DNA of 64,000 nucleotides from a virus. This document shows, piece after piece, positions 1 through 64,000 of the stretch. The DNA is taken from the IMG/VR virus record IMGVR_UViG_3300020042_011666, positions 32,001 through 96,000 of that record; one strand, written 5' to 3'. A program made the position numbers and the translations under genes. The notes beneath the pieces are model-generated. The model was not told where the DNA came from and did not search any database. It was given only the letters and a program-made list of their open reading frames with translations. The first letter of the stretch is position 1. The number at the start of each line of letters is the position of its first letter.

Positions 1-2
1 AC

Positions 3-428
3 TCAATCCCACCATTCTTCAATCCTATCGTTCATTATTTTGAACAATAAACGTTTAGCTTTATTGTGTTTGTTTATGTACTTGTCAATCATTTCGTAAG
101 TTATTTTTTCATTCTTACTGTGCATTTCATCATAGTAATCCTCGTTTTGTATTTTATTAATCAGTCTAACACAGGTCATCATTCGTTCAGCATCACGCTG
201 GGCATCGTTATGAAAACCAACATGAGCTAAATGTTTAGCTTGTTTCTCTAATTTAAATTTTAATAGCTGGAAAATATAATGATGATCCCAGTCTCTATCT
301 TTCCAAATGATCCAAAACCATTTATACAAGTTTTTAACTCCGTACTTAGTATATTTGTACTGGTAAGGTAGTTCCCATCTCAACCAGCGGTATAGACGCC
401 AGTACCATTCATTATATTCTTCGTTCAT
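3..428 (-). CDS. hypothetical phage protein
   Basis: 141-aa Trp-rich ORF (DRDWDH motif), tightly packed with neighbours. Confidence 0.7.
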   Translation of the reverse strand: MNEEYNEWYWRLYRWLRWELPYQYKYTKYGVKNLYKWFWIIWKDRDWDHHYIFQLLKFKLEKQAKHLAHVGFHNDAQRDAERMMTCVRLINKIQNEDYYDEMHSKNEKITYEMIDKYINKHNKAKRLLFKIMNDRIEEWWD

Positions 429-439
429 AATTTAAACTT

Positions 440-616
440 TTAAAGTACGTTTAATTTTTCAAGTTTGTCTTCTACTTTACTGTAGACAGAAAGAATTCCT
501 TTATCAAATGTTTCTACAAATATGTATCCTATATTGACTATAAGTCCTACAAATCCTAAGAAAAATAGACAAAGTAATAGAATTAATTTAAAAATAAATA
601 ATGATAATGTTTTCAT
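440..616 (-). CDS. small membrane protein (not in ORF track)
   Basis: 58-aa ORF MKTLSLFIFKLILLLCLFFLGFVGLIV..., fills the gap, ATGA overlap with upstream stop. Confidence 0.6.
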   Translation of the reverse strand: MKTLSLFIFKLILLLCLFFLGFVGLIVNIGYIFVETFDKGILSVYSKVEDKLEKLNVL

Positions 617-960
617 AACTTAAATAATTCGTATACGCTATTACCTGTTTTAAATTTAAGATAATTTTCTTTCTGTTCATAGATTTCTGTAATAGTAGTT
701 GTCTGCCAAGTAAAGTAAGCATTAAAAGGAGACATAAGTAATCCACGTCCTATAGCAGGCTCATCATGTTTCTCTTTAAAGTTACCATTTTCATCAAACT
801 CTAACCAAAGAATTTCTTTAGACTGATTAACTAAGCCATCACGTTCTCTAACTAATTTCCAGTTAAATTCGTTTTCAATTACTCCTTGCTCAACAGCAAT
901 TTTGAAGACATTATCCTCAGTTAGGATCATCGGTATTCTAGTTTGTTTAATCTTACTCAT
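613..960 (-). CDS. hypothetical phage protein
   Basis: 115-aa ORF coupled to neighbours. Confidence 0.7.
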   Translation of the reverse strand: MSKIKQTRIPMILTEDNVFKIAVEQGVIENEFNWKLVRERDGLVNQSKEILWLEFDENGNFKEKHDEPAIGRGLLMSPFNAYFTWQTTTITEIYEQKENYLKFKTGNSVYELFKL

Positions 961-1195
961 ATGATTTGTGTTTAAGTATAAATTTAAGACATCCTTTCCA
1001 AATTAATAATATACAATACCATTTAGGTAACCACCCTGCCATGTAAGGTTCTGTTTTAGTTAGAACATAGAAGTGATTTCCAAACTCAATAGTAGCCAAT
1101 TCACCTCTTGCTCTAAAATAAAAGGCTTGCTTTAAGAACCAACCTTCTGCCTGTACCGGGCAATTACCTGACGGTTTATATTTCCATTTAATCAT
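953..1195 (-). CDS. hypothetical protein
   Basis: 80-aa ORF, GNCPVQAEG...FYFRARG motif. Confidence 0.6.
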   Translation of the reverse strand: MIKWKYKPSGNCPVQAEGWFLKQAFYFRARGELATIEFGNHFYVLTKTEPYMAGWLPKWYCILLIWKGCLKFILKHKSYE

Positions 1196-1374
1196 TCTAG
1201 AGTAAATTTACTATTTAGACCTTCCTTTATTCTTGCTAATTCTAACTTATCACTCATCTCTTCATAGATCTCATCAAAACCTTCCCCACTCTCTTTTGAG
1301 AGTTTGTATTGCTCCTCAGTAAGTTCTACTTCGTAGATGCGTTCAGTTCTTTCTATCTTAATTAATTTAGGCAT
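1192..1374 (-). CDS. hypothetical protein
   Basis: 60-aa ORF, packed. Confidence 0.55.
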   Translation of the reverse strand: MPKLIKIERTERIYEVELTEEQYKLSKESGEGFDEIYEEMSDKLELARIKEGLNSKFTLE

Positions 1375-1378
1375 AATT

Positions 1379-1702
1379 TTAGTTTATTTTATCTTGCTCA
1401 TCTTTCATTTCATTATAATTGTCCATCTCACTTTCCTCCTCCATTTTATTATAGTCAATAATGGATTGTTCATCATCTTTAGGATAAAATGTAACACTAC
1501 ATGTATTATGATCTCCCCAAAGTATCTTTGATAACCCAGTTAGGACTGGTTTTTCGTCATTATTAAGGAGTTGGGATTTAAGTTTGTTGATTTCATCTAT
1601 CACATCATCACCTAATTCTATTTTGGATAGCACAGTTAATTGCGTAATTTGACCCTCATATAGATCAATTAGGTTTTTTAAGATTTCTTTATTAATACTC
1701 AT
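1379..1702 (-). CDS. hypothetical protein
   Basis: 107-aa ORF, packed. Confidence 0.6.
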   Translation of the reverse strand: MSINKEILKNLIDLYEGQITQLTVLSKIELGDDVIDEINKLKSQLLNNDEKPVLTGLSKILWGDHNTCSVTFYPKDDEQSIIDYNKMEEESEMDNYNEMKDEQDKIN

Positions 1703-2073
1703 TACTTTTCTTCTCCTTGTATTTTTAGTTTGGTCTCTATATGATATTGTATAAATTCTAAAGCCCTCTTGTAACCTTCTGAATAACCATCGGAATAACT
1801 CATTTCCTTTCCTGCGATTTCCATTTCTTTGGCTTGTTCTAAAAGTTCTTTGTGGTTATGAGTTGATGCGTCTGCCGTATTACTAACTACTTTGTTAAGT
1901 TGGTTTGCAAACCACTCCACTGCCGTCTGTTGTTTATCTTTTTCCATAAGTTCTTTTAATTTTTCTTTACGCTCTTTTCTTAGTTGCTCTCGGTTTTCAA
2001 TACGCCATTTGTTTCTTGCTATTGCATCCGATTGCTCTGCGTTTTCAAGTAGTTCTTTTATCTTTTCATTCAT
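1702..2073 (-). CDS. hypothetical protein with KQQTAVEWF...QAKEME module
   Basis: Shares peptide and DNA repeats with the adjacent gene. Confidence 0.65.
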   Translation of the reverse strand: MNEKIKELLENAEQSDAIARNKWRIENREQLRKERKEKLKELMEKDKQQTAVEWFANQLNKVVSNTADASTHNHKELLEQAKEMEIAGKEMSYSDGYSEGYKRALEFIQYHIETKLKIQGEEK

Positions 2074-2344
2074 TGCTCACCTCCTCCGTAGGTTTCTTGG
2101 TATAAATCTTTTGGACTTTCTACCATTAATAATTCACAGGTATCACTTACCTCAATTTGTTTTATGCAATTGTTCGCAAAATCAATCATCCGCTCCTTCT
2201 CCATTTCTTTGGCTTGTACTTTCAATTCCATATAATCAGATGTATCAATGTTTAATTGAATGTTTCTAATTGATGGAGTTTCTCGCAAATCTCCCTTGTA
2301 TTCAAGTTGTTCAATGAACCACTCCACTGCCGTTTGTTGTTTAT
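1820..2344. repeat. two pairs of dispersed direct repeats
   Basis: 28-nt aaccactccactgccgtYtgttgtttat at 1910-1937 and 2317-2344 (1 mismatch); 18-nt tccatttctttggcttgt at 1820-1837 and 2200-2217. Confidence 0.85.
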
Positions 2345-2354
2345 TGTTTGTCAT
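2070..2354 (-). CDS. hypothetical protein with KQQTAVEWF...QAKEME module
   Basis: 94-aa ORF carrying the same module. Confidence 0.65.
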   Translation of the reverse strand: MTNNKQQTAVEWFIEQLEYKGDLRETPSIRNIQLNIDTSDYMELKVQAKEMEKERMIDFANNCIKQIEVSDTCELLMVESPKDLYQETYGGGEQ

Positions 2355-3021
2355 TTCCTAAGTTTAATTCTTGAGCTTGTTCAGTAAGGAAATCTAATTG
2401 CTTATCTCGATTCTCTTTTTCGGCTTCTAGTTTCTCTAATTGCTTATTAAATCTTTCAACACTACCCCAAATAATAGAAGCATTAGGATCTATTGCTAAA
2501 ATTTGTTCAACTAGCTCTTCTTGTGCACCTCTAGAATAAAACCCACCTTCAATATCCTCAGCTAGGTCTTGTAAGTGCTTAGGTGCATGAATTGAAATAC
2601 GTAGATCATAAGCTTCCCATTTAGTCTTCCAATCTACAAAGGCAATGCCCTTAGTTAGATTACGTAGTAAGTCATGCAAAGTCCAGTTACGGACTCTTAC
2701 AATGGATTTATCACTACCAAACACATGTAGGAAGCGTAGAAACCACCTTGGGCAGAATTTAGGCTTAGCTTCATAGTCCATAGCAAGTACTAATGGATAA
2801 AGAGCATTAAAATAAACACCTCCTTCATCCCATATTTGTGTTCCTAAATACCCATACTTCTCAAATCCTTTAGGAAAGAATATGAAACGGAAATCATCTA
2901 ACTCTATGTTACGAGTATAAATCCTTCCTTTACTGCGTCCTCTCCAGAATAATATACCATACTTGATATTATCTAAACGCTCTTTAAGCGTTGGTGCTTT
3001 ATAAAATTTACTTTTTACCAT
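2341..3021 (-). CDS. hypothetical protein
   Basis: 226-aa ORF. Confidence 0.7.
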   Translation of the reverse strand: MVKSKFYKAPTLKERLDNIKYGILFWRGRSKGRIYTRNIELDDFRFIFFPKGFEKYGYLGTQIWDEGGVYFNALYPLVLAMDYEAKPKFCPRWFLRFLHVFGSDKSIVRVRNWTLHDLLRNLTKGIAFVDWKTKWEAYDLRISIHAPKHLQDLAEDIEGGFYSRGAQEELVEQILAIDPNASIIWGSVERFNKQLEKLEAEKENRDKQLDFLTEQAQELNLGNDKQ

Positions 3022-3287
3022 TGACTTAGAGTATAAATTAGCTTAGCAACTTCACCTGCTGGCTGGTGAGACATAACGTCTGAGCTATGTTCAATTTCGA
3101 TCCACTTACCCTCATTAAATATAAACCAATTGCCTTTATTGTCCCAAGCAGCCACTTCTGCTGTTGTTTTACCCCCATCACTATAGGTGTGTTTACCGAA
3201 TTGAATACTAATTGTACAACCGTTTTCGAATGTCATTTGAAAACCGTCATGGTATCCTATTTCTATTGTTGTTTTAAATGCTTTCAT
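3015..3287 (-). CDS. hypothetical protein
   Basis: 90-aa ORF, GFQMTFENGCTISIQFG motif. Confidence 0.65.
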   Translation of the reverse strand: MKAFKTTIEIGYHDGFQMTFENGCTISIQFGKHTYSDGGKTTAEVAAWDNKGNWFIFNEGKWIEIEHSSDVMSHQPAGEVAKLIYTLSQW

Positions 3288-3290
3288 ATT

Positions 3291-3476
3291 TTAATACCAA
3301 TTTTCATTTATTACTACGTGACTATATCTAATGTTATCCCACTTATCTCTACACCATACTTTAACTTCATTGTAAACAACATTTTTACCATATTGATAAC
3401 CTACTACCTCATATTGGTCGGCAATACCTTTCAATTGGTTCCATTTTGTTTTACTAACTTTATTAAATTTTACCAT
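3291..3476 (-). CDS. hypothetical protein
   Basis: 61-aa ORF directly downstream of a class-1 promoter motif. Confidence 0.6.
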   Translation of the reverse strand: MVKFNKVSKTKWNQLKGIADQYEVVGYQYGKNVVYNEVKVWCRDKWDNIRYSHVVINENWY

Positions 3477-3492
3477 AACTTTTATTTGTGTA

Positions 3493-3522
3493 AATATACA
3501 CTACCTTATTTAAAGGTCTAGG
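3493..3522 (-). promoter_or_regulatory. class-1 promoter motif
   Basis: CCTAG-N18-GTATATT, one of 10 copies with identical spacing. Confidence 0.65.
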
Positions 3523-3526
3523 ATAA

Positions 3527-3925
3527 TTATTTAGAGGATAATTCTACTATTAAATTTCGTTTGCAGGTAAGAGCCCATTTATTAGCTTTATCCTCGGCTG
3601 CTCTCTCATATGGATTATCATAATAATGTTTAGAACGAGCAGCATACTTATCATAGTTTTTAGATATGTTTTGAGTATAATGAGTGTATTCGTGGATAAT
3701 AGTTCTAATTAGATCAAGTATGGATTTATGAGGTTGTAAGAAGATGTGTATTTCATTATTATCTTCATCAAAATATCCATACATTTTATTTTCATCTATT
3801 TTTTTATGGCACACCAATTTAGGAAATGTATCGTGAAACTTAGAGACCCCCCATTTATTCTTACACCATTCAAATGCTAGAATAACGGTTTTGCGGTCAA
3901 AGTTTAGTGTGCTCTTTTTTACCAT
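3527..3925 (-). CDS. zincin (SprT-like) metallopeptidase-domain protein
   Basis: IIHEYTH (HExxH) and downstream NPYERAA Glu. Confidence 0.6.
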   Translation of the reverse strand: MVKKSTLNFDRKTVILAFEWCKNKWGVSKFHDTFPKLVCHKKIDENKMYGYFDEDNNEIHIFLQPHKSILDLIRTIIHEYTHYTQNISKNYDKYAARSKHYYDNPYERAAEDKANKWALTCKRNLIVELSSK

Positions 3926-3932
3926 TTTTATC

Positions 3933-4079
3933 TTAAAATGCTTTATATACAGATTGTTCTTCGTTTCTTGTTACTTTACAAATTAGTCTCCACCCAGCAT
4001 TATTTGATAATGACAATGGGATAATGGATGAGCCGAATTTCTTCTTTTTAGCGTTTTTTCGTTGACGAGGAATTTTCAT
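3933..4079 (-). CDS. small basic hypothetical protein (not in ORF track)
   Basis: 48-aa ORF MKIPRQRKNAKKKK... filling the gap. Confidence 0.35.
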   Translation of the reverse strand: MKIPRQRKNAKKKKFGSSIIPLSLSNNAGWRLICKVTRNEEQSVYKAF

Positions 4080-4773
4080 ATGTTTTTAATTTTAATTTGT
4101 CTATAATACATAGTGCCATTTTTTTATGGCCTGATGATGTCATGTGGCATAAAAAATCACCGCAATCCGTTCTTGATATACAGTGTGTTTGAACAACAGT
4201 AGCCCCATGAATAGAGTCAACTAATAGTTGTTGAAATTTAGTATAGCGTTGTGGATAACCTTGATATGCTTGTCGTGTACCAATATTAATACAAGTTACA
4301 GGATCAAATCCAGTAATTATAATAGGTGTAACAGCAAATTTATGGCATATATTCACAATTGCCTGGATGTTTTTAACTGACTTTATTGGTGGGCGATTAC
4401 TAGCCATATCATTTGCCCCACCATATATAAAGCAATAGTCGAAATATTCATTTATTTTCAATTTAGCCTCTTGTAACATCCATGCTGTTTGTTTACCACC
4501 AACAGCCGTATTTAAATAAGTCATTTTGGTTTTTTTACATAATTGGTGTTGCCATCCATAATCGGCGGCTGTGTGTGAATCACCAATAAACAATACTTTT
4601 TTGCCTTTAACATCATTAATTACCGGTTGAGGTATAATAGTATCTGTTTTGGCAGGAGTAAAATGAGAATGTTTTACCGGTGAGGCTTGAACGCTCATCA
4701 CATAAACAGATAAAATACCAAAAATAATACATATTATCAATAAGATAATTACATCAGTGTGTTTAGTTTTCAT
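4048..4773 (-). CDS. membrane-anchored SGNH/GDSL hydrolase
   Basis: FIGDSHT, GGAND and DFLCH (DxxH) blocks; N-terminal TM; start moved to 4773 because the longer ORF overlaps the tRNA. Confidence 0.8.
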   Translation of the reverse strand: MKTKHTDVIILLIICIIFGILSVYVMSVQASPVKHSHFTPAKTDTIIPQPVINDVKGKKVLFIGDSHTAADYGWQHQLCKKTKMTYLNTAVGGKQTAWMLQEAKLKINEYFDYCFIYGGANDMASNRPPIKSVKNIQAIVNICHKFAVTPIIITGFDPVTCINIGTRQAYQGYPQRYTKFQQLLVDSIHGATVVQTHCISRTDCGDFLCHMTSSGHKKMALCIIDKLKLKTYENSSSTKKR

Positions 4774-4778
4774 GTTTG

Positions 4779-4864
4779 TACTACTGGCCGGGATCGAACC
4801 GGCACGAGCATTGCTGCCCACAGGATTTTAAGTCCTGCGTGTCTACCTATTCCACCACAGTAGC
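4779..4864 (-). tRNA. tRNA-Leu(TAA)
   Basis: Acceptor GCTACTG/CAGTAGT, anticodon arm CAGGA-CTTAAAA-TCCTG, long variable arm, GTTCGATCC T-loop; CCA not encoded. Confidence 0.93.
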
Positions 4865-4868
4865 ATTT

Positions 4869-5060
4869 TTATACGTCCCACTCATCCGCTCCTACTTGTA
4901 GGCATTCAAGTAGAGAGGCATTGGAAAATTGTTCCTTATGTTTGAACGCTGACCAAATAACTTCCAATTGCACTCCTAATTTATCTGCTTGAGATAGAAT
5001 CTCATCACACTTAGCATTAATCATTGCTTCTTGGTTTGCTTGCTCGTTTAATTCATTCAT
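4869..5060 (-). CDS. hypothetical protein
   Basis: 63 aa from the ATG just downstream of the promoter motif. Confidence 0.6.
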   Translation of the reverse strand: MNELNEQANQEAMINAKCDEILSQADKLGVQLEVIWSAFKHKEQFSNASLLECLQVGADEWDV

Positions 5061-5066
5061 ACTGTG

Positions 5067-5096
5067 AACATACAAAAGATTTTTTTGGATACCAAA
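5067..5096 (-). promoter_or_regulatory. class-1 promoter motif
   Basis: TTTGG-N18-GTATGTT. Confidence 0.7.
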
Positions 5097-5270
5097 TTAA
5101 ATTTTTCCTTCTAAGTGGAGAGAATCCATTTGTTTAACCTGATTAAGGTTAATTGAGTCATTTACATCCATTGAATCAGCACATACTGAATCGGTGCATT
5201 CAGTTTTGGTTTCATTTGATGTGCAGGCAAACATTCCTACAGCTGCGATAATTAAAAATACTTTTTTCAT
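5097..5270 (-). CDS. small lipoprotein (not in ORF track)
   Basis: 57 aa MKKVFLIIAAVGMFA-CTSNE...; lipobox Cys and DS-rich tail. Confidence 0.7.
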   Translation of the reverse strand: MKKVFLIIAAVGMFACTSNETKTECTDSVCADSMDVNDSINLNQVKQMDSLHLEGKI

Positions 5271-5281
5271 ATAATATGTTT

Positions 5282-5316
5282 AACATACAAAAGAGAGCCT
5301 AGAATTCCAAGCTCTC
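5282..5316 (-). terminator. intrinsic terminator overlapping class-1 promoter
   Basis: GAGAGCTTGG-AATT-CTAGGCTCTC-TTTT hairpin containing CTTGG-N18-GTATGTT. Confidence 0.7.
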
Positions 5317-5339
5317 TTTAAAAAAATAGATAGAATTTG

Positions 5340-5720
5340 TTATCCTATAAAATCATCTAAGTGATCTGGTATTCCGTCTCCGTCTACATCACAAATTTCG
5401 ATGTATCCAAATGCTTTCATAAAATTAGCAACTCGGTCTTTCAAGTCATTATCTGTATCTTCAAACCAATCTTCTTTTAAGCGGTCATGTTCTAAAACAC
5501 TAGTTAATGCCTCGTACATTTTATCAACATTTTCAACTAAGTAAATGTCTGATGCTGCAAAATCTAGACTGAAAGCATGATCATCGATTTGGGGGATAGA
5601 TAAGATTAAATCGGTTTTACCAATTTTCTTTTCTTTTAGAGTCATTTCTTTTCCAAACTTGTGGAAATATTCACCTACATAAATGTAACCTGAACCCTCG
5701 GGTAGTGTAAATTCGCTCAT
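5340..5720 (-). CDS. hypothetical protein, weak GIY-YIG/T5orf172-like, with C-terminal Ca-binding motif
   Basis: GYIYV...KIGKT N-terminus; DVDGDGIPDHLDD C-terminus. Confidence 0.45.
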   Translation of the reverse strand: MSEFTLPEGSGYIYVGEYFHKFGKEMTLKEKKIGKTDLILSIPQIDDHAFSLDFAASDIYLVENVDKMYEALTSVLEHDRLKEDWFEDTDNDLKDRVANFMKAFGYIEICDVDGDGIPDHLDDFIG

Positions 5721-5721
5721 A

Positions 5722-6549
5722 TTATTTTAATAAGTTATAGTATTCTTTAAAATGTTTAATTCTATCTGCTAGTCCAATTGTACCACCATTAACACGTTTA
5801 GTTACAGCAGTAACAGTTGCATCATCGGCACCACGATCACAAATACCCCAAAGTTTATTTGTATCAAAAAACCAAGCAGCCGAGGCTAATGGGTATTTAG
5901 TTGCCACTAGGTCTGGGTTGTTAGTTGTGTCTTCAGGTACGAATTTATCAAATGCCATGTAATTTGCTTTACCCGTTAATTGGATATAACCACGTCCTCT
6001 ATATTTAAATCCCTCACCTGTTGCCTCAGCACCATTACCCATTCTACCTCCATAGACGCGAGCTGCGATTTTTTCTGGTTTACGAGCATATTGTTCAGCT
6101 AATGCTAATGTTGGGAAATATTTTCCAAATATACCCTGTAATCCTTTTGAAGAGTAGTTTAAATTCTCTTGAACGGCTTTAAATCCACCTGATTCATGTC
6201 CGCACTGGGCTAAGAAATGAGCCAAACGTAATGGATTTGTAATGTTAAATTTAGCAGCCGTGTCGGGGATTTGAGCAATAACTGAGTCAGGAATATGTCC
6301 TTTTAGTTTATCTAATTTAAATGAGCTAGGAGCAACAGTAACTGGAGCAGCAACTGGTGCGGCTGTGGGTGGGAATAATTTATTCCATGTACCATCACCT
6401 ACGAGTCCATCAGCGACCAAACCATTAGCGGCTTGATATTTTTTAACTGCCTCTTCGGTTTTAGGTCCAAATGTACCTACTGCCTCTACGCCTAACCTGA
6501 CTTGTAATTGTTTTACAAAGTCATTATTATCACCTTTTTTTAATAACAT
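5722..6549 (-). CDS. endolysin: peptidoglycan-binding domain plus GH19 domain
   Basis: VKQLQ...FGPKTEEAVKKYQ...DGLVG PG-binding motif; HFLAQCGHESGG, YRGRGYIQLTG, VNGG GH19 motifs. Confidence 0.9.
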   Translation of the reverse strand: MLLKKGDNNDFVKQLQVRLGVEAVGTFGPKTEEAVKKYQAANGLVADGLVGDGTWNKLFPPTAAPVAAPVTVAPSSFKLDKLKGHIPDSVIAQIPDTAAKFNITNPLRLAHFLAQCGHESGGFKAVQENLNYSSKGLQGIFGKYFPTLALAEQYARKPEKIAARVYGGRMGNGAEATGEGFKYRGRGYIQLTGKANYMAFDKFVPEDTTNNPDLVATKYPLASAAWFFDTNKLWGICDRGADDATVTAVTKRVNGGTIGLADRIKHFKEYYNLLK

Positions 6550-6551
6550 AA

Positions 6552-6788
6552 TTAACCTTCGTTGTTGTCTTTTTTTCCCTTGTTTCCCCAAATTTTATCT
6601 ACTGAAGATAAACCTAAGCATCCAAATGCCAATAACGCTACGCTATCAACTAATACGGGTGCAGGGGCAATATGGGCTTCTGAAAATGAGTTGTGGTACA
6701 TTGTAGCACATAAAGCTACAGTACATAATAATCCGCAAAGTCTCTTCATAGAGATTTTACCTGTTTCGTCAAAAAATAGTTGTTTCAT
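6552..6788 (-). CDS. putative holin
   Basis: Two TM segments, SMKRL motif, charged C-tail, directly upstream of endolysin. Confidence 0.6.
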   Translation of the reverse strand: MKQLFFDETGKISMKRLCGLLCTVALCATMYHNSFSEAHIAPAPVLVDSVALLAFGCLGLSSVDKIWGNKGKKDNNEG

Positions 6789-6789
6789 A

Positions 6790-7236
6790 TTATAGTTGTT
6801 TAGTTGTTTCTTTTAGTGATGACTGTAACGCTTTTGAAAATGCTTTCCGGTTAAGTGGAATCTCATTTCCTTCAACTTCTAAAAACATAGCAAAAATGAA
6901 AGTACGTCTTTCACCTCTACCTTTGAAACAACCTGAACCAATACAAGTACTGGTTTCAACAATATAATCTTTTCTCAACCATTTCATCCCCATAATGTTA
7001 AGAATTTGTTGTGGCGAGTAAATACTATCAATAGTTACTTGAACAGGAAAACCCAATGAATCATTTGGTGTATATCCTTTTTCAATTAATAATTCCTCAA
7101 CTGTTTCTTTAACACCAAAAGTAACATCTCTACCTCCAATTGTTTGAATGCGTTGAACGTTATTTACATGTACGTTCACTTTAGTAGTGTCTATTGGAGA
7201 TAAAAATAACAATATTGGGGTAATAAAATTTATCAT
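6790..7236 (-). CDS. exported protein, possibly a minimal CsgG-like fold
   Basis: Hydrophobic N-terminus; GVKETVEELL helix and C-terminal FSKALQSSLKET resemble the CsgG-like ORF at 9787. Confidence 0.4.
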   Translation of the reverse strand: MINFITPILLFLSPIDTTKVNVHVNNVQRIQTIGGRDVTFGVKETVEELLIEKGYTPNDSLGFPVQVTIDSIYSPQQILNIMGMKWLRKDYIVETSTCIGSGCFKGRGERRTFIFAMFLEVEGNEIPLNRKAFSKALQSSLKETTKQL

Positions 7237-7248
7237 CTATTATAAATA

Positions 7249-8451
7249 TTAGTAAGTTACTGCTCCTGAATAACCAGGTGCAATGATATAAAGATTTAGT
7301 GTTCCACCTGATGTTAAAGTGGAGGTAGTATGGTTAGTTACTCCCGGGTAAGTTGCTCTTAGGTTAGTTGTACCAGCAACAATAGAATTATACTGGGTAG
7401 TAGTAAAAATTCTTACATCAGGAGCTATTCTCCATTTAGAAAACCTACCTGCTTTCCTTGCAGCAACGTAATATTTGTCTGCAACAGAAATTATCCCATC
7501 ATCATTTACATCAAACATATGAAATGAAAGACCTGTTTTTGCTGTCTTACCTAGTATAATATTGGAAACAGCTTGAATATCTGTTGTAGTATAAGCTTGT
7601 ATTCTAGTTGGGGCATCTACTTGAATTGTAAATTGATCTCCTGTTACCACAGTTCTTGAAAAAGAATAGTATCCTGATGAGTTTGTATTTAAGGTAGCAT
7701 CTAATGTAGTAGAAGATGTTGTAGTACTTGAGGATGTATTTATTTCCCAACTAGTACCCGAAAAAGAACCTGATGTAACTAGTGTACTTGCTAACCAAGC
7801 ACTACCTGTTGATATACCCATCACCTCTTGGTTAGAACCGTCTGCTGTAAATGTTCTCCAAACTACTATCTGCTTTGAAGCTTGGTTTTTAATAAAGTAT
7901 AAATCCCAGGTGTAGTTTACTCCTGTCTGATTGTATTTGCAGTTACCTTCGTATCTTACTCTAAACACGTCTCCGTAAGTTGCATCAGTGTAACTTTCAG
8001 TTGAAACATAAGAAACGTTGTTGTCTGAAGAACTATTATCTACAGAACCTATATGAATGGTTGGTTGATTAGGATTTGTAGCGTTTCCATTATATCCTGA
8101 ACTTGAGCTTGTTCCAAAAGTAAACCATGAGTTAGCATTTACGTGACCTGATGAATAGGTAGTACCTGCATATGAAGGACTAAACCCGGAAGGAAATGTA
8201 ACAGCAACAGAAGTTTCATCTGTATTAGTAGTAGAAAAAAGTACTGAAGTTCCTCTCCCCCTGTCAGAAGGAATACCTGATGTTATTTTAGCAAAAGTAC
8301 CTGATTTAGTAGTAGCACCGGCTGTGCTTTTGTAAATTTTTACCGGAACATTGCTCGCTCCCGATCCGTTTGCATTATAAAGATAACCTGAGTAGGTAAA
8401 TTGACCTAATATGGTATTAGTAATAAAAAATAGAACAATAATCCATCTCAT
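7249..8451 (-). CDS. secreted dockerin-like protein with inserted beta domain
   Basis: Signal peptide ending G|Q; split SGYLYNANG...TNSSGYYSF Ig-like domain; FDVNDDGIISVAD EF-hand/dockerin motif. Confidence 0.65.
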   Translation of the reverse strand: MRWIIVLFFITNTILGQFTYSGYLYNANGSGASNVPVKIYKSTAGATTKSGTFAKITSGIPSDRGRGTSVLFSTTNTDETSVAVTFPSGFSPSYAGTTYSSGHVNANSWFTFGTSSSSGYNGNATNPNQPTIHIGSVDNSSSDNNVSYVSTESYTDATYGDVFRVRYEGNCKYNQTGVNYTWDLYFIKNQASKQIVVWRTFTADGSNQEVMGISTGSAWLASTLVTSGSFSGTSWEINTSSSTTTSSTTLDATLNTNSSGYYSFSRTVVTGDQFTIQVDAPTRIQAYTTTDIQAVSNIILGKTAKTGLSFHMFDVNDDGIISVADKYYVAARKAGRFSKWRIAPDVRIFTTTQYNSIVAGTTNLRATYPGVTNHTTSTLTSGGTLNLYIIAPGYSGAVTY

Positions 8452-9803
8452 AATAATAATTTACCTCCCATCAATATTTGATAATTTAATATATTTTGTC
8501 CTGCAACATACGTTCCTCCTCCTGTAAGTCCAATGCCAAATGTTTTAGTTAGTTTATAAGTTAAATTTATAAATGGGATTACAATTGGTCTTGATTTAAA
8601 TAAGGATTCGGTATAATACTTTGAGTATGGTGAGTATACACATGCGGCTATTATAGTTGCATTTATAGCCTTAGTTAAATTACCTTTATACATAAAACCA
8701 CCTATAGCCAGTGTTGATATCATTTCCTCGCCATACATGTTTCCATATGTGCCCGCACCACCATATAATGCTGTAAAATTCTTAACTGAATTTACTCTAA
8801 CAAACAATGCTGTATTAGACCATGATTTAGGTAAAAAACTAAATCCATCTGATACAACGTTAATGTGTTTATTGCCTTTTGAATTAGTACCCATCCAAGA
8901 CCGCATTACAGTCATATTACCAATTTTAGCATTAACCATATAATCAGCCGAAAAGCCTAATGATGCTGTTCCATCTCCTTTTACTTTAGTAAATGACATT
9001 GTACCACGAGCATCTCTAGAACCATCATCGGCTTTTTGTACACCAACAATGTCACCTGTAACTAAGATCGCAGGTTTAGCAACTTCGGCTTTAGCTTTAT
9101 TAGCTGCTTTGGCTGTACCTGAGGATTGTGATTTTTGTGTTTCGGTTTTGGTTTCTTCTACTTTTTCGTTAGAAGGTGTTTCGGTTTTTGGTTCTTCGGT
9201 TTTACCTTGCCCCTCTCCCGATCCTGACCCGGACCCGCTGCCATTGCCACTGCCACTACCAGAGGACCCACTGCCACTGCCAGAACTGCTACCACTTGAA
9301 TTATTATTTCCATTATCAGGGGGTGGTGGGTTGTTATCTTGGGTTTGACTTGAATTGTTGTCCTCACTTGATTTATTTTCGTTTCCACCACCAACCCCTG
9401 ATGTACCTGATGAGGCACTTCCACCAACATTAACCCCTACTGATCCGATAGATCCCACATTAGCAATTGAATTTAAATTCATAACGCTGTTAACAACGTT
9501 TGATGCTAAATTCGTACTAGTTGTGGTGGTAGTAGTGGTTACTGCCCCCTGGCAAGGTGATGTTGTTTTGTATTTATTATACGTATCACTCATCCACAGA
9601 TCAAACGTACCGTTTTGCAATTCAGCGTAGCTGAATGTTTTTACTTGCCCGTAGTAGGTAACTACAATAGGACTATTCATATCTGTGGTGATGAATTTAG
9701 TCTCCTTAGTACACGGGTCAATATATGAATACATAAAGGACTGCCCTTTTAGGGACAGTCCTATCATAAATAGAAAAAATAATATTTTAGTTTTTAAAGA
9801 CAC
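8448..9803 (-). CDS. secreted protein with S/G/N linker and probable C-terminal OM beta-barrel
   Basis: Signal peptide G|Q; low-complexity linker; alternating amphipathic strands to the C-terminus. Confidence 0.55.
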   Translation of the reverse strand: MSLKTKILFFLFMIGLSLKGQSFMYSYIDPCTKETKFITTDMNSPIVVTYYGQVKTFSYAELQNGTFDLWMSDTYNKYKTTSPCQGAVTTTTTTTSTNLASNVVNSVMNLNSIANVGSIGSVGVNVGGSASSGTSGVGGGNENKSSEDNNSSQTQDNNPPPPDNGNNNSSGSSSGSGSGSSGSGSGNGSGSGSGSGEGQGKTEEPKTETPSNEKVEETKTETQKSQSSGTAKAANKAKAEVAKPAILVTGDIVGVQKADDGSRDARGTMSFTKVKGDGTASLGFSADYMVNAKIGNMTVMRSWMGTNSKGNKHINVVSDGFSFLPKSWSNTALFVRVNSVKNFTALYGGAGTYGNMYGEEMISTLAIGGFMYKGNLTKAINATIIAACVYSPYSKYYTESLFKSRPIVIPFINLTYKLTKTFGIGLTGGGTYVAGQNILNYQILMGGKLLL

Positions 9804-10473
9804 CAGCTTTGATTAAGTTTTCGATTACTTTAGTAGTAGCAGTCTCTAAAGACTTTCTAGTGGCTTTACCTACAGTACTTTGTGAAAACTTCATATCAAG
9901 ACTTTTTAGAAATGATTCTCCTACTTTTGTCGATTCACCTTCTCCTGATCCAATATGGATCTGTCCCGTTGTAGCATCAACGAACCTAACTTGGAGACGT
10001 ATGAAAGTAGTAACAACAACTTTGCTTTTACCCTTTTCAACGGTCTCATCTTCATCAACAGCAAAATCGGCCACAGTAACATAAACAAAGTAACGAGCAG
10101 CTTTAATCTTACCCTTCCCATCAATGGGCTCTTCGAAGACTCCTTTCTTAGAGGCTTTGAATTGGGTAACCATTCTTTCCTTGATTTCTGATTTTTCTTC
10201 TGTAAATATAAATCTTCCTGTTTCATCTAAATAATCTAGTACTGATTCGGCAAATCCTAATCCAACATTCTTTTCTTGAAGGTCTGGGTATAGAGCTAAA
10301 ACTTTAGTCATGTCAACGTTGATTACCTGGACAGCATATTTCAAGCTATCTGTGTAATTTGATACTGAAGAAATATCTTTAGTTTCAATAACGTCTTGTT
10401 CGGTTGTAGTTTTCATTGAACCACATCCAATCATAATAACTAGTAAAAAAGCAATAAGGATATTTTTTACCAT
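9787..10473 (-). CDS. CsgG/HfaB-family lipoprotein
   Basis: Lipobox MIG-C; GRFIFTE, GKIKAARYFV, LQVRFVDATTGQI motifs. Confidence 0.75.
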   Translation of the reverse strand: MVKNILIAFLLVIMIGCGSMKTTTEQDVIETKDISSVSNYTDSLKYAVQVINVDMTKVLALYPDLQEKNVGLGFAESVLDYLDETGRFIFTEEKSEIKERMVTQFKASKKGVFEEPIDGKGKIKAARYFVYVTVADFAVDEDETVEKGKSKVVVTTFIRLQVRFVDATTGQIHIGSGEGESTKVGESFLKSLDMKFSQSTVGKATRKSLETATTKVIENLIKAGVFKN

Positions 10474-10790
10474 GGATCTTCTTCTTTAGGTTCCGGTTTA
10501 GTAGCAGGAGCAGCAGTGGCCGCAGGTTTTTCAACTACACGCTCTTTAATAATTGTGTTTGTTCCTCCACCGGATTGCTGTTTTTGCTGGTTAGTGTTGT
10601 TGTTCTGTAAGTTGATCACAACAGGGGCAGCAGCTGCACCTTGTTCTGTTTTAGCTTCATCTTTAGGCTCTTCGCCACCGCCTAAGTGGGTTGCAAACCA
10701 GGCACCGCCGGCTGTAACTGCTGTAGTGATAGCACCAATAATTGCTTTTTTGGTAGCTGACATTACGCCTTCTTCTTTTTCTTCTGACAT
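10467..10790 (-). CDS. single-TM protein with N/Q-rich segment
   Basis: AIIGAITTAVTAGGAWF; VVINLQNNNTNQQKQQ. Confidence 0.6.
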   Translation of the reverse strand: MSEEKEEGVMSATKKAIIGAITTAVTAGGAWFATHLGGGEEPKDEAKTEQGAAAAPVVINLQNNNTNQQKQQSGGGTNTIIKERVVEKPAATAAPATKPEPKEEDPW

Positions 10791-10791
10791 T

Positions 10792-11076
10792 TTATTTGTT
10801 TTTTAATTCGTTTAATGCTTCTTCGACATATTTGTCTCTTTGTTCTTGTAAATATTCTATTCGCTCTAGCAGGATTTGTTTATCATCCTTAGCAGTTTGT
10901 GTTATATAAGCTTCTTTTTCTTCGTATAATTTCTGCCAATAAGCTACTCGTTCTTCCATCATCTTGCCCTGGTACCAAATTATACCTACCATAATGATGA
11001 TAGTAAAAGATTGCTCTTTTAATTTTGATAAAAAAGTATCAGCAAATCCAGAAAGCGGAGTAGATTTTTCAGACAT
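10792..11076 (-). CDS. single-TM coiled-coil protein
   Basis: TM FTIIIMVGIIWY then a helical charged region. Confidence 0.6.
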   Translation of the reverse strand: MSEKSTPLSGFADTFLSKLKEQSFTIIIMVGIIWYQGKMMEERVAYWQKLYEEKEAYITQTAKDDKQILLERIEYLQEQRDKYVEEALNELKNK

Positions 11077-11082
11077 AGTTGA

Positions 11083-12246
11083 TTACCAGAATTTAAGTTT
11101 CTTAAATACGTTGCTTGTCTCTCTAGCAGCTCTATCAGCAGCTTCCTGAGTTTCACGAGCGATTCTTTCAGTTTCTCTCCTAGTGGCTTCAGCAGCTTCG
11201 TTAGCAAGTCTTTCTGTTTCTCTCTTAGCAGCTTTGGCAGCTTCTGCTGCTTCTCTTGCAAGTCTTTCTGTTTCTCTTTGAGCGGCAGCAGCTTGTTCTG
11301 CTAATACTCTTTCAGCTTCTTCGGCTTGACGTTTTGTTTCGGCTGCGATTCTTTCTGTTTCTTTCTGTGCTGCTTCGGCGGCTTGCCTAGCTTTTTCTTC
11401 TGCTTCTCCGTTTGCGATTGCTTCACTTAAATCGATAACTGGGTTTAAATTTATATCAACATTAACATCTGCTTCAACTCCAAGTAGTAGAGCTACATCA
11501 CCTGATATTCCAACGCTAGCAACTCCATCGTTAAGTGTTGCGTGACCTTCGCCTTCAACACCTACTTGAACACCAACACTTGCTCCAACACCACCGCCAA
11601 CTGAATTTCCGTTTACACCTACTGATCCTTCGGCTTCAACTCCAGCACCAGCACCTGCCATAGCACCACCACCAACTTCAGCTCCATGTTCACCTACTGA
11701 GGCATGACCATCAACTCCGGCATGAGCTTCTGCGTATGCACCCGCTGATCCTTCAGCTTTAGCTTCAATAACCACTTCACCTAATGGTGTATCAAGTCCT
11801 GCTTTACCAGTTGCTTCAGCACTTACTTCAACTTCTACTCTAGCACTAATTTCAGCTCCAGCTTCAACTTTAGCATCTGAGCCGTCCCATCCTGCTTCAG
11901 CATGAGCTTCAGCACTTGCCTCGGCACTAGCATGAGCTTCGGCGTGAGCATTTGCTTCTACTCCAACGCTTACGCCACCGCCTAGTTCTTGACTAGCATG
12001 GGCTTCAGCATTTGCTTCTGCATTTACTTCAGCGTGCACATTAGCTTCTACAGAGGCGGAAGCCATTGTTCCATCAATTCCTGCTTCAGCATGAGCACTT
12101 GCTTCTGCTTTTGCATCATAGGAAGCATCAACGCTTGCACCTACTTGTTCGTTTCCTGTTTGTGTAGCTACTTTATCTTTAGTTTCTACTGATTTTTTAG
12201 CCCCTGTGCTAATTTTTTTAGTTGGGGTTTGTTTTTTCTTTGCCAT
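11083..12246 (-). CDS. A/G/V/E-rich repetitive protein with C-terminal coiled coil
   Basis: Alternating xAxAxG pattern; repeated (R/K)ETER(L/I)A units. Confidence 0.7.
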   Translation of the reverse strand: MAKKKQTPTKKISTGAKKSVETKDKVATQTGNEQVGASVDASYDAKAEASAHAEAGIDGTMASASVEANVHAEVNAEANAEAHASQELGGGVSVGVEANAHAEAHASAEASAEAHAEAGWDGSDAKVEAGAEISARVEVEVSAEATGKAGLDTPLGEVVIEAKAEGSAGAYAEAHAGVDGHASVGEHGAEVGGGAMAGAGAGVEAEGSVGVNGNSVGGGVGASVGVQVGVEGEGHATLNDGVASVGISGDVALLLGVEADVNVDINLNPVIDLSEAIANGEAEEKARQAAEAAQKETERIAAETKRQAEEAERVLAEQAAAAQRETERLAREAAEAAKAAKRETERLANEAAEATRRETERIARETQEAADRAARETSNVFKKLKFW

Positions 12247-12250
12247 ATTT

Positions 12251-12610
12251 TTATCCTTCTAGTGTGCTTGATAATGTTTGACCATCTTCTTCGTCTACTT
12301 TCTGAATTAGCATTTTATCTCTATCTTCAGAATTAAACCAATAGTCAATAACTTTGTTTAAGTTACCAACAAAAGCACCTAATAAAATTAGTAACATTTC
12401 TTTCCAATCTTCTCCGATTGATGCCCCTAAAAATACAGCTGCGTTGATACCAACGATGATTAATGTAAACAATCCTAATACGATAGCGGTAATTTTCCAG
12501 CGATTAGATTGCATTTGTTGTAACATAAAGTAAAAACGATTCTTATCGTCTACTGAAACGAACTCAGATTTTGGGCTGAGTACATCCTTAATTGTGTCTT
12601 TAATTCCCAT
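12251..12610 (-). CDS. two-TM membrane protein (holin-like)
   Basis: Two hydrophobic helices, LLGAFVGNLNKVIDYWF. Confidence 0.55.
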   Translation of the reverse strand: MGIKDTIKDVLSPKSEFVSVDDKNRFYFMLQQMQSNRWKITAIVLGLFTLIIVGINAAVFLGASIGEDWKEMLLILLGAFVGNLNKVIDYWFNSEDRDKMLIQKVDEEDGQTLSSTLEG

Positions 12611-12613
12611 ATT

Positions 12614-14506
12614 TTATTTGTTTATAATTATTTTTGAAGTTGAAATTTTAGTATCTGTTTTAACTGATAGAAGGTAGAAACCGTTATCTAGCTTAGTTAA
12701 GTTAACAACGTATTTGTAATCTCCTGCAGGCATTTTAGTGTTTAGTACCTCCAGTACCTTTCTTCCAATTAGATCACTAACCATTACTTCGGTTTGTGAT
12801 TCTTGTTCTACTTTAAATTGAACATTGATTATTCCATCGTTTGGATTTGGAAACACTAATAAGTCTTTAAGTTCGGCGAGCTTGATTGTTTTTTTAACTC
12901 TCCTCACTTCTACTACTCCCATGGCCGGTGTAATATTCATATCCCTTGCATCATTACCTCCAACGTATTTAGGCCCAGTCCAGATAGCGGCTGTTGCCCA
13001 ACTGTCTTGAGGTTTTTTAGCAATGAATTGAAGGCTAAATACATTCTCACCGTCATTCACTAATTGATTTCCTTTTAAGTCAGCAGCACCAAATGCAACT
13101 ACTCCGTTAGATGGGTTAGTGTATGAAGTCCAGTTCATCATCTTTTCAGTCAAGTCGATTTTCTTAAACTCTAATAATGCTGTATCATACTTTAATTCTA
13201 ATTGAATTGCTCCTAATTGTTTTCCGTCAGTAAGCATTCTTACAGGAACGTTAACTAAGTTACCTTCATCAACTTTAATTTTAGGCATATTAACTTCAAT
13301 AGTCTCAGTTACATCGTCGTACTGAACTGTGTTATCGATAATATAGCTTTTAGCATTAGCGTAGTTGGTGATTTTAATAGGGGTCAAACGAGCCATTTTA
13401 AAGCCTGTTGCATTAGCATCTCCTTTAACAGCTACATAATAAGTGATAGAATCTCTTCCATCTACTGAGTATGTGAAGTTATTAACTGTTGAGTAAGTAG
13501 AAGTCAAGTTAGAGCTTGCTCCGTTGATTGCATTGTATTCGGCAACTGTAAAGAACATTACATCCTTTTTAGAGTTAGGCCAAGCAGAGAATCTACCTGC
13601 TAATCTTCCATATACTGAATAAACGTCTGCAATGCTAATTAAACCATCAGTTCCGTTAACGTCCATTGTGTAGTAATCAAATCCTGCAGGAGTGTATTGA
13701 CCTAAGATAGATTGATTGATCTTCTGTGCATCTGCAGTAGAGAATACGTTACCAGGAGTCATTGTATCTCCTTTAACTACTATTCTAACATCCCAGTAAG
13801 TAGTATCTAAGAATTTTCTAAATACTGTAACTCCGTTAGAGTTAGTTTTTTGTGCTGCAATTTGAGTCCAGGTAGAAGAACCTTTAGCTCTTTTTTCTAA
13901 ACTAACTGTTAAGTTCTTAGCATCTGAACCTGTAACGTTCTTGAACTTAGTAGCAAATCTTAACACCTTCTGATTGAAGCGACCACCATAAGAGTAAACT
14001 ACCAAAGTAGTATCATTACCCCAGTTCGTAGCAGCTCTGTTAGAGAATGATTTAACACCTGCAACTTTTAAAGTCTTAATAGAATCTAAACTGTTCCAAG
14101 TAGACTCACCAGCATGGGTGAAAGTTAAATCAAAGGTTGCTCCATTAGAGTAGTTAAAGGTTGAGTTAGTACCTGTGTAAGCTAAAGTAACTGTTAAGAA
14201 TCCTTGTGTGTTACTATCTACATACTGAAGGTATTGGTCAGTAGTAGAGATTTTTAAGGTAGGTACAACAGCAGTAAATGCAGTGTTATCGTAGAATACA
14301 CGAAACTGCACACCTGTAATTTTCTCAGAAGTAGAAGTGTTGTAGAAATGTAAAGGGGCAACAGTCTGTCCGACAGTAGTGGTTGCTACTTGATAACCAG
14401 AATCAATTACCACCCAGTGCCCTGTTCCAGGTGATGTTGAAGATGATTGTGCCGATACTCCGAAAACGGCAACAGCCGTCAGAAGGAATGAGATGAGTTT
14501 TTTCAT
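12614..14506 (-). CDS. T9SS type-A CTD protein with cohesin-like and dockerin-like domains
   Basis: Signal A|Q; ITGVQFRVFYD and VNVPV...LGAIQLELKYD cohesin-like motifs; MDVNGTDGLISIAD dockerin-like motif; VFPNP...GFYLL...KIIINK CTD. Confidence 0.85.
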   Translation of the reverse strand: MKKLISFLLTAVAVFGVSAQSSSTSPGTGHWVVIDSGYQVATTTVGQTVAPLHFYNTSTSEKITGVQFRVFYDNTAFTAVVPTLKISTTDQYLQYVDSNTQGFLTVTLAYTGTNSTFNYSNGATFDLTFTHAGESTWNSLDSIKTLKVAGVKSFSNRAATNWGNDTTLVVYSYGGRFNQKVLRFATKFKNVTGSDAKNLTVSLEKRAKGSSTWTQIAAQKTNSNGVTVFRKFLDTTYWDVRIVVKGDTMTPGNVFSTADAQKINQSILGQYTPAGFDYYTMDVNGTDGLISIADVYSVYGRLAGRFSAWPNSKKDVMFFTVAEYNAINGASSNLTSTYSTVNNFTYSVDGRDSITYYVAVKGDANATGFKMARLTPIKITNYANAKSYIIDNTVQYDDVTETIEVNMPKIKVDEGNLVNVPVRMLTDGKQLGAIQLELKYDTALLEFKKIDLTEKMMNWTSYTNPSNGVVAFGAADLKGNQLVNDGENVFSLQFIAKKPQDSWATAAIWTGPKYVGGNDARDMNITPAMGVVEVRRVKKTIKLAELKDLLVFPNPNDGIINVQFKVEQESQTEVMVSDLIGRKVLEVLNTKMPAGDYKYVVNLTKLDNGFYLLSVKTDTKISTSKIIINK

Positions 14507-14964
14507 TTTTGTATATTAGTTAGTTGTCTTATTGCATGTTGTTTTAACCAAGGTTCAGGATTATTAAGCTTATCAATGAAGGTAAGCTCATACCTGTAAC
14601 ACCACGCTTCCTCTTGTTCAGGAGCAATGATGTATCCTTTTTGTAAAACATGCAAATGTAAACTCTCATGAACTAACACTACAGCGAGGTTGTTAATTGA
14701 ATTTAATTTTACATCTTTAACAGCAACTAATATAGTTCCTTTATTTCCATAACTTCCATCATTAGATGAGAACCCTGAAGACCAAAACTCTACTTTATTG
14801 CAAACACTGTCAATCAACTGATATTTTTCAATATCGGTTTTTTGAATTAAGGCTAATGCTGAGTCTATTTTTTGGTCCCATCCGTCACCTGCTTTGTCCA
14901 CTTTAATTTGGGAAAACGATATTGAGGGAAACAAGAATAATATAATAGACAACAGTAACTGCAT
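14503..14964 (-). CDS. secreted zincin metallopeptidase-like protein
   Basis: Signal S|Q; LVHESLH and EEAWCY motifs. Confidence 0.6.
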   Translation of the reverse strand: MQLLLSIILFLFPSISFSQIKVDKAGDGWDQKIDSALALIQKTDIEKYQLIDSVCNKVEFWSSGFSSNDGSYGNKGTILVAVKDVKLNSINNLAVVLVHESLHLHVLQKGYIIAPEQEEAWCYRYELTFIDKLNNPEPWLKQHAIRQLTNIQK

Positions 14965-14990
14965 CTATCATACATATTGAAAATTATTTG

Positions 14991-15062
14991 TACTCGGTAG
15001 GGGAGTCGAACCCCTCTTACCAGGATGAAAACCTGGTGTCCTAACCGATAGACGAACCGAGC
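14991..15062 (-). tRNA. tRNA-Glu(TTC)
   Basis: Acceptor GCTCGGT/ACCGAGT; anticodon arm CCAGG-TTTTCAT-CCTGG; GGTTCGACTCC. Confidence 0.93.
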
Positions 15063-15156
15063 AACTTGTGTAAGGATCCATTACTTACACGTGCAACATA
15101 TTTAATGAGGGTGTTTTCGTTCTCGTTGCTTACACCTCACGAACACTGGATTTTGT

Positions 15157-15283
15157 AAAAGAAAAGCTTCGGGTCTTTCAGGGTTTCTGATTAAGTGCAA
15201 TGAGTGACGCCTACCTACTATTAACCCTTTTTCAGTATTTAAAACACTCTACCTCTCAATTACAGCTTCACTACTTTTCTTTT
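15157..15283 (-). ncRNA. candidate structured RNA between tRNAs
   Basis: 10-bp closing stem AAAAGAAAAG/CTTTTCTTTT plus two crossing helices; no credible ORF. Confidence 0.45.
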
Positions 15284-15284
15284 G

Positions 15285-15355
15285 TTGCGGACGACAGACT
15301 CGAACTATCAACTTTGGGTTATGAGCCCAATGTGTTACCATTACACCAACCCGCC
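15285..15355 (-). tRNA. tRNA-Met(CAT), probably initiator
   Basis: TTGGG-CTCATAA-CCCAA with three G-C pairs next to the loop; 1:72 mismatch. Confidence 0.85.
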
Positions 15356-15360
15356 ATGTT

Positions 15361-15612
15361 TTATTTTGTAGTATTAGGCTTTTTCTTAGCTGGGTAACGT
15401 CTAGTAGATTTCTTTTTAGGGACAGCTACAGGTTTAACTTCAGCTACAGGCTCAACTACAACAACAGGCTCTGGTTCTTCTGCTACCAAGGGTGCATCTA
15501 ACCATTCTTTGTCTTCTTTAGTTAGTTTAGTTACGTTTTTGGTTTCTTTAACAAGTAACCAAATAAATGCAATAATTAAAATTGCTGCGAGGGTAATAAT
15601 AAGTATATTCAT
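15361..15612 (-). CDS. single-TM protein with basic tail
   Basis: N-terminal TM, P/V/E linker, K-rich end. Confidence 0.6.
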   Translation of the reverse strand: MNILIITLAAILIIAFIWLLVKETKNVTKLTKEDKEWLDAPLVAEEPEPVVVVEPVAEVKPVAVPKKKSTRRYPAKKKPNTTK

Positions 15613-15620
15613 TTTTTTGT

Positions 15621-15977
15621 TTATTTTCCGTAAAAATTATTATAAAACCAATTAAACCAGTTTCGTCTCATTTTGGTAATTTTAATATCAATTCTGCGTT
15701 TAGCGCAGGTAATTATGTAAGTTTTTGGCTTTTCTTCTAAGCTTCTAATATACTGCTTTAAAGCTTTACCAAAATCTATCTTGTAGATATTAAACAAAAA
15801 CCAGAATAGTTTCTGCTGGTGATAATCATCAAAGATCCATCGACCGCTCTTGTAGGTAGCTAATTTGCTGTTAATAGTTGAACCTTCGTGTCCGCTAAAT
15901 AGTTCAAAATGATCTCGTTGAGGTTTAAAAACCAGGTATTCGGTTTCACTCAGATTGTAAATGAATGTATTTTCCAT
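15621..15977 (-). CDS. hypothetical protein
   Basis: 118-aa ORF. Confidence 0.6.
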   Translation of the reverse strand: MENTFIYNLSETEYLVFKPQRDHFELFSGHEGSTINSKLATYKSGRWIFDDYHQQKLFWFLFNIYKIDFGKALKQYIRSLEEKPKTYIITCAKRRIDIKITKMRRNWFNWFYNNFYGK

Positions 15978-15998
15978 AACTTTTATTTTTATTTCTTA

Positions 15999-16151
15999 TT
16001 AACCTTGTCCTACGGACAGTTTTTTATAATTTTTACTTGTTTTTGTTTTACTTGTTTTTGTTTTTGCTACAATACCTTTTCTAGTTTTTTTAGGTTTTTC
16101 TTTGTAAAGTGATGATGCACTAATGGATGTCTTTTTTGCTTTTGCTGCCAT
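15999..16151 (-). CDS. small highly basic protein (not in ORF track)
   Basis: MAAKAKKTSISASSLYKEKPKKTRKGIVAKTKTSKTKTSKNYKKLSVGQG; preceded by ATATGTAT motif variant. Confidence 0.7.
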   Translation of the reverse strand: MAAKAKKTSISASSLYKEKPKKTRKGIVAKTKTSKTKTSKNYKKLSVGQG

Positions 16152-16171
16152 GCATATACATATATCACCTC

Positions 16172-16468
16172 CTATACTAGATGTTTTTCGTGAGGTCTAA
16201 CCTTAACGTCCCGCTCATGTATATATTGAACGCCATCTTTTGCTGCTTCAGTACATACAGTGTTAGTATCCCAATAATATACTTTACCTTCATATTCATG
16301 GTGTTCTTCTTGACCTTGATTGTAATATACGATTCTTCTTTTACCTCCCCAACTTCTAAAATCCTTAGGTGTAACTCTATACCATTTTTCTTTTAAAAAA
16401 ACTTGTAATAGTTTTTCCTCTGGGAAGTCATATTTTAATTTGCCGGTATTGCCTTTTTTTTCTCCCAT
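16172..16468 (-). CDS. hypothetical protein
   Basis: 98 aa, WYRVTPKDFRSWGGKRRI motif. Confidence 0.65.
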   Translation of the reverse strand: MGEKKGNTGKLKYDFPEEKLLQVFLKEKWYRVTPKDFRSWGGKRRIVYYNQGQEEHHEYEGKVYYWDTNTVCTEAAKDGVQYIHERDVKVRPHEKHLV

Positions 16469-16689
16469 TATAGTTCGGGTAATAATCCTGCTTCCTCAAT
16501 TGCTTTCCACACTCTCATCTTCCACAAATCAATTTTATGCCCACAATAACTATGTTCTCCTCTTATTGTTGCTTTAGCTAGTAATAGTAGACACCAATCA
16601 AATGCTTCATCTGCTTTTTCTAACTCATTTTGCTCTACATAGGTATTGGCTTGGCTCCACTTTTGTATAAAAACTGGTCTTTTCTTCAT
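16468..16689 (-). CDS. hypothetical protein
   Basis: 73-aa ORF directly downstream of a promoter motif. Confidence 0.6.
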   Translation of the reverse strand: MKKRPVFIQKWSQANTYVEQNELEKADEAFDWCLLLLAKATIRGEHSYCGHKIDLWKMRVWKAIEEAGLLPEL

Positions 16690-16700
16690 AACTTTTATAT

Positions 16701-16730
16701 AATATACGTAACTTATTTTAAATTTCTAGG
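16701..16730 (-). promoter_or_regulatory. class-1 promoter motif
   Basis: CCTAG-N18-GTATATT. Confidence 0.65.
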
Positions 16731-16749
16731 ATAACTTTTTAGGATTTAA

Positions 16750-16914
16750 TTATGCTTTTTCTTCTTCTAGTGTTTGACTTTCTAAAGTAGCCATTAAACA
16801 CAGATCATATATAGATTGAGGACTAGATATCATTAAAAATAACAGTTCTTTATCCGTTAATTTTAAGATAACATCTATAACTAATCCTGAAGGGTCAATC
16901 CTATTCTTCTTCAT
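16750..16914 (-). CDS. small hypothetical protein (not in ORF track)
   Basis: 54 aa MKKNRIDPSGLVIDV... Confidence 0.45.
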   Translation of the reverse strand: MKKNRIDPSGLVIDVILKLTDKELLFLMISSPQSIYDLCLMATLESQTLEEEKA

Positions 16915-17020
16915 ATGCTATTCTTGACTTTTTGTTTTTTCCTCTTCTAATTTGAAGTTCTTTTTCAGCTAGCCAAATTTTTAGTGTACTTAATTTTTGT
17001 AGGTTTGATGTTTTGCTCAT
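16901..17020 (-). CDS. small hypothetical protein (not in ORF track)
   Basis: 39 aa MSKTSNLQKLSTLKIWL..., ATGA overlap with upstream stop. Confidence 0.4.
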   Translation of the reverse strand: MSKTSNLQKLSTLKIWLAEKELQIRRGKNKKSRIAYEEE

Positions 17021-17559
17021 AATTTATTCCATTTATTTTTATAGTTTATGTTTGATGCAGCGTATTGAGCATATTCGTTTCGTACAGGTTGTCCTGTATT
17101 ATATGCCCCACACGCTAGGGTCCAATCTTTGTATATGCTATGCCATGTACGTAGCATTTTCATAGATACCATAACATTTAAGTCAATATTATGTTTTAGT
17201 TCATTAATAGATACTTTTCTCCCTGCAAACTTGTGAGCATATCTAGGAATAATTTGCATCGGCCCAACAGCTCCTGAAGATGATGTTAGAGATGGGTTAT
17301 AATTCCAATGTAATGGTCCTTTATATCTACTTTCTAAATATGCCACATTATAGGCAATATGTTTAGGTATATTAAATGAGTCTGAGTATTTCTCTAAAGC
17401 ATCATGCATTTGGACAGGGATAACGCTTAATTTATCGTTTAACTCGTCAGATTCGCGCTGTAATTTAATTACCTTGTATTCTAACCGGATATATAGCAAA
17501 GCTAAGAGGACGATTAAAATAATGACATACCATCGCTTTACCTGTTTAAAAATATCCAT
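17017..17559 (-). CDS. membrane-anchored lytic transglycosylase (SLT)
   Basis: AYLES, GAVGPMQI and AYNTG SLT motifs; N-terminal TM. Confidence 0.85.
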   Translation of the reverse strand: MDIFKQVKRWYVIILIVLLALLYIRLEYKVIKLQRESDELNDKLSVIPVQMHDALEKYSDSFNIPKHIAYNVAYLESRYKGPLHWNYNPSLTSSSGAVGPMQIIPRYAHKFAGRKVSINELKHNIDLNVMVSMKMLRTWHSIYKDWTLACGAYNTGQPVRNEYAQYAASNINYKNKWNKL

Positions 17560-17858
17560 TATTGTGCAACAATTTGTTTGGCATACATATTAAATATGGT
17601 ACGCCCTACAGTATCACTATACATTTGGTATGAACCTGTATTTTTGTCCATTATAATTAATTGATTGGACTCATCAATGGCGATACGTACTTCTTTGTTG
17701 GTTTTAAGTTTTTCAACTTTAACGGATGTAGAGGACATAGTATCCAAAATATGGAAATAATATCCAATTCCAAATCCTAAGATTAATGAGCCTGCAACTA
17801 AAATTACAGATGCTGCTTTGTTGATGTAGACCATAAGTCTTTCTTTAATGTTTATCAT
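17559..17858 (-). CDS. single-TM hypothetical protein
   Basis: TM followed by a small beta domain. Confidence 0.6.
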   Translation of the reverse strand: MINIKERLMVYINKAASVILVAGSLILGFGIGYYFHILDTMSSTSVKVEKLKTNKEVRIAIDESNQLIIMDKNTGSYQMYSDTVGRTIFNMYAKQIVAQ

Positions 17859-17863
17859 AACTT

Positions 17864-18154
17864 TTATTTTTTTAATTTTTCAATTGTTTCTTTAATTATT
17901 TTACATTCCTCATACTTTTCATATTCAATAAATGTAGGTAATAATTCCTCTAAAGTAGCACTAAAATAAGGGCGTTCAACCGTTAAATCAACTATTTTTT
18001 CATCCTCAATGATATGTACTGAAAGGAAATATATTGATCGCTTTTTTGTTTTTAGGTTACTAATGATAGCATCATACAAGGCTTCAGCAATCCTGATGTC
18101 TTTGGCTTGAGTTAGTTTTTCAAACTCGTCGTAGGTATTAACTGTAATTTCCAT
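17864..18154 (-). CDS. hypothetical protein with UVR-like C-terminal helix
   Basis: EYEKYEECKII motif. Confidence 0.55.
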   Translation of the reverse strand: MEITVNTYDEFEKLTQAKDIRIAEALYDAIISNLKTKKRSIYFLSVHIIEDEKIVDLTVERPYFSATLEELLPTFIEYEKYEECKIIKETIEKLKK

Positions 18155-18309
18155 TAGAATAAATCTAAAAATTTGTTGTTTATATTCTTTTCCTTCAACA
18201 TACGAAGCTTATCTTGTTTATCCAACATCTTTGAGGCTAACTTTTCTAGGTGATCTTGCTTGGTTTGATCATAGTCTTTTACGACTTTTTTATGTTTTTT
18301 ATTTTTCAT
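18154..18309 (-). CDS. small basic protein (not in ORF track)
   Basis: 51 aa MKNKKHKKVVKDYD...KFLDLF coupled at both ends. Confidence 0.55.
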   Translation of the reverse strand: MKNKKHKKVVKDYDQTKQDHLEKLASKMLDKQDKLRMLKEKNINNKFLDLF

Positions 18310-18941
18310 AAATGAGAAATAAATTCGGAAGCATCCTCCGAGTCAACAGTGTCTTCTAAACCTAAACGGGCAAGCATTTCTTTTTGGTAATCATCTAATT
18401 CCCAATCTACTTGTCCTTTATAAATAGATACATGGTCTTCAACCCCTTGAATTTGCTTATCACTAAATATATCCCCAACATGGGTAAAGAAACAGTTATA
18501 GCAAAGTAATTCTAGATTTGGTAATTTATAATTTTTCTTATTTTTGTCTTTAAAGTTCAATAATAAAGGCATTTTATAATCACTCATTCGCCTATCAGCA
18601 AATTTACATAAATTACAACACTCGGCTAAAAGCCCTTCAACAACTAACCTTCGTTTTATCTTATCAGGACCAAAACTATCAGGATTAACTCTACCCTCTA
18701 GTATGTCTAAAAGGGCGGTTTCTTTTTTACCATTCTTTAAAAATTTAGGAATGCCTTTTCCTTGTTGGTTTAGCTGGATTTCAAATAGAGATTTATTTTG
18801 CTCTTCGTCCCTGTATAATTTAGCATATCGTTTGTAATGCATATAGGAACATCCCAAATAGCGGGCGGCTGCTCTATTTGATAAGGTTTTAGCCATAGCG
18901 GCTAAAACCATTTCTTTAGTCAAAGGTTTCGGTCTCGACAT
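18306..18941 (-). CDS. HTH plus HNH-like (degenerate) protein
   Basis: SNRAAARYLGCSY HTH; CNLC...LLLNFKD...NLELLCYNC with the catalytic His apparently replaced. Confidence 0.65.
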   Translation of the reverse strand: MSRPKPLTKEMVLAAMAKTLSNRAAARYLGCSYMHYKRYAKLYRDEEQNKSLFEIQLNQQGKGIPKFLKNGKKETALLDILEGRVNPDSFGPDKIKRRLVVEGLLAECCNLCKFADRRMSDYKMPLLLNFKDKNKKNYKLPNLELLCYNCFFTHVGDIFSDKQIQGVEDHVSIYKGQVDWELDDYQKEMLARLGLEDTVDSEDASEFISHL

Positions 18942-19329
18942 CGTCTACAATATCTAACTCTTCCAACTTAAGAGGCTCATCAGCCGTTTCCTCATCATAG
19001 TCTGAGTGTTTTTCTGATGGGGGTTGGGTAAAGTCTTTCATAGTAAGTGAAGGATCTTCATTTTCAAAACCAATAGACTCAAATCCGGGCTCAATTACTT
19101 TTGCCCTAGGGTCAATATAGTGTTTAGCACGTTGGTACTCATCATCCTCTAGAATGATTAATTCAGTATATGTATGGTCTCCCTCTCCTAATTGTACTGT
19201 AATGCTTCTTTTGGGTTTAGCATCCGAGCAGCTTACACAAGTAGATACGTTAGGGAGTATTTCTACTCGTTTTGGGTGAATTTCATCCCCACATTTTTTG
19301 CAATACCTTGCCATAATTGTTGTTTCCAT
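18916..19329 (-). CDS. DksA/TraR-type C4 zinc-finger protein
   Basis: CKKCGDEIHPKRVEILPNVSTCVSC; acidic tail. Confidence 0.7.
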   Translation of the reverse strand: METTIMARYCKKCGDEIHPKRVEILPNVSTCVSCSDAKPKRSITVQLGEGDHTYTELIILEDDEYQRAKHYIDPRAKVIEPGFESIGFENEDPSLTMKDFTQPPSEKHSDYDEETADEPLKLEELDIVDDVETETFD

Positions 19330-19338
19330 ATAACTATA

Positions 19339-19734
19339 TTAATTTTTTGAAAAACGTTGACCTACTATAGCCCACAAATCTTCAAATGTTCTTATAAATG
19401 TTTGATTCCCTTCCTCATCTTCATCATAAGGGAACTCGTTTCCGTCATCATCTTTATTTCCATACAAATAAAACATGATTGCGCTTGTAATTTCTTCACC
19501 ATAATTCATTGCAATTAAATTTTCAATTACAATAAAATATGGCTCACTATATGATGTAAAATCAATGTTTGTTATTTCAGCCAGTTTATAATCTCGGTCA
19601 ATAACTGATTCTATGTTTTCTAGTATGAACTGTAGTTTTTCTTTTTCAGTAGAGGCATCTATTTGGGATGAAATAGTAACTTTATCTCCAAAAACATCTT
19701 TAAAAAAATCGTCAATATCTTCTAAATCAATCAT
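19339..19734 (-). CDS. acidic hypothetical protein
   Basis: 131-aa ORF. Confidence 0.65.
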   Translation of the reverse strand: MIDLEDIDDFFKDVFGDKVTISSQIDASTEKEKLQFILENIESVIDRDYKLAEITNIDFTSYSEPYFIVIENLIAMNYGEEITSAIMFYLYGNKDDDGNEFPYDEDEEGNQTFIRTFEDLWAIVGQRFSKN

Positions 19735-19891
19735 CTAACCGTATAATATAAAACAATTTTGAAAAATCAGCAATGCTCATTTGTTTGCGAGAGGAAAAAT
19801 GCCCTAATGCTTGATCTTTATTATCAAATTTACCAGTGCTGATTATTTCAGCAGTTTTGTCGTTTATATTATAAAAACCGTATTTCTTCAT
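19727..19891 (-). CDS. hypothetical protein
   Basis: 54 aa from MKKYGFY. Confidence 0.55.
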   Translation of the reverse strand: MKKYGFYNINDKTAEIISTGKFDNKDQALGHFSSRKQMSIADFSKLFYIIRLDD

Positions 19892-20196
19892 TGCTTTAGA
19901 TTTTTTACTATTTGACACAAATCATAATCTTCGTTATTAGCATAGAACTCAATTGCTTTATCTAATACCTCGTTTATATCTTCTTTTTTAACTCTTACAA
20001 CACTATCAAAATCAGCTATTTTAAATAATGTAATAATATCTAAGTTATTTTTAATTCCGTCTTCAATCGAATTAATGGCTTCAGTGTATAACATATCCAT
20101 AAATTTGTCTGAGTTAACTAGTGTTTGAAAATCCTCTTTATTATCGATTGAAAATCGTATAATTTTAGGTAATCTTGGTTTAGTTTGTTTTTCCAT
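19888..20196 (-). CDS. hypothetical protein with UVR-like C-terminal helix
   Basis: NEDYDLCQIV; resembles 17864..18154. Confidence 0.55.
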   Translation of the reverse strand: MEKQTKPRLPKIIRFSIDNKEDFQTLVNSDKFMDMLYTEAINSIEDGIKNNLDIITLFKIADFDSVVRVKKEDINEVLDKAIEFYANNEDYDLCQIVKNLKQ

Positions 20197-20223
20197 TACC
20201 TTAGTATTGATTGTTAATAAATA

Positions 20224-21021
20224 TTAGATAGCAATTACTTTTTGATCGGGGTATTGAAAATGGCATATCCCACTAACCATTATATTTTTATGTGACGGAT
20301 CACCAATTTTATCTATTTTTATAGCATCATATAGTTTTTGATATGTTGTTTTATTAAGTAAATGGAATTTAGTTAAATTATTTCGGCTAATACATTGTGC
20401 TAAAAATTCCTCACATGACCACCCTGGAATATATTCCCATATTTTCCCATTGTAGTTGTCAATAAATTTACTAGCTAAATATGTTTCATCTAAGTATGTT
20501 TTATCTGTTAAATAACTTGTTTTAGATACATCTATAAAATAAAAATTAGTTTGAGGGGTAAAATGATTTTTATCCATTTGCTCTAAATCAAAACCATTCA
20601 AATACTGTGTTTCATATGAAAAGCCATTTAAATAATAGAAATCAGCATCCTCAATTTCAATATCAAATACATCCTCAGTTAGTATAACATCATTAGCTGA
20701 TTTACATAGCCATTTAACCCCATTCTGTTTACAGTAGTCAAAAACCATATTATCTAGATCAGCCGTACCAAAATTATGTCCTCGATTTATGTCTGAAAAC
20801 AAACATGTTGATTTAGGGTAATACATAGAACATAATTGTTCTGTTTTAATTACTAATTCGGGGTCATTTTCTGTATTAAAGGCAAATATTATAGCATTAA
20901 ATTCATTTAATACTGGGTTGTTATATATCAAATAAGATTGTAGTACATCCAAATCATTTTGAGATGAGATATATCCTATTGTTCCGTAAGTTGACTTAGA
21001 AATTAGATGTTTTAAATTCAT
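20224..21021 (-). CDS. putative glycosyltransferase (GT-A-like)
   Basis: NRGHNFG, KSANDV; position in GT island. Confidence 0.4.
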   Translation of the reverse strand: MNLKHLISKSTYGTIGYISSQNDLDVLQSYLIYNNPVLNEFNAIIFAFNTENDPELVIKTEQLCSMYYPKSTCLFSDINRGHNFGTADLDNMVFDYCKQNGVKWLCKSANDVILTEDVFDIEIEDADFYYLNGFSYETQYLNGFDLEQMDKNHFTPQTNFYFIDVSKTSYLTDKTYLDETYLASKFIDNYNGKIWEYIPGWSCEEFLAQCISRNNLTKFHLLNKTTYQKLYDAIKIDKIGDPSHKNIMVSGICHFQYPDQKVIAI

Positions 21022-21610
21022 TTAAGGGAATTAGATTAAGTAATTTGGTTCTGTTTGTATCAAAATAATTCCAAGATTCTAAGCCTTGCTGTAATTCACC
21101 TGTAGGACAATGATTTATCTCAGGTCTATTGTTAAATATAATTCCACATCCGCAATCAGTATTAACAGTAATAAATTTATGTGAGTATTTTTGTCTAAAC
21201 CTTAACACGGATTTATAAACATCCCCATTCCATATACCTGAAACTCGAGGAACTAATGAATAAAGTTCCTGTTCTGGGTTGCAGTCATGTAGCACAATTA
21301 TTCCGTTGTCTACTAAATGATTTAAAGCATTTTTAATATCTTTATCTACTTGTTCTGAGTGGTGCAACCCATCAATAAAAATAAGGTCATATTTTATTTC
21401 AGGGTGATCGTTAATTAAATCAAAAAAAGCATCAGATGTCATTTGATAATTTACCTCAGGTACCATTTCACCTTCAACCCCAGGATCTACTCCATCTTTA
21501 TGTTCAGCTATAATTTCTCTAATATTTTGACCTCTATAAACACCTATTTCTAAGTAGTTTATAAAGTTATTTGCTTTAATTAGATGGTTTATAATTTCAA
21601 ATCTATGCAT
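20996..21610 (-). CDS. class I SAM-dependent methyltransferase (Methyltransf_24-like)
   Basis: YLEIGV, GVDP, DLIFIDGLH and IVLHD motifs. Confidence 0.85.
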   Translation of the reverse strand: MHRFEIINHLIKANNFINYLEIGVYRGQNIREIIAEHKDGVDPGVEGEMVPEVNYQMTSDAFFDLINDHPEIKYDLIFIDGLHHSEQVDKDIKNALNHLVDNGIIVLHDCNPEQELYSLVPRVSGIWNGDVYKSVLRFRQKYSHKFITVNTDCGCGIIFNNRPEINHCPTGELQQGLESWNYFDTNRTKLLNLIPLNEFKTSNF

Positions 21611-22472
21611 GTTCTAAGATATATTTAGCAATATTTTGAGTAGTTAAATTGTTTTTGGTGTACTCAAATATTTCGTTCAATATACAAAAATATTTTTGCT
21701 CATCAAAGTTATTTGCTAAATTCATTCCCTCTAATATCAATTCTTTAGGGAAATTAAATAAAGTATCTTTAGGACATTCCTCTAACCCAACAAAATAGGG
21801 TAAACAATAATTACCTAAAATTTCATAATGCCTTAAAGAATCCCATCCTGCTTTTTTCATTGTAACACCATAATATGATTTTTGATAGTCCTTATAGTAT
21901 GGGGTTTCACTTTTAAAAATATAGGTTTCAGGTTGACCTGGAATGCAAGTAGCATAGTCCTGAGTTTTAGTTTTGTTTGGTGTAGCTAATTTGCACGTAG
22001 GTATTCCAAAAGTAATAGGGCGCAGATTGGGGTGACTAGTTTGTAGCTCGCGTTTAAAATACAAGTGCTTGGCGTGTAACGCGTCAATTTCTGGTTCGTC
22101 ATTACCATCAATTAAAATAACTTTATTAGCAGGATAAACTTTAGATACTAAATCATAGTAATCTTTACACCTTTTAATAGCACCATAGATAATTAAATCA
22201 TAATATTGATCTTTAATTTTTTCCTCAATATTAGTTCTATTAATGTTATTTTCTCCAATTAACCAGAAAGCAGTCATTCCTCCCCATAAATGGGAAGGAT
22301 GAATTTTACCTTCATTTTCTTTATATAATGAAATAATTTGTGTGCTATCTACAACACTGTCACCAAATAATTCTCTTAAACCATAAAACACTAAGTCATT
22401 TTGATAGTCAGAAATAAACCCACCACTTGCTTGGGCAATACTTAGATGGTTGGTTATATAAAGGATTTTCAT
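21603..22472 (-). CDS. putative glycosyltransferase (GT-B-like)
   Basis: KKAGWDSLRHYEILGNYCLPYF. Confidence 0.55.
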   Translation of the reverse strand: MKILYITNHLSIAQASGGFISDYQNDLVFYGLRELFGDSVVDSTQIISLYKENEGKIHPSHLWGGMTAFWLIGENNINRTNIEEKIKDQYYDLIIYGAIKRCKDYYDLVSKVYPANKVILIDGNDEPEIDALHAKHLYFKRELQTSHPNLRPITFGIPTCKLATPNKTKTQDYATCIPGQPETYIFKSETPYYKDYQKSYYGVTMKKAGWDSLRHYEILGNYCLPYFVGLEECPKDTLFNFPKELILEGMNLANNFDEQKYFCILNEIFEYTKNNLTTQNIAKYILEHA

Positions 22473-23218
22473 TAACGACCAAATTTCTTTATGTCTTTAT
22501 GCATAAATAATCCTTCACCATGAGCTACTTTATAGTCTTGTCTTGCCCACCAACCACTTATTTTTCCCTCTAAATCAATTCCACCTCCAGCAAATTGGGT
22601 TACAGTGTCTAGGTAAAATTGTTTTTTAAATAAACAAGGATTATTAGTCCAGTTTCCCCACCTGCTTGTAGTTACAAAATAATCATTTTGTTTTTGAATC
22701 TTATCAGAAAATAATTCCTCAGGATTTTCTAACCAATGTATTGAATCTAATAAATGGGGTGAAACCAAATCCATTCCTGGGTCATAGTGGTTTAGTTCAT
22801 TTCCTTTATATACTCCTTCTGTAAATAATGGGAAACCAGGATGTGCTCTATGTCTGTATCTAACTGCTTGGAATCCATCATTTACTAGTTCTAGGCCTGA
22901 TGTCAGTCGGTTATAAGTTGTTTCTTTAGATTCAATTAATAACCAATCATGTTCTAATAATAATATATTATCTGTTTGAGTATTTTCAGTTAATTGGGTA
23001 AATCCTTTACCTATACCTATGTTTTCATCTAAGCCAATGTATGGGATAGAAAAATGGTCAGCTATTTGTTTATCCTCATCTGTTACCTCTTGAAATAAAA
23101 TAGTAACATCATTTACTAAATCAAATAATCCATTGATGTGATAAGAATGTAAGGTATCAATCAGCGTTTGTCCTGAGTTCCAGGATAATATTCCTATAGA
23201 GATTGGTAATTTTTCCAT
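22472..23218 (-). CDS. putative glycosyltransferase (GT2-like)
   Basis: ISIGILSW, ENIGIG, LLLEHDW and WTNNP motifs. Confidence 0.6.
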   Translation of the reverse strand: MEKLPISIGILSWNSGQTLIDTLHSYHINGLFDLVNDVTILFQEVTDEDKQIADHFSIPYIGLDENIGIGKGFTQLTENTQTDNILLLEHDWLLIESKETTYNRLTSGLELVNDGFQAVRYRHRAHPGFPLFTEGVYKGNELNHYDPGMDLVSPHLLDSIHWLENPEELFSDKIQKQNDYFVTTSRWGNWTNNPCLFKKQFYLDTVTQFAGGGIDLEGKISGWWARQDYKVAHGEGLFMHKDIKKFGR

Positions 23219-24078
23219 TGTTCCAAGATTAAATCTACTCGTTGAACCTGAGTATGGGCTTGTAATGTTTTTAGATATCCATTCTGTGCTATGAATTCTC
23301 TTTTACTATCATTTTCATTGTAATACGCGATTTTTTCAGCACAGTCTAATAAATCATCGTATAATATAATATCTTCCCCGTCAATAAACAAATCTTCTAA
23401 CATTGTTTCTTTAGGTAATCGGTCTGTAATTACTAGTTTACCACAAGCCATACCTTCAAATATTCGGCGAGTAATTTCACTCCACCTACTATGTTGAATA
23501 ACCATTTTACCTGAATTAAGGAATTTAGTGTGTTCTTTCCCTTCCCACCCATTTTGATTAATTACTTGTCCTTCATAATGATGGGCTAGCATATCTAGTA
23601 TTTCACTGCTGCCTGCTCCTCTAGAACTAACAGCAATATATTGTGGCTCAGTATTTAAAGAATAATGAATATTAGTATCAGCAAAATGTGTCCACCACAA
23701 GGCATTATAACCTTGTTGGTTATATGCATTTACTGAACGTATATCTGGAGATAAAATTAAATCAAACCAAGGGGCTTTAATTAGGTTTCTAGTAAAGTTT
23801 TGAGGGTCATCTCCTGCCTCCATCACACAAAAAGCACCTGTTTGTCTTAATTTAGATAGTACTGGGGATAAATGTCTACCCCAGTCCATATGCATTATTA
23901 TGTCCGGTTTAGTTTCTAGTAGTTTATATACGTTATCATCGACGTAATTATCGTTATTATCAAACAATGTGTATATAATAGTTTCCCATCCTCTAGATTT
24001 AAATTCATTAACTATTGAAATGGGAGTGCTCCATTTGTCTGTAGGACGGTGGGCAAAAATAAAAGCTATAGTACTCAT
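23194..24078 (-). CDS. glycosyltransferase (CgeB/Glyco_trans_1_2-like)
   Basis: RRIFEGMACGKLVITD...HTQVQR. Confidence 0.75.
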   Translation of the reverse strand: MSTIAFIFAHRPTDKWSTPISIVNEFKSRGWETIIYTLFDNNDNYVDDNVYKLLETKPDIIMHMDWGRHLSPVLSKLRQTGAFCVMEAGDDPQNFTRNLIKAPWFDLILSPDIRSVNAYNQQGYNALWWTHFADTNIHYSLNTEPQYIAVSSRGAGSSEILDMLAHHYEGQVINQNGWEGKEHTKFLNSGKMVIQHSRWSEITRRIFEGMACGKLVITDRLPKETMLEDLFIDGEDIILYDDLLDCAEKIAYYNENDSKREFIAQNGYLKTLQAHTQVQRVDLILEQWKNYQSL

Positions 24079-24998
24079 TTTAAAAATGTATTGTTAAACT
24101 GTTCCATTACTTTTTCGGGAGTAAATGCTTGATAACAATTACAATCCCAAGGTGGAATAATAAAATTATCTAGTATGTTACATAATTCTATATAGTTTGA
24201 GTAATAGATTCCTTTATCGCCTAATACTATATTGTGGTTTCGTTCAGGTGAATCTCTATAAGTAATAATAGGTTTTCCTTTAGTAGAAAACTCAGCAATA
24301 GCTAAACCAAAAGTTTCACCTCGCTCACGAGCATGAATCATAGCATCACATGTATTAATAAATGCTACTTTTTCATCTAAATCAACTGTGCTTTCTATAA
24401 AACATATATTATCCTCATCTGTAAATGGAGTTGAATTCATAAACAAAAAAGTAATATCTTTTCGTTTTTTAGCAATATCAACTACTGCTTGACGAGCAAA
24501 AGGTATTTCAAAGTTATCTCCACCATACCATCCTATTACAAGTTGGTTTTCTATTCCTAATTGGGTTCGGTAGTTAAAATTATGGTTAGGGATATTAATC
24601 ATGTAAGGTACAAATGGAAGTTTTCCACCTGACATTTCCTGTGATAACCATTCTGATATGTAAGCATACACATCCCCGTGAGGTTCATTGTGTTTGAATA
24701 CAGCATGAACTAAGTTCTTAGCATTTGGTACTAATTTACCATCATTAAATCCTGCTTTTTGGATATAAAAGGCATCAACATTTTCTTTGCTGATTATATC
24801 TTTTACTTCACTAAAATCATTATATAAAAAAACAGGAAATTGAGCTTTAAATTTATCTAAAGCTGATAAATCGGCTTTGGCATCTGAGATGATTATTGAT
24901 TCATTGCTTAAAATATCTCTATTTCCTAAAGCATAATCATATAAAGAAACCTCAGTACCTCTAATACCTAATTGATTACTGTGAAATGCTATTTTCAT
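24075..24998 (-). CDS. GT4-like glycosyltransferase
   Basis: RGTEV; GETFGLAIAE (Ex7E). Confidence 0.75.
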   Translation of the reverse strand: MKIAFHSNQLGIRGTEVSLYDYALGNRDILSNESIIISDAKADLSALDKFKAQFPVFLYNDFSEVKDIISKENVDAFYIQKAGFNDGKLVPNAKNLVHAVFKHNEPHGDVYAYISEWLSQEMSGGKLPFVPYMINIPNHNFNYRTQLGIENQLVIGWYGGDNFEIPFARQAVVDIAKKRKDITFLFMNSTPFTDEDNICFIESTVDLDEKVAFINTCDAMIHARERGETFGLAIAEFSTKGKPIITYRDSPERNHNIVLGDKGIYYSNYIELCNILDNFIIPPWDCNCYQAFTPEKVMEQFNNTFLK

Positions 24999-25621
24999 AA
25001 TGTTTCGTAGTAGGAGTTCTGTCTTTCCTGTCTTTCGATTGTCTTAGGGTGAATCAAAGATAAAGCATCTACTTCAGGTAAAGCAGTATATTGTTTAAAC
25101 CCAACGATCTTTTCGTGAACTTTATTCTCCCATTTAATCTCTGGGTTGTTTCTATAGACCCTACCTTGATAATCAGGGTAGTTCACTCTTCCGTTCTCTA
25201 CTTTCCAACCCCATTTCTGTATATGCTCCTCGGTGAGACCACTTACGGTATTAATCCTAGGAACATAGTACAGATCAACTTCGGGGTTAGCTTCGAGTAT
25301 CTGATGGAGCAAATCAATAAATTCCTCAGGCAAATACTCGTCAGCATCAATTTGAAAGATAAAATCGCCGGTACAGGATTCAGATAACTTATTTTTCCAA
25401 TTAGCAAAATGACCATCAAAATAACCTTCCTCTAGTCTTATTGTACCTTTAGAATTAAATTCTCGTAAATAGTTAAGAAGATAAGAGGAGGGCTCGTTCT
25501 TACTTAAATCAACTAAAACAACAATTTCATCTTGGGGTTGTTTATATTGCCAAAGATGATTAAGTAGTCTTTGAATCTCTGCAAATTCATTGCAAACTGT
25601 AACGGCGTAACTAACTTTCAT
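24995..25621 (-). CDS. GT2 glycosyltransferase
   Basis: VSYAVTVCNE, IFQIDADE, PDYQGR, VHE. Confidence 0.85.
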   Translation of the reverse strand: MKVSYAVTVCNEFAEIQRLLNHLWQYKQPQDEIVVLVDLSKNEPSSYLLNYLREFNSKGTIRLEEGYFDGHFANWKNKLSESCTGDFIFQIDADEYLPEEFIDLLHQILEANPEVDLYYVPRINTVSGLTEEHIQKWGWKVENGRVNYPDYQGRVYRNNPEIKWENKVHEKIVGFKQYTALPEVDALSLIHPKTIERQERQNSYYETL

Positions 25622-25622
25622 A

Positions 25623-26081
25623 TTATTCTGGTAATACTTCAATATACGAAAGACATTCCATAAAATCACCTTCTTCAAAATGTTTTATAGTACTCATATC
25701 CATTCTATACTCATAATATTCTCCCTTTTTACCGGGAAGTGGATATTTAGTTTTTTCTTCTTCTTTAACAGGTACGGCTTTAACCGCAGCCCATTTCCAA
25801 TCGTGTTCTGAAACACCATCAGCAAATACCATTCCTTGATTAGGAATGTTTACTACTGAGGGCATCCAAACAATACCTGTTTCCTCTTCCTCGCCCATAA
25901 GTGCTTTATATAAGTCAGGAAGGACAGCTAATTGTTCTTGAAGAAAATCACTATCTACTTTCATCAAAGTATTAGTTTGAAAACCACAGCCATAACAAAA
26001 GTATGTCTGAATTTCAGGAGTAATATCCTGAGTGTAGCAGGCATCCGAGCCGCAGCGTTTACAAATTGTTAAATTGTCCAT
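25623..26081 (-). CDS. zinc-ribbon protein
   Basis: CKRC and CYGC pairs. Confidence 0.6.
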   Translation of the reverse strand: MDNLTICKRCGSDACYTQDITPEIQTYFCYGCGFQTNTLMKVDSDFLQEQLAVLPDLYKALMGEEEETGIVWMPSVVNIPNQGMVFADGVSEHDWKWAAVKAVPVKEEEKTKYPLPGKKGEYYEYRMDMSTIKHFEEGDFMECLSYIEVLPE

Positions 26082-26265
26082 GTATGTGTTTTTTATAATT
26101 TTCTAAAGCTTCTAATGATGCTTTTCTTTCTATTACGTTAGTTTTAGATACATAATTATTCATATACTTGCCCAGAAGTCTTTCGTGGGTTAGTTTCTGT
26201 ACCTCTCTCCGGGTACGTTTAAGAAGGTATTTAAAGTTTAAAATAATTGTTATTAAGTCTTTCAT
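26059..26265 (-). CDS. hypothetical protein
   Basis: 68-aa ORF, packed. Confidence 0.55.
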   Translation of the reverse strand: MKDLITIILNFKYLLKRTRREVQKLTHERLLGKYMNNYVSKTNVIERKASLEALENYKKHIHGQFNNL

Positions 26266-27539
26266 TATAGTTTCTTTAATTGAGGTAGTTTAATTTGAAC
26301 TTGAGCTGGAAAATTAGGAACATTTTTGTCTAACATTTTACCTAGTTTTTCTTTCATTTTATCAAACGAAAATTCTGTTTTAGAACGGAATGCTTGACGC
26401 TTAGCTCCATCAGTGTAGTTTTTATAGTTTTCAAACACATCTTTTAAATAATGTCCTATCGTTCCTGTGTCGGGAGAAAACCATTGTGACTCAGCTAAAA
26501 TCATATTTGGTACTACTGCTGTTGGGTGCACATTAGTTAATTGACCTGGAATTAAAGATACAAACTCACCATTAAGATAATCAGTATGTCCTGACCAAGC
26601 TGTAGTGATAATAGGTTTTTTAACTAATGAAAATTCAAGTAATGGACGACCAAAGCCTTCACCCTTAGTTAAATTAACCATTGCTTTTACTTTAGGGTGA
26701 CTATATAATTGGCTAATTTCACTATCACTAAAATCACCGTGCAGTAAGTAAACATTAGGTACGTTTACACTATTAACGCTGGCTCTGATTTGGGCAATTT
26801 TATTTAGAATATCTTCTCGATCCATATATGATGCTCCAGCTCCTGATGTTTTAAGAATCAATGCTGGTTTTTTCATTTTATTTTTAAAGGTTTCATAGAA
26901 GGCTTTAACTAATAAACCAACATTCTTTCTATCCTCACCTACATCACCTTGCAACCAATGTCCTAAAAACAAATAAGCAAAATCTTCTTTAATTGAACTT
27001 AAATCAATATCTTTAACTTTAGATGTTTCTAATGGATAATATTTTTCAATATCTGCTCCTTCAAATAATACTTCAACGGGTTTTTCTAGTTTAATAATAC
27101 GAATTACTTGATTAGATTGTTGATCCTTCTGTTCAAAAGTAGTATTTTCAAATACCTGCTTTGCATGATTAGATGAAACCAAAGTAATATCCATTCTATT
27201 AACTCCATCAATCCATTCTGGAGCACAAACAGTAGTTTCAATACCTGCGGTAAAACCAATATTATATTTTCCAATTGGTTGAAATTCATTAGGTACAGTT
27301 ACCTGAGCCCAAATTTCGGGTTGTTTAGGTAATTGAGGTGTAGTTAACAGGTACTGCTTTAAAAATAACCATTCAACATGGTCTTCAATAAAGTTCCAAG
27401 GTGTATTACCCCAACGTTGTGGCATAATTTTTACCTCATACTTATCTAATTCAATAATTGATTTAACTAAATCACGAGAACGTGAACCATATCCTGAGTA
27501 TGTATCGATTGGGCAACTTATTACAAATAACGGTTTCAT
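26265..27539 (-). CDS. GT4-like glycosyltransferase
   Basis: SGYG, RKN and GEGFGRPLLE motifs. Confidence 0.8.
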   Translation of the reverse strand: MKPLFVISCPIDTYSGYGSRSRDLVKSIIELDKYEVKIMPQRWGNTPWNFIEDHVEWLFLKQYLLTTPQLPKQPEIWAQVTVPNEFQPIGKYNIGFTAGIETTVCAPEWIDGVNRMDITLVSSNHAKQVFENTTFEQKDQQSNQVIRIIKLEKPVEVLFEGADIEKYYPLETSKVKDIDLSSIKEDFAYLFLGHWLQGDVGEDRKNVGLLVKAFYETFKNKMKKPALILKTSGAGASYMDREDILNKIAQIRASVNSVNVPNVYLLHGDFSDSEISQLYSHPKVKAMVNLTKGEGFGRPLLEFSLVKKPIITTAWSGHTDYLNGEFVSLIPGQLTNVHPTAVVPNMILAESQWFSPDTGTIGHYLKDVFENYKNYTDGAKRQAFRSKTEFSFDKMKEKLGKMLDKNVPNFPAQVQIKLPQLKKL

Positions 27540-28993
27540 TAATATATTAATTTATGTACAACTTGTTTTTTCTTTTTCTCACCAGCTAAAATTAGCTCGT
27601 ATTTTTCTCTAGGTGTCCAGGTGTTAAATAACTTATCAACACTGTTAATAACTCGTTCACCCATTTTTTCAGCACTTAATCCGCCTTCATCACTCATAGC
27701 CCATTCACGACCTGCTAATCCCCGTCTTTGTCTTTCTTCAAGACTTAAATTGTAAATAGCCTCAATTTGGTCAGCAGCATCTTCGGCTTCACACCTGTCA
27801 TCAAAAATGTAAGGTGTTGGTACTGAACCAACTAGTGAGCGAGATGTTGGGTATACTGGAAAGGCCCACTCGCCATGTTCTTTATAAGTACCTCTATGGT
27901 TTGATGGAAAATTCTTATCAAAATCCATCCATTTACCGTCTTTAACAAAGCGCATTTGGTCTTGCATTCCTCCCGTTACGTTAGCGATAATAGGTTTACC
28001 TGCTAACATAGCTTCAGTTAAACTTAATCCCCAACCTTCATTAGATGTTAATAAAATTTGAGCGTCTGCAATGTTATATATCCAATTTAATTGTTGACTA
28101 CCTGTAGGGCCATCAGTGAATATAACATTACAATAATCCTCAGGACATAGTAATTCAACTACAGCATTTAAATCAGTTCCATTATCATCTACTCGTTGAG
28201 TATGTAATATTAAACAACATTTTTTAGCTTGTTCTTTAGATAATCTATCTACAAAATGCCTAAACGCTAAGATAGTATCTGGAATCTGTTTGCGCCTGAT
28301 GTTTCTTGAGTTAAAGAATAAGACAAAATTATAGTCTGTCCCCTTAAATAGTTGTTTTTTAAAGTCTAAAAATTCTTTAGATTTAAATTCCTCATTAGTT
28401 AAAGGCCTAAAAGTGTTTTGGTTTACACCGTGAGGAACATAATCAATAACTTTGTTTTTAGCTTTATCACCTAAAACCAATTTATTAATGTTTACTGTTT
28501 GTTTTGAAATACCTAACAACGCATCACAAGACTCATAAAAAACCTCATTGTACAATGGTGCTGGGTAGTCATCCCAAATGTTTAAATAAATAATAGGGGT
28601 TGTTTTGCGGATTTCATTTTCAATCTGGAATAACCAAGCCCAATAGCGAGGGTCAGTAATTAAGAAAATAGCATCTGGTTTTTCAATCTGAATTAATTGT
28701 CTTAGCAAGTCGGGATTTCCATACCCGTCAATTGGGTATAAAAATACGCTAGCATCATTAATGCCAATTTGGTTACCTGTATCAACGCTAATGTCAAATT
28801 TTTGACCAGCCTCAGGATGGTTAATAGCTCCACCAACATTCACCCAATTGTAGCGGTGACAAGTGTTAATTACGATTTCACGACCTACGTGAGCTACACC
28901 CGAATGAACTCGAATGTCATCACACATGATCATGATTTTTTTACGTTGGTCTTTTGGGATATAGTATTTATCCACTAATTCTTTATTTGGCAT
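27539..28993 (-). CDS. GT4-like glycosyltransferase
   Basis: VPHGV, RNIRRK and NEGWGLSLTEAM motifs. Confidence 0.85.
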   Translation of the reverse strand: MPNKELVDKYYIPKDQRKKIMIMCDDIRVHSGVAHVGREIVINTCHRYNWVNVGGAINHPEAGQKFDISVDTGNQIGINDASVFLYPIDGYGNPDLLRQLIQIEKPDAIFLITDPRYWAWLFQIENEIRKTTPIIYLNIWDDYPAPLYNEVFYESCDALLGISKQTVNINKLVLGDKAKNKVIDYVPHGVNQNTFRPLTNEEFKSKEFLDFKKQLFKGTDYNFVLFFNSRNIRRKQIPDTILAFRHFVDRLSKEQAKKCCLILHTQRVDDNGTDLNAVVELLCPEDYCNVIFTDGPTGSQQLNWIYNIADAQILLTSNEGWGLSLTEAMLAGKPIIANVTGGMQDQMRFVKDGKWMDFDKNFPSNHRGTYKEHGEWAFPVYPTSRSLVGSVPTPYIFDDRCEAEDAADQIEAIYNLSLEERQRRGLAGREWAMSDEGGLSAEKMGERVINSVDKLFNTWTPREKYELILAGEKKKKQVVHKLIY

Positions 28994-29011
28994 AACTGTT
29001 TTTTTAATAAA

Positions 29012-29194
29012 TTACTTTCCTACTGTGGTTTGACTGTGTAATTGTTTTCTAAATTCATCGTCGTTAATATACAAATAAACTGCACGATTAACAAGTTTGT
29101 TTAAAGTAAATTTTCTTTTTACACATTCAATTTTGAAAGACTCAAATAATTCTGTTTTAATTTTTACTGAGGTTAATGATAAATCTTTTTCCAT
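29012..29194 (-). CDS. small ribbon-helix-helix-like DNA-binding protein
   Basis: LTSVKI...LFESFKIEC...TLNKLVNRAV pattern. Confidence 0.5.
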   Translation of the reverse strand: MEKDLSLTSVKIKTELFESFKIECVKRKFTLNKLVNRAVYLYINDDEFRKQLHSQTTVGK

Positions 29195-29228
29195 AACGTT
29201 ATATTTGTATATAAATATATAATTAGTC

Positions 29229-30170
29229 TTATTCCATTAACTTATCACACAAAGAAGTTTCATTAAATGGGCAAAAAGAACAATGTCGTCCCGGGTTTTT
29301 AGGGTATATTTTTTGTTGTATTTTGCCATCTTTTTCAAAACAATCTTCAATAAATAATTTCATTTCACTTAATGCTTTAGTCATTTTATTTTTACCTGAA
29401 GCAGGAATAAATTCTTGTACTCGCTTAGGGGGAAATAAAGCATTTTCATTTATTTTTCGTCTTACAATAAAATATTGAATGTTTATTTTTTCAACATCAA
29501 TATTAAATTCTTGAGCAAAAAATTGTTTGTATAATATAAGTTGAAATTGTTTTATTTCATCTTTTTTAGCATAGTCATTCCATCCACCTGTACTTGTTTT
29601 AATATCAAAAATATAAAAACTATCATACTTTTCATCATATAAAACAAAATCAAGAAACCCTTTATACAGTACTGAAGGGTATTCAGGGTGTGGGGTAATT
29701 ACAAGAGGAAGTTCAATTCCCACTAAATGCCATCCTCGTTTACTAAAATATGAGGATCTATTCTTTTTAACATATTCTAAAATAGCAACGCCATCCTCAT
29801 AAAACTCATTTAATTCCTCTGATGTAGCAAAATGTTTATCGTCATTAGCCTTTTTTTCATCTGAGTAGTGAAATATTAATCCCTCATATAGTTTATCATT
29901 TAAATCTATTTTATCAGCAACCGTTCCTGCTACTTCGTACATGACTTTTAACCAGTCTTGAACCGTTTCATGAAATGCCTTACCAAATACAGTATGGATA
30001 GAAGGTTTGTATGTTTTATTCTTATCTTTATAAGTAAGTGCCCATTTATAATGGCAAGTCTTATACATTGAAAATTGACTATACGATACCGAATTATTTT
30101 CTGAGTAGTCAATAACCTTAGGAGTGTGTTTTTTTATCTCCTTGAGTATTTTAGGTAACTTTTTAGCCAT
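29229..30170 (-). CDS. PD-(D/E)XK RecB/Cas4-like exonuclease
   Basis: SYSQF..C, GKAFHE, GFLD...FDIKT, QLILY and C-terminal CSFCPF..C. Confidence 0.85.
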   Translation of the reverse strand: MAKKLPKILKEIKKHTPKVIDYSENNSVSYSQFSMYKTCHYKWALTYKDKNKTYKPSIHTVFGKAFHETVQDWLKVMYEVAGTVADKIDLNDKLYEGLIFHYSDEKKANDDKHFATSEELNEFYEDGVAILEYVKKNRSSYFSKRGWHLVGIELPLVITPHPEYPSVLYKGFLDFVLYDEKYDSFYIFDIKTSTGGWNDYAKKDEIKQFQLILYKQFFAQEFNIDVEKINIQYFIVRRKINENALFPPKRVQEFIPASGKNKMTKALSEMKLFIEDCFEKDGKIQQKIYPKNPGRHCSFCPFNETSLCDKLME

Positions 30171-30595
30171 TACTTTAATTCTTTAACTAGCTTTTTGATT
30201 TCTTTTTCATTAATTCCCATTCCACTTAAAATACTTTCAACCCCTGTTTTATCTAATAGGGTTGAGTACTCTTCGGCTTCACCTAAGGAACATGAAAAAT
30301 AATCAGCAAGTTTAGCTACTAATTCATCATTAGGACTTGTGTAATTACTTTTTACATACTTGAAAAATATTTTCTTTTTCGGCAACATACTTTTATACAG
30401 CAAATAAATTTTTTTCTTTTCGGTATATGGGATTTTTTGTACTATATTAACTAAATCAACATACGGTTCATACATAGAAATAAATCTATGAATTATGTAA
30501 GGATTAAAGGACTCTCTATCATTTTCTTCAAAAGAGTCCCAATCCTGTTTTCCTATGGTAATATTATCTAGCCAATTAAATAATGTGATCGGCAT
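30170..30595 (-). CDS. clamp loader subunit, T4 gp62-like
   Basis: FNPYIIHRFISM; LPKKKIFFKYVK; next to the RFC-like gene. Confidence 0.65.
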   Translation of the reverse strand: MPITLFNWLDNITIGKQDWDSFEENDRESFNPYIIHRFISMYEPYVDLVNIVQKIPYTEKKKIYLLYKSMLPKKKIFFKYVKSNYTSPNDELVAKLADYFSCSLGEAEEYSTLLDKTGVESILSGMGINEKEIKKLVKELK

Positions 30596-30818
30596 ATTCC
30601 TCACGTAGGTCTTTAGGTACCATTCCCTCTAGCATTTTTCCTGTTTGTGGGTCAAAAAATACAGGGATAGGAACAATAGCATCATCAGGAGTTCCAGCAA
30701 TAAATTTGCTTACTTTACGTAAAATAACTCCTTCTTGCCATACTGGAGAACCACTTGCAGTGTGTAATCCGGTTGTGGCTTTCAAGTCAAAATTCATTTT
30801 TAATTCGGGTTGTTTCAT
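30576..30818 (-). CDS. hypothetical protein
   Basis: LRKVSKFIAGT...VPIPVF. Confidence 0.6.
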   Translation of the reverse strand: MKQPELKMNFDLKATTGLHTASGSPVWQEGVILRKVSKFIAGTPDDAIVPIPVFFDPQTGKMLEGMVPKDLREEYADHII

Positions 30819-30821
30819 TTT

Positions 30822-31019
30822 TTATTTATTTATAGGTTCAAATTCAATATCATCTACTTTTCGGCAAAAGTAAAAATCATTATTATCTTTTAATACAGTA
30901 TCACACATCCACATGTCTTTTAAAGCATCAATCATTTCTTTATCTTCCCGTTTAAATGTTAATTTACGAAAAGGAACATACAAAACCCCATCTTTATTAA
31001 ACATTTTTGGCAATATCAT
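30822..31019 (-). CDS. hypothetical protein
   Basis: 65-aa ORF. Confidence 0.55.
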
Positions 31020-31951
31020 ATTACTTGTTTCTTAGAAATTACTGATAAGATTTGGGAGATACAGGACATTATATTAATTTCTTTATCTACCCTAAATCCT
31101 GCTTGATATTGCATTTCGGATAAAGTAATAATTATTTCACCTTCTCTACCACTAGCATACTCATTTATTTCTTCAAATAAAAATCTAAATAAATCATCAT
31201 AATCATTTACTCCTGAATTAGCAATTATTTGTCTAATTTGGGTGAATGATGTTTGGGTAGGTTTCTTTAAAATATTAAGTACTTGACTTTGATAAGTATT
31301 AGATACTAATAATGTAGAATCAAGTTTTAATGTATTATCAATAGTAGATGATTGACATACATTAAGTGTTTTACGCAAATCAGGATAATATTTGTTAATA
31401 ATAACAACTAGATCCTTAATGTCATAGTTAATTCCTTCACTATCTAAAACCGAGGCAACGTGGCGAGCGGAATCTGATTTGTTAGGGGGTATAATTTTTA
31501 AAACATGACATCGTGATTGGAGGGGATCAATAATACGTTCAACATAATTACAAGTTAAAATAAATCTTGTAGTACGTGAAAACGTTTCAATTATATTCCT
31601 TAAGGATGCTTGTGCTTGAATTGTTAAAAAATCAGCCTCATCTAATATAATCACTTTAAGTGGTTTAAATGAGGCTGTGCTAGCAAATGATTGTACTTTA
31701 TCTCTAATTGTATCAATACCTCTTTCATCACTAGCATTAATATATAGGTAGTCACAATCAATTTTAGATACAATAAGTTTAGCTAGTGTAGTTTTACCTG
31801 TACCTGCAGGGCCATAGAAGATAAAGTTTTGGATATCGTTTTGGTCTAAGTATTGTTGGATAATAGCTTTAACACTTTCATTACCAACATAATTAGCTAA
31901 TTCACTTGGACGATATTTTTCAACTAATAAAGTATGTTCTCGTTTATTCAT
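31016..31951 (-). CDS. clamp loader ATPase (RFC small/gp44-like)
   Basis: [26 protein letters not shown] and SRC motifs. Confidence 0.95.
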
Positions 31952-32180
31952 CTTCCCCGTAAATGTTATATGTTTTAGGTTTTACCTCAGAATTTTCTTC
32001 TATAATAACATACAATTTTCCTTTTAAAGGTTCAAGTCTAAAGGCTTGAGGTTTTGTAACACATGAAACGTAATAAGCGTTTAATGCTTCAGTTAATGAG
32101 TTATAAATTATACCATTTACATCCCACCTGTCTCCAGGGGCAACACGATTAGCGAGTTCAATATTTTTTTCTTGTTTCAT
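31944..32180 (-). CDS. hypothetical protein
   Basis: 78 aa, RVAPGDRW. Confidence 0.6.
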
Positions 32181-32362
32181 AACTTTATTTGTTTAATAAT
32201 GTAGGGTAATAGGGAATCTAATGGATGATTTACAGATACACCTTTATTATTTAATGTAATATATAAACTTCCCAAATCAGGAACAATGTATACATTAGTT
32301 ATAACATAAGTTATATCCTCAATTATTAGTGTATTCCCTATTAGTCCTACAGCATCTCTCAT
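32177..32362 (-). CDS. hypothetical protein
   Basis: 61-aa ORF. Confidence 0.5.
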   Translation of the reverse strand: MRDAVGLIGNTLIIEDITYVITNVYIVPDLGSLYITLNNKGVSVNHPLDSLLPYIIKQIKL

Positions 32363-32363
32363 T

Positions 32364-33980
32364 TTAATACATTTCAGGCATTCCGCCTAAACTAGCATCA
32401 TCTTTATTGTCTTCTAATTTATCAACTACAACAGCCTCAGTTAATAGAATAGTTCCTGCTACTGAAGCAGCGTTTTGAAGTGCAGTACGAGTTACTTTAG
32501 TAGGATCGATTACACCAATTGTTTTCATGTCATCAAAATCATCCGTTTTAAGATTAAATCCATACCAATAGTCACCACCTGTAGCTCCAGATAAAGCATT
32601 GTAAATATCTTCTTGTACGTATCCGGCATTAGATAAAATTTTCTTAAATGGACTTGAACATACTTCATATACAATTTTACTTCCAATGTTGTTAAAATCT
32701 TTAATACCATTTCGAGCGTGCAATAAAGCCATTCCACCACCAGGTACAATACCTTCTTCAATTGCTGCTTTAGTTGCATGGAGAGCATCTTCAACACGGT
32801 CTTTCTTTTCTCTCATTTCGGTTTCAGTATTTCCACCTACATAAACAATAGCAACTCCACCTACCATTTTAGCTAAACGTTCTTGTAGTTTTTCAACTTC
32901 AAATGCTGATTTAGCGTGTTCGATTTGGTGTTGAAGGTCTTCAACTCGTGCTTTAATTTTTTCTTCATCTCCACCACCATCAACTAAAGTAGTTTCTTCT
33001 TTGCTAATAGTTGCTAAACGACACTCACCTAACCAATCTAGATTAAATTTATCAAGTTTCATACCACGATCAGGAGAAACAACAGTTCCACCAGTTAAGG
33101 TAGCAATGTCTTCCATAATTAATGATCTACGGTCACCAAAGTCAGGGGCTTTAACAGCACATACTTTTAATAGGCCTCTCATTTTGTTTACAATAAGAGT
33201 AGCTAATGCCTCACCATCAATATCTTCAGCAATAATTAACAAAGGACGATTTTGATTAGACATGTTTTCAAGTAAAGGTAATAATTCTTTTACTTGGGTT
33301 AATTTTTTCTCATAAATTAATACTCTAGGGCGTTCTAAAACAGACTGCATAGTACTGTTATTAGTAACAAAGTATGGAGATTTAAATCCACGATCAAACT
33401 GCATACCTTCTACTGTTTCAAGGTATGTTTCACCGGTACGAGATTCCTCAATTGTAACAACTCCATCACGACCTACTTTTTCCATTGCGGTAGCAATTAA
33501 AGCCCCAACTTCCGGATCATTATTTGCTGAAATGGTTGCGATTTGAGTTAATTGTTCTTCAGATGAGATTTCCTCAGAAATTTCGGTTTGAAGGTGCTCA
33601 ATTACTTCTTTAACAGCTTTATCAATACCTCTTTTAATTTCTACAGCATTCATTCCATTATTTAAATGTGTTAAACCAGCTTTAACCATTTCTTGAGCCA
33701 ACAATGTAGATGTGGTTGTACCATCACCTGCATTGTCTGCGGTTTTAATAGCGGCTTGTTTAACCATCTGAACACCTAATTCTTCAATTGGGTCCTCTAA
33801 TGAAATTGATTTTGCTACAGTAACACCATCTTTAGTAGATTGAGGATATTCATTTGCTTTTGAAATAACAACATTTCGTCCATTAGGACCTAAAGTTGCT
33901 GTAACTGCGTTTGCTAACTTATCAATGCCGTTAGCTAATTTTCTTCGGGCTTCTGGGCCAAACTCTATAACTTTGCTCAT
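32364..33980 (-). CDS. groEL: chaperonin GroEL
   Basis: [25 protein letters not shown] and GIVPGGG motifs. Confidence 0.97.
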
Positions 33981-33981
33981 A

Positions 33982-34266
33982 TTAATCTATAATTGCTAAA
34001 ACTAATTTTTCACTACAAACATAATATTCTTGCCCCTCATATTCGGTTTTAGTAGGACCCATAGGTGGGACAATTACTTTTTGTCCTTCTTTTAATGTAG
34101 TTGGAACCATAGTGCCAGCAATAGTCCAGCTACCTGGTCCAACTGATACAATAGTGCCCATTAAACTTCTGTCTTTACCAATGTCGGGTACAATAATGTT
34201 ACCGTACATGGTTTCTTCTTCTGTGTGTGGTTTAATTACCACGTTATCAAAAACTGCTTTTATCAT
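33982..34266 (-). CDS. groES: co-chaperonin GroES
   Basis: DNVVIKP, GNIIVPD, GTIVSVGPG; adjacent to groEL. Confidence 0.9.
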   Translation of the reverse strand: MIKAVFDNVVIKPHTEEETMYGNIIVPDIGKDRSLMGTIVSVGPGSWTIAGTMVPTTLKEGQKVIVPPMGPTKTEYEGQEYYVCSEKLVLAIID

Positions 34267-34276
34267 AATCTTATTA

Positions 34277-34306
34277 AATATACAAACTTTATTTTAAGTA
34301 ACCAAA
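34277..34306 (-). promoter_or_regulatory. class-1 promoter motif
   Basis: TTTGG-N18-GTATATT upstream of groES. Confidence 0.7.
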
Positions 34307-34317
34307 TTTATTATAAA

Positions 34318-34650
34318 TTAAATACCAAAACTCTCACCACAACCACAAGTCCTGCTTGCGTTTGGATTAGTGAATAAGAATCCTTTACCATTTAATCCTT
34401 CTGTAAAATCTAATTCGGTCCCTAATAAATATAATAAGGACCTTTTATCAATAACTAATTTTAAACCTTGGTCTTCTGATATTTCATCAAAAGGAACTAT
34501 CGTATCATCAAAGTCTAAATCATAAGTTAAACCAGAACAACCTCCACCTTTCACCGATACTCTTAAAAAATGATCTTCGGTGCATTGTTCCTCCACCATC
34601 AGTTTGTCTAATTGGGATTTGGCTTTCGTGGTCAAAGTGAATATTTTCAT
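34318..34650 (-). CDS. iscA: Fe-S cluster carrier IscA/HesB family
   Basis: GGGCSG and CGCGESF motifs. Confidence 0.93.
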   Translation of the reverse strand: MKIFTLTTKAKSQLDKLMVEEQCTEDHFLRVSVKGGGCSGLTYDLDFDDTIVPFDEISEDQGLKLVIDKRSLLYLLGTELDFTEGLNGKGFLFTNPNASRTCGCGESFGI

Positions 34651-34807
34651 TTCCTATGGTATGTTTTGGTTTGTATGGACAATTTAAGCATTTATTTCCG
34701 CAACACCTACCTAATTTAAGTAAAGTTTTTGCTGATGGTGGGAGTGGTTTTTGTTTTAAGCTATACCAATCATCATCATCTAATCGTTCAAGTGTTTTTT
34801 TATCCAT
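34520..34807 (-). CDS. small Cys-rich protein (DUF5522-like)
   Basis: GRCCGNKCLNCPY; 3' part overlaps iscA. Confidence 0.55.
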   Translation of the reverse strand: MDKKTLERLDDDDWYSLKQKPLPPSAKTLLKLGRCCGNKCLNCPYKPKHTIGNENIHFDHESQIPIRQTDGGGTMHRRSFFKSIGERWRLFWFNL

Positions 34808-34866
34808 TTATGCCATATTTTATATATATTAACTAGTTTTAATATTCTTAATTTTTATAAATAAGA

Positions 34867-35604
34867 TTATTTTTCTTTACAAACTAGATAATATAAACTA
34901 GAAACTGTTTCATCAATAAATTCTAACTTAATTAATCCTTTATCAAAAATACTCATACGAGCGCTGCTAGCTCCCTTATTAGCATCCAATACTTCTTTTA
35001 ATAGGTCAGAATTAAAAATTGCGTTTAAATCGATTATCCCTTGAACTTCAACGGAGTTTATGTCGTACGAGATTCTGTTGGAATAATCGTTTATATCGCC
35101 GAAATTTACCACTAAATTGTGCCCACCGTCTAAATTTTTATCCAGGTTAAATATAACAGTATTGATTTTAGGAAGTGCGTTTTTGGCTCTAATCATAGCG
35201 CTAATTGCCTCAAAATCTAAATCAGCTACAACTTGATATACTTCAGGTTCTTTTACCTTACCAACTTCGGGAATTAATGAGGCATCAGCAAGTGAAAATT
35301 GTATATTGAATTGGGCATCAGATAAAACTAATTTAGTATTAACTTTTCCTTTACTTATAACATCTAAATTAATATTGCCTGAGGTAATTTGGAGTTGTCT
35401 ATCTAATAAAGAAGTATCATAAATGGCTAATTCAGTGTCTTTAAGTGGGAAATCAACAGCCTTAATGTTTCCAACCATATCACTATTTTTAGTAATAAAA
35501 TCAATAACTAAATTGTTATCTTCAATTTTCCAAATAACCGAATCACACAGTCCTTTTAAATAATACTTATCAATAATAGAGGAAAGTAGTTTTTTATCTA
35601 TCAT
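34867..35604 (-). CDS. sliding clamp (gp45/PCNA-like)
   Basis: 245 aa, clamp-like C-terminus GLIKLEF...YYLV; adjacent to PolB. Confidence 0.7.
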   Translation of the reverse strand: MIDKKLLSSIIDKYYLKGLCDSVIWKIEDNNLVIDFITKNSDMVGNIKAVDFPLKDTELAIYDTSLLDRQLQITSGNINLDVISKGKVNTKLVLSDAQFNIQFSLADASLIPEVGKVKEPEVYQVVADLDFEAISAMIRAKNALPKINTVIFNLDKNLDGGHNLVVNFGDINDYSNRISYDINSVEVQGIIDLNAIFNSDLLKEVLDANKGASSARMSIFDKGLIKLEFIDETVSSLYYLVCKEK

Positions 35605-35610
35605 GTCTAT

Positions 35611-35640
35611 AATATACGAATAAAATTTTAATTATCCAAA
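35611..35640 (-). promoter_or_regulatory. class-1 promoter motif
   Basis: TTTGG-N18-GTATATT. Confidence 0.7.
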
Positions 35641-38295
35641 TTTAAAAAATCTGTGTACATTACGATTAAATATGGGTTGTCCCCAACCAATGTCTTTATA
35701 TAATGTTTCTAATTTATTTTTCATAACGCCATCAAAGATTCCATCTCTGTCTATATAGGTGTTAATAAATTCAATTATTTCTGGAGGATCATCGTAACCA
35801 TTAAAACCAATAACATCAATTTTGTATGGGTTATTCTTTAAATAAGCAAGAAACATTTTATCTCCTACCTGAAATAATGAATTGGTTTTGTCTAGTTTTT
35901 TAAAGCGAAGGAAATCATTGTAAAATATAGCTGCTTTAGTGTTAATAGGACATTTTAATTTTAATTTAGAGAATATTTCACCAGCTCTAGGACCTCGCTC
36001 AGTATACTCTTTTAATTGCTTTAATCCAGTAGGTTTTAAGATTTTTGTCCACTCAATAGTTTGTAATGATTCTCTAAAATCAAGTACTTGAGAGTCAATA
36101 CTTGGCTTAGATTTACCAAACATAATCTCATTAATAATGTGTTCACCAAACTTTTTAAATAATGGAGGGAAATTTGATTTCATCAAATCCAATCCCTTAA
36201 CATCTAGTTCATCTGTTGGGACACCTTCTTTATTAACAATGTGTTGGGCGTATCTACGTTTACCAGCAAAATAACCTCTATCTAATACAACCTCTTGTTT
36301 TAATTCAAAATAGTGTTGTGTATCATCTCCTAAATTAAAAGCATCTCTAGCAAATTCACCTATAAACTTATTTGCCATTGCTTGTAATTCAGTAGCAATT
36401 ACTAATATTTTTTTAATTACATCCTCTTGATTAGTAAAATCAATATCCGGATGTCTTGCTTTTAATAAGTCTTTGCACTGGATAAAAAGTGAATCTGTAT
36501 CACTTGTAACAATATAGTCTACGGGTGTTTCGTTATTTAATTCATTATTTAAATAGTCATTCATATTAGTAATACTTTCTTGTAACAAACGTTGACCTGT
36601 TAAAGTAATCGCCTTACTAATAAATTTATTGCCATCTGTGTATCTCCAACCATTAATAGCAAATACACCATAAACGTCATTTAATTTAATTTTATACGCG
36701 TGTTGGCGCCTATCATAAAAGGATCCCATAACCGGGTCATTATCTTCCTTATATGCTTTTTTCATCAACCTTTTATATTCTTGACGTTTAGCAAACCAGT
36801 CAGATAAAATTTCACATACAACACTTGATTTGTCTTTACGGAACATTACTCCGGGTGCTGATATGACTAGGTTATTTTTTTCAATAATATTAATTAAGTC
36901 TTTTATTTTGGTTTGTGATAATGCTATTGTTCTATCTTTTTTAATTTTTTCAATATTAACCACTCGTTCAGGATCCATCTGCTTTAATTCCTTTAATGAC
37001 CATTGGTTGTCAAATTTACCATTGTGAACAACTCGGCCAACTAAAGTTTCAATACCCATGTTTAATGAGCGAATAATAGATGGATATAGTGATGTAAAAT
37101 CTAGGTCAATAATCCATTCATATAAACCCGGTATTGGGTCTTTTAAATAACCACCAGCATACTCGGCTAAAGATACAATATCATCGTATTCCTCTTTAGT
37201 AATTTCTTTTTTCTTATATAGGCCCTCAGCATTTTTAACACTAATATCTTTTAATGCGGGGTTATAAGTAGTTGGTTTATTTGGTGAGACTATACCTTTA
37301 CGTTTTAAGTATGTTAAAATAGCACCTTCATTCAGCATTGTTGAATAATAAATCTGCTCATATTCTGTATGGCAAAGGTGGCAGATTGTAACTGTTAATT
37401 CAACAAATTTAAGTTGGTTTTCTAGTTCAACTATAATTTCAACATCTCGAATGTTATACTCAATAAATTTATCTATATCTTCGTTAAATAATTTATCAAG
37501 TGAACCTTGATATTCTATTTTTTCTAACTTAGCATATTTTCTACCTATTTCCCCTAATTTATAAGACGGCTCTTGTTTAGTAATGTATTTTTTAAACAAC
37601 AACATATAGTCAAGGTGATTAATACCTGCTAAGTTAACGGGTTGTTCGGGAAATTGGGGTGTAAATGTTATTTTTCCTAGTGGAGATAGGTAGTTAGCTG
37701 TATCCTCTCCTAATACTTTACATATTCTATAATACAAGTAAGGTATATCGAAGAATCCACTATTCCATCCTGTAATAATAGTAGGATCTAATTCAATCCA
37801 TTTATCAAGGAAACCGTGTAATAATTCTTTTTCAGATATAAAGGGAATAATTTGCTTTTTATCGCTATTAATCTCATCCATTTTACTTTCTTTATCCAAG
37901 ATAAAACAAAAGTATTTTTGAGAATTATTATCATATAAAGCAATAGCTGTTATTTCACCTTTAGGATTTTTAATGTTTTCAGGTGTTAATGCCCCCGCAA
38001 TAACACACTCAATATCTAGATAAACAATGTTATTAAATGAGGGAGTATCATCCGTTTCATAATACATGTCTACTAGTAATCTAGTTTCTTTACTAACATC
38101 TTTTTCATACAATCCATTATCACTCCAATCTGCTTTTTTAGTTGGTGATACACGAGTACCTTCTAGTGTTTCGTATTCACCATCTGGATCAGCAAAGTAA
38201 TAAGTGGGGTGGTACTTAAAAGATTTCCACCCCATTTTATCATCTCGTAAATAATATTGTTTTTCTCCTCGGTCGTAATAGACGGATTGGTACAT
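35632..38295 (-). CDS. family B DNA polymerase
   Basis: Exo motifs DIE, GWNSGFFD, YNIRD; pol motifs DFTSLYPSII, KIKLNDVYG, DTDS, KRRY. Confidence 0.96.
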   Translation of the reverse strand: MYQSVYYDRGEKQYYLRDDKMGWKSFKYHPTYYFADPDGEYETLEGTRVSPTKKADWSDNGLYEKDVSKETRLLVDMYYETDDTPSFNNIVYLDIECVIAGALTPENIKNPKGEITAIALYDNNSQKYFCFILDKESKMDEINSDKKQIIPFISEKELLHGFLDKWIELDPTIITGWNSGFFDIPYLYYRICKVLGEDTANYLSPLGKITFTPQFPEQPVNLAGINHLDYMLLFKKYITKQEPSYKLGEIGRKYAKLEKIEYQGSLDKLFNEDIDKFIEYNIRDVEIIVELENQLKFVELTVTICHLCHTEYEQIYYSTMLNEGAILTYLKRKGIVSPNKPTTYNPALKDISVKNAEGLYKKKEITKEEYDDIVSLAEYAGGYLKDPIPGLYEWIIDLDFTSLYPSIIRSLNMGIETLVGRVVHNGKFDNQWSLKELKQMDPERVVNIEKIKKDRTIALSQTKIKDLINIIEKNNLVISAPGVMFRKDKSSVVCEILSDWFAKRQEYKRLMKKAYKEDNDPVMGSFYDRRQHAYKIKLNDVYGVFAINGWRYTDGNKFISKAITLTGQRLLQESITNMNDYLNNELNNETPVDYIVTSDTDSLFIQCKDLLKARHPDIDFTNQEDVIKKILVIATELQAMANKFIGEFARDAFNLGDDTQHYFELKQEVVLDRGYFAGKRRYAQHIVNKEGVPTDELDVKGLDLMKSNFPPLFKKFGEHIINEIMFGKSKPSIDSQVLDFRESLQTIEWTKILKPTGLKQLKEYTERGPRAGEIFSKLKLKCPINTKAAIFYNDFLRFKKLDKTNSLFQVGDKMFLAYLKNNPYKIDVIGFNGYDDPPEIIEFINTYIDRDGIFDGVMKNKLETLYKDIGWGQPIFNRNVHRFFKFG

Positions 38296-38798
38296 TATTT
38301 TCTTTGTTTATCGTTTTGCCACTGGCCGTTATATAGCTGTTCTGATGCCACAGGTTCACATTCATGGAAATACACTTGTGCTACTCGAGCATCTTGTTCA
38401 ATGAATATAGTTTCAAGCACAACCATGTAAGTACCAATATTAGGTGTTACGAATCCGGGATCAAAAATGCTTGATGTAATAATAGCACCGTTTCTCATTA
38501 AAGATGAACGTTGACGAATTAAAGCAACTCGGTTTGATGGGATATTACATCCCTCATTCATAATTACATCATAAACACCAGCATATAACAACCAACCATC
38601 TCTCCAATCCATGTTTGATTTTTCAACAGGAGTATGAGTATTAAGTTCGGTTTTGTCAACTAAAACTTTACCAATTGAGCCTCCTACCTTATTAATTTCT
38701 TTAACAGATAAATCATAACCTACTTGAGCTGGTTTTCCTTTAGCATTATCTAAATTAAGTAAACCCTGCTCTAATAATTGTTCAGCATTTAAAATCAT
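38295..38798 (-). CDS. trimeric dUTPase/dCTP deaminase family protein
   Basis: GYDL, RSSLMRNG, DPGF, RVAQ and YNGQWQ motifs. Confidence 0.8.
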   Translation of the reverse strand: MILNAEQLLEQGLLNLDNAKGKPAQVGYDLSVKEINKVGGSIGKVLVDKTELNTHTPVEKSNMDWRDGWLLYAGVYDVIMNEGCNIPSNRVALIRQRSSLMRNGAIITSSIFDPGFVTPNIGTYMVVLETIFIEQDARVAQVYFHECEPVASEQLYNGQWQNDKQRK

Positions 38799-39493
38799 AT
38801 CCTGTGTCCTCCGTTGTTAATTTTTAAGCTGTCAAAGAATTCTTTGCGTGCTTGATTTTCGTTATCCATAAACACACCTGATGCTTTGGTAGTAACCATA
38901 GATGCTCCTTGATGTTTTACACCCCTACAAGAAACACAGTTGTGGGTTGCAACTATAGTTACAATAACACCTCTGTTATGTTCACAAATTTTATCTACTG
39001 CCTGATGGATAGCGGATGTTAATTGTTCTTGAATAGCACCTCTACGTCCAAAATGTTCTATAATACGATTTAATTTAGATAAACCAATTACTGAGCCATT
39101 TTCACCTACAATGTAACCAACATGAACTACACCTCCAATTGTTTGGTGGTGATGAGAACACATTGAAGTAAGTGGAATGTTACGTTCAATAACAATTCCA
39201 TCATATCCGTCACTTGGAAATGAGGTAATTTCACTCATAGCCTCGTAACGACCTTTCCACAAATCAAATACATAAGCTTTAGCTACACGACGCGGTGTAT
39301 CCGAACTATTAGGATCATTTTTCCAATCACATCCTAAAGCATCTAAAAATTTACCATAAGCTTCAGCAGCCTCATCTACCATTGACCATTTTTCCTTTTC
39401 GGTAAATGGGAAACCAGGAGCGATACCATTTGCATAACCAGTTTTTACACACTCTAAATCGAGTGTAAATGTTTTTTTATTATCTTCTACCAT
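38795..39493 (-). CDS. folE: GTP cyclohydrolase I
   Basis: TPRRVAK, SMCSHH, GLSKLNR, QEQLT, HNCVSCRG. Confidence 0.95.
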   Translation of the reverse strand: MVEDNKKTFTLDLECVKTGYANGIAPGFPFTEKEKWSMVDEAAEAYGKFLDALGCDWKNDPNSSDTPRRVAKAYVFDLWKGRYEAMSEITSFPSDGYDGIVIERNIPLTSMCSHHHQTIGGVVHVGYIVGENGSVIGLSKLNRIIEHFGRRGAIQEQLTSAIHQAVDKICEHNRGVIVTIVATHNCVSCRGVKHQGASMVTTKASGVFMDNENQARKEFFDSLKINNGGHRI

Positions 39494-39499
39494 ATTAAC

Positions 39500-40018
39500 T
39501 TATTTTACAAAAACGTAGGGTATGTTACGATATAAACCATTATCGTCCATCCCATATCCACATAACCAATTATTATCCTCAATATACAAAGAAGAATATA
39601 GTTTTCCAAATCTATTTTCAAACTTAATACCCTCTCTTGTAAACAAAGTTACAATGTTTATACTTAAAGGTTTTTTAGCTAGAAAATGATTCAATAAAAA
39701 TTTCATAGTATTTCCTGAATCTAGTATATCATCAATCAGGAATATATTTTTTTCCTCAACATCTAATTCGATGTCTTTAGTTACAACGGGTTTAACTTGT
39801 GATTGGTTAGTAACATAAGATTTAGTTCTAACAAAATCACATTCAATAGGAAAACTAATTTGTTTAACTAAATCAGTATAAAACATAAAACCACCGGTTA
39901 ATACACCTACAAACACATTATTTTCGCCCCAATATTCGGTGGTTGTGTTTAGCTCAAAAGCAACTGTTTTTACAGCATCTTGAATTTGTTGTTCATTAAA
40001 TAAAATTTTCGTATTCAT
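39500..40018 (-). CDS. hpt: hypoxanthine/guanine phosphoribosyltransferase-like protein
   Basis: VLTGGFMF, KSY, LIDDILDSGNT PRPP motif, GYGMD. Confidence 0.85.
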   Translation of the reverse strand: MNTKILFNEQQIQDAVKTVAFELNTTTEYWGENNVFVGVLTGGFMFYTDLVKQISFPIECDFVRTKSYVTNQSQVKPVVTKDIELDVEEKNIFLIDDILDSGNTMKFLLNHFLAKKPLSINIVTLFTREGIKFENRFGKLYSSLYIEDNNWLCGYGMDDNGLYRNIPYVFVK

Positions 40019-40289
40019 TAATTAATTTACTAAAACCTGTATATTTTTTTATAACTTTTCCGTTTTTAATTTCTAAAACTGTTGGATAATATTCTATACC
40101 CATTTCCTCATTTAAATAAGGATCTTCATTACTAATATTATATAATGGAGCTTTTGAATCAGCAAATGCTTTTTCTAAAACAGGGGTAATTGTAGCACAA
40201 TGTCTACAAGTGTCTGAGGAGAAAAAAACATAAAAATGGTTTTCAAAGATAAGATAAGAATCAAACTGTTCTGAGGTAATGTGTTTCAT
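39996..40289 (-). CDS. thioredoxin-like protein
   Basis: CRHC and YYPT motifs. Confidence 0.75.
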   Translation of the reverse strand: MKHITSEQFDSYLIFENHFYVFFSSDTCRHCATITPVLEKAFADSKAPLYNISNEDPYLNEEMGIEYYPTVLEIKNGKVIKKYTGFSKLINEYENFI

Positions 40290-40301
40290 ATTGTATAAAT
40301 A

Positions 40302-40505
40302 TCACTTTTTAATTTGTTGCTTTAATTTTTCAGCATACACGATACCATCCATTAGTTCCTCTTGGAAATGGTTTAACCAATCCCAAAATTCTAAGTCATT
40401 ACGGTCCATAGTTACACCGTATTTTTCTTTTCCCATTTTTGCTCTGTTAGCAAATTTGTCAATAACCGCTTGTACAACCAAATCTGGTTGAAAGTTTTCG
40501 CTCAT
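40302..40505 (-). CDS. small MazG-like all-alpha protein
   Basis: KYG...WLNHFQEELMDGIVY (EExxD). Confidence 0.5.
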   Translation of the reverse strand: MSENFQPDLVVQAVIDKFANRAKMGKEKYGVTMDRNDLEFWDWLNHFQEELMDGIVYAEKLKQQIKK

Positions 40506-40508
40506 AAA

Positions 40509-41081
40509 TTATTTAATTAAATATTTTGTATAATCGCTTTGTGTAGGTACAATATTAGGGAAATAATATACTTCTTTTTTAGCACCAATCCAAATAGTTT
40601 TATAAAAACCATCTGGTATAGTTGCACCTGTAGGTAGTTTTTGTGAACGAGGAGAATAAACCATCCTAATTTCAACTTTAACGGTTGCTGTTTTAGCTAA
40701 ATCTCGCTCGTGTATTTCTAGTATTCTCCAAACACCTCTATTTAATTTTTCGTGTTGCAAAACACAATTTACATAAGAGAATGTTTTATATAACATTTCC
40801 TTAGTACAATTAAAATCAGCAGCAGGGGCACAATGTCCTTTATCCCAAACATTAGCAACATAATCGTTAGCATCAGATGTAATAACACCAGGGAAAGAAT
40901 AAAAATCCATTCCTGTACGAGGAGCAGTACCTGTAGGACACAAAACAGTATACCATACTCGTTTAGGTTGTTGTAAGATTTCTGAGTAGACTGCTTCGTA
41001 AATGTCTGTTTTAACATAAACTGAATCGCGTTGAGCGAATAGAGATAATGGGAGTAAAAATAGTAATAATATAGAACGCAT
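40509..41081 (-). CDS. secreted DNA/RNA non-specific endonuclease
   Basis: Signal A|Q; DKGHCAPAAD, LNRGVW and IPDGFYK motifs. Confidence 0.85.
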   Translation of the reverse strand: MRSILLLFLLPLSLFAQRDSVYVKTDIYEAVYSEILQQPKRVWYTVLCPTGTAPRTGMDFYSFPGVITSDANDYVANVWDKGHCAPAADFNCTKEMLYKTFSYVNCVLQHEKLNRGVWRILEIHERDLAKTATVKVEIRMVYSPRSQKLPTGATIPDGFYKTIWIGAKKEVYYFPNIVPTQSDYTKYLIK

Positions 41082-41096
41082 ATTAATAAATATTAA

Positions 41097-41393
41097 TTAT
41101 TTGGTTCTTGATTTTTCCATATGCTCCCAAAGTGATTCGTGACTGTAGCAGATTGGATTCTTATTTTCATCCCAAGCTCCTACTTCTTTGCTTCCAAAGT
41201 CTCTTTCATAACAGTACCAAGAAAACCAGTCATAACCTTCTTCCCCGTAGATTTCTTTTAGCAGTTCTCCGATAATAACACCGTAAGGATCAGTCCAATC
41301 TATCAAATCTATTTTCAAATCATAGAGAGCAGATACTGCTTTGTCTTGCTTTTCTATAGCTGTAATTACTTTTAAAAAATTTTCGTATGTCAT
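41097..41393 (-). CDS. hypothetical protein
   Basis: 98 aa, DWFSWYCYERDFG. Confidence 0.6.
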   Translation of the reverse strand: MTYENFLKVITAIEKQDKAVSALYDLKIDLIDWTDPYGVIIGELLKEIYGEEGYDWFSWYCYERDFGSKEVGAWDENKNPICYSHESLWEHMEKSRTK

Positions 41394-41395
41394 AA

Positions 41396-41638
41396 TTAGT
41401 TACTAGTAAGTCTATTAATTTCTTTTAAGTAATCTCTAATTTCAGCAGCATTCTCGTAATCTTCTACTTCAGGTAAGATTGCATACTCCATCATACCGTG
41501 GAGTAATGCTTTAAAGTCTCCTTTGTGCTTTGAATCTAAATGATTCTGTAGCCAGATTTTTTGTTCAAATGGAATGTTTGAATTGTAAATTTCCGGATGC
41601 ATTTTATCCTTGTATAGAAGTCGAGTGCTGTAGTCCAT
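41396..41638 (-). CDS. hypothetical protein with UVR motif
   Basis: EDYENAAEIRD. Confidence 0.55.
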   Translation of the reverse strand: MDYSTRLLYKDKMHPEIYNSNIPFEQKIWLQNHLDSKHKGDFKALLHGMMEYAILPEVEDYENAAEIRDYLKEINRLTSN

Positions 41639-42429
41639 TAAACAGCTCTCTTAGTATCGTAACTAATAATGTGGTCTCTGCCGGTCCAATTGTAACCTAC
41701 CTTCATAGCTATTTCAATAGATTTTGGATATATTTCAATTAATGTTTCTCTAGTATCCCCAGCAGGCATCAACCAAGTTTTATTCTTAGGAATATTCATT
41801 TCCTGTCTGAATATTTCAATTTCACCTAAACACTCTATTGTACCATCCCAAACTGGTTTGTAATGATAATCAGTATGATAATCTAAAGTTTTACGAATTG
41901 CATCATAATTTAAACGTAGTTTGTTGTGTTGATCAATCATTTTTTGATCAACGAGTTTACCCATTGGAGTGGTAACGTTAAGAGCAGGAACAGAATTACT
42001 AAACTTTGGAGATAAAGATACCAACCCAAACGGATAATCGGTTTCAACATAGTGGCTACCTTCTGTTTCAATGGTTATACATATACCACGTTCGTGAGCA
42101 AAATGAGTAAGTTCATTACAAAGGTCGGGTTGCATTGTTGGTGAACCTCCAGTTAACATCATTTCTGTGATTCCAGGATCTTGATCATAAATCTTAACAA
42201 TGTCATTAAACGTATAGATACCTTTTTCTGGATGGATACTTGTGTACCAAGAATCACACCATCCACCTTCACCAAACCAGCATCTGTGAGTACAGCCTGT
42301 TGTTCTAATTGCTATTGTAGGACGTCCTTGTCTTGAACCTTCTGATTGTATACAACGGTAAATCTCAAGTACAGGTAATTTTTTGTTATAGTCGAGAATA
42401 CGACCTGGTTTTTTATATTCTTTTTCCAT
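41638..42429 (-). CDS. queE: 7-carboxy-7-deazaguanine synthase (radical SAM)
   Basis: IQSEG, RTTGCTHRC...WCDS, LTGGSP, IETEG and SPK motifs. Confidence 0.9.
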   Translation of the reverse strand: MEKEYKKPGRILDYNKKLPVLEIYRCIQSEGSRQGRPTIAIRTTGCTHRCWFGEGGWCDSWYTSIHPEKGIYTFNDIVKIYDQDPGITEMMLTGGSPTMQPDLCNELTHFAHERGICITIETEGSHYVETDYPFGLVSLSPKFSNSVPALNVTTPMGKLVDQKMIDQHNKLRLNYDAIRKTLDYHTDYHYKPVWDGTIECLGEIEIFRQEMNIPKNKTWLMPAGDTRETLIEIYPKSIEIAMKVGYNWTGRDHIISYDTKRAV

Positions 42430-42431
42430 TA

Positions 42432-42896
42432 TTATCCTTTGTAAAGGGCACTATTTTTTCCATGTTCCATAAACTCAACTTGAGCTACTCTAACGCGCCC
42501 ATTAGTTTCTTCGTTAATAAAAACATTAAGTTTTTCATATACAAATTTAGCAAATTGCTCAGCACCAACGGCTGGTATTACTCGTACCTGAGCTAGTCCA
42601 TGATCGCCCATAGCTTTCCATCCAGCTAGGTATGGGTCATCTTCAGCCACAATTAAAGTGTGGTCAAACATATAGTCCATCCATTCTTTAGGGTTCATAT
42701 CATCGATAGTTCCTTTAGCGCGTTTCATGCCTCCAAAATCCCAAACCCAATTACGTTCATCAAGTTCACCTTCGAACCATACTTTAAAACTTACTCCATA
42801 GCCATGAAGGAATCTACAATGTGTACCTTCTGCTTTCCATTGACGAAATACGCAACTAAATCCGTCAAAAACTTTTGTTGATATATGTTTACTCAT
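42432..42896 (-). CDS. queD: 6-carboxytetrahydropterin synthase
   Basis: CRFLHGY, WDFG, FDH and GAEQFA motifs. Confidence 0.88.
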   Translation of the reverse strand: MSKHISTKVFDGFSCVFRQWKAEGTHCRFLHGYGVSFKVWFEGELDERNWVWDFGGMKRAKGTIDDMNPKEWMDYMFDHTLIVAEDDPYLAGWKAMGDHGLAQVRVIPAVGAEQFAKFVYEKLNVFINEETNGRVRVAQVEFMEHGKNSALYKG

Positions 42897-42897
42897 A

Positions 42898-43140
42898 TTA
42901 TTTATAAAAATTTATAATCTCATTTAATGATTTAACTCCTGTAAATCTACGAACTTCTTTTCCGTTCTCCACAAGAATTACTGTAGGAACACTTCTTATT
43001 TCAAAATCTGTTGTATACTGTTTTTGAGTATCAACATCTACTTTTATTACTGGTACTTGTTTACCTACTTGTTCCATGATGGGGGATAGGGTTTTGCATG
43101 GTTGACACCAGGCTGCGGAGAAATATATTAAGCTTTTCAT
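42898..43140 (-). CDS. thioredoxin
   Basis: WCQPC and SVPT motifs. Confidence 0.9.
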   Translation of the reverse strand: MKSLIYFSAAWCQPCKTLSPIMEQVGKQVPVIKVDVDTQKQYTTDFEIRSVPTVILVENGKEVRRFTGVKSLNEIINFYK

Positions 43141-43292
43141 ACTAGTTCCTCATAAATACCAATAGTCTCACTAAAGATTAAAGTAATAGCTGCTACCTCA
43201 ATATCAAAAAATAAAAAAGCATATCCTAAGATACGAATAGCGGATTTAATAAAACTAATTTGTTGGTGTTTTTTAGGATTAGGATGGTTCAT
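43137..43292 (-). CDS. small membrane protein (not in ORF track)
   Basis: 51 aa MNHPNPKKHQQISFIKSAIRILGY...EELV with ATGA overlaps. Confidence 0.6.
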   Translation of the reverse strand: MNHPNPKKHQQISFIKSAIRILGYAFLFFDIEVAAITLIFSETIGIYEELV

Positions 43293-43483
43293 AGTTCTAT
43301 AATTTCAGTTTTAGGGTAATGTTCTAAGATTCGTGATGTATGTTCTTTATATAAAACCTTAGCTTCTTTCCAATTGTGTGACCAAAATAGGGAACCATAC
43401 ATCATTCCGATGTATGCTTCCCCTTCTTGGTTCACAATAATATATTCTTTACGTTCAAATGTTGGTCGTTTTGGCGTCCTCAT
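43289..43483 (-). CDS. hypothetical protein
   Basis: 64-aa ORF. Confidence 0.5.
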   Translation of the reverse strand: MRTPKRPTFERKEYIIVNQEGEAYIGMMYGSLFWSHNWKEAKVLYKEHTSRILEHYPKTEIIEL

Positions 43484-44327
43484 AATTTTCTAAAACCGAA
43501 GATACGAACTCTTTTACATATTCCCAAGTTACAGGGCCAAATTCATCAGCATATTGAACTGGATCTTTTCTTCCCAATTTAATAAATGCCTCTACTCGCT
43601 CAACACTTGATGCTGATTTGTAATCTGAAAACCATTCTTCTGATGGGTTGCCATAGCTGTCAAAAACAACATGAACCATAGGCTTATATGATGTGTTTGT
43701 TTTAGCGTATACCTTATCAAAATTTAAGTGAAGATAAGTACAGCACTTTTCACCATCTTTTAAAATACCAGCCTTATCATCACTAAGATAAGGAGTATAA
43801 TACTGGACACGATCAGCACCCCAGTTACCAGCACAAAAAGCAGCGTAATCAATATCTCGAAACTCCTGGCGGCAGTCCGGATAAATTGCATGATCCCCTG
43901 CATGGATACCCATTGCGATTTTAACTTCTGTATTTTTTTCATCTGCGATACTTAATGCTACTGCTTGAATAATTGAACTAAATATTTTATTACGATTAGG
44001 GACAACTGTTGCTTTCATATTATTTTCAGCATAGTGTCCTTCAGGAACATCATCTCCACCTTTTACTAAGGCTGAATTAAGTAATTTGTCTAACCCTTTT
44101 AATGTAATTGTTTGATGTTTTACTTTAGCATAGTATTGTTCATCCTCATAACGAGAATGGTTGTTTAAATACTTTACTAATTCTTTAGCACGTTCTAATT
44201 CAATGTTGTGTTTTTGACCGTAATCAAAGGATAGTGCTGTAACTTCGTAGCCATCGGCAAGTAGACGTAGTAACAGTGTCGAGGAATCCATTCCCCCAGA
44301 TAAGCTAAGCACTGCTTGTTTATTCAT
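43455..44327 (-). CDS. queC: 7-cyano-7-deazaguanine synthase
   Basis: SGGMDS, FDYGQKH, VPNRN and YPDCR motifs. Confidence 0.93.
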   Translation of the reverse strand: MNKQAVLSLSGGMDSSTLLLRLLADGYEVTALSFDYGQKHNIELERAKELVKYLNNHSRYEDEQYYAKVKHQTITLKGLDKLLNSALVKGGDDVPEGHYAENNMKATVVPNRNKIFSSIIQAVALSIADEKNTEVKIAMGIHAGDHAIYPDCRQEFRDIDYAAFCAGNWGADRVQYYTPYLSDDKAGILKDGEKCCTYLHLNFDKVYAKTNTSYKPMVHVVFDSYGNPSEEWFSDYKSASSVERVEAFIKLGRKDPVQYADEFGPVTWEYVKEFVSSVLENYEDAKTTNI

Positions 44328-44461
44328 AGTTTTGTTTTGTTTGCTAATTTACGTAATTTTTCTAAATTATTCAAGTTCATTCGAAAACGATTTTCCCAAA
44401 TAGCATCTAGTACTTTTTTAATTTCCGCCTCCCAAGCGGGATTAATATCTATTTTTTCCAT
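44324..44461 (-). CDS. small hypothetical protein (not in ORF track)
   Basis: 45 aa MEKIDINPAWEAEIKK... Confidence 0.45.
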   Translation of the reverse strand: MEKIDINPAWEAEIKKVLDAIWENRFRMNLNNLEKLRKLANKTKL

Positions 44462-44464
44462 AAT

Positions 44465-44707
44465 TTAAAAAGGTAAGTCGTCTGGTTCATTGTAAAGGAT
44501 TTCTGTAGAAGATGTTGTTCCCTTATTAAAATAATCATCTAGCCAACTTTCAGGATACATCTGGATTGGTCCAGAGTATATAGAGTTACTTACTTCTTTG
44601 GTTTTAATTGGAATTTCGTCATGTTGAGCTGCTGTGCTTACTTGCATTCCTAATTCTCTACCTGCTGGTTTCTTTAGGTAGTCGTAAAGTGATAGAAATT
44701 TTTCCAT
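44465..44707 (-). CDS. hypothetical protein
   Basis: SLYDYLKKPAG...DDLPF; start placed after the promoter motif. Confidence 0.65.
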   Translation of the reverse strand: MEKFLSLYDYLKKPAGRELGMQVSTAAQHDEIPIKTKEVSNSIYSGPIQMYPESWLDDYFNKGTTSSTEILYNEPDDLPF

Positions 44708-44713
44708 AACTAT

Positions 44714-44743
44714 AACATACAAAAGATTTTTTAATCCTCCAAC
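44714..44743 (-). promoter_or_regulatory. class-1 promoter motif
   Basis: GTTGG-N18-GTATGTT. Confidence 0.65.
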
Positions 44744-45541
44744 TTAAAATTTATTAAGTTTATTAAAATATTCTAGGTTATATGTTAATAATTGGTAATC
44801 GATTTTTTCGGGTTCAATGTACATTACATCATCAATTCGAGTTTTAGGTTTAGTAATCAAACCATATTCTTTGTATTTAGTACCCTCAATAGTTGCAATG
44901 ATAGGATTTGAGGTATCAATTGTATCTACAAATGTAAATCCTTGATAGTATAAAAATTCTTGAGGTAAGCAACATCCTAATAAGTGGATCTTATCACCTT
45001 GAGAAATTATTTTTACATTGTGGAAATGAGTAATAATAGAAATTCTACCTAACATTTTAGCCATATCTACATTAGGGTGTTTTACGTACTTAGCATAAAA
45101 CGTTAATCCATATGGAAATGCAATCTTTTTATATCCTGAGAGTTTGTATGATTCATAACAACGGATTAAATCGTGCAATCCTAAACCTTGAACAACTGCT
45201 ACTCTCATTACCTCCTCAGGCCAATCTTTCATATGAATCCATTTTTCGGCATTAGCAATAGATAAATTAGCATTTTCCCAAACATCAGGAACAATAAATT
45301 CATTGGGTTTAAGTTCATTAATCCAATATATTAATCTTTCCCAATCATATGCCTCACCTAATTCATGGAGCGAGTTGTCCATAATAATGTAACGGCCTTC
45401 TTCTTTAGCACGACGGAAGTAATTCTCATACTCCGGTTCCTTGTCTAATAAATGAGGCAAACAGTAATCATAATCATTAAACTGCTTACTATCTTCGAGC
45501 AAGCATAATGGGGTTTCGTGTGATTTCTTAATAAACGACAT
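44744..45541 (-). CDS. TGT-fold base-exchange protein (DpdA-like)
   Basis: IMDNS, VPDV, AVVQG, IHLLG and IDTS motifs in TGT order; near queC. Confidence 0.7.
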   Translation of the reverse strand: MSFIKKSHETPLCLLEDSKQFNDYDYCLPHLLDKEPEYENYFRRAKEEGRYIIMDNSLHELGEAYDWERLIYWINELKPNEFIVPDVWENANLSIANAEKWIHMKDWPEEVMRVAVVQGLGLHDLIRCYESYKLSGYKKIAFPYGLTFYAKYVKHPNVDMAKMLGRISIITHFHNVKIISQGDKIHLLGCCLPQEFLYYQGFTFVDTIDTSNPIIATIEGTKYKEYGLITKPKTRIDDVMYIEPEKIDYQLLTYNLEYFNKLNKF

Positions 45542-45556
45542 ATTATCTTCTACATA

Positions 45557-45590
45557 AATATACAAAAGAGGGCTTGTAAAACCAAGCCCT
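45557..45590 (-). terminator. intrinsic terminator overlapping class-1 promoter
   Basis: AGGGCTTG-GTTTTA-CAAGCCCT-CTTTT containing CTTGG-N18-GTATATT. Confidence 0.7.
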
Positions 45591-45610
45591 TCTTTTATTT
45601 TTTGATTAAT

Positions 45611-47464
45611 TTAAATTATTTCGCACGCACCTCCGGCACAAGCTGCTTGGTCCATCAATGCTGTATTGTCACTAATTTCAACTACTTTTGACAAGTCTAA
45701 CAAATGAAGTGGTTTAATAGCCTCGTTAAATTGTTCTTCAGTAATGGTTTCGAAAGGAGCTTGAACATAAGTACCTAAGTCCTCAGGTAAGAATGATAAT
45801 GCTGTAAAGTATTCTTTATTGTCATATAGCCAATCTCCAACCCCAGCCCATTCATCTTTTTTAATAGTTACTGTAGCTGATACATTATGCATGTTATTTC
45901 CTTTTCTATGGCCTGGTTTAATCCAATTTTTATTAATTGTTTTAATACGCTCTAATAAATCCATAGCTGATTCACTACGCGTAATTGAACCTTCTGGAGA
46001 ACGCTGAGGAATAGATAATACTGATTGTAATGTAGGTTTAAATACATCATCCTCTAGCATTTCAGGGTGGTAAACAGATAAGTATGAGTATAACGCCTCA
46101 TTTTTGCCTAAACGGATTCGACGCATGTAAAAATCATCGTGCCAAGCATGGATACCTGAGCTAGTACCTAGTACTAATGATGTAGTACCTGAAGGTTTAA
46201 CTGTAGTTACACGAGCTGCTTTGTTAATACCTAAAATAGCTGCTACTCTTTCATTTTCATCACAAGCGGCTTTAGCTGCTTCTTTCATATTTAATTTAAA
46301 TACAGCACCTGAGGCAATACCTGTCATTCCAATACCTAATAATGCTTCTTTTTCGGTTGTTTTTTTCCAAATATCTCTTAAGTAATGGAAATCAGTATAA
46401 GAGGCTTGTAGTGTACCAATAAAAGCTGCTGCTTTAGATCGTGCATTGTATTCCTCTTGTGTTTCAATGTCTGAAGCATTAATTTCACATAGGTTACAGA
46501 ATTGATTAGCTTTTAAATTAATTTCAGCACAAGGGTTTGTTCCAGCATCTTTATCGTTTGTAAACAAGAAACCAGGTTCACCACTATTAGAGGCCTCAAT
46601 TTTTTTCCACAGTCCGAAGAATGTGTCTTTATCAATTTTGTTACGAAGCAACACTGCTGAGTTATTAGAACGACCACGTTGTGGGTTATGTTCCCACCAG
46701 TTGCCAAATTTGCAAGTTAGCATATCCTCATCGTGTAAATTAAACAATGCGATCAAAGCCGCCCTACGAATACCTCCGGACAACACAGCATCAGCTAAGT
46801 GACAAATAATGTCGTGACATTCTAAAGTTGTTAATCTTTCACCATCGTTTTTACGGTCTAAAATCGCTTGCATATGTACTAAAGCAATTTTCAATGGCTC
46901 AGGACCTGGTGCTTTACCTCCAACTGTAATTAATGATGCACCTTTAGGGCGGATATCACGGAAGTCAAATAATGGGGCGGTTGTGGTGTAACCAAAATAA
47001 GCTTTAGTTAACATACGAACAGCATCAGCCCATCCTTCAATAGAATCACCTACTAAATAACGCTTTGATTTTAAAGGTTTTCTAATTTCGGGTAATTGCT
47101 CAACGTGGTGAGTTTGTACTGAGTATCCTACTCCACAACCTGAAAGCAATAGGAACATAATTTCAGAGAATGCCCTGTGGTCATCAATTGGTAAGTAAGA
47201 GCAGTTAAAGATACGAGAGTTGTTAATGGAAATAGGTTTACCTGCAAATTGCATTGAGCGCATTGAAGGTAATACTTTTTTCTCATATACATACTTGTAT
47301 GCAGCTTCAATTTCTTCAGCTAAATTTGGAAATTTATCCAAATGCATTGTTTTATTGCGTGTAACGAGTTCTTCCCATGTTTCACGTCGATTTTTTTCAG
47401 GGACGTATTTGGCGTATTTAAGGTACACGGTTACATCCGACAAGATATTTTGTTCGATATTCAT
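45611..47464 (-). CDS. nrdJ: class II (B12-dependent) ribonucleotide reductase
   Basis: LPSMR, FNC, TNPCAEI, VKPSGT and C-terminal CAGGAC motifs; no beta subunit in window. Confidence 0.9.
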   Translation of the reverse strand: MNIEQNILSDVTVYLKYAKYVPEKNRRETWEELVTRNKTMHLDKFPNLAEEIEAAYKYVYEKKVLPSMRSMQFAGKPISINNSRIFNCSYLPIDDHRAFSEIMFLLLSGCGVGYSVQTHHVEQLPEIRKPLKSKRYLVGDSIEGWADAVRMLTKAYFGYTTTAPLFDFRDIRPKGASLITVGGKAPGPEPLKIALVHMQAILDRKNDGERLTTLECHDIICHLADAVLSGGIRRAALIALFNLHDEDMLTCKFGNWWEHNPQRGRSNNSAVLLRNKIDKDTFFGLWKKIEASNSGEPGFLFTNDKDAGTNPCAEINLKANQFCNLCEINASDIETQEEYNARSKAAAFIGTLQASYTDFHYLRDIWKKTTEKEALLGIGMTGIASGAVFKLNMKEAAKAACDENERVAAILGINKAARVTTVKPSGTTSLVLGTSSGIHAWHDDFYMRRIRLGKNEALYSYLSVYHPEMLEDDVFKPTLQSVLSIPQRSPEGSITRSESAMDLLERIKTINKNWIKPGHRKGNNMHNVSATVTIKKDEWAGVGDWLYDNKEYFTALSFLPEDLGTYVQAPFETITEEQFNEAIKPLHLLDLSKVVEISDNTALMDQAACAGGACEII

Positions 47465-47469
47465 AGTTT

Positions 47470-48843
47470 TTAATAATTTGTAGGGTTAAGTTCAAAAAAT
47501 CTTTGTGATAACATAGACTTATCAACGGAGTCAATTTGGTTAGAATAGGCACTTTGTTTTTGTTGAGGTTCATCTTCTTCAAAGTTTTCACCTAATATAT
47601 CAAAATGTCCTGTAGTAGTATCAATTTTTGTATTGAATGTTAAACCATCCATGCCATATCTGTTTTTCATAATGTGAAATCTTCCTAGTCCACTAACTTT
47701 ATCTTGCCGTTTACGTGATAAGGATATAGCAACATCAGCAATCATAAGTTTATCATATGAGCCGGCCGCTTTATCGCCTTCAATAATATCGTCTTTTGCA
47801 CCAGCTCGGTTTACTTGTGAGGCAGTCCAAACAGGGATATTAAGTTGTCGGGCAAGACTTTTAGTACTGATATAAATATCATCTATCTCATCTTTCCGTT
47901 CTTTATTTTTGCGAAAAGATGAAAGAAGATCAACATAGTCAATAATAACTAAATCTGGCTTCATCTCAGAGTCAGAGCACTTCTGGATGTGTGATTCTAT
48001 TGTAGAAATTGATGCTTTTCTAGGCGCGTATTCTTTAATAATTAACTTACCTGGTAAGGCATCTATGGCAGTTTGTACTTGATCTCTGTGGTTATGTACT
48101 TCAGCAACACTAACTCCTGAAAAATAAGCATCGTACCGTTTACCTACATATCCTTCACCTAATTCTAAGGTATAGTGAACAACATTAAATCCTAATTCAA
48201 CAGCGTGTGCACCCATAGCAATAAGGCACCAAGATTTACCACCACCTGGTGAGCCAAATACGATTCCTAAATCGCCATTACCTAAACCATTTTGTAATAG
48301 TTCATTAAATCGTTCAAAAGGAGTTGGAATAACACTGCGGTGTTCGTTTCGGTAACGTGACTCGATATCTTTGACATACTCGTGGCCAATATTTTTGTCT
48401 TGACCCGCTTTTAACGCGCTATCAATGAGGAAACGAATGGAATCATAGTCCCCCATGTTCAGCATCTCTACACTTGAAAATAACGCATTTTTTAATTGTT
48501 GGTTTTTGCAAAAAGTAGCAAATTCTTTTTCAACATATTCAATATCCTCAGCAGCCTCAAATGTTCTATAACATTCTCTTAATTGTTCAACTAGGGAAAC
48601 TTTTAGAATTTCATTTTCAATCTTTTTAACTTCAACCTGGAAGTACTCAAGGCTAGGGACTGTGTGGTATTCTTGATAATATTTTAAGGTTTGTTGAATT
48701 AACCATTTGTGTGATGAGTTATCAAAATATTCATCTGATAAAATATCATGTATTGTCTGTAAGAATTTTTTATCATTCAATAAACAGGCAATTACTTTGG
48801 TTTGGAATCCTGTCCCATACTGTGCTAAACTTCCTAACGTCAT
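47470..48843 (-). CDS. replicative helicase (DnaB/gp41-like)
   Basis: GSPGGGKS, YTLEL, IIDYVD, ASQVNR and KNRYG motifs. Confidence 0.93.
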   Translation of the reverse strand: MTLGSLAQYGTGFQTKVIACLLNDKKFLQTIHDILSDEYFDNSSHKWLIQQTLKYYQEYHTVPSLEYFQVEVKKIENEILKVSLVEQLRECYRTFEAAEDIEYVEKEFATFCKNQQLKNALFSSVEMLNMGDYDSIRFLIDSALKAGQDKNIGHEYVKDIESRYRNEHRSVIPTPFERFNELLQNGLGNGDLGIVFGSPGGGKSWCLIAMGAHAVELGFNVVHYTLELGEGYVGKRYDAYFSGVSVAEVHNHRDQVQTAIDALPGKLIIKEYAPRKASISTIESHIQKCSDSEMKPDLVIIDYVDLLSSFRKNKERKDEIDDIYISTKSLARQLNIPVWTASQVNRAGAKDDIIEGDKAAGSYDKLMIADVAISLSRKRQDKVSGLGRFHIMKNRYGMDGLTFNTKIDTTTGHFDILGENFEEDEPQQKQSAYSNQIDSVDKSMLSQRFFELNPTNY

Positions 48844-48846
48844 AAC

Positions 48847-49887
48847 TTACTTTCTAAAACTATTTAATACTTTAAAATTTTCTGGTAACCAGTAACTGAT
48901 GTTTTTTAAGATATTTCCTAGACCATCCTCATTACATAAATGGGTAAATGAGGGAATGTCTAAAGAAGGTACTTGTTTATCAATTACTTCCTTGAGTATA
49001 CGAATCTGACTTTCATCTACCAAAGGATTCTGTAAATCCATTAACTTATAATTAATGCGTAAATTGTTCTCTTCAAACACTATTCGGGAATATACAATGT
49101 GTTCTTTATACTTTTCGGCACTAATGCTAAGGATATCATCTAATGATAAAGTACGATCAATTAATTCTGGGAATTTTTTAAGTAATCCTTTTTCACCTAG
49201 ACCTTTAATGCCCTGGACTTGGTCAGATTTATCTCCTAATAATGTTTTATAAATGATAAAATTAGATGATAATATTCCAAATTTTTCTTTTACAGTATCA
49301 GGGGTATAAAACTCTTTTTCAGTTGGACGGTATACAGTAATATTTTCATTTACTAATTGTATAAAATCTTTATCGCTAGATACAATTACTACTTTAGATT
49401 TGCCTAAATTATGATAATAAATAGCTAAATACGCAATAACATCGTCGGCTTCGGCCTTATCTAGTGAAATTATATTAACAGGTAAACAACGTAAATAATG
49501 TATTAATCTAGATATTTGGTCAACTTTAGCATCATTTTCTTCCTCTAAACTATCAAATATATCCCAATTTGTAATTCGAGTAATGTTACGATTTGATTTA
49601 TACTCGGGAAGTAGGTTCTTCCTGTTAAGAGAAGAACCCATTCCGTCAAATACTACGTAAACTGAGGTTGGTTGGTTTAATTTAATTAAAGAACCTAGTG
49701 AACGAAGAAACCCTCCTAATCCACCAATATGTACTCCATTTTGGTTTACATAATTGATCATAGCAAAGTTTCTAAAAAATAGATTTAAACCATCTATTAA
49801 TAATACTCTACTATTTTGGTCAAATGAATGTACTGTTTCCTCTTGCTTTATGTTATCAAGCAGCTTAAGTAGATCACTATTCTTCAT
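48847..49887 (-). CDS. 5'-3' exonuclease / RNase H (FEN-like)
   Basis: IDGLN, VFDG, YKSNR, EADD, SSDKD and GDKSD..GIKG motifs. Confidence 0.93.
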   Translation of the reverse strand: MKNSDLLKLLDNIKQEETVHSFDQNSRVLLIDGLNLFFRNFAMINYVNQNGVHIGGLGGFLRSLGSLIKLNQPTSVYVVFDGMGSSLNRKNLLPEYKSNRNITRITNWDIFDSLEEENDAKVDQISRLIHYLRCLPVNIISLDKAEADDVIAYLAIYYHNLGKSKVVIVSSDKDFIQLVNENITVYRPTEKEFYTPDTVKEKFGILSSNFIIYKTLLGDKSDQVQGIKGLGEKGLLKKFPELIDRTLSLDDILSISAEKYKEHIVYSRIVFEENNLRINYKLMDLQNPLVDESQIRILKEVIDKQVPSLDIPSFTHLCNEDGLGNILKNISYWLPENFKVLNSFRK

Positions 49888-50959
49888 CCGTTAATCCCAA
49901 AGGGATATCACGCGTTGACTCATCCCAATCTGAAGTATCTTCAATAACATCAAATTTACCATCACCTAAAATATTTTTCCATTCGCTAGAGTGGGCTTTC
50001 TTATAAGTATCGATATCTTTTTTATCATCTTCAATAAAACCATGTATAGTGGCAATTACAACACTCTTAGTTTGTAATCCTGTAACGTGGTTTTTATCAC
50101 AAGATACTTTGGTTCTTACAGCAAATTCAACTTCTTTACCGTCTTTAGTTGCTTTAATTTTACTAGTACCACTATTAGTGATATTACCAAAAGTTAAAAC
50201 AATAGATGCATCCAAAAACATAGTTTCACCGTTTTTCATTTTCATTTTAGGTTGTGCCATAATGTTTTCGGCAGGGGCAACCCAAATTTTATTGATAGCT
50301 ACCATTGTATTAGTATAAGGTGCTGTTTCTTTTCTAGATAACGGAAAACGTTGATTAATAAAATTACCAAATTGTTGAGACATTGCTCCTGCGTTCCACA
50401 TTGGGTTGTTCTTATTTTGTTCAACACTCATTTTACATGGTATTGAACCAATTGAATCCCAGAAGAAACATAAATCATAAGGTAAATTACCTTTTTTCTG
50501 TTCATCTAACAAATCGGCAATGAATTCAGCTACGTCTTCAATTGTACCTAAAGATGACCTATCTTTGTAGATAAAAAATCCATTATGGTCAGTTACCTCA
50601 CCTGTTTCGGGATCAATAACATCATTTAACTGGAAGCCCATTATTCTAGCGTGTTCCCAAGACCATTTCATTTCAGTAATGATGAATACGGGTAAAATGT
50701 TCATTTTTTGAGCGCTAATAGCTAACTCAAGCAATGCTGTAGTTTTACCTGTGTTACTATGGCCTCGTAACAACGTAATGTGTCCCATTGGGGCTCCAAC
50801 AACCGAAATTGATTGTTGGAGTGCATTTGAAAAGGGAATCCACCTTTGTTCCTTAAATTTTACGTTTGTGTTAAGAAGTTTTTTCTCTTTAAAACGCTCA
50901 AGGTCAAAGTTTCCCTGGATTTCTGAGGCTACAGCCTCAGTTAGTGATTTTTTGGCCAT
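49877..50959 (-). CDS. RecA/UvsX-like recombinase
   Basis: GHSNTGKTT, ITE, WDSIG and KNH motifs. Confidence 0.8.
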   Translation of the reverse strand: MAKKSLTEAVASEIQGNFDLERFKEKKLLNTNVKFKEQRWIPFSNALQQSISVVGAPMGHITLLRGHSNTGKTTALLELAISAQKMNILPVFIITEMKWSWEHARIMGFQLNDVIDPETGEVTDHNGFFIYKDRSSLGTIEDVAEFIADLLDEQKKGNLPYDLCFFWDSIGSIPCKMSVEQNKNNPMWNAGAMSQQFGNFINQRFPLSRKETAPYTNTMVAINKIWVAPAENIMAQPKMKMKNGETMFLDASIVLTFGNITNSGTSKIKATKDGKEVEFAVRTKVSCDKNHVTGLQTKSVVIATIHGFIEDDKKDIDTYKKAHSSEWKNILGDGKFDVIEDTSDWDESTRDIPLGLTDEE

Positions 50960-50961
50960 AG

Positions 50962-51774
50962 TTAGAAGGGTAGATCATCATCATCGCCAAACAAAGAGTC
51001 AAATTTGTCTGTTTTGCTTTCTTTAGGAGTTAAAGCATAATTTGGCTTCATAGGCTGTACAACTTCTTCTTCCTCGGCTTCAACTGTAGATGCAGGAGCT
51101 GCTTCCTCAGGATTTAACCACTCTTGCAACAAACGCTTCATTTCATCAAACTCATAACGCTTGTACAAGTCAGTTGGGCTAGGTTGTTCGACTAGCATTT
51201 TCTCAGCTGCTTCTTTGTTTTCAACTAAAGGTGTTTGTTTAGTTTTAACACGAATAGATGATTTGTTGTAGGCAGTACCAGTAACATCTGGTCCAACTGT
51301 GTCTACAGTAATGTCTCTACCTTCATAGATGTCAGTGTAATCCCCGATATCCTCATCATCCGCAATTGATAAGAATTCTAGGTACAATTCTTTACCAAAT
51401 TCCCACAAACGAACACCTAAATGCTCTTCACCACGAACAATTACGGGTGCAAAAATACGCATTTTAGGATCTAACTTTTTAGCTAATTTCCAATTTTCCT
51501 TGTCTTGAGATTGACGGAGTTGTTTTGCAAACTCAACAATAGGATCTTTGTCGCCAAAGTTTAGGGGAGAAATCATTGTACGGTTTCCAATTCCATAGTG
51601 GAAGTACAATTCTTTAAATGGGTTCGTTTTATCGAACGCGGAGGGGACGATTCGGATAACCTGTTTACCAACCGAAGGTTTCCAAAAGAATTTTTTGCGA
51701 TCTTCGCCCGAGTTTTTCTTACCGGGTTTCTGCTGCATGGCATTTAGCCTCTGTTTAATTTGGTTTAAATCCAT
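50962..51774 (-). CDS. single-stranded DNA-binding protein (gp32-like)
   Basis: FWKP...IRIVP, GRDI and acidic DDDDLPF tail. Confidence 0.8.
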   Translation of the reverse strand: MDLNQIKQRLNAMQQKPGKKNSGEDRKKFFWKPSVGKQVIRIVPSAFDKTNPFKELYFHYGIGNRTMISPLNFGDKDPIVEFAKQLRQSQDKENWKLAKKLDPKMRIFAPVIVRGEEHLGVRLWEFGKELYLEFLSIADDEDIGDYTDIYEGRDITVDTVGPDVTGTAYNKSSIRVKTKQTPLVENKEAAEKMLVEQPSPTDLYKRYEFDEMKRLLQEWLNPEEAAPASTVEAEEEEVVQPMKPNYALTPKESKTDKFDSLFGDDDDLPF

Positions 51775-51795
51775 AATAACTTTTATTTACATCAT

Positions 51796-51829
51796 AACAT
51801 ACAAAAAAAGGCTTGTTTTACCAAACCTT
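51796..51829 (-). terminator. intrinsic terminator overlapping class-1 promoter
   Basis: AAGGTTTG-GTAAAA-CAAGCCTT-TTTTT containing TTTGG-N18-GTATGTT. Confidence 0.65.
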
Positions 51830-51840
51830 CTATTATTTTT

Positions 51841-52140
51841 TTATTGAGCTTTTTCTATTTCATATCTAGGTTCCTCATAACCTATAGTTCTATTTATATA
51901 GTCGTCAAATGAATAAGTATTAAGAAATTCTTCTTCAGATAACTCAGTATCTTCATTGTCCCACATTGGCGCCCAAATATAACCAAGAGCTGCGTCTTCT
52001 GCTTCTTTTTTAGTACGAAATACTTCTACATCTGCGTCACATTCTCTATCAATATCCCAAATTGTTTTTAGTATGTATATTCCCTTAATTCCACCAGGTA
52101 TAACTTTTATTTCATTTAGTATGTCAATTAGTTTAATCAT
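51841..52140 (-). CDS. acidic hypothetical protein with MIKLIDILNE leader
   Basis: 99-aa ORF. Confidence 0.6.
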   Translation of the reverse strand: MIKLIDILNEIKVIPGGIKGIYILKTIWDIDRECDADVEVFRTKKEAEDAALGYIWAPMWDNEDTELSEEEFLNTYSFDDYINRTIGYEEPRYEIEKAQ

Positions 52141-52586
52141 AATTCAACAATTTTGTAGATTTTAGTTCGTAGTTGTTTTAACTCATCGTGCTGAGTGAGT
52201 AAAATTGTATTTTTATAGTGTTGCCAATTAATTCTATAATTTATATCAACAACACCATCATTTAATTTTTTAATCAATTCATTTAATGCATTAATTGTAT
52301 ATAACGTATTTGATTCTTTTTTACGGTGTACTAAAATAGTATTATATGGAATTTCATCAATTTCTGTTTCCATAATGTTGTAAGTACAAACGTACTCGTT
52401 ATTACTTTTTATATATAAAACAAATATTTTATTGTATGCAATTGTATAATAATTCTTTATATCCTCTATAAATCCATCAATTTGTTGTTCTTCAACAAAC
52501 GAGCAAAATAACTTATTGGTAAGCGCCATATCTTCAGTATGGCTATAAATATCATAGGGGACGAAGGTTGTTGTAGTTAATTCCAT
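52137..52586 (-). CDS. hypothetical protein
   Basis: HRKKESNTLYTINALN motif; true start may be 52529, after the ATATTTAT motif. Confidence 0.7.
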   Translation of the reverse strand: MELTTTTFVPYDIYSHTEDMALTNKLFCSFVEEQQIDGFIEDIKNYYTIAYNKIFVLYIKSNNEYVCTYNIMETEIDEIPYNTILVHRKKESNTLYTINALNELIKKLNDGVVDINYRINWQHYKNTILLTQHDELKQLRTKIYKIVEL

Positions 52587-53829
52587 GTTGTGTTTTTACT
52601 GTTAATCCTTGTTGTGTAAATATGTTGTGTATATCGTTTAATAATTCATCCCCATCGCTTTCCGCATAATCAAGCAAAATAGAATCATATACATATAGTA
52701 TAGGTTTTGTTTGTTTTCCTTTTAATAATTCAATTATTTTACGCAATATGGTAGCGTTAAGCGATGTTTCATAGTTTTGAAGTATATAATTAAACAATTT
52801 ATATGGGTTAGGGTTGTCGATGTTTTCAAGGCAATAACTTGAAAACGGCACGATAAATTTGCCTGAGTTATTGTAAAGTCTCCAGTTATTGTCTATATAT
52901 TCTTTGCATTTAGCAAAGAAGGGTATGTCTAGATATTGTTCTTGGATACCCCCATATAATTGTCTAAATACATTTTCTTTACCTACTTGCTCATATAATT
53001 GAGAAATATCAAAATCACCACCAATTAATTTATTGGCTAATGTAGGGTGATAAGATGAAATGTCAAATTCAACTAAGTAATCGTTTTGAGCAATAAACGA
53101 CTTACGGGCGCCACTTTCTTTATTTAGGGCAGCAAAATTAATGCCATTAAAGCTATTAGATGGTCTCCTTGTTGTTGTGTAAAGGTTGTATTGAGTAAAT
53201 ATTTTATCATCGCTGATTGAATAGGATTCATATAGTATTTCATAAAATTTATCAAGGTCGTGTTTATCAATTTTTATTCCATTTTTTTCAATCATGTAAA
53301 AAACAGGAGCAACATTATTGTTATAAAAATGAAAATGGGGTGGTTTATCCATAAATAAAACGGGTTGAATTTTATCGTAAATTAATTCACAACGTTCATA
53401 GTGTTTTACAATAGGGATAATTTTGTTTATATTATCTCGTTCTCCGTATTTCTGATAAAAAAACTGGTGGACTGGGGTATTAAAGTCTAACTTTTCAATG
53501 TTAGATATAAAGTTTATGTCCTGAATGTTGTGGTGTTTGAAATGATATAGTGCTGCTTTTTTATCTCGCACATATATTGTGTCAAAGGAATCGAATAATT
53601 CTTTTAATAGTTTAATGTTGACCGAAAATGAATCGTTGTGGTCAATAGGGAACATAAATCCCTTTTTATATCCTACAGGACGAACATAAAATAAACAAGG
53701 AGTGGTTAATGCGGGATGATAATTATCATTATTTTGGATAATTTCTACAAATACCTCACTAATGTCTTTATTTTTATTGACATCAATAAAGTATTGTAAT
53801 TGTTTATTATTTTCGACGAGCCAAAACAC
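52552..53829 (-). CDS. family A DNA polymerase-like protein
   Basis: TTRRPS, EFDISSYHP (motif A), KENVFRQLYGG (motif B), FNYILQ, YVYDS (motif C). Confidence 0.75.
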   Translation of the reverse strand: MFWLVENNKQLQYFIDVNKNKDISEVFVEIIQNNDNYHPALTTPCLFYVRPVGYKKGFMFPIDHNDSFSVNIKLLKELFDSFDTIYVRDKKAALYHFKHHNIQDINFISNIEKLDFNTPVHQFFYQKYGERDNINKIIPIVKHYERCELIYDKIQPVLFMDKPPHFHFYNNNVAPVFYMIEKNGIKIDKHDLDKFYEILYESYSISDDKIFTQYNLYTTTRRPSNSFNGINFAALNKESGARKSFIAQNDYLVEFDISSYHPTLANKLIGGDFDISQLYEQVGKENVFRQLYGGIQEQYLDIPFFAKCKEYIDNNWRLYNNSGKFIVPFSSYCLENIDNPNPYKLFNYILQNYETSLNATILRKIIELLKGKQTKPILYVYDSILLDYAESDGDELLNDIHNIFTQQGLTVKTQHGINYNNLRPL

Positions 53830-53849
53830 TTGATATAACCTTTTATCTT

Positions 53850-53879
53850 AATATACGATAAAAGATTTAAAAGATCAAA
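53850..53879 (-). promoter_or_regulatory. class-1 promoter motif
   Basis: TTTGA-N18-GTATATT at the structural/replication module boundary. Confidence 0.65.
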
Positions 53880-53907
53880 TTTTTTAAATTAAAATTATTC
53901 GTGTTAT

Positions 53908-54198
53908 TTAAAAAGAAATCCAGAACTTTTCTTTGTTAGCTATAAGATCACTATAATCTAAAAAAGGATATTGATTTTGAAGCATATCTAATGCTAACTC
54001 AAAAGCACGTTCATATTCATCTCTATAATCTAAATCTAATCCTTCTTCTTCAGCTATATCCTTTATATATAAGTACATATATTCTTCTTGATTTATTTTA
54101 GGACCTACTTTTCCAGGTATAGCTTTAATTTCCTCTAAGCGAGAATTTTCAGTTAATTTGTTTTCTATTAAGAATTGTGTTAAATTAAATTTATCCAT
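53908..54198 (-). CDS. acidic hypothetical protein
   Basis: FNLTQFLIENKL leader; EIKAIPG. Confidence 0.6.
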   Translation of the reverse strand: MDKFNLTQFLIENKLTENSRLEEIKAIPGKVGPKINQEEYMYLYIKDIAEEEGLDLDYRDEYERAFELALDMLQNQYPFLDYSDLIANKEKFWISF

Positions 54199-54199
54199 G

Positions 54200-54571
54200 T
54201 TATTTAACTATAAATACCTCGTCACCAATTTTTAAAGTTTCAATGGTACTTAAATGTATCATTCGAAAATCGCGTTTTGCTAAATCATATACGGGCAGTA
54301 CTCCTTTTTGGAATGGATCATAAGGTAATTTTCCACCTCTTAATGCGTTTCTATAAATAGGGGATTCTCTAGTTACAGCAGTCATAACTCGTTTTTGTCC
54401 ATTTTTCTTTATAAAAGTTACAGAGAATTTTTTTCCCTTAGTCATTACAATTTTATCAAGTGCCTCTTGCTTAGTAAGTGCTGCTTCTACTTCCTCGTTA
54501 AGGAATTTTTGCTCATACAGCATGTAACGCGCTGATTCTGTTATAATTTCTTTTAATAGGGATTTTTTCAT
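54200..54571 (-). CDS. SH3/Sm-like (WYL_2-like) protein
   Basis: FSVTFIKKNGQKRVM...VYDLAKRDFR. Confidence 0.55.
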   Translation of the reverse strand: MKKSLLKEIITESARYMLYEQKFLNEEVEAALTKQEALDKIVMTKGKKFSVTFIKKNGQKRVMTAVTRESPIYRNALRGGKLPYDPFQKGVLPVYDLAKRDFRMIHLSTIETLKIGDEVFIVK

Positions 54572-55161
54572 CGGTAAAATTCGCTGTAGTTTTTAAAATA
54601 ATTGCTTAAACCATACAATTTTTTTCTTTGTTCTTCAAGAGAGACAATATTTTTATTGGTTTTTGCTACTGTTTCTCGATTTTCCCCGTTAGTTGTCCAA
54701 AGTATGGTAAAAGGAATATAGATAGGCCAATTATATGTGTTGTCTTTACTTAATATTTTATTATAAATATCAGAATTTGTCTCAATAAACTGCAATTCAT
54801 TAGCTTTTTTAACAAAATAACGAGTAAATGATGGATATTGAGGTAATGGTGTAATGTATTTAGGTTCTAATAATGAGTCTAGTGATTGTGGTTTTCCATT
54901 TTGTTGGCGAATAGTATCATAGTCACTTGACAAATATGAAAAATCGTTAGGACTAGGATTAGCCCCACTGCTGTATTCTTTAGTAGATATAGTAACTAGT
55001 TTTTGAGAAATACCATCATTTGGGTTTCTACCACTAAATACTCCGCCAGTACTTACTACATAATAGTACCCTGTGTAAGGTGTGTTAGGGGTAGATTGTA
55101 AAGCATACTTATCCCCATTAGTATATAAATCGGTTACTATTTGTGATTTAGGATAATACAT
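54568..55161 (-). CDS. hypothetical protein, probably baseplate-associated
   Basis: MYYPKSQI...YTGYY; FTRYFVKK; structural context. Confidence 0.55.
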   Translation of the reverse strand: MYYPKSQIVTDLYTNGDKYALQSTPNTPYTGYYYVVSTGGVFSGRNPNDGISQKLVTISTKEYSSGANPSPNDFSYLSSDYDTIRQQNGKPQSLDSLLEPKYITPLPQYPSFTRYFVKKANELQFIETNSDIYNKILSKDNTYNWPIYIPFTILWTTNGENRETVAKTNKNIVSLEEQRKKLYGLSNYFKNYSEFYR

Positions 55162-55163
55162 TA

Positions 55164-57143
55164 TTAGAAATTAGGGACACGATATAAATATAAAGTCCAA
55201 CAGTTACCTGGTTTACTATTATAAACAAAGCTTTGTCCATAGTTGTTCTTTATATCCGATGACCATCCTGAAGGTGATTTTGATCCTACATAGATTTGAG
55301 TATGACCATATTTGCCTTCGTCTCCATCTGAGTCTTCTGAGTAGTAGATTAAAATATCGCCAACGTTGTAATCAATGCTGTTAATTGCTTGTTGGATTTG
55401 AGCTTTATTTAATCCTTCACCTATTAATGCTCCTGTATATTTTAATCCTAGTAAGCTTGGGCTATAGGTTTTAGCAGGTCCTCCAGCCTTGGTTAATGAT
55501 CCTTTTTTAAATATTCTGTTATTACCTGTTCCGGTTTCTCCATACTTAAAATAATTTTGGAAATTTAAAGCAATATTATATGTTCCCTGAGCGCATAGTC
55601 CTTTTATATCTGTAAGAACAATATGATTATCTCTATCAGGGGTAAGCCCAGCAAAAGTAAGATCCCATGCTTTAAATGATTTATTTAATTGAGTTAAGGC
55701 AATGTTATAAGGAAGTTTATTATATTGAGTATTAAGTTTATAGGCTTTACAAACACCTGCAGGGACAATAGATGTAAAATCAATATTTAGTACCTGGATA
55801 GGTTTAATTTTAGCTTTTTCAGCAGCAGTTAAATCTTTTTCTTTTAAGTAAGTTAATGTAGCTAACTTAGTAATCCATTTATGTGTTGTTATCTCATGGG
55901 TAATACCAGTAATTATAAAATTAAAATCATTTTGGTAACTTAAAGGCAATACATCACTAGATAATTCAAACTGTTGAAATATTTTTATTCCACTAATACC
56001 TAACAATTCTACATCTAATTTAATAGGAATAAATGTAGGGTTTGATTGATTTTTTTCCGTAAATTCACCTACTATTGCTTTAAATAAATCTGCTACACTA
56101 GGCCCATTATTATCTTCGTCAGACATTTTTAAATTAACCCTAGCACTATTAGGTGAAGTATTTTGTTGTAAATTTGTTACCAAATTTTGAAAAGCCTCTA
56201 AATTAGTTTTAAATCTTTCTTCTATAGACCCAGTAACTTGGTCTTGAGATATTATTATTTTATCGGGGTATATGCGATCTATTAATCCTCTACTTAAGCG
56301 ACTAAAGCTAGTTGCTTCCTCACCTAACTGGTTTCCGTTTGCTTGAGCGCCAATTGAAATAGCAGATGCTATTTCTGGGGTAACTTGTGATTGAGCGCTA
56401 AGACTTCTAACAAATGATCCCTGAGTATTGTTATCAGGTCCAATTCCTTGGGCTTGTATTAGGGTATAGCTTTGGTTGTTTGCGTATACTTTGGTTAATC
56501 CTTTAATACGATTTTGATTTACATCAATAATAGTTAAAACATTAGGTGTTTCATCCGGATTAATTACTACTTGAAGATCATTTATACCCCCTAATGCTCG
56601 GTTAACATCATTACAAACTGTTTGTAAAAAGTTTCGTAAAGTAATTTTATTTTCTTTATCTAAATTATCAGCAATTACTTGAGATAAATAACCAGTATTT
56701 AAGTATATGTAATTTATATTTCCTATTTGAGGATAAGCATGATTTTGTTCTTGCCCTTTAGGAACATTTGCATTAATTAGTAAATTTTTATTTATATCAG
56801 TTAAATTAGAATCTCTAAAAAAATTAAAAGGATGAAAGGTAGCATAATTTTTATTAGGATTTGATCCATCCTCTATTTTTAATTGCTCATTATACAGGTA
56901 ACATTTAGTTAAGTCTGTAGATATATGACAAGATAAAGCATAGAATGGTTTATCACTTTCCCAATCAATAGAAACTATACCTTCACCATTACTTATTAAA
57001 TTTAAATTTTCAGAGATAAAACGCAATAATGTTTGAAACGAAATATACATTTCAATCCCACCATCGGCATATTCAATATAGTTCATTCCCCTATATTCGG
57101 CGGTTATACTTTTAGTTATAAATTCTGAGTAGTTAATTGCCAT
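55164..57143 (-). CDS. baseplate hub-like protein (C-part) with CHAP/amidase-like tip
   Basis: IPIKLDVELLGISGIKI...ITGITHEI...W late-control D-like motif; GLCAQG...GDIL...YGHTQIY Cys-His pair. Confidence 0.6.
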   Translation of the reverse strand: MAINYSEFITKSITAEYRGMNYIEYADGGIEMYISFQTLLRFISENLNLISNGEGIVSIDWESDKPFYALSCHISTDLTKCYLYNEQLKIEDGSNPNKNYATFHPFNFFRDSNLTDINKNLLINANVPKGQEQNHAYPQIGNINYIYLNTGYLSQVIADNLDKENKITLRNFLQTVCNDVNRALGGINDLQVVINPDETPNVLTIIDVNQNRIKGLTKVYANNQSYTLIQAQGIGPDNNTQGSFVRSLSAQSQVTPEIASAISIGAQANGNQLGEEATSFSRLSRGLIDRIYPDKIIISQDQVTGSIEERFKTNLEAFQNLVTNLQQNTSPNSARVNLKMSDEDNNGPSVADLFKAIVGEFTEKNQSNPTFIPIKLDVELLGISGIKIFQQFELSSDVLPLSYQNDFNFIITGITHEITTHKWITKLATLTYLKEKDLTAAEKAKIKPIQVLNIDFTSIVPAGVCKAYKLNTQYNKLPYNIALTQLNKSFKAWDLTFAGLTPDRDNHIVLTDIKGLCAQGTYNIALNFQNYFKYGETGTGNNRIFKKGSLTKAGGPAKTYSPSLLGLKYTGALIGEGLNKAQIQQAINSIDYNVGDILIYYSEDSDGDEGKYGHTQIYVGSKSPSGWSSDIKNNYGQSFVYNSKPGNCWTLYLYRVPNF

Positions 57144-57146
57144 ATC

Positions 57147-58565
57147 TTATAGGTCTATTTTTAAATCCTCAGGAGTAATGATGGTTTCTAATCTATTTTC
57201 TAAATTAGTATTAAACACTGAAGTAGAGGAATTATATTTATCTTTAATTTTAGTTTGTATAGTAGTAACAGCAATTACTCTACTAGTAGCATATTGGTCA
57301 GCACCATTTATTGTTTCAATAGTACTATATATTCCTGTATAAGTTCTAAATGTGTCAGGATCAATAATAGCGTTAATTTCTGAAGTAAGTGCATTAAGTA
57401 CTCTACCAAGTTCGATAATGTTAGCTTGATCGTCGTCCTTACTAGTGCGTTCAGTGGCAATAGGAGTGTTATTAAGAGATAAGAAATTTGAATATTCATT
57501 GACAACTCCTACAAGTATTTGTTTTGCTTGAGGTAAGGCAGCAGCTTCATCTTGCAATTGATTAAGGTCTTCTATTTGTTCTTGAGTAGTATCACTTACC
57601 CCATTGTTAGGCATATTAACAATTAAATCTTGAAACATTTGATAAAATAAAGCATTTAAACTACTTAAAGACTTATTATTAACAACATTAATTAAACTAG
57701 GAGAAATTTCAGGATTTTGAGTAGCATCAATTCGTGCTTGACTTTGAGAAGCTATAGCGTTATCTGAGGTATTTAATTTTAATGAGTCAATTATGTCTCC
57801 CCAAGAAATTAAATACAATACTATGTCATAACTTAAATCAGAGTTTAAATTCCAACTAAAATTCGTTACTCGGGATAAGGCTCCATCGTAATTGTAACTA
57901 GTATTCTTTTTATTTTCGTCTAATTTATTTTGAATAGTAATAGGCTCAATCTTATCTGATTTTGTTCCGGGGTATAAAAGGCTTAGGATTGATGCTCCCG
58001 TAGTTTGTGATTTAACACCATCATTTAAAAAATAATCAGTATGTCCCCATTCAACCACCATTGTATATCCTAAACGTAAGTAAACAGCCTCAATAGCCTC
58101 AAATTGTTTACGGGTAAAACATTTAATATTTAATGTTACCTCGCGTAATGAACCGTTGTTTTTATAGTTACTAGTCATACTAGTAATACCGGGTAACGGT
58201 TTTAAACCTTGAGCCCCATCTGATAAGAAACCATAAGTTGAATTTAAATCATATCCAATTCCTCTAGGTAACTGTTTTATATTTACTCCACCCCATAAAA
58301 CTAAATTTTTAGCTAATTGATACCCAGTAATATCTCCAGGATTTAACCCTAAATTATTTTTTAATGTAGTTAATCGTTCATCCTCATCAACACTTACTGC
58401 GGATGATAGACGAACAAATGATGTTGAGCTGTTAAAAACAACTAAATTATCTTGTTGTTGAGTATTATCAAGTCTATTTCTAACAGATAATTGTTTTTGC
58501 CTTATTTTTACTTGGGCATCTACCCCACTATCAAAGGGTAAACCTAAAATTCTTGGAGTTGCCAT
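57147..58565 (-). CDS. baseplate hub-like protein (N-part)
   Basis: PLPGITS...GSLRE...LRLGYTMVVEWG...VTNFSW; structural context. Confidence 0.55.
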   Translation of the reverse strand: MATPRILGLPFDSGVDAQVKIRQKQLSVRNRLDNTQQQDNLVVFNSSTSFVRLSSAVSVDEDERLTTLKNNLGLNPGDITGYQLAKNLVLWGGVNIKQLPRGIGYDLNSTYGFLSDGAQGLKPLPGITSMTSNYKNNGSLREVTLNIKCFTRKQFEAIEAVYLRLGYTMVVEWGHTDYFLNDGVKSQTTGASILSLLYPGTKSDKIEPITIQNKLDENKKNTSYNYDGALSRVTNFSWNLNSDLSYDIVLYLISWGDIIDSLKLNTSDNAIASQSQARIDATQNPEISPSLINVVNNKSLSSLNALFYQMFQDLIVNMPNNGVSDTTQEQIEDLNQLQDEAAALPQAKQILVGVVNEYSNFLSLNNTPIATERTSKDDDQANIIELGRVLNALTSEINAIIDPDTFRTYTGIYSTIETINGADQYATSRVIAVTTIQTKIKDKYNSSTSVFNTNLENRLETIITPEDLKIDL

Positions 58566-58870
58566 TACCTTGATTCATTTAATTGGTTAAAACTAGAAAT
58601 TATACTGCTTATATCACCTGGGATTCTTAATTGTGTTCCTGGAGTAATAAATAAGGAGGCAAATGGTATAGTTGCGTTAGCTGATGCTATAACCCAATAT
58701 AGGGTAGTATCACCATAATATTGTTGAGATAAATTATCTAATCTATCACCCTCAGTTGTATAAACATATATATCGCTTTCAGAATACGGAATTTCAGGGT
58801 AAAAAGTGGTACCTAAGTACCTTGTACCTGTGCTTGTTTTTAATTCGGGTATGTTAGCGTAACGATTCAT
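58565..58870 (-). CDS. LysM-like baseplate protein (gpX/gp53-like)
   Basis: EGDRLDNLSQQYYGDTTLYWVIASAN...GTQLRIP. Confidence 0.8.
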   Translation of the reverse strand: MNRYANIPELKTSTGTRYLGTTFYPEIPYSESDIYVYTTEGDRLDNLSQQYYGDTTLYWVIASANATIPFASLFITPGTQLRIPGDISSIISSFNQLNESR

Positions 58871-58871
58871 T

Positions 58872-61019
58872 TTAGTCTTGAAGATTAATATCTGTGGTTT
58901 GAGAAAGTTTTCCGCCACGAGGTGTTCCTAAAGGTACAGGAGTAAATAGTGGAAGAGATCCAGGAGGAGCAGGATTATTAATAGAAGGAATTTGTGTTTG
59001 TGTTATAGGTCTAGGGGCAACAGGAATATTAAAGTTATTAGCATAATACTTATCATATCCTTTAGTACCATACTCTAATAAATTAGATGCATCTATAGTT
59101 GAAACTCCTCCAGCGTTAGCGGCTAAGTTAGCTTCTTCACCAGGACCATATATCTTATCACCACCATTACTAAAGAAATAAATTTTATTATCATCCAAGT
59201 ATTGGTTTTCTGTTCCACCTACTCCTGTAGGGTTAGTAATAAATGCTACATCTCTACCTCCATCATTTAGTCGTGGGGTAAAGTCGTGTATTGGGGTAAA
59301 GGCAACATCTACTTCAAAATATTTTGGAGTTTCCATTAATCCTTCATCCTCGCCGGTTTCGGGTGAGTTAAGTGCAATTTCCCAACTTGCTTCCTCAGGT
59401 ATAGTATAAGTTAAGCTAGTAATAAAACCAGGCACATACATTAAGTAGTCGCCAATAGTTAATCTAACTAAATTACCTTTCATATATCCACTATTATAAT
59501 CAGGAGATAGTGAGGATGCAAGGTAGTTTAACTTTTGATACAAAGGTCTCATTTCGGCTCTTGATTGAGCCGCTACTTTAAATGAAAAGTTAATAGCACG
59601 AGATGATCCCTGGTAGTTCCAAACTTTATCACCTCTACCTACAAATCTGTATCCTTCCCAATCTGAACTGTATTGGTCAGTTATAGCCCCTAAAAATGCT
59701 CTAAAATGGACAAATGTAGATATATCAGGGTTAGTGTTATCAATTACCTCAAACCTAAATTTTACTAAATCTCGTGTTAATACATTAGGATCTAATACAA
59801 TTCTGTCTCTGTATAATGGAATCATGTTGATTCGATCAACAGTATCGTTATCGTAAATATTTAATCGAGATCTATTCCTAGTGCGTTTACCAGGATTACC
59901 ATCTCCAACACGTTGTATTCTATTTACTCGAGCATTTTGATAATCAAACGAATAAATACCTATCTTATCAGGGGCACCAATTATATCTTTTCTAAAATCA
60001 GAAGGTACTGCTTTTCCAAATTCATCAGGATCAAGGATTGATTTTCTATCTCTTAATTGTATTTGGTTAAAAGTGTAAACACCTCTATTTATAGTATTTG
60101 CTGTATTTTCAGAAGGAAATGTATTACCTAAAGTATAAACACTATTTTGAGCAAAGAAATTAGTATTATTTTTTTCTCCAGGCCCAGTAATAATGTTAAT
60201 GTAATTTAATTCACCTGATTTGTTTGATGCTCCTAAAAAACTATTTATATTGTTAGTTTTAAATAATGTTCCATTAACAGTATTGTTTTTACTGATTTGG
60301 AGAGCATCATTTGTTCTAGATAATAATTGACCTGTTGTTAATCTATCATTAGCAAAAGGGATACGTGTTCTTCCTAAACCTGGTGAGTTAGGCCCACCAG
60401 TGTAAGATAATATAAAATTATCATTAGCCGCTATTCCTAGGTTTTGGCCTGTGTTTCTAGTAACTAGTAAAGTATCACGTTTTTGTATATCGGGATTTTG
60501 AGGGTCACCGATTTTTGTTTGTTTTAATAATGCTAATCGTGTTTGAGGTTCAGCATCATCACTATCTAGTCTTTTATAAACACTAGCATATTTAACCTCA
60601 CTATTAAAAATAGGACCTAAACCCTGTTTTTCAATATGTAAGCCTGTTCCTGACCCAGCAACTTGGGCTAAGGTCATTAGTGGATTATATAATCCTGCTA
60701 CAGGATTTGATCTATTGGGACGACCAGGTACTAAAGGATTTTGTAACGATAATAATTCTTGTTTGGCAATAAACAATTGCCCGTTTCTACTTAATAAGAA
60801 TTTACCAATACGAGTTGTATCATCAATTCTATTTTCAAGTTGATTTTTTGGATCTCTTAATAGAAAATCAGGAAAAGTAGAATCAGGATCACTTTCTACT
60901 GGGGGTAAGTTTTTTATAATATAGGGCTGTTTACTATTACCTCCTCCGGGACGATCATTACCGAATTTTAAATTACGGTATTGTGTTCCAACATCGGTTA
61001 ATAGTTCTCTTAAAGCCAT
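58872..61019 (-). CDS. baseplate/tail-tube initiator-like protein
   Basis: FRAFL...W...GRG...Y.G..R.INFSF...RLTIGD tube-initiator-like region; follows the tape measure gene. Confidence 0.6.
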   Translation of the reverse strand: MALRELLTDVGTQYRNLKFGNDRPGGGNSKQPYIIKNLPPVESDPDSTFPDFLLRDPKNQLENRIDDTTRIGKFLLSRNGQLFIAKQELLSLQNPLVPGRPNRSNPVAGLYNPLMTLAQVAGSGTGLHIEKQGLGPIFNSEVKYASVYKRLDSDDAEPQTRLALLKQTKIGDPQNPDIQKRDTLLVTRNTGQNLGIAANDNFILSYTGGPNSPGLGRTRIPFANDRLTTGQLLSRTNDALQISKNNTVNGTLFKTNNINSFLGASNKSGELNYINIITGPGEKNNTNFFAQNSVYTLGNTFPSENTANTINRGVYTFNQIQLRDRKSILDPDEFGKAVPSDFRKDIIGAPDKIGIYSFDYQNARVNRIQRVGDGNPGKRTRNRSRLNIYDNDTVDRINMIPLYRDRIVLDPNVLTRDLVKFRFEVIDNTNPDISTFVHFRAFLGAITDQYSSDWEGYRFVGRGDKVWNYQGSSRAINFSFKVAAQSRAEMRPLYQKLNYLASSLSPDYNSGYMKGNLVRLTIGDYLMYVPGFITSLTYTIPEEASWEIALNSPETGEDEGLMETPKYFEVDVAFTPIHDFTPRLNDGGRDVAFITNPTGVGGTENQYLDDNKIYFFSNGGDKIYGPGEEANLAANAGGVSTIDASNLLEYGTKGYDKYYANNFNIPVAPRPITQTQIPSINNPAPPGSLPLFTPVPLGTPRGGKLSQTTDINLQD

Positions 61020-61088
61020 TTATTATTTTTATTTACTTATAAAGTAGGAGGTTTCCATTCAATAACATTTGTATTATTGTTTATTTGA

Positions 61089-61307
61089 TTAAGGACGCTT
61101 AGGAGTTCTTGTAATCCTACCAGCGGCTACTGAATCAGGATTAGATGTGTCTTTGCGCAAAGTCTCATCATATGTTCCATTTCCAAAACTATCATTGATA
61201 GATTTAAAATTAGGATCAGCATTCTGAACTAAAGGTACTAAACCATCTAATGAATCGTCTCCGTTAATAGTTTTGTCTAATAATCTTTCTAATAAAGTGG
61301 TTCCCAT
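61089..61307 (-). CDS. small hypothetical protein
   Basis: 72 aa, preceded by ATATTTAT. Confidence 0.6.
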   Translation of the reverse strand: MGTTLLERLLDKTINGDDSLDGLVPLVQNADPNFKSINDSFGNGTYDETLRKDTSNPDSVAAGRITRTPKRP

Positions 61308-61347
61308 AATGTGTTATTTTGTTATAAATATTAAAAATTATTGTTTT

Positions 61348-63570
61348 TTATGTTGTAGCGCTTGTATCAATTCCACCACCTCCAAATTGTCTAATGTTAG
61401 AGGATATGCTATATGTTGAACGAGCGGTAGCATTACCTATGTTAGCTCCATTAAGGGCAAGTTGAACAACAGTGGTTGAAGGTGTTACTTTAACATTTTG
61501 TTGAGTTGGTGCTGCTTGTTGAGGTGCTATCTTTATTGCCCCTTTAGGACGCGATTGAATATCGTTTACTGGGATTGGGTTAGTAGTAGCAATAATATTG
61601 TCATTATCATTTAAAGCAAATATTGAACCTTTATCAAACAGCATACGTTTACCATATCCTGTTGATATACCATCATCCATTGTTTTAAAGTCTTGGAACA
61701 TACCTAATAATGCTCCCAAACCTGCTAAAACAGCAATAGTAATTCCTCCAGCTGTTAATACATTACCTATAGTTAAAGCACCCGCAGATGCTAAAACTAA
61801 TTGGCTTGCCATCAACGATATACTACTTATTAACCTTACTAATGATAAACCAGCAAGGGCACCAACAGTTGCTAACACTAAAGTAGAACTAGATGCTAAT
61901 GAGGCAAAGGCATTTAAGATTGGTTCTAAAGCGTATCCAACATTTCCAATTATTTCTTGTATTTTTTCTAATGTTGCTTTAAATCTATCTCCAATAGATA
62001 AAGCCTGCATTTGTTCATAGTTAGCTTCACCAAATTTAGCTCTAAATCCTTCAGCACCTAATGCTAAGAATTGAGTCTGCATAACCATTTTACCTAATTC
62101 CTCACGAGACAATCCTAAGGCCTTAGCTGCAGCATCTTGTGCTAAACGGTTATCGGTGGCAAAAGCATTAATTAATTCTTGGTTATTACCAATTTCCTCA
62201 GTTAATTTGGCTGTTTGGTTGGTTAAAGCATAATAACGAGCAGCCTCTAAATTAATCTGTTTACCAGTCATTAATTCGGCGGCTAATTCATTTTCAATAG
62301 ATGATTGGAAATCAAGTAATGAAGACGCGATTTGGTCAGCCTCACCCAATGTTAATCCTAATTGTCTTGCTTTAGTTGATGCTTCAGCTAATGCATTAAC
62401 ACTTCCACCTAAACTAACAACAGTAGCAGCACTAGCATTAGCAATATCATTAAACACGGCTTTAATGTTAATAGCTGTGCCTTTTTGTCGGTTTAATGCG
62501 CTTACTGTTTTAGAGGCATTATTTAATGTGGTTTCTGTATTTTCGCCTTGTAAACGCGCTAAATACGTTAATTGAGTTGCCTCTTTAGTGTTGAGCCCTA
62601 ATCTTTGTGTTAAATTAGTAAATGTTTCTAATGTTTGTCCTGAAATATCAGCGGCAAATCCTAATTCAGCACTTAATTCTCTAAATGATTGATTTAATTT
62701 TTTGCTAGTGATGAATATATCTCCAGAGGTAATAGCTTGTCTTTCAAGTTCTGTTGATATTCCTTTTGCAGTTTCGCGAGTAATGCCAAATGCTTTTTGA
62801 AGATTTGTAATTTTTTCATCGGCTTGTAAAATTGCTTTAACTAAAAATGCACCTATAGCTAAAGCAGCTAATTTACCACCAGCATTTAAATCCATTACTA
62901 ATTTTACAGATTTGCCTAGTTCACCAGGTAGCTTATTAGCGGCGGCTACTAATTTATCAGTTATTGTTAATTCTTTTTCTCGTTCCGCGTTTACTTTTTC
63001 TAATTCTTCTCGTTGTAGTTTAGTTAAAAGCAATAAACGAGCATTACGGCTCATATTTTTAGTTGTTCTATCAAGAAGTTCTTCTTGTTTCCTTATTGTA
63101 TTTTTAAGATTTTCAATTCTACTTTGATCTCTTCGTTCTATAGGTAAACTTAATTCTTTTTCAAGATTTTTAGTAGTTTTGTTAATAAAATTAACTGTAC
63201 GTCCAGCGGCTTCGGCTCGGTCTTTATCTTGTTTTGTTAAATCCTTAGATAAATTAGTTTCTTTTGCTTGTGCCTCTAAAATTAATTTTTTATTTTTATT
63301 AACTTGTTTTACTTTTTCAACTGAGTCTTCTAAGTCTAAGCTTTGGTCACGAATAGCTCTTTGGATTTTTTTATTGATATCTAAAGTATCATTCTCAAAC
63401 TGGGTTCGTTTAGACTGGATTCCTAAAATTTCTTTTATTGATTCTAGGTAAGATGTAGATAATGAATAACTTTCACTTTGTAATTCAAGGCGTTTCCTTA
63501 GGATTTCGTTTTCTTGCTCAAGAAGAGCATTTTCCTCTTGTTGTCGTTTTAATTCCTCGGGTGTAGCCAT
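61348..63570 (-). CDS. tail tape measure protein
   Basis: 740 aa, helical and A/L-rich with a hydrophobic segment; follows the chaperone pair. Confidence 0.8.
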   Translation of the reverse strand: MATPEELKRQQEENALLEQENEILRKRLELQSESYSLSTSYLESIKEILGIQSKRTQFENDTLDINKKIQRAIRDQSLDLEDSVEKVKQVNKNKKLILEAQAKETNLSKDLTKQDKDRAEAAGRTVNFINKTTKNLEKELSLPIERRDQSRIENLKNTIRKQEELLDRTTKNMSRNARLLLLTKLQREELEKVNAEREKELTITDKLVAAANKLPGELGKSVKLVMDLNAGGKLAALAIGAFLVKAILQADEKITNLQKAFGITRETAKGISTELERQAITSGDIFITSKKLNQSFRELSAELGFAADISGQTLETFTNLTQRLGLNTKEATQLTYLARLQGENTETTLNNASKTVSALNRQKGTAINIKAVFNDIANASAATVVSLGGSVNALAEASTKARQLGLTLGEADQIASSLLDFQSSIENELAAELMTGKQINLEAARYYALTNQTAKLTEEIGNNQELINAFATDNRLAQDAAAKALGLSREELGKMVMQTQFLALGAEGFRAKFGEANYEQMQALSIGDRFKATLEKIQEIIGNVGYALEPILNAFASLASSSTLVLATVGALAGLSLVRLISSISLMASQLVLASAGALTIGNVLTAGGITIAVLAGLGALLGMFQDFKTMDDGISTGYGKRMLFDKGSIFALNDNDNIIATTNPIPVNDIQSRPKGAIKIAPQQAAPTQQNVKVTPSTTVVQLALNGANIGNATARSTYSISSNIRQFGGGGIDTSATT

Positions 63571-63575
63571 TTGTT

Positions 63576-63583
63576 ATAAATAT
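63576..63583 (-). promoter_or_regulatory. class-2 motif ATATTTAT (putative late promoter), representative copy
   Basis: Also at 7242, 20217, 29211, 40295, 41086, 52545 and 61324, each 4-20 nt upstream of an ATG. Confidence 0.55.
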
Positions 63584-63592
63584 TTAAGGGCA

Positions 63593-63868
63593 CTACTTTT
63601 GTGTAGCGCCCCCGTTGTATTTTAGTTTTGCACCTTTAGCATAGTCGGGAACTTGTACTTGTCCTGATTTAACTTTGCTAGTAAAGGTATCAATATCATC
63701 TTTATCTTTATTTTGTTCCTCGTGCCAAGTTTTAATTTGGTGGAAAGTATATTGTCGTAACCATATTGGCATTGCGTATACATCCGGAAATGTATATCCG
63801 CCTTTACCATGAAATATAATTTGATGTATTTGATCAAACAGGGCTTTTCTGTACTCAGGCGTCAGGCC
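63593..63868 (-). CDS. tail assembly chaperone, frameshift extension (gpT-like)
   Basis: Start-less open frame GLTPEYRKALFDQIHQIIFHGKGGYTFPDVYAMPIWLR... immediately after a T7 run. Confidence 0.7.
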   Translation of the reverse strand, partial: GLTPEYRKALFDQIHQIIFHGKGGYTFPDVYAMPIWLRQYTFHQIKTWHEEQNKDKDDIDTFTSKVKSGQVQVPDYAKGAKLKYNGGATQK

Positions 63869-64000
63869 AAAAAAAGCTAAGCCCTATAGGTAGAGCAACG
63901 CCCTCCTCAACGCCGTTTGGCCCATCAAAGTCAAACTTTAGGTCAACATCGGGTTGTATTCGGCGAATATACTCGCGTAACGCGCGCGAATCTTGCGCTA
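63855..64000 (-). CDS. tail/baseplate assembly chaperone, 3' end (partial)
   Basis: ...AQDSRALREYIRRIQPDVDLKF...LPIGLSFFWPDA*. Confidence 0.7.
   Translation of the reverse strand, partial: AQDSRALREYIRRIQPDVDLKFDFDGPNGVEEGVALPIGLSFFWPDA

Follow-up and report, generated by a model that had tools for sequence, protein, structure and literature searches.

What does a phage gain from a block of genes whose products are nearly all directed to the cell envelope? The question is raised by the window analyzed here, a stretch of 64,000 nucleotides of viral DNA (positions 32,001 to 96,000 of the IMG/VR record IMGVR_UViG_3300020042_011666), which contains a cassette of ten contiguous, co-oriented genes between two tRNA genes and a holin/endolysin pair, as originally predicted (Table 1). 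An export or membrane signal is present in 9 of the 10 genes, the exception being the 387-aa ORF. The cassette is the source of 7 of the 10 most hydrophobic N termini among the 63 ORFs of at least 100 aa in the whole window (hydrophobicity of 1.9 to 3.65 for these seven, against a window median of 0.7), and the TM segments of the 119-aa and 94-aa ORFs are internal. This clustering of export signals within 8 kb is beyond chance and, with the domain identities given below, confirms a phage-encoded set of envelope-targeted proteins. The sole strong terminator-like hairpin 3' of the cassette lies past the endolysin, after a 126-aa gene, and a weaker one lies within the cassette. Because the cassette is transcribed in line with the holin and endolysin, it is probably expressed late, gene order being the sole basis for this timing.

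Table 1. Cassette genes and flanking features, with positions in the window
Feature	Position	Strand	Description
Terminator-like hairpin, strong	5319-5290		
Endolysin	5722..6591	minus	PG_binding_1 + GH19 (Pfam E 8.8e-11 and 7.7e-8); flanks cassette
Holin-like ORF, 78 aa	6552..6788	minus	Two-TM: two hydrophobic helices and charged C terminus; no match in Pfam search; flanks cassette
Cassette, 10 ORFs	6790-14964	minus	Gaps of 0-13 nt or short overlaps
148-aa small exported protein	6790..7236	minus	Core member; no assignment from family or fold searches
400-aa secreted "cargo"	7249..8451	minus	Transthyretin-like sandwich, variable insert, dockerin-like Ca module; no CTD
451-aa protein	8448..9803	minus	Signal peptide (GTG start), two-Cys N-domain, linker, predicted 12-strand OM barrel
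Terminator-like hairpin, weaker	9762-9737		
228-aa CsgG-fold lipoprotein	9787..10473	minus	Lipobox MIGC; CsgG by family profile and AF2 model
107-aa inner-membrane stalk	10467..10790	minus	N-terminal TM, Pro/Ala/Glu/Lys-rich tail, terminal invariant Trp
94-aa protein	10792..11076	minus	N-terminal TM and coiled coil
387-aa repetitive protein	11083..12246	minus	Ala/Glu/His/Gly-rich; coiled-coil tail; no export signal
119-aa membrane protein	12251..12610	minus	Hydrophobic segment of ~30 residues (37-67); accessory member
630-aa scaffold	12614..14506	minus	Signal peptide, cohesin-like 1, sandwich with dockerin-like insert, cohesin 2, T9SS type A CTD
153-aa secreted HExxH protein	14503..14964	minus	N-terminal signal-like segment ending FSQ
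tRNA-Glu	14990-15062		Upstream of cassette
tRNA-Met	15284-15355		Upstream of cassette

Synteny in related phages, named beforehand as a test of the original prediction, was found. The cassette core is present in 80 of 80 IMG/VR loci, which were retrieved through the lipoprotein, and in the cultured Flavobacterium phage vB_FspM_immuto (NC_055915, gp013-gp019). Four contigs assigned by binning to Bacteroidota MAGs (L083, L084, L085, and L088) contain it as well, and each of these MAGs encodes 13 to 116 CTD proteins. Gene order is conserved in L083-L085 and in immuto, where the longer alignments show 27-42% identity. The 107-, 228-, 451-, and 400-aa genes are found in all 82 loci compared, and homologues of the scaffold in 81, of the 148-aa protein in 75 (gp019 in immuto), of the 119-aa protein in 61 (and also in L083 and L085), and of the 153-aa protein in 54. 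The endolysin directly follows the cassette in 48 of the 82 loci and adjoins it in L083-L085; about 20 of the 82 have no adjacent endolysin. The cassette also has a second genomic neighborhood, that of the L049-type clade, beside a weak P22-like portal match and not lysis genes. The cassette is a conserved, self-contained phage module, and the window, whose closest cultured relative infects Flavobacterium, is DNA of a large phage of Flavobacterium-type bacteria.

This conservation covers the core and not the whole ten-gene set that had been proposed as a unit. Among the 82 loci, the 387-aa gene is present solely in the window's own record; its protein returned no phage match, and its GC content is 0.42-0.47, against 0.33-0.38 nearby. 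The 94-aa gene is shared with L073 and L074 only, and its protein matches the PHROG holin family phrog_9316 weakly (E 0.0034). The former is an insert specific to this genome and the latter a rare insert.

The 630-aa scaffold had been described as a cohesin-dockerin-cohesin protein ending in a T9SS CTD, and its C-terminal part agrees with that description. Pfam searches retrieved Cohesin (E 3.5e-13) and Por_Secre_tail (E 8.5e-13), the CTD (residues 551-629) matches TIGR04183 (E 3.8e-10), and the solved CTD chain 8glk_D can be aligned to it. The C-terminal cohesin (residues 404-521) scores 43.3 bits, above the Pfam Cohesin cut-off of 24.1 bits, whereas the N-terminal one (residues ~42-154), at 22.2 bits, is slightly below it, and the dockerin-like insert in the transthyretin-like sandwich (residues ~180-385) likewise remains below its own cut-off. 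The scaffold is the only CTD protein of the record. Its middle module is paralogous to the C-terminal half of the 400-aa protein, and the whole is a recombination mosaic.

The 400-aa cargo lacks a CTD, as predicted, and its identity as a second dockerin-bearing protein is partly supported. The AF2 model (pLDDT of 84-95 for the C-terminal half) gives a transthyretin/CnaB-like match (Z ~7), and the three-helix Ca module at residues 289-333 matches dockerin structures locally (prob 0.93-0.95), with an rmsd of 1.6 over 54 columns to 4fl4_G and of 2.4 over 55 columns to 4uyp_B. All 47 sequences compared retain the Ca ligands D314, N316, and D325. This module, common to scaffold and cargo and inserted in the transthyretin-like sandwich, has one Ca loop, not two; it scores 14.6-17.7 bits against Dockerin_1, below the Pfam cut-off of 22.9, and weak Dockerin_1 matches also occur in 8 of 14 control genomes. 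The models point to a single-loop, three-helix calcium module that locally resembles dockerin structures. Elsewhere in the 112-kb record (67% complete), no other cohesin or dockerin-like sequences were found.

The variable insert of the cargo, about 200 aa long (residues ~45-245), is a slot that in sister phages holds Lectin_C (E 1e-17), GEVED (E 2e-14), or PA14 (E 7e-8) domains and in some an insert without an assigned family; the C-type-lectin variants contain several cysteines. The cargo gene is a swap hot-spot in which domains are exchanged on one protein frame, and this argues for the cargo as a putative specificity element. Distances in the cargo show no correlation with those in the neighboring 148-aa gene (r 0.01) and correlate best with those in the N-terminal part of the scaffold (r 0.38, against 0.28-0.30 for other genes), a weak signal in which kinship is ignored. 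Recombination of the cargo is independent of the genes next to it.

The 228-aa lipoprotein is the most conserved cassette gene (81-97% identity). The CsgG fold attributed to it is upheld: the sequence itself gave no match in a Pfam search, and Pfam CsgG is matched by 21 of the 45 members of its family, whose profile matches Escherichia coli CsgG 3x2r (E 5.9e-5). The AF2 model (pLDDT 83) has CsgG structures as its best Foldseek matches (E 1e-6) and aligns with 6l7a (VIA Z 12.6, rmsd 3.3, 168 residues). The proposed role as an OM secretion pore fared less well. The model presents one long protruding hairpin (128-166) at the site of the first membrane hairpin of CsgG. It falls 6 residues short of its E. 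coli counterpart, has 9 of 23 residues charged and charge on every face, and is polar throughout the family. No second membrane hairpin is seen in the model, and none of the CsgE, CsgF, CsgA, and CsgB families was detected within the cassette. Because the hairpin is short and highly charged, a pore is doubtful. Bacterial relatives of the lipoprotein occur without other cassette genes, beside caspase-domain and kinase genes.

The gene for the stalk overlaps the start of the lipoprotein gene, and the TM, an APAPV-IN motif, and the C-terminal W of the stalk are invariant in 22 aligned sequences, including immuto gp016. In the 451-aa protein, a small N-domain and a low-complexity linker of ~150 aa precede a C-terminal domain (240-451) that is strongly conserved in the family alignment. 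No sequence match was found in the PDB, and the barrel predicted at the outset is probable, the evidence being the ESM Atlas model of this domain, which matches KdgM-type porins (TM 0.78/0.75) and suggests a 12-strand OM beta-barrel. The HExxH motif reported for the 153-aa protein is borne out, as H99, E100, and H103, together with E126, are invariant in a 19-sequence alignment; searches of Pfam, PHROG, and NCBIfam gave no family match, and the protein is a candidate minimal zincin-like protein. Relatives of the 148-aa protein have canonical signal peptides, and its suggested likeness to CsgG found no statistical support.

We tentatively prefer to view the cassette as a two-part module, with a display half and a trans-envelope half, that re-equips the envelope of an infected Bacteroidota cell; the modular surface assembly through the host T9SS that had been proposed is plausible. 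In the display half, the scaffold would be exported by Sec and folded in the periplasm, and its type A CTD would pass it to the host T9SS for delivery onto the outer membrane or beyond it. Besides its two cohesin-type sandwiches, the scaffold has a single dockerin-like Ca module, which recurs in the cargo. The cargo, which bears an exchangeable ligand-binding domain and no secretion tag, could bind one of the scaffold cohesins, the simplest place for this being the periplasm, and so be carried to the surface as a passenger. We know of no system in which passenger export via T9SS has been demonstrated, and pairing of non-cellulosomal cohesin and dockerin-like modules is not obligatory. The trans-envelope half would consist of the stalk, the CsgG-fold lipoprotein, the barrel protein with its tethered N-domain, and the 148-aa protein, forming an OM-associated complex tied to the inner membrane that either supports display or readies the OM for release. 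Against display stand the role of this half, which it leaves unexplained, late expression, which suits superinfection exclusion poorly, and the single Ca loop with its Dockerin_1 score below the cut-off.

Another reading is a module for OM disruption or release, in which stalk, lipoprotein, and barrel substitute for a spanin, bridging the periplasm and breaching or destabilizing the OM after holin and endolysin act, with the scaffold and lectin as accessories. The cassette lies in line with the holin and endolysin, the strong terminator comes only beyond them, and an endolysin adjoins it in 48 of the loci, as also in L083-L085, which are divergent contigs. As in two-component spanins of the Rz/Rz1 type, overlapping genes next to the holin and endolysin encode an inner-membrane-anchored periplasmic protein and an OM lipoprotein, and the stalk combines a TM with an extended tail that ends in an invariant Trp. 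A search of the cassette proteins gave no match to a spanin family among those scanned. Such a substitute is nevertheless unlikely. The stalk tail lacks a coiled coil and is rich in Pro/Ala, and the lipoprotein, a large folded domain of the CsgG type, differs from the short o-spanins. The unit forms part of a larger conserved block whose T9SS-tagged cohesin scaffold and swappable lectin would be left unexplained, and it stands beside the portal-like gene in the L049-type clade and ~6 kb from the endolysin in immuto.

The two halves might instead be unrelated functions that travel together without a joint complex, a flexible T9SS cargo/lectin surface set beside a separate CsgG-type OM unit serving, for instance, solute leak or uptake or lysis timing. 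The mosaic scaffold, the independent recombination of the cargo, and the bacterial lipoprotein relatives that lack the other cassette genes favor such a separation, and each half alone has a published phage precedent, "Cryophage" for the surface set (PMC7468147) and the CsgG/CsgF phages for the OM unit (PMC7029224 and PMC9004378). This reading, too, has a low probability: no locus retrieved through the lipoprotein has one half alone, and this extends to immuto, the MAG contigs, and the second neighborhood. Given the free recombination of the cargo, such constant company is more than linkage alone predicts.

A further route, building on the pore role of CsgG raised at the outset, in which the lipoprotein is a curli-type OM pore exporting the CTD-less cargo or another substrate that then docks on the T9SS-displayed scaffold, is very unlikely. 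In its favor, structure and profile comparisons both give CsgG as the best match, the long hairpin lies at the expected site, and a cargo without a CTD needs some outward route. The hairpin features described above, the lack of a second hairpin in the model, and the undetected curli partners all stand against it, and CsgG passes unfolded chains, whereas the cargo is multidomain, with several cysteines in its lectin variants. Hardly credible is a virion accessory, in which lectin modules folded in the periplasm attach to released virions by cohesin-dockerin contacts and extend host or particle binding: a receptor-binding role would suit C-type lectin and PA14 domains, and their swapping resembles that of receptor-binding proteins, but the record, at 67% completeness, shows no further cohesin or dockerin-like sequence for such contacts, and the T9SS tag would take the scaffold away from the site of virion assembly.

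No description of this combination was found in the published literature, so that the claim of novelty holds for the combination and not for its parts, phage T9SS cargo and phage CsgG having each been published. The available text of Bellas et al. (2020; PMC7468147) describes "Cryophage," a phage of a Bacteroidota host, some of whose proteins bear type A T9SS sorting domains, one of them with a PA14 domain, and whose genes for them vary strongly between phage variants, as here. In Cryophage, every cargo protein (an endoglucanase, a GH39, and a PA14-domain protein) has a CTD of its own. In the window, by contrast, the CTD occurs once, on a cohesin scaffold, and the protein with the variable lectin/PA14/GEVED slot is CTD-less and shares the dockerin-like module; a CsgG-fold lipoprotein, stalk, and barrel are not reported in that text. 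The CsgG/CsgF clusters of pelagimyophages and the Methylophilales phage Melnitz, for which the proposed role is aggregation ("sibling capture") or lysis timing, likewise occur in large marine phages, where the gene for a CsgG-family lipoprotein shares a small operon with genes for hypothetical envelope proteins (PMC7029224, PMC9004378). Those clusters have a recognizable CsgF, a CsgG described as a barrel-forming pore, and hosts without T9SS; here CsgF is undetected, the hairpin at the corresponding site is short and rich in charges, and the genes alongside encode a Pro/Ala stalk, a predicted 12-strand barrel, and a T9SS cohesin/lectin pair.

Immuto gp013-gp019 comprises a lectin protein with a dockerin-like tail, a scaffold, a stalk, a lipoprotein (42% identity), a barrel, and a 148-aa protein. 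Its scaffold is split into two genes where the window scaffold has a recombination boundary, and the 153-aa and 119-aa genes have no match there. The record annotations name only "cohesin domain" and "lectin C-type domain" proteins, gp013 being the C-type lectin. With cohesin-dockerin assemblies of the cellulosome type, non-cellulosomal modules included, the cassette shares a Cohesin domain above the Pfam cut-off, a Ca module that superposes on type I dockerins (rmsd 1.6-2.4, ~55 residues), and the logic of a scaffold with an interchangeable subunit. It differs in having one Ca loop and not a duplicated pair, in the placement of the module in a transthyretin-like sandwich, in the absence of attached enzymes, and in an anchor that is a T9SS CTD and not a sortase or SLH type, and its pairing is predicted.

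For the phage and its Bacteroidota host, the display reading would mean that the infected cell, and the debris left after lysis, become coated with a glycan-binding protein of the phage's choosing. The likeliest payoff would be that surface glycans are occupied or masked, blocking rival phages and keeping progeny off the debris; alternatively, the coat may stick the infected cell to particles or neighboring cells.

Almost all ORFs of the virus record (111,940 bases; estimated completeness, 67%) lie on the minus strand, including the ten genes of the cassette. The cassette had been predicted to be directed to the cell envelope, and this is borne out by the N termini of its products. The window has 63 ORFs of at least 100 amino acids (aa), and of the ten whose N termini are most hydrophobic, seven fall within the block, far beyond chance. 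An export signal is missing in the 387-aa ORF only, and the 119-aa and 94-aa ORFs carry internal transmembrane (TM) segments. When the ten proteins were scanned against Pfam, PHROGs, NCBIfam, and PADLOC, the only significant matches were to a cohesin domain and to a T9SS C-terminal domain (CTD), with nothing relevant in PADLOC. The strong hairpin right after the 126-aa gene is probably the end of the transcription unit; the 126-aa gene itself lies 3' of the endolysin gene in 37 loci. The phage collection contains no related cultured phages other than the Flavobacterium myophages vB_FspM_immuto (160 kb, Baltic Sea; host, Flavobacterium sp. LMO8), which match the 630-aa scaffold with approximately 30% identity over 96% of its length. 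These relatives point to a member of the Bacteroidota as the most likely host of the virus.

Features of the window and of two other loci (positions in nucleotides)
Feature	Position	Strand	Description
Cassette, ten ORFs	6790-14964	-	Gaps of 0-13 nt or short overlaps
tRNA-Glu, tRNA-Met			Directly upstream of cassette
Scaffold gene (630 aa)	12614-14506	-	Recombination mosaic
Scaffold gene, locus L001	11598-13422		Recombination mosaic
387-aa ORF	11083-12246	-	Ala/Glu/His/Gly-rich, AHAEA-type repeats, basic N terminus; C-terminal RETER-type coiled-coil tail ending in FW
94-aa ORF	10792-11076	-	TM and coiled coil; weak match to PHROG holin family phrog_9316 (E 0.0034)
Hairpin	9737-9762	-	Perfect 10-bp stem, 6 GC pairs, then T-rich
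78-aa ORF			Holin-like, two TM; first gene downstream of cassette
Endolysin			PG_binding_1 and GH19; second gene downstream
126-aa ORF	5340-5720	-	Acidic, Ca-loop-like motif DVDGDGIPD; third gene downstream
Terminator-like hairpin	5319-5290		13-bp stem, 3' of 126-aa ORF
GDSL lipase/acylhydrolase	4048-4821	-	Outside cassette; membrane anchored
132-aa HExxH ORF	3527-3925	-	Weak DUF6782 match, no signal peptide
SLT lytic transglycosylase	17017-17559	-	Outside cassette; TM anchored
190-aa ORF	40509-41081	-	Outside cassette; canonical signal peptide (…LFAQ)
Sister locus L049	13018-19900		Small ORFs, 670-aa gene and portal-like gene in place of holin/endolysin

The genes had also been expected to co-occur in related phages, and they do so in a fixed order (153, 630, 119, 107, 228, 451, 400, 148 aa). 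All genes were compared by tblastn across 82 loci, namely, 80 IMG/VR sister loci retrieved with the lipoprotein, immuto, and the window's own record. Homologues of the 107-, 228-, 451-, and 400-aa genes are present in every locus, and those of the 630-, 148-, 119-, and 153-aa genes are present in 81, 75, 61, and 54 loci, respectively, with part of the absences due to genes lost at contig ends. The two remaining genes are inserts outside the module. The 94-aa gene was found in only two loci besides the window (L073 and L074); its insertion may have placed beside the stalk gene an accessory lysis protein or a protein resembling a spanin or holin. The 387-aa gene, found in none of the 80 sister loci and solely in the window's own record, resembles a recent insert, since its region has a higher GC content than its neighbors and it has no phage homologue.

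The 630-aa protein was correctly recognized as a cohesin scaffold with a type A T9SS tag. Pfam Cohesin (PF00963) matches it in two stretches with 50.4 bits for the whole protein (E 3.5e-13). Scored alone, the C-terminal copy reaches 43.3 bits, above the gathering cut-off of 24.1, and the N-terminal copy reaches 22.2 bits (E 1e-5), slightly below it. Residues 551 to 628 match Por_Secre_tail (PF18962) with 48.8 bits (cut-off, 27; E 8.5e-13). The protein also matches NCBIfam TIGR04183 with 39.6 bits (cut-off, 23), and its CTD can be aligned to the solved CTD chain 8glk_D; a signal-like segment is present at the N terminus. The scaffold is the only CTD or cohesin protein in the record, and four MAGs with related contigs encode 13 to 116 CTD proteins apiece. 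The region between the cohesins is a paralogue of the C-terminal half of the 400-aa cargo. The scaffold genes of the window and of locus L001 are recombination mosaics, whose two parts have different histories. Cohesin 1 co-evolves with the middle module and cohesin 2 with the CTD, with a correlation between the two parts of r ~0.5 in exploratory distance matrices uncorrected for phylogeny, and the boundary coincides with the point where the immuto gene splits into two ORFs, gp014 and gp015.

The cargo had been described as a dockerin-like protein; its module is modeled with the three-helix dockerin fold, scores below the Dockerin_1 threshold, and has an unduplicated Ca loop. Dockerin_1 (PF00404) gives 14.6 to 17.7 bits on the window sequences and 17.1 bits on the best sister variant, below the cut-off of 22.9, and weak matches of this kind also turned up in 8 of 14 control genomes. 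The module has a single canonical Ca loop, DVNDDGIISVAD, and its first repeat is a helix alone, so that two F-hand repeats are absent. When 47 copies from cargo and scaffold proteins were aligned, Ca positions 1, 3, and 12 (D314, N316, and D325) proved invariant. The AlphaFold2 model derived from this alignment is confident from residue 245 onward (pLDDT 84 to 95), with helices at residues 289 to 299, 307 to 313, and 323 to 333, and is poor in the variable insert, where pLDDT is below 50 across much of residues 45 to 245. Foldseek returned no global match for the whole 400-aa model. The few local rows of high probability (0.93 to 0.95) are dockerins, at E values of ~1 owing to the shortness of the module; the module superimposes on 4fl4_G (54 columns; RMSD, 1.6; TM by target, 0.68) and on 4uyp_B (55 columns; RMSD, 2.4). 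Weak propeller and lectin rows for the insert were disregarded because of its low pLDDT. In searches of PDB sequences with the protein and its family profile (phmmer/hmmsearch), the cargo gave low-complexity or chance matches only. VIA-align joins the N-terminal, post-insert, and C-terminal strands of the model into one transthyretin/CnaB-type sandwich (Z ~7), and the cargo is therefore modeled as one sandwich interrupted twice, by the variable domain and by the helical, dockerin-like Ca module. We class the module as a dockerin-like fold, outside Dockerin_1 membership.

The main new result is a swap hot spot in the cargo gene. Sister phages share the frame, and its variable slot is filled in them by a GEVED domain (E 2e-14), a PA14 domain (E 7e-8), or a C-type lectin (Lectin_C, E 1e-17), the last showing EPN and WND motifs in the alignment; the window has an unassigned insert of ~200 aa there. 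Lectin_C, GEVED, and PA14 modules occur in secreted proteins, where they bind ligands or sugars. The cargoes of the loci share 32 to 94% identity, compared with 81 to 97% for the lipoproteins of the same loci. In distance matrices from 49 loci, an exploratory comparison in which shared phylogeny was left in, the C-terminal half of the cargo correlates best with the N-terminal part of the scaffold, although weakly (r 0.38), compared with r 0.28 to 0.30 for the barrel protein and stalk, r 0.17 for cohesin 2, and r 0.01 (no correlation) for the adjacent 148-aa gene. The swapping argues for a role of the cargo as a specificity element directed at variable glycans of the surface.

The 228-aa protein had been called a CsgG-family lipoprotein, and its fold and lipobox (MIGC) agree with this, whereas the window protein itself gives no Pfam hit. 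A search of 1.84 billion representatives retrieved 161 relatives, and public data hold 747 at 90% clustering, many from metagenome assemblies. Among 45 aligned relatives, 21 match Pfam CsgG (PF03783; best E 3.7e-23) and 8 match LpoB; in fused relatives, the CsgG domain occupies precisely the stretch aligned to the query. The family profile matches Escherichia coli CsgG from the lipobox through residue 190 (E 5.9e-5). With the AlphaFold2 model (pLDDT 83), Foldseek ranks CsgG structures first (E 1e-6), and the model aligns with 6l7a over 168 residues (VIA-align Z 12.6; RMSD, 3.3), with lower scores for Cj1090c (Z 10.5) and LptE/PelC (Z 8 to 9). On these predicted structures and profiles, we consider the assignment of the CsgG fold sound. 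In MAG contigs L087 and L088 (from Rhodothermales and Bacteroidota MAGs), the homologue lies near a Peptidase_C14 caspase-domain gene or a PEGA-containing Ser/Thr-kinase gene, in two tandem copies in L088, and fused CsgG-caspase and kinase-CsgG proteins exist (P0162 and P0237).

The lipoprotein gene is overlapped by the gene for the 107-aa stalk, in which a TM helix is followed by a tail rich in Pro, Ala, Glu, and Lys and by an invariant Trp at the C terminus; conservation extends to immuto. A GTG start gives the 451-aa protein a signal peptide, followed by a small two-Cys N-domain, a low-complexity linker of ~150 aa, and a conserved C-domain. It has no Pfam match, and its matches among PDB sequences (phmmer/hmmsearch with protein and profile) are low-complexity or chance matches only. 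In an ESM Atlas model, the C-domain (residues 240 to 451) resembles KdgM-family 12-strand porins (TM 0.78/0.75) and other small barrels, a match that we take as a lead given the whole-protein pLDDT of 0.46. The hairpin just past the end of the lipoprotein gene lies within the signal-peptide codons of the 451-aa gene and may be an attenuator or translational-control site. The ESM Atlas copy of the protein begins at Met24, past the hairpin, a start that would delete the signal peptide.

The secreted 153-aa HExxH protein, previously predicted as a peptidase, has invariant H99, E100, H103, and E126 (the putative third ligand, downstream of the motif) in 19 aligned sequences and is a candidate zincin with no family match. 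The second small HExxH protein, of 132 aa, aligns poorly with it beyond the motif. The 148-aa protein is conserved and exported; its proposed identity as a second CsgG is dropped as unsupported, though not disproved. When it was compared with the lipoprotein family (hhalign, single sequence and profile), two short collinear matches reached probabilities of 0.7% (E 0.087) and 8.7% (E 0.0038). Per-member Pfam scans of its relatives found nothing consistent, PDB sequences (phmmer/hmmsearch with protein and profile) gave low-complexity or chance matches only, and ESM Atlas holds no model, with the closest named clusters below 0.9.

The cassette of immuto resembles that of the window: gp013 is a lectin with a dockerin-like tail, gp016 is the stalk, gp017 is the lipoprotein (42% identity), gp018 is the barrel protein, and gp019 is the 148-aa protein. 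It differs in that the scaffold is split between gp014 and gp015. The cassette is also present in contigs binned in MAGs labeled Bacteroidetes, Sediminibacterium, and Flavobacterium (lipoprotein identity, 44 to 50%). Contigs L083 to L086 carry more of it than the lipoprotein alone, and the endolysin adjoins it in 3/4 of these contigs. MAG contigs L087 to L090 have lipoprotein relatives and no other cassette genes, and 101 Flavobacteriaceae genomes gave matches only to the scaffold CTD at E 1e-8 or better; the cassette is thus not obviously a recent acquisition from a host. In approximately 20 IMG/VR loci (L049 and ~19 sisters), whose lipoproteins are 84 to 88% identical to that of the window, the place of the lysis genes after the cassette is taken by a 670-aa gene and by one that weakly matches a P22-like portal (E 1.5e-4, below the Pfam cut-off). 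The cassette therefore occupies at least two genomic neighborhoods. It may move between phage backbones; the portal-like gene has no match in the window's 67%-complete record.

Our best reading, which we hold tentatively and rate somewhat below an even chance, is a two-part envelope module. In its display half, the cohesin scaffold would be exported via the host T9SS, and the CTD-less glycan-binding cargo would dock on it by means of the Ca module present in both. A trans-envelope half, made up of the stalk, CsgG-fold lipoprotein, barrel protein, and 148-aa protein, would serve in display support or outer-membrane release. Because the cassette is in line with the holin and endolysin genes, its position suggests late expression, a timing that fits adhesion, or the masking of cell and debris receptors, better than it fits classical early exclusion. 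Of this account, the domain identities, export signals, synteny, and swapping of domains are observed, and the remainder we infer.

One alternative is that the stalk and lipoprotein substitute for a spanin. The overlap of their genes and the position near the lysis genes fit a two-component spanin; the stalk tail is Pro/Ala-rich and of low complexity, the lipoprotein is a 228-aa folded domain, and no spanin PHROG was matched among the scanned cassette proteins. Two unrelated functions might instead merely be traveling together. A curli-type export pore would draw on the CsgG fold. The monomer model of the lipoprotein has one long hairpin (residues 128 to 166), which is 6 residues shorter than the first membrane hairpin of E. 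coli CsgG, is polar family-wide, and has 9 of 23 residues charged and no charge-free face. The second hairpin is absent from the model, and no CsgE, CsgF, CsgA, or CsgB family (Pfam, NCBIfam) was found in the ten cassette proteins. Docking of the cohesin and dockerin-like modules on virions is disfavored by the absence of any other such sequence from the record (67% complete).

A bolder and unlikely reading is a self-assembling coat, encoded by the phage, on the cell surface. Scaffolds, each bearing a pair of cohesins and a dockerin-like module, would interlink and capture CTD-less lectin, PA14, or GEVED subunits in the periplasm as T9SS passengers, a one-domain swap would retarget the coat to other glycans, and the stalk, the CsgG-fold lipoprotein, and the barrel protein would together form a novel device of the outer membrane for anchoring or releasing the coat.

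For "Cryophage," T9SS cargo proteins encoded by the phage, one of them with a PA14 domain, have been described, along with high variability of the genes (PMC7468147). CsgG/CsgF clusters are known from pelagimyophages and phage Melnitz, where roles in aggregation or lysis timing were proposed (PMC7029224, PMC9004378). Searches of the literature on cohesin, dockerin, and T9SS and on Flavobacterium-phage lectins found no description of the cassette, and papers citing immuto concern DNA modification and polymerases. Phages of marine and freshwater Bacteroidota are abundant, yet to our knowledge little has been described of how they lyse their hosts and manipulate the host surface. Since immuto on Flavobacterium sp. 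LMO8 is a cultured system, direct testing is possible. If the two-part reading is true, the phage employs the host T9SS to present a modular scaffold whose sugar-binding head can be exchanged, which would be a second recognition system alongside the tail fibers. It would also give a new context to phage-borne CsgG-fold proteins, puzzling since 2020, and may reveal how these phages handle the outer membrane of Bacteroidota.

Follow-up and report, generated by a model that had tools for sequence, protein, structure and literature searches.

A conserved HPRT gene in the DpdA3-type 7-deazaguanine gene block of an uncultured large phage

We report that an HPRT is a conserved, little-noticed member of the DpdA3-type gene set by which phages substitute a 7-deazaguanine for the G of their DNA; the gene set itself has been described previously. 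On sequence grounds, this HPRT most likely recycles the guanine expelled by the base exchange, rather than building a modified nucleotide. The window (the whole stretch of 64,000 nucleotides that was analysed, positions 32,001 to 96,000 of the IMG/VR record IMGVR_UViG_3300020042_011666) comes from a large, uncultured phage (Flavobacteriia-type, related to Immutovirus) whose hosts are Flavobacterium-type bacteria. The record is 111,940 bp long, only about 67% complete, and possibly chimeric, with two related phages as its sources.

The gene block and its predicted product

The block is almost gapless and contains genes for an RTPR-type NrdJ, DpdA3, QueC, QueD, QueE, HPRT, FolE, a dUTPase-fold protein and PolB, together with two thioredoxins and one secreted nuclease; all features given below lie on the minus strand. 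An identical gene order is found in many independent IMG/VR contigs, which excludes a chance grouping, and the tight spacing and overlaps of the genes from PolB to NrdJ indicate that they are co-expressed. A preliminary description of this DNA had listed PolB, FolE, an HPRT-like PRTase, QueE, QueD, QueC and NrdJ, and profile matches confirm each of them on this strand; it was right about the block, mistaken about a MazG-like ORF (see below), and had overlooked the dUTPase-fold gene, the thioredoxins and the nuclease.

GTP cyclohydrolase I (FolE, 38795..39493; PF01227 4.5e-43, TIGR00063 8.3e-43) catalyses the first step from GTP to 7-deazaguanine. The other pathway genes code for QueD, a 6-carboxytetrahydropterin synthase (42432..42896; PF01242 2.4e-14, TIGR03367 5.7e-7), QueE, a radical SAM 7-carboxy-7-deazaguanine synthase (41638..42429; PF04055 2.6e-6, TIGR03365 1.3e-14, and several other QueE models), and a QueC-like 7-cyano-7-deazaguanine synthase of 290 aa (43455..44327; PF06508 3.5e-37, TIGR00364 8.1e-35), which covers positions 1-185 of 210 and 1-172 of 201 of these two profiles and has no match in its C-terminal part. 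The family B DNA polymerase has a 3'-5' exonuclease domain (35632..38295; PF00136 2.6e-32, PF03104 5.3e-19). The NrdJ (45611..47464; PF02867, PF21995, TIGR02505) is a class II (B12-dependent) RNR of the NTP-reducing RTPR type (TIGR02505 RTPR 2.7e-77 versus NrdJ_Z 1.6e-14), and its gene adjoins dpdA3. Also present are the two thioredoxins (39996..40289, PF00085 1.5e-10; 42898..43140, PF00085 7e-19), a DNA/RNA non-specific endonuclease (Endonuclease_NS, 40509..41081; PF01223 1.4e-18) whose N-terminus, read directly from the sequence, is signal-peptide-like (MRSILLLFLLPLSLFAQ), and two small conserved ORFs of 98 and 80 aa with no assigned function (41097..41638). The Pfam search found no family for the former and a weak UVR motif in the latter; both have second copies within the record (93-94% identity).

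The gene at 44744..45565 had been described as having the TGT fold. The fold holds, and the protein is a homologue of the DpdA3-family guanine transglycosylases, an identity that the preliminary description had not recognised: by tblastn it hits dpdA3 of immuto_2-6A (36% identity, 4e-47), CP220 (35%, 4e-32) and phiST (27%, 9e-5), it matches phrog_19058 at 7.7e-37, and its AlphaFold model (mean pLDDT 91.6) retrieves tRNA-guanine transglycosylases in Foldseek at 1e-8 (probability 1.0), and also DpdA 7ui4. There is no match in Pfam or NCBIfam. The protein is a minimal TGT barrel from which the TGT/DpdA zinc motif is absent; its motifs DNS, VVQ, HLLGC and DTSNP are invariant among homologues, which are acidic in 19 cases out of 19 (pI 4.5-6.8). 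The DpdA3 family was reported in 2023, with complete replacement of G in CP220, phiST and immuto (PMC10516641).

QueF (PF14489) was found nowhere in the 111,940-bp record (about 67% complete), in agreement with the earlier statement that the window has no queF; nor was a DpdN homologue found there, and no DpdL was seen. Because these three are unseen, the gene content points to preQ0 as the likely product, and since QueF and DpdN were not found in 112 kb, we predict a base at the preQ0 level and not the fdPreQ1 of immuto. Searches of the 112-kb record for nucleotide kinases, GMP-kinase-like genes and AAA_28 included, came back empty, and no dGTP-clearing enzyme or dedicated dNMP kinase was identified in the window.

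The window resembles immuto_2-6A in carrying a DpdA3 homologue (36% identity) together with FolE, QueD and QueE. In both, folE has the gene of a 6-oxopurine PRTase immediately upstream and is followed by that of a dNTP pyrophosphatase, with GroES/GroEL and a DNA polymerase close by. The window differs from immuto in the type of PRTase (Hpt-type, not Gpt-type), pyrophosphatase (dUTPase-fold, not PRA-PH-type) and polymerase (PolB, not PolA), in the RTPR adjoining dpdA3, and in that QueF, DpdN and the AAA_28 kinase were not found in 112 kb. The founding DpdA3 members, CP220 (Campylobacter, dADG) and phiST (Cellulophaga, dDG), share DpdA3, FolE, QueD and QueE with the window. Unlike the window, CP220 has no PRTase (PF00156) in its genome, its dpdA3 has the gene of an HD/P-loop protein on one side and that of an AAA_28 kinase on the other, and the dUTPase is encoded elsewhere; phiST has MazG, a QueD-like 115-aa ORF (which may be the DpdL of PMC10516641) and an AAA_18 kinase beside dpdA3, and its PF00156 PRTase is 17 kb from the deazaguanine cluster.

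A 6-oxopurine PRTase next to folE

The HPRT (39500..40018; PF00156 1.9e-23, TIGR01203 HGPRTase 1.6e-37) is an Hpt-type enzyme of a divergent phage clade, encoded 6 nt upstream of folE. It matches 59 solved HG(X)PRTs (best 4qri, 4.4e-30), so that its nearest structural relatives are ordinary enzymes of this kind; it is about 30% identical to cellular Hpt, and its TIGR01203 score of 128.8 bits is under the equivalog cut-off of 150 (NCBIfam). It belongs to the fold family of bacterial and protozoan Hpt and has their PRPP motif and catalytic Asp, their S-Y loop, an aromatic residue for stacking, and RN at the C-terminus. It differs from cellular Hpt by a shorter catalytic loop, a one-residue insertion after GYG-D, and Arg for Lys. 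The S-Y loop, the PRPP motif DD-I-x-D-S/T-G-x-T, GYG-D and RN are kept in 15 out of 15 divergent phage HPRTs, and the canonical 6-oxopurine catalytic set is complete in all of them, including the N7-contacting Asp, which we take to be the equivalent of human Asp137 (mapped by eye from the motifs). The purine N7 atom is missing from 7-deazaguanines. It is the O6-contacting Lys that is replaced by Arg in the window HPRT, and most copies have Trp where the stacking Phe would be. The HPRTs also evolve much faster than their neighbours (37-43% identity versus 70-90% for FolE or QueE); this divergence could be a sign of an altered substrate.

That this HPRT truly belongs to the deazaguanine block, as was first proposed from the window, is borne out by 53 non-redundant phage HPRT loci, 49 of which carry Que or FolE genes. 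The order is HPRT, folE, a pyrophosphatase (PRA-PH-type or dUTPase-fold) and then a DNA polymerase, with folE directly downstream (within 200 nt) in 31 of the 53 loci and PolB or PolA next after these three genes in 41. Among cultured phages, only the DpdA3-type group has HPRT homologues, the other matches being unannotated fragments or bacterial-looking records. In immuto, the slot next to folE is occupied by a Gpt-type enzyme, i.e. another 6-oxopurine PRTase subfamily, and what is conserved there seems, from these comparisons, to be the 6-oxopurine PRTase activity and not a single lineage. Since CP220 achieves 100% replacement (dADG) with no PRTase gene, the PRTase has an auxiliary part and does not open the pathway.

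The dUTPase-fold gene and the 67-aa ORF

The gene between PolB and FolE, not mentioned in the preliminary description, codes for a trimeric dUTPase/DCD-fold protein (38295..38798; PF22769 4.1e-11, PF00692 4.2e-5). The best solved relative is 9w59, a 'probable dUTP nucleotidohydrolase' (9.4e-15); the archaeal-type dUTPase model NF002598 gives 6e-24, under the model cut-off, and homologues do not conserve the Glu found at the deaminase-like position. The position after folE is held by a dUTPase-fold gene in 18 of the 53 loci and by a PRA-PH-type pyrophosphatase in 27, never by both; complete relatives have exactly one of the two and no further dUTPase, and G001 has ThyA within the same block. 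It is this dUTPase-family protein that serves as pyrophosphatase in the block, and it is probably the phage's dUTPase.

The "EExxD MazG-like" gene of the preliminary description is a 67-aa ORF (40302..40505, motif EELMD) with no assigned function, matched only by PHROGs of unknown function. The claim fails every test, no MazG similarity being detectable: there is no Pfam match even at E<=1, hhalign against the phiST MazG gives a probability of 0.3%, and the one lead from the Atlas is below threshold. The ORF is kept in relatives, at other genome locations. A MazG-like protein as the dGTP-depleting enzyme is not supported, there being no MazG signal and the pyrophosphatase of the block being dUTPase-like.

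Proposed base exchange and probable fate of the expelled guanine

We think it probable that DpdA3 swaps the base, that HPRT salvages the released guanine, which becomes GTP again and feeds FolE, and that RNR, thioredoxins and dUTPase are an ordinary dNTP supply. On this reading, a DpdA3-type genome-modification module is embedded in a nucleotide-supply and replication operon. FolE, QueD, QueE and QueC would make the 7-deazaguanine base from GTP, and DpdA3 would exchange guanine for it (completely, if one follows the literature on the three characterised DpdA3 phages). Each swap would release one guanine, which the Hpt-type HPRT could convert with PRPP to GMP, and host kinases would bring this GMP to GTP for FolE and, via RTPR, to dGTP. 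RTPR and the two thioredoxins would be the source of dNTPs, the dUTPase-fold protein would act as phage dUTPase, and PolB would serve replication.

In the published view, DpdA3 exchanges the base within finished DNA (PMC10516641). That it works instead on dGMP provided by a dNTP pyrophosphatase (or on GMP or GTP before RTPR), the product being rephosphorylated by a kinase and incorporated by the polymerase, with HPRT still recycling guanine, appears to us rather unlikely. This would parallel the T4 hydroxymethyl-C and Z-genome pathways, and complete base replacement is typical of pre-replicative pathways. All tested DpdA3 phages indeed have 100% replacement (PMC10516641). P-loop kinases are encoded right next to dpdA3 (immuto gp203, G001, L017, CP220 gp055 and gp057, phiST CGPG_00066), NTP pyrophosphatases lie in or close to DpdA3 clusters, all four complete HPRT/DpdA3-type relatives have an AAA_28 kinase, the window dpdA3 neighbours the gene of the NTP-reducing RTPR, and a minimal, acidic DpdA3 with no zinc motif would suit work on nucleotides better than work on DNA. 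However, tRNA or DNA is the substrate of the enzymes with the nearest structures, and we know of no member of the TGT superfamily that acts on mononucleotides; no kinase lies within the 112-kb record, the AAA_28 kinase of complete relatives is 50-100 kb from their cluster, and the pyrophosphatase at the conserved position looks to be the phage's sole dUTPase. The T4 pathway comprises dCTPase, dCMP hydroxymethylase and dNMP kinase; the likeness to T4 and Z-genome systems lies in the complete replacement of one base and in a dNTP pyrophosphatase, RNR and own polymerase encoded together. Unlike these, the window has no identifiable dGTP-clearing enzyme or dNMP kinase, and its pyrophosphatase looks uracil-specific by family. 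The Z-genome pathway, a subject of PMC12884076, comprises PurZ, MazZ and DatZ.

The preliminary description suggested that the HPRT-like or the TGT-fold enzyme may phosphoribosylate the deazabase, that NrdJ may reduce it and that the MazG-like protein may deplete dGTP. With HPRT as the entry enzyme and worked out in full, HPRT would phosphoribosylate preQ0, CDG or ADG, host kinases would make the triphosphate, RTPR would reduce it, PolB would incorporate it and a pyrophosphatase would remove dGTP. We find this very improbable, even if the PRTase precedent and the conservation of HPRT stand. TubE is a proven CDG:PRPP phosphoribosyltransferase, a precedent for the HPRT superfamily on a 7-deazaguanine, and ToyH is predicted to act likewise with preQ0; the tubercidin and toyocamycin clusters, like the window, combine a type I PRTase with FolE, QueD, QueE (and QueC) homologues (PMC6112128). 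A modified-dGTP route was earlier proposed for Campylobacter phages, as quoted in PMC6884629, and DpdA3 activity has never been reconstituted, the attempts of its authors in E. coli having been unsuccessful (PMC10516641). HPRT, moreover, is conserved in the cluster and fast-evolving, has the Arg and Trp replacements at its O6 and stacking contacts, and shares its operon with RTPR and PolB. However, the tubercidin and toyocamycin clusters have neither transglycosylase nor polymerase, and TubE, aligned in its paper with Sulfolobus GpT-2 (4Z1O), is Gpt-type (PMC6112128); the window enzyme is Hpt-type. The N7-contacting Asp and the remaining canonical active site are invariant among divergent phage HPRTs, CP220 lacks a PRTase and that of phiST is far from the cluster, the MazG-like ORF is unsupported and the pyrophosphatase dUTPase-like, the record yielded nothing like a GMP kinase, and the universally present DpdA3 would be left with no role. 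Most improbable to us is a generic purine-salvage gene, placed here by a shared early/replication operon with no tie to deazaguanine. The block does carry RNR, thioredoxins, dUTPase and a nuclease, and a few HPRT loci (L081, L082, L127, L128) have no Que genes within the available flanks; against this, folE is directly downstream in 31 of 53 loci, Que or FolE genes are present in 49, and cultured phages outside the DpdA3-type group have no HPRT homologue.

The recycling of expelled guanine, which we favour for HPRT, would be the same whether DpdA3 acts on finished DNA or on free deoxynucleotides.

Gene block and state of the record

The genes at 35632-47464 all lie on the minus strand and run almost without gaps, many neighbours overlapping by 1-29 nt (PolB/dUTPase-fold protein, dUTPase-fold protein/FolE, HPRT/thioredoxin, p80/QueE and p64/QueC). 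In the order of transcription they encode an RTPR-type (NTP-reducing) class II ribonucleotide reductase (TIGR02505, 2.7e-77), a 273-aa protein belonging to no Pfam or NCBIfam family (the DpdA3 homologue discussed below), an 85-aa ORF, QueC (43455-44327), a 64-aa ORF (p64), a thioredoxin, QueD, QueE, two small ORFs (one of them p80), a DNA/RNA non-specific endonuclease whose N-terminus resembles a signal peptide (40509-41081), a 67-aa ORF with the motif EELMD (40302-40505), a further thioredoxin, an Hpt-type phosphoribosyltransferase (HPRT), FolE, a 167-aa protein of dUTPase/DCD fold (38295-38798; PF22769, 4.1e-11) and PolB. The gene assignments of the preliminary description, including QueC, QueD, QueE, HPRT, FolE and PolB, are upheld by Pfam and NCBIfam models, with the exception of its MazG-like call; the dUTPase-fold gene that separates PolB from FolE is missing from its list.

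Much of this block is present again, in diverged form, in the part of the 111,940-bp record that lies just upstream of the window. The duplicated stretch is about 18 kb long (glycosyltransferases, a PD-(D/E)XK nuclease, GroEL/ES, an Fe-S protein, the dUTPase-fold protein, HPRT, the nuclease and QueE/D/C); identity between the two blocks is 40% for both the dUTPase-fold protein and HPRT, 70% for QueC, 75% for QueD, 81-82% for the nuclease and 82% for QueE, and PolA replaces PolB in the second block. Proteins from the first 46.9 kb of the record (G000; window 1-16200) are mostly 90-100% identical to part of G001, a complete relative of 166 kb, whereas those at 48-112 kb (window 16200-64000) are only 30-80% identical to it, and the break falls at a tRNA-Glu/tRNA-Met pair (window 14990-15355) matching a tRNA region that is located elsewhere in G001. 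A single block is found in each complete genome of either type, while contig G002 shows both types, the second as its last 1.3 kb only. A real duplication or mosaic is in our view no more likely than an assembly that has joined two co-occurring phages into a chimera. The window block lies wholly within one part of the record and is corroborated by independent contigs (L001, L019, L020 and G002); we regard it as a real and well-conserved deazaguanine module of the DpdA3 type, and not as a new kind of system.

Several other features of the record deserve mention. There are three minus-strand tRNA genes in the window, Leu-TAA (4778-4864), Glu-TTC (14990-15062) and Met-CAT (15284-15355). Two differing glycosylation cassettes are present (window 20224-28993 and, in locus L024, 7706-16192), one with several GT1, GT2 and GT4 glycosyltransferases plus methyltransferases, and the upstream one also with a GDP-mannose 4,6-dehydratase, a nucleotidyltransferase, a C-methyltransferase and a PRK/aldolase fusion; DNA, the virion and the host surface are all candidate targets. 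GroEL/GroES and an IscA/HesB-type Fe-S assembly protein adjoin the polymerase in each block (window 32364-34650; loci L024/L025, record 18.0-21.5 kb), the Fe-S protein being 99% identical in the two, with a NifU-like scaffold additionally in block 1; such proteins could supply the radical-SAM enzyme QueE. The endonuclease at 40509-41081 is of the Serratia type and is present in both blocks and in G001. With such an enzyme, modified phage DNA might be spared while other DNA outside the cytoplasm is degraded.

The DpdA3 homologue and the predicted base

A tblastn search of 50,697 phage records with the 273-aa protein gave only 25 matches, all in phages of Campylobacter, Cellulophaga, Flavobacterium, Chryseobacterium or Weizmannia. 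The best is a protein of Flavobacterium phage immuto_2-6A (hereafter immuto) that is annotated as a DNA guanine transglycosylase (36% identity, 4e-47), followed by homologues in the Campylobacter CP220 group (about 35%, 1e-33 to 4e-32; CP220 itself 4e-32) and CGPG_00065 of Cellulophaga phage phiST (9e-5); among PHROGs the match is phrog_19058 (7.7e-37). In an alignment of 16 sequences the motifs DNS, VVQ, HLLGC and DTSNP are invariant, including D63 (in DNS) and D217 (in DTSNP), and a zinc-cluster motif is absent. DNS and DTSNP resemble the DSGG and FDC-x-PTR motifs of TGT, and may hold the catalytic Asp pair (general base and nucleophile). The AlphaFold model (mean pLDDT 91.6, pTM 0.88) has TGT structures as its top Foldseek matches (E 1e-8, probability 1.0, TMq 0.6-0.67), with the DNA preQ0 insertase DpdA (7ui4) also among them, so that the predicted fold is a TGT-type (beta/alpha)8 barrel. 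The gene is associated with FolE, QueD and QueE in the genome, and it was on the proteins of immuto, the Campylobacter phages and phiST (CGPG_00065) that the DpdA3 subfamily was founded (PMC10516641). By its sequence, the 273-aa protein is thus assigned to DpdA3.

The preliminary description had seen no QueF-like gene in the window, and this holds for the whole record as well. Neither QueF nor DpdN was found in its 111,940 bp (about 67% complete), and QueF is also absent from complete PolB-type relatives; the modified base is therefore expected to be at the level of preQ0 (or ADG), and dPreQ0 or dADG is predicted to take the place of close to 100% of the G in virion DNA. Both QueC copies (window 43455-44327; locus L025, 8765-9586) match QueC models only over their N-terminal 85% or so, the canonical C-terminal Cys cluster seems by eye to be absent from both, and the window copy is extended by some 60 aa. 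The paralogue of the window QueC has a 99%-identical counterpart in G001, where QueF is present too, which makes preQ0 synthesis plausible despite the C-terminal mismatch.

HPRT and the adjoining pyrophosphatase

The preliminary description placed HPRT within the deazaguanine cluster, and wider comparison bears this out. At least 342 phage relatives were found by an alignment-based scan of IMG/VR viral contigs; clustering the best 80 of these at about 90% identity left 53 non-redundant loci, of which 49 have Que or FolE genes within 10 kb of HPRT and 31 have folE within 200 nt downstream. A pyrophosphatase comes next in the unit in 45 of the 53 (27 of PRA-PH/MazG type and 18 of dUTPase fold), and a DNA polymerase then follows in 41 (PolB in 33, PolA in 8). 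The QueE-HPRT-FolE synteny is retained in related IMG/VR loci where HPRT is only 37-43% identical, as against 70-90% for FolE and QueE. In immuto, too, an annotated phosphoribosyl transferase, in this case of the Gpt type, lies directly upstream of folE. The linkage is real and has been little noticed: phosphoribosyltransferases are not mentioned once in the 2023 paper on DpdA3 (PMC10516641), and we found no discussion of the phosphoribosyltransferase-pyrophosphatase unit in the literature searched.

What does this enzyme act on? The window HPRT and the second copy score 128.8 and 119.3 bits against TIGR01203, under its equivalog cut-off of 150, and the phage clade is about 30% identical to cellular Hpt. 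Nevertheless, S67, Y68, D97, I98, D100, G102, G154-Y155-G156, R164 and N165 are invariant in 15 phage copies (35-46% identity), D96, T104 and D158 nearly so, and these conserved elements (the S-Y loop, DD-I-x-D-S/T-G-x-T, GYG-D and RN) align with cellular Hpt. Mapping these motifs by eye onto the human enzyme, we take the second Asp of the PRPP motif to be the purine-N7 residue of HGPRTs. As 7-deazaguanine lacks N7, strict retention of this Asp argues for ordinary guanine or hypoxanthine as substrate. The occurrence of phosphoribosyltransferases elsewhere agrees with this. The position of the window HPRT is occupied in immuto by another 6-oxopurine subfamily, phiST has its sole phosphoribosyltransferase 17 kb away from its deazaguanine cluster, and CP220, in which all G is replaced (PMC10516641), has no PF00156 gene. 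For TubE, the one proven deazapurine phosphoribosyltransferase, the published alignment is with Sulfolobus GpT-2 (PMC6112128); TubE is thus of the Gpt type, unlike the Hpt-type window enzyme. This canonical reading should be balanced against some caveats: the purine-O6 contact is Arg for Lys in the window HPRT and in L020 (Lys stands at the same or a neighbouring column in other phage copies), the stacking residue is Trp in place of Phe, the clade evolves fast, and the contrast with TubE (an enzyme of tubercidin biosynthesis) is drawn from the alignment in its own paper. On balance, the window HPRT probably acts on guanine or hypoxanthine as a recycler.

The protein at 38295-38798 is most simply read as a dUTPase rather than as a dGTP-clearing enzyme. 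It matches an archaeal-type dUTPase structure (9w59, 9.4e-15) and the dUTPase model NF002598 (6e-24, under its cut-off, and far better than the dCTP_deam model), and the family motifs RSS-x-x-R-x-G, D-x-G, R-x-A-Q and Y-x-G-Q-W-Q are found (invariant R97, S98, S99, R102, G104, D113, G115, R138, Q141, Y156, G158, Q159, W160 and Q161). The Glu of VVLET, which we take by comparison with the DCD motif to stand for the catalytic residue of dCTP deaminases, gives way to V or S in the paralogue and in both homologues from G001 and G002; together with 9w59 and the dUTPase model score, this led us to reject a dCTP deaminase in favour of a dUTPase. After HPRT-FolE, the PRA-PH type and the dUTPase fold are mutually exclusive (both together in none of the 53 loci; L055-L131), and complete relatives have exactly one of the two and no further dUTPase-fold gene: immuto and G010 the PRA-PH type only, G001 the dUTPase fold only, its block also encoding ThyA. 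In CP220 a canonical dUTPase is encoded elsewhere in the genome. Immuto and distant relatives share 76-82% identity in the PRA-PH type, far above the conservation of DpdA3 (36%).

The 67-aa ORF at 40302-40505 had been taken for a MazG-like protein with an EExxD motif, and this identification finds no support, either as MazG or as another all-alpha NTP pyrophosphohydrolase. It has no Pfam match even at E<=1, its PHROG matches are all of unknown function, hhalign finds no profile similarity to phiST MazG (probability 0.3%), the best named ESM Atlas cluster (0.78) is a sub-threshold lead only, and of the metal motif E-x2-E...E-x2-D it has just the second half (EELMD).

Replacement before or after replication

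Genomes carrying 7-deazaguanine resist most restriction enzymes, which makes the route to 100% replacement a mechanistic question of interest. Cui, Hutinet et al. found G completely (100%) replaced in all three DpdA3 phages tested and argue for insertion after replication, since every deazaguanine phage has a DpdA; DpdA3 could not be made functional in E. coli, and the enzyme was not reconstituted (PMC10516641). An earlier paper of the same group, as quoted in PMC6884629, allowed a modified-dGTP route for the Campylobacter phages, so that the pre-replicative proposal of the preliminary description is an existing hypothesis and not a new one. In literature searches we found no demonstration of a nucleotide-level route in phages.

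We consider it possible but unlikely that replacement in DpdA3 phages is pre-replicative and takes place on free nucleotides, DpdA3 swapping the base on dGMP, GMP or GTP or, with less likelihood, a phosphoribosyltransferase building the deazaguanine nucleotide, with RTPR and the phage polymerase using the product and HPRT recycling guanine. That DpdA3 itself works on nucleotides seems to us quite improbable. The best argument for it comes from outside the window: dpdA3 has P-loop kinases as neighbours in immuto, G001, locus L017, CP220 and phiST, and in the first four of these a homologous AAA_28 kinase adjoins the gene. All four complete HPRT/DpdA3-type genomes (G010, G011, G016 and G017) also encode an AAA_28 kinase of 174-202 aa that scores above the Pfam cut-off, but there it lies 50-100 kb from the cluster, and no kinase was found in the 112 kb of our record, where a Walker-A scan for nucleotide kinases returned only the PRK/aldolase fusion (sugar cluster), the clamp loader, DnaB and a RecA-like protein, and a PF13521 search only the clamp-loader P-loop. 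DpdA3 being a minimal acidic barrel also speaks for nucleotides; every homologue is acidic, though as a test of DNA binding this is weak, the comparison covering DpdA3 proteins and not DpdA1, DpdA2 or bDpdA. The route of the preliminary description, in which HPRT would make the deazaguanine nucleotide, is very unlikely: it finds no support in the sequence evidence, given the retained N7 Asp, the want of a phosphoribosyltransferase in CP220 and the Gpt type of TubE. A guanine-recycling HPRT would fit either timing. Complete base exchange would liberate one guanine per G site, and HPRT beside FolE would turn it into GMP and then GTP, the substrate of the deazaguanine pathway, whether the exchange occurs on DNA or on nucleotides.

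If the nucleotide-level route were true, DpdA3 would be the first enzyme of the TGT superfamily with mononucleotides as substrates, and for its subfamily the post-replicative model in the literature would not hold. HPRT, DpdA3, RTPR and PolB are concrete enzymes whose substrate preferences bear on this question. Meanwhile, a 6-oxopurine phosphoribosyltransferase and a dUTPase-type pyrophosphatase between Que genes and polymerase form a widespread conserved unit (at least 342 IMG/VR relatives), and if HPRT is indeed a guanine recycler, the phage would close a metabolic loop around the modification of its DNA.
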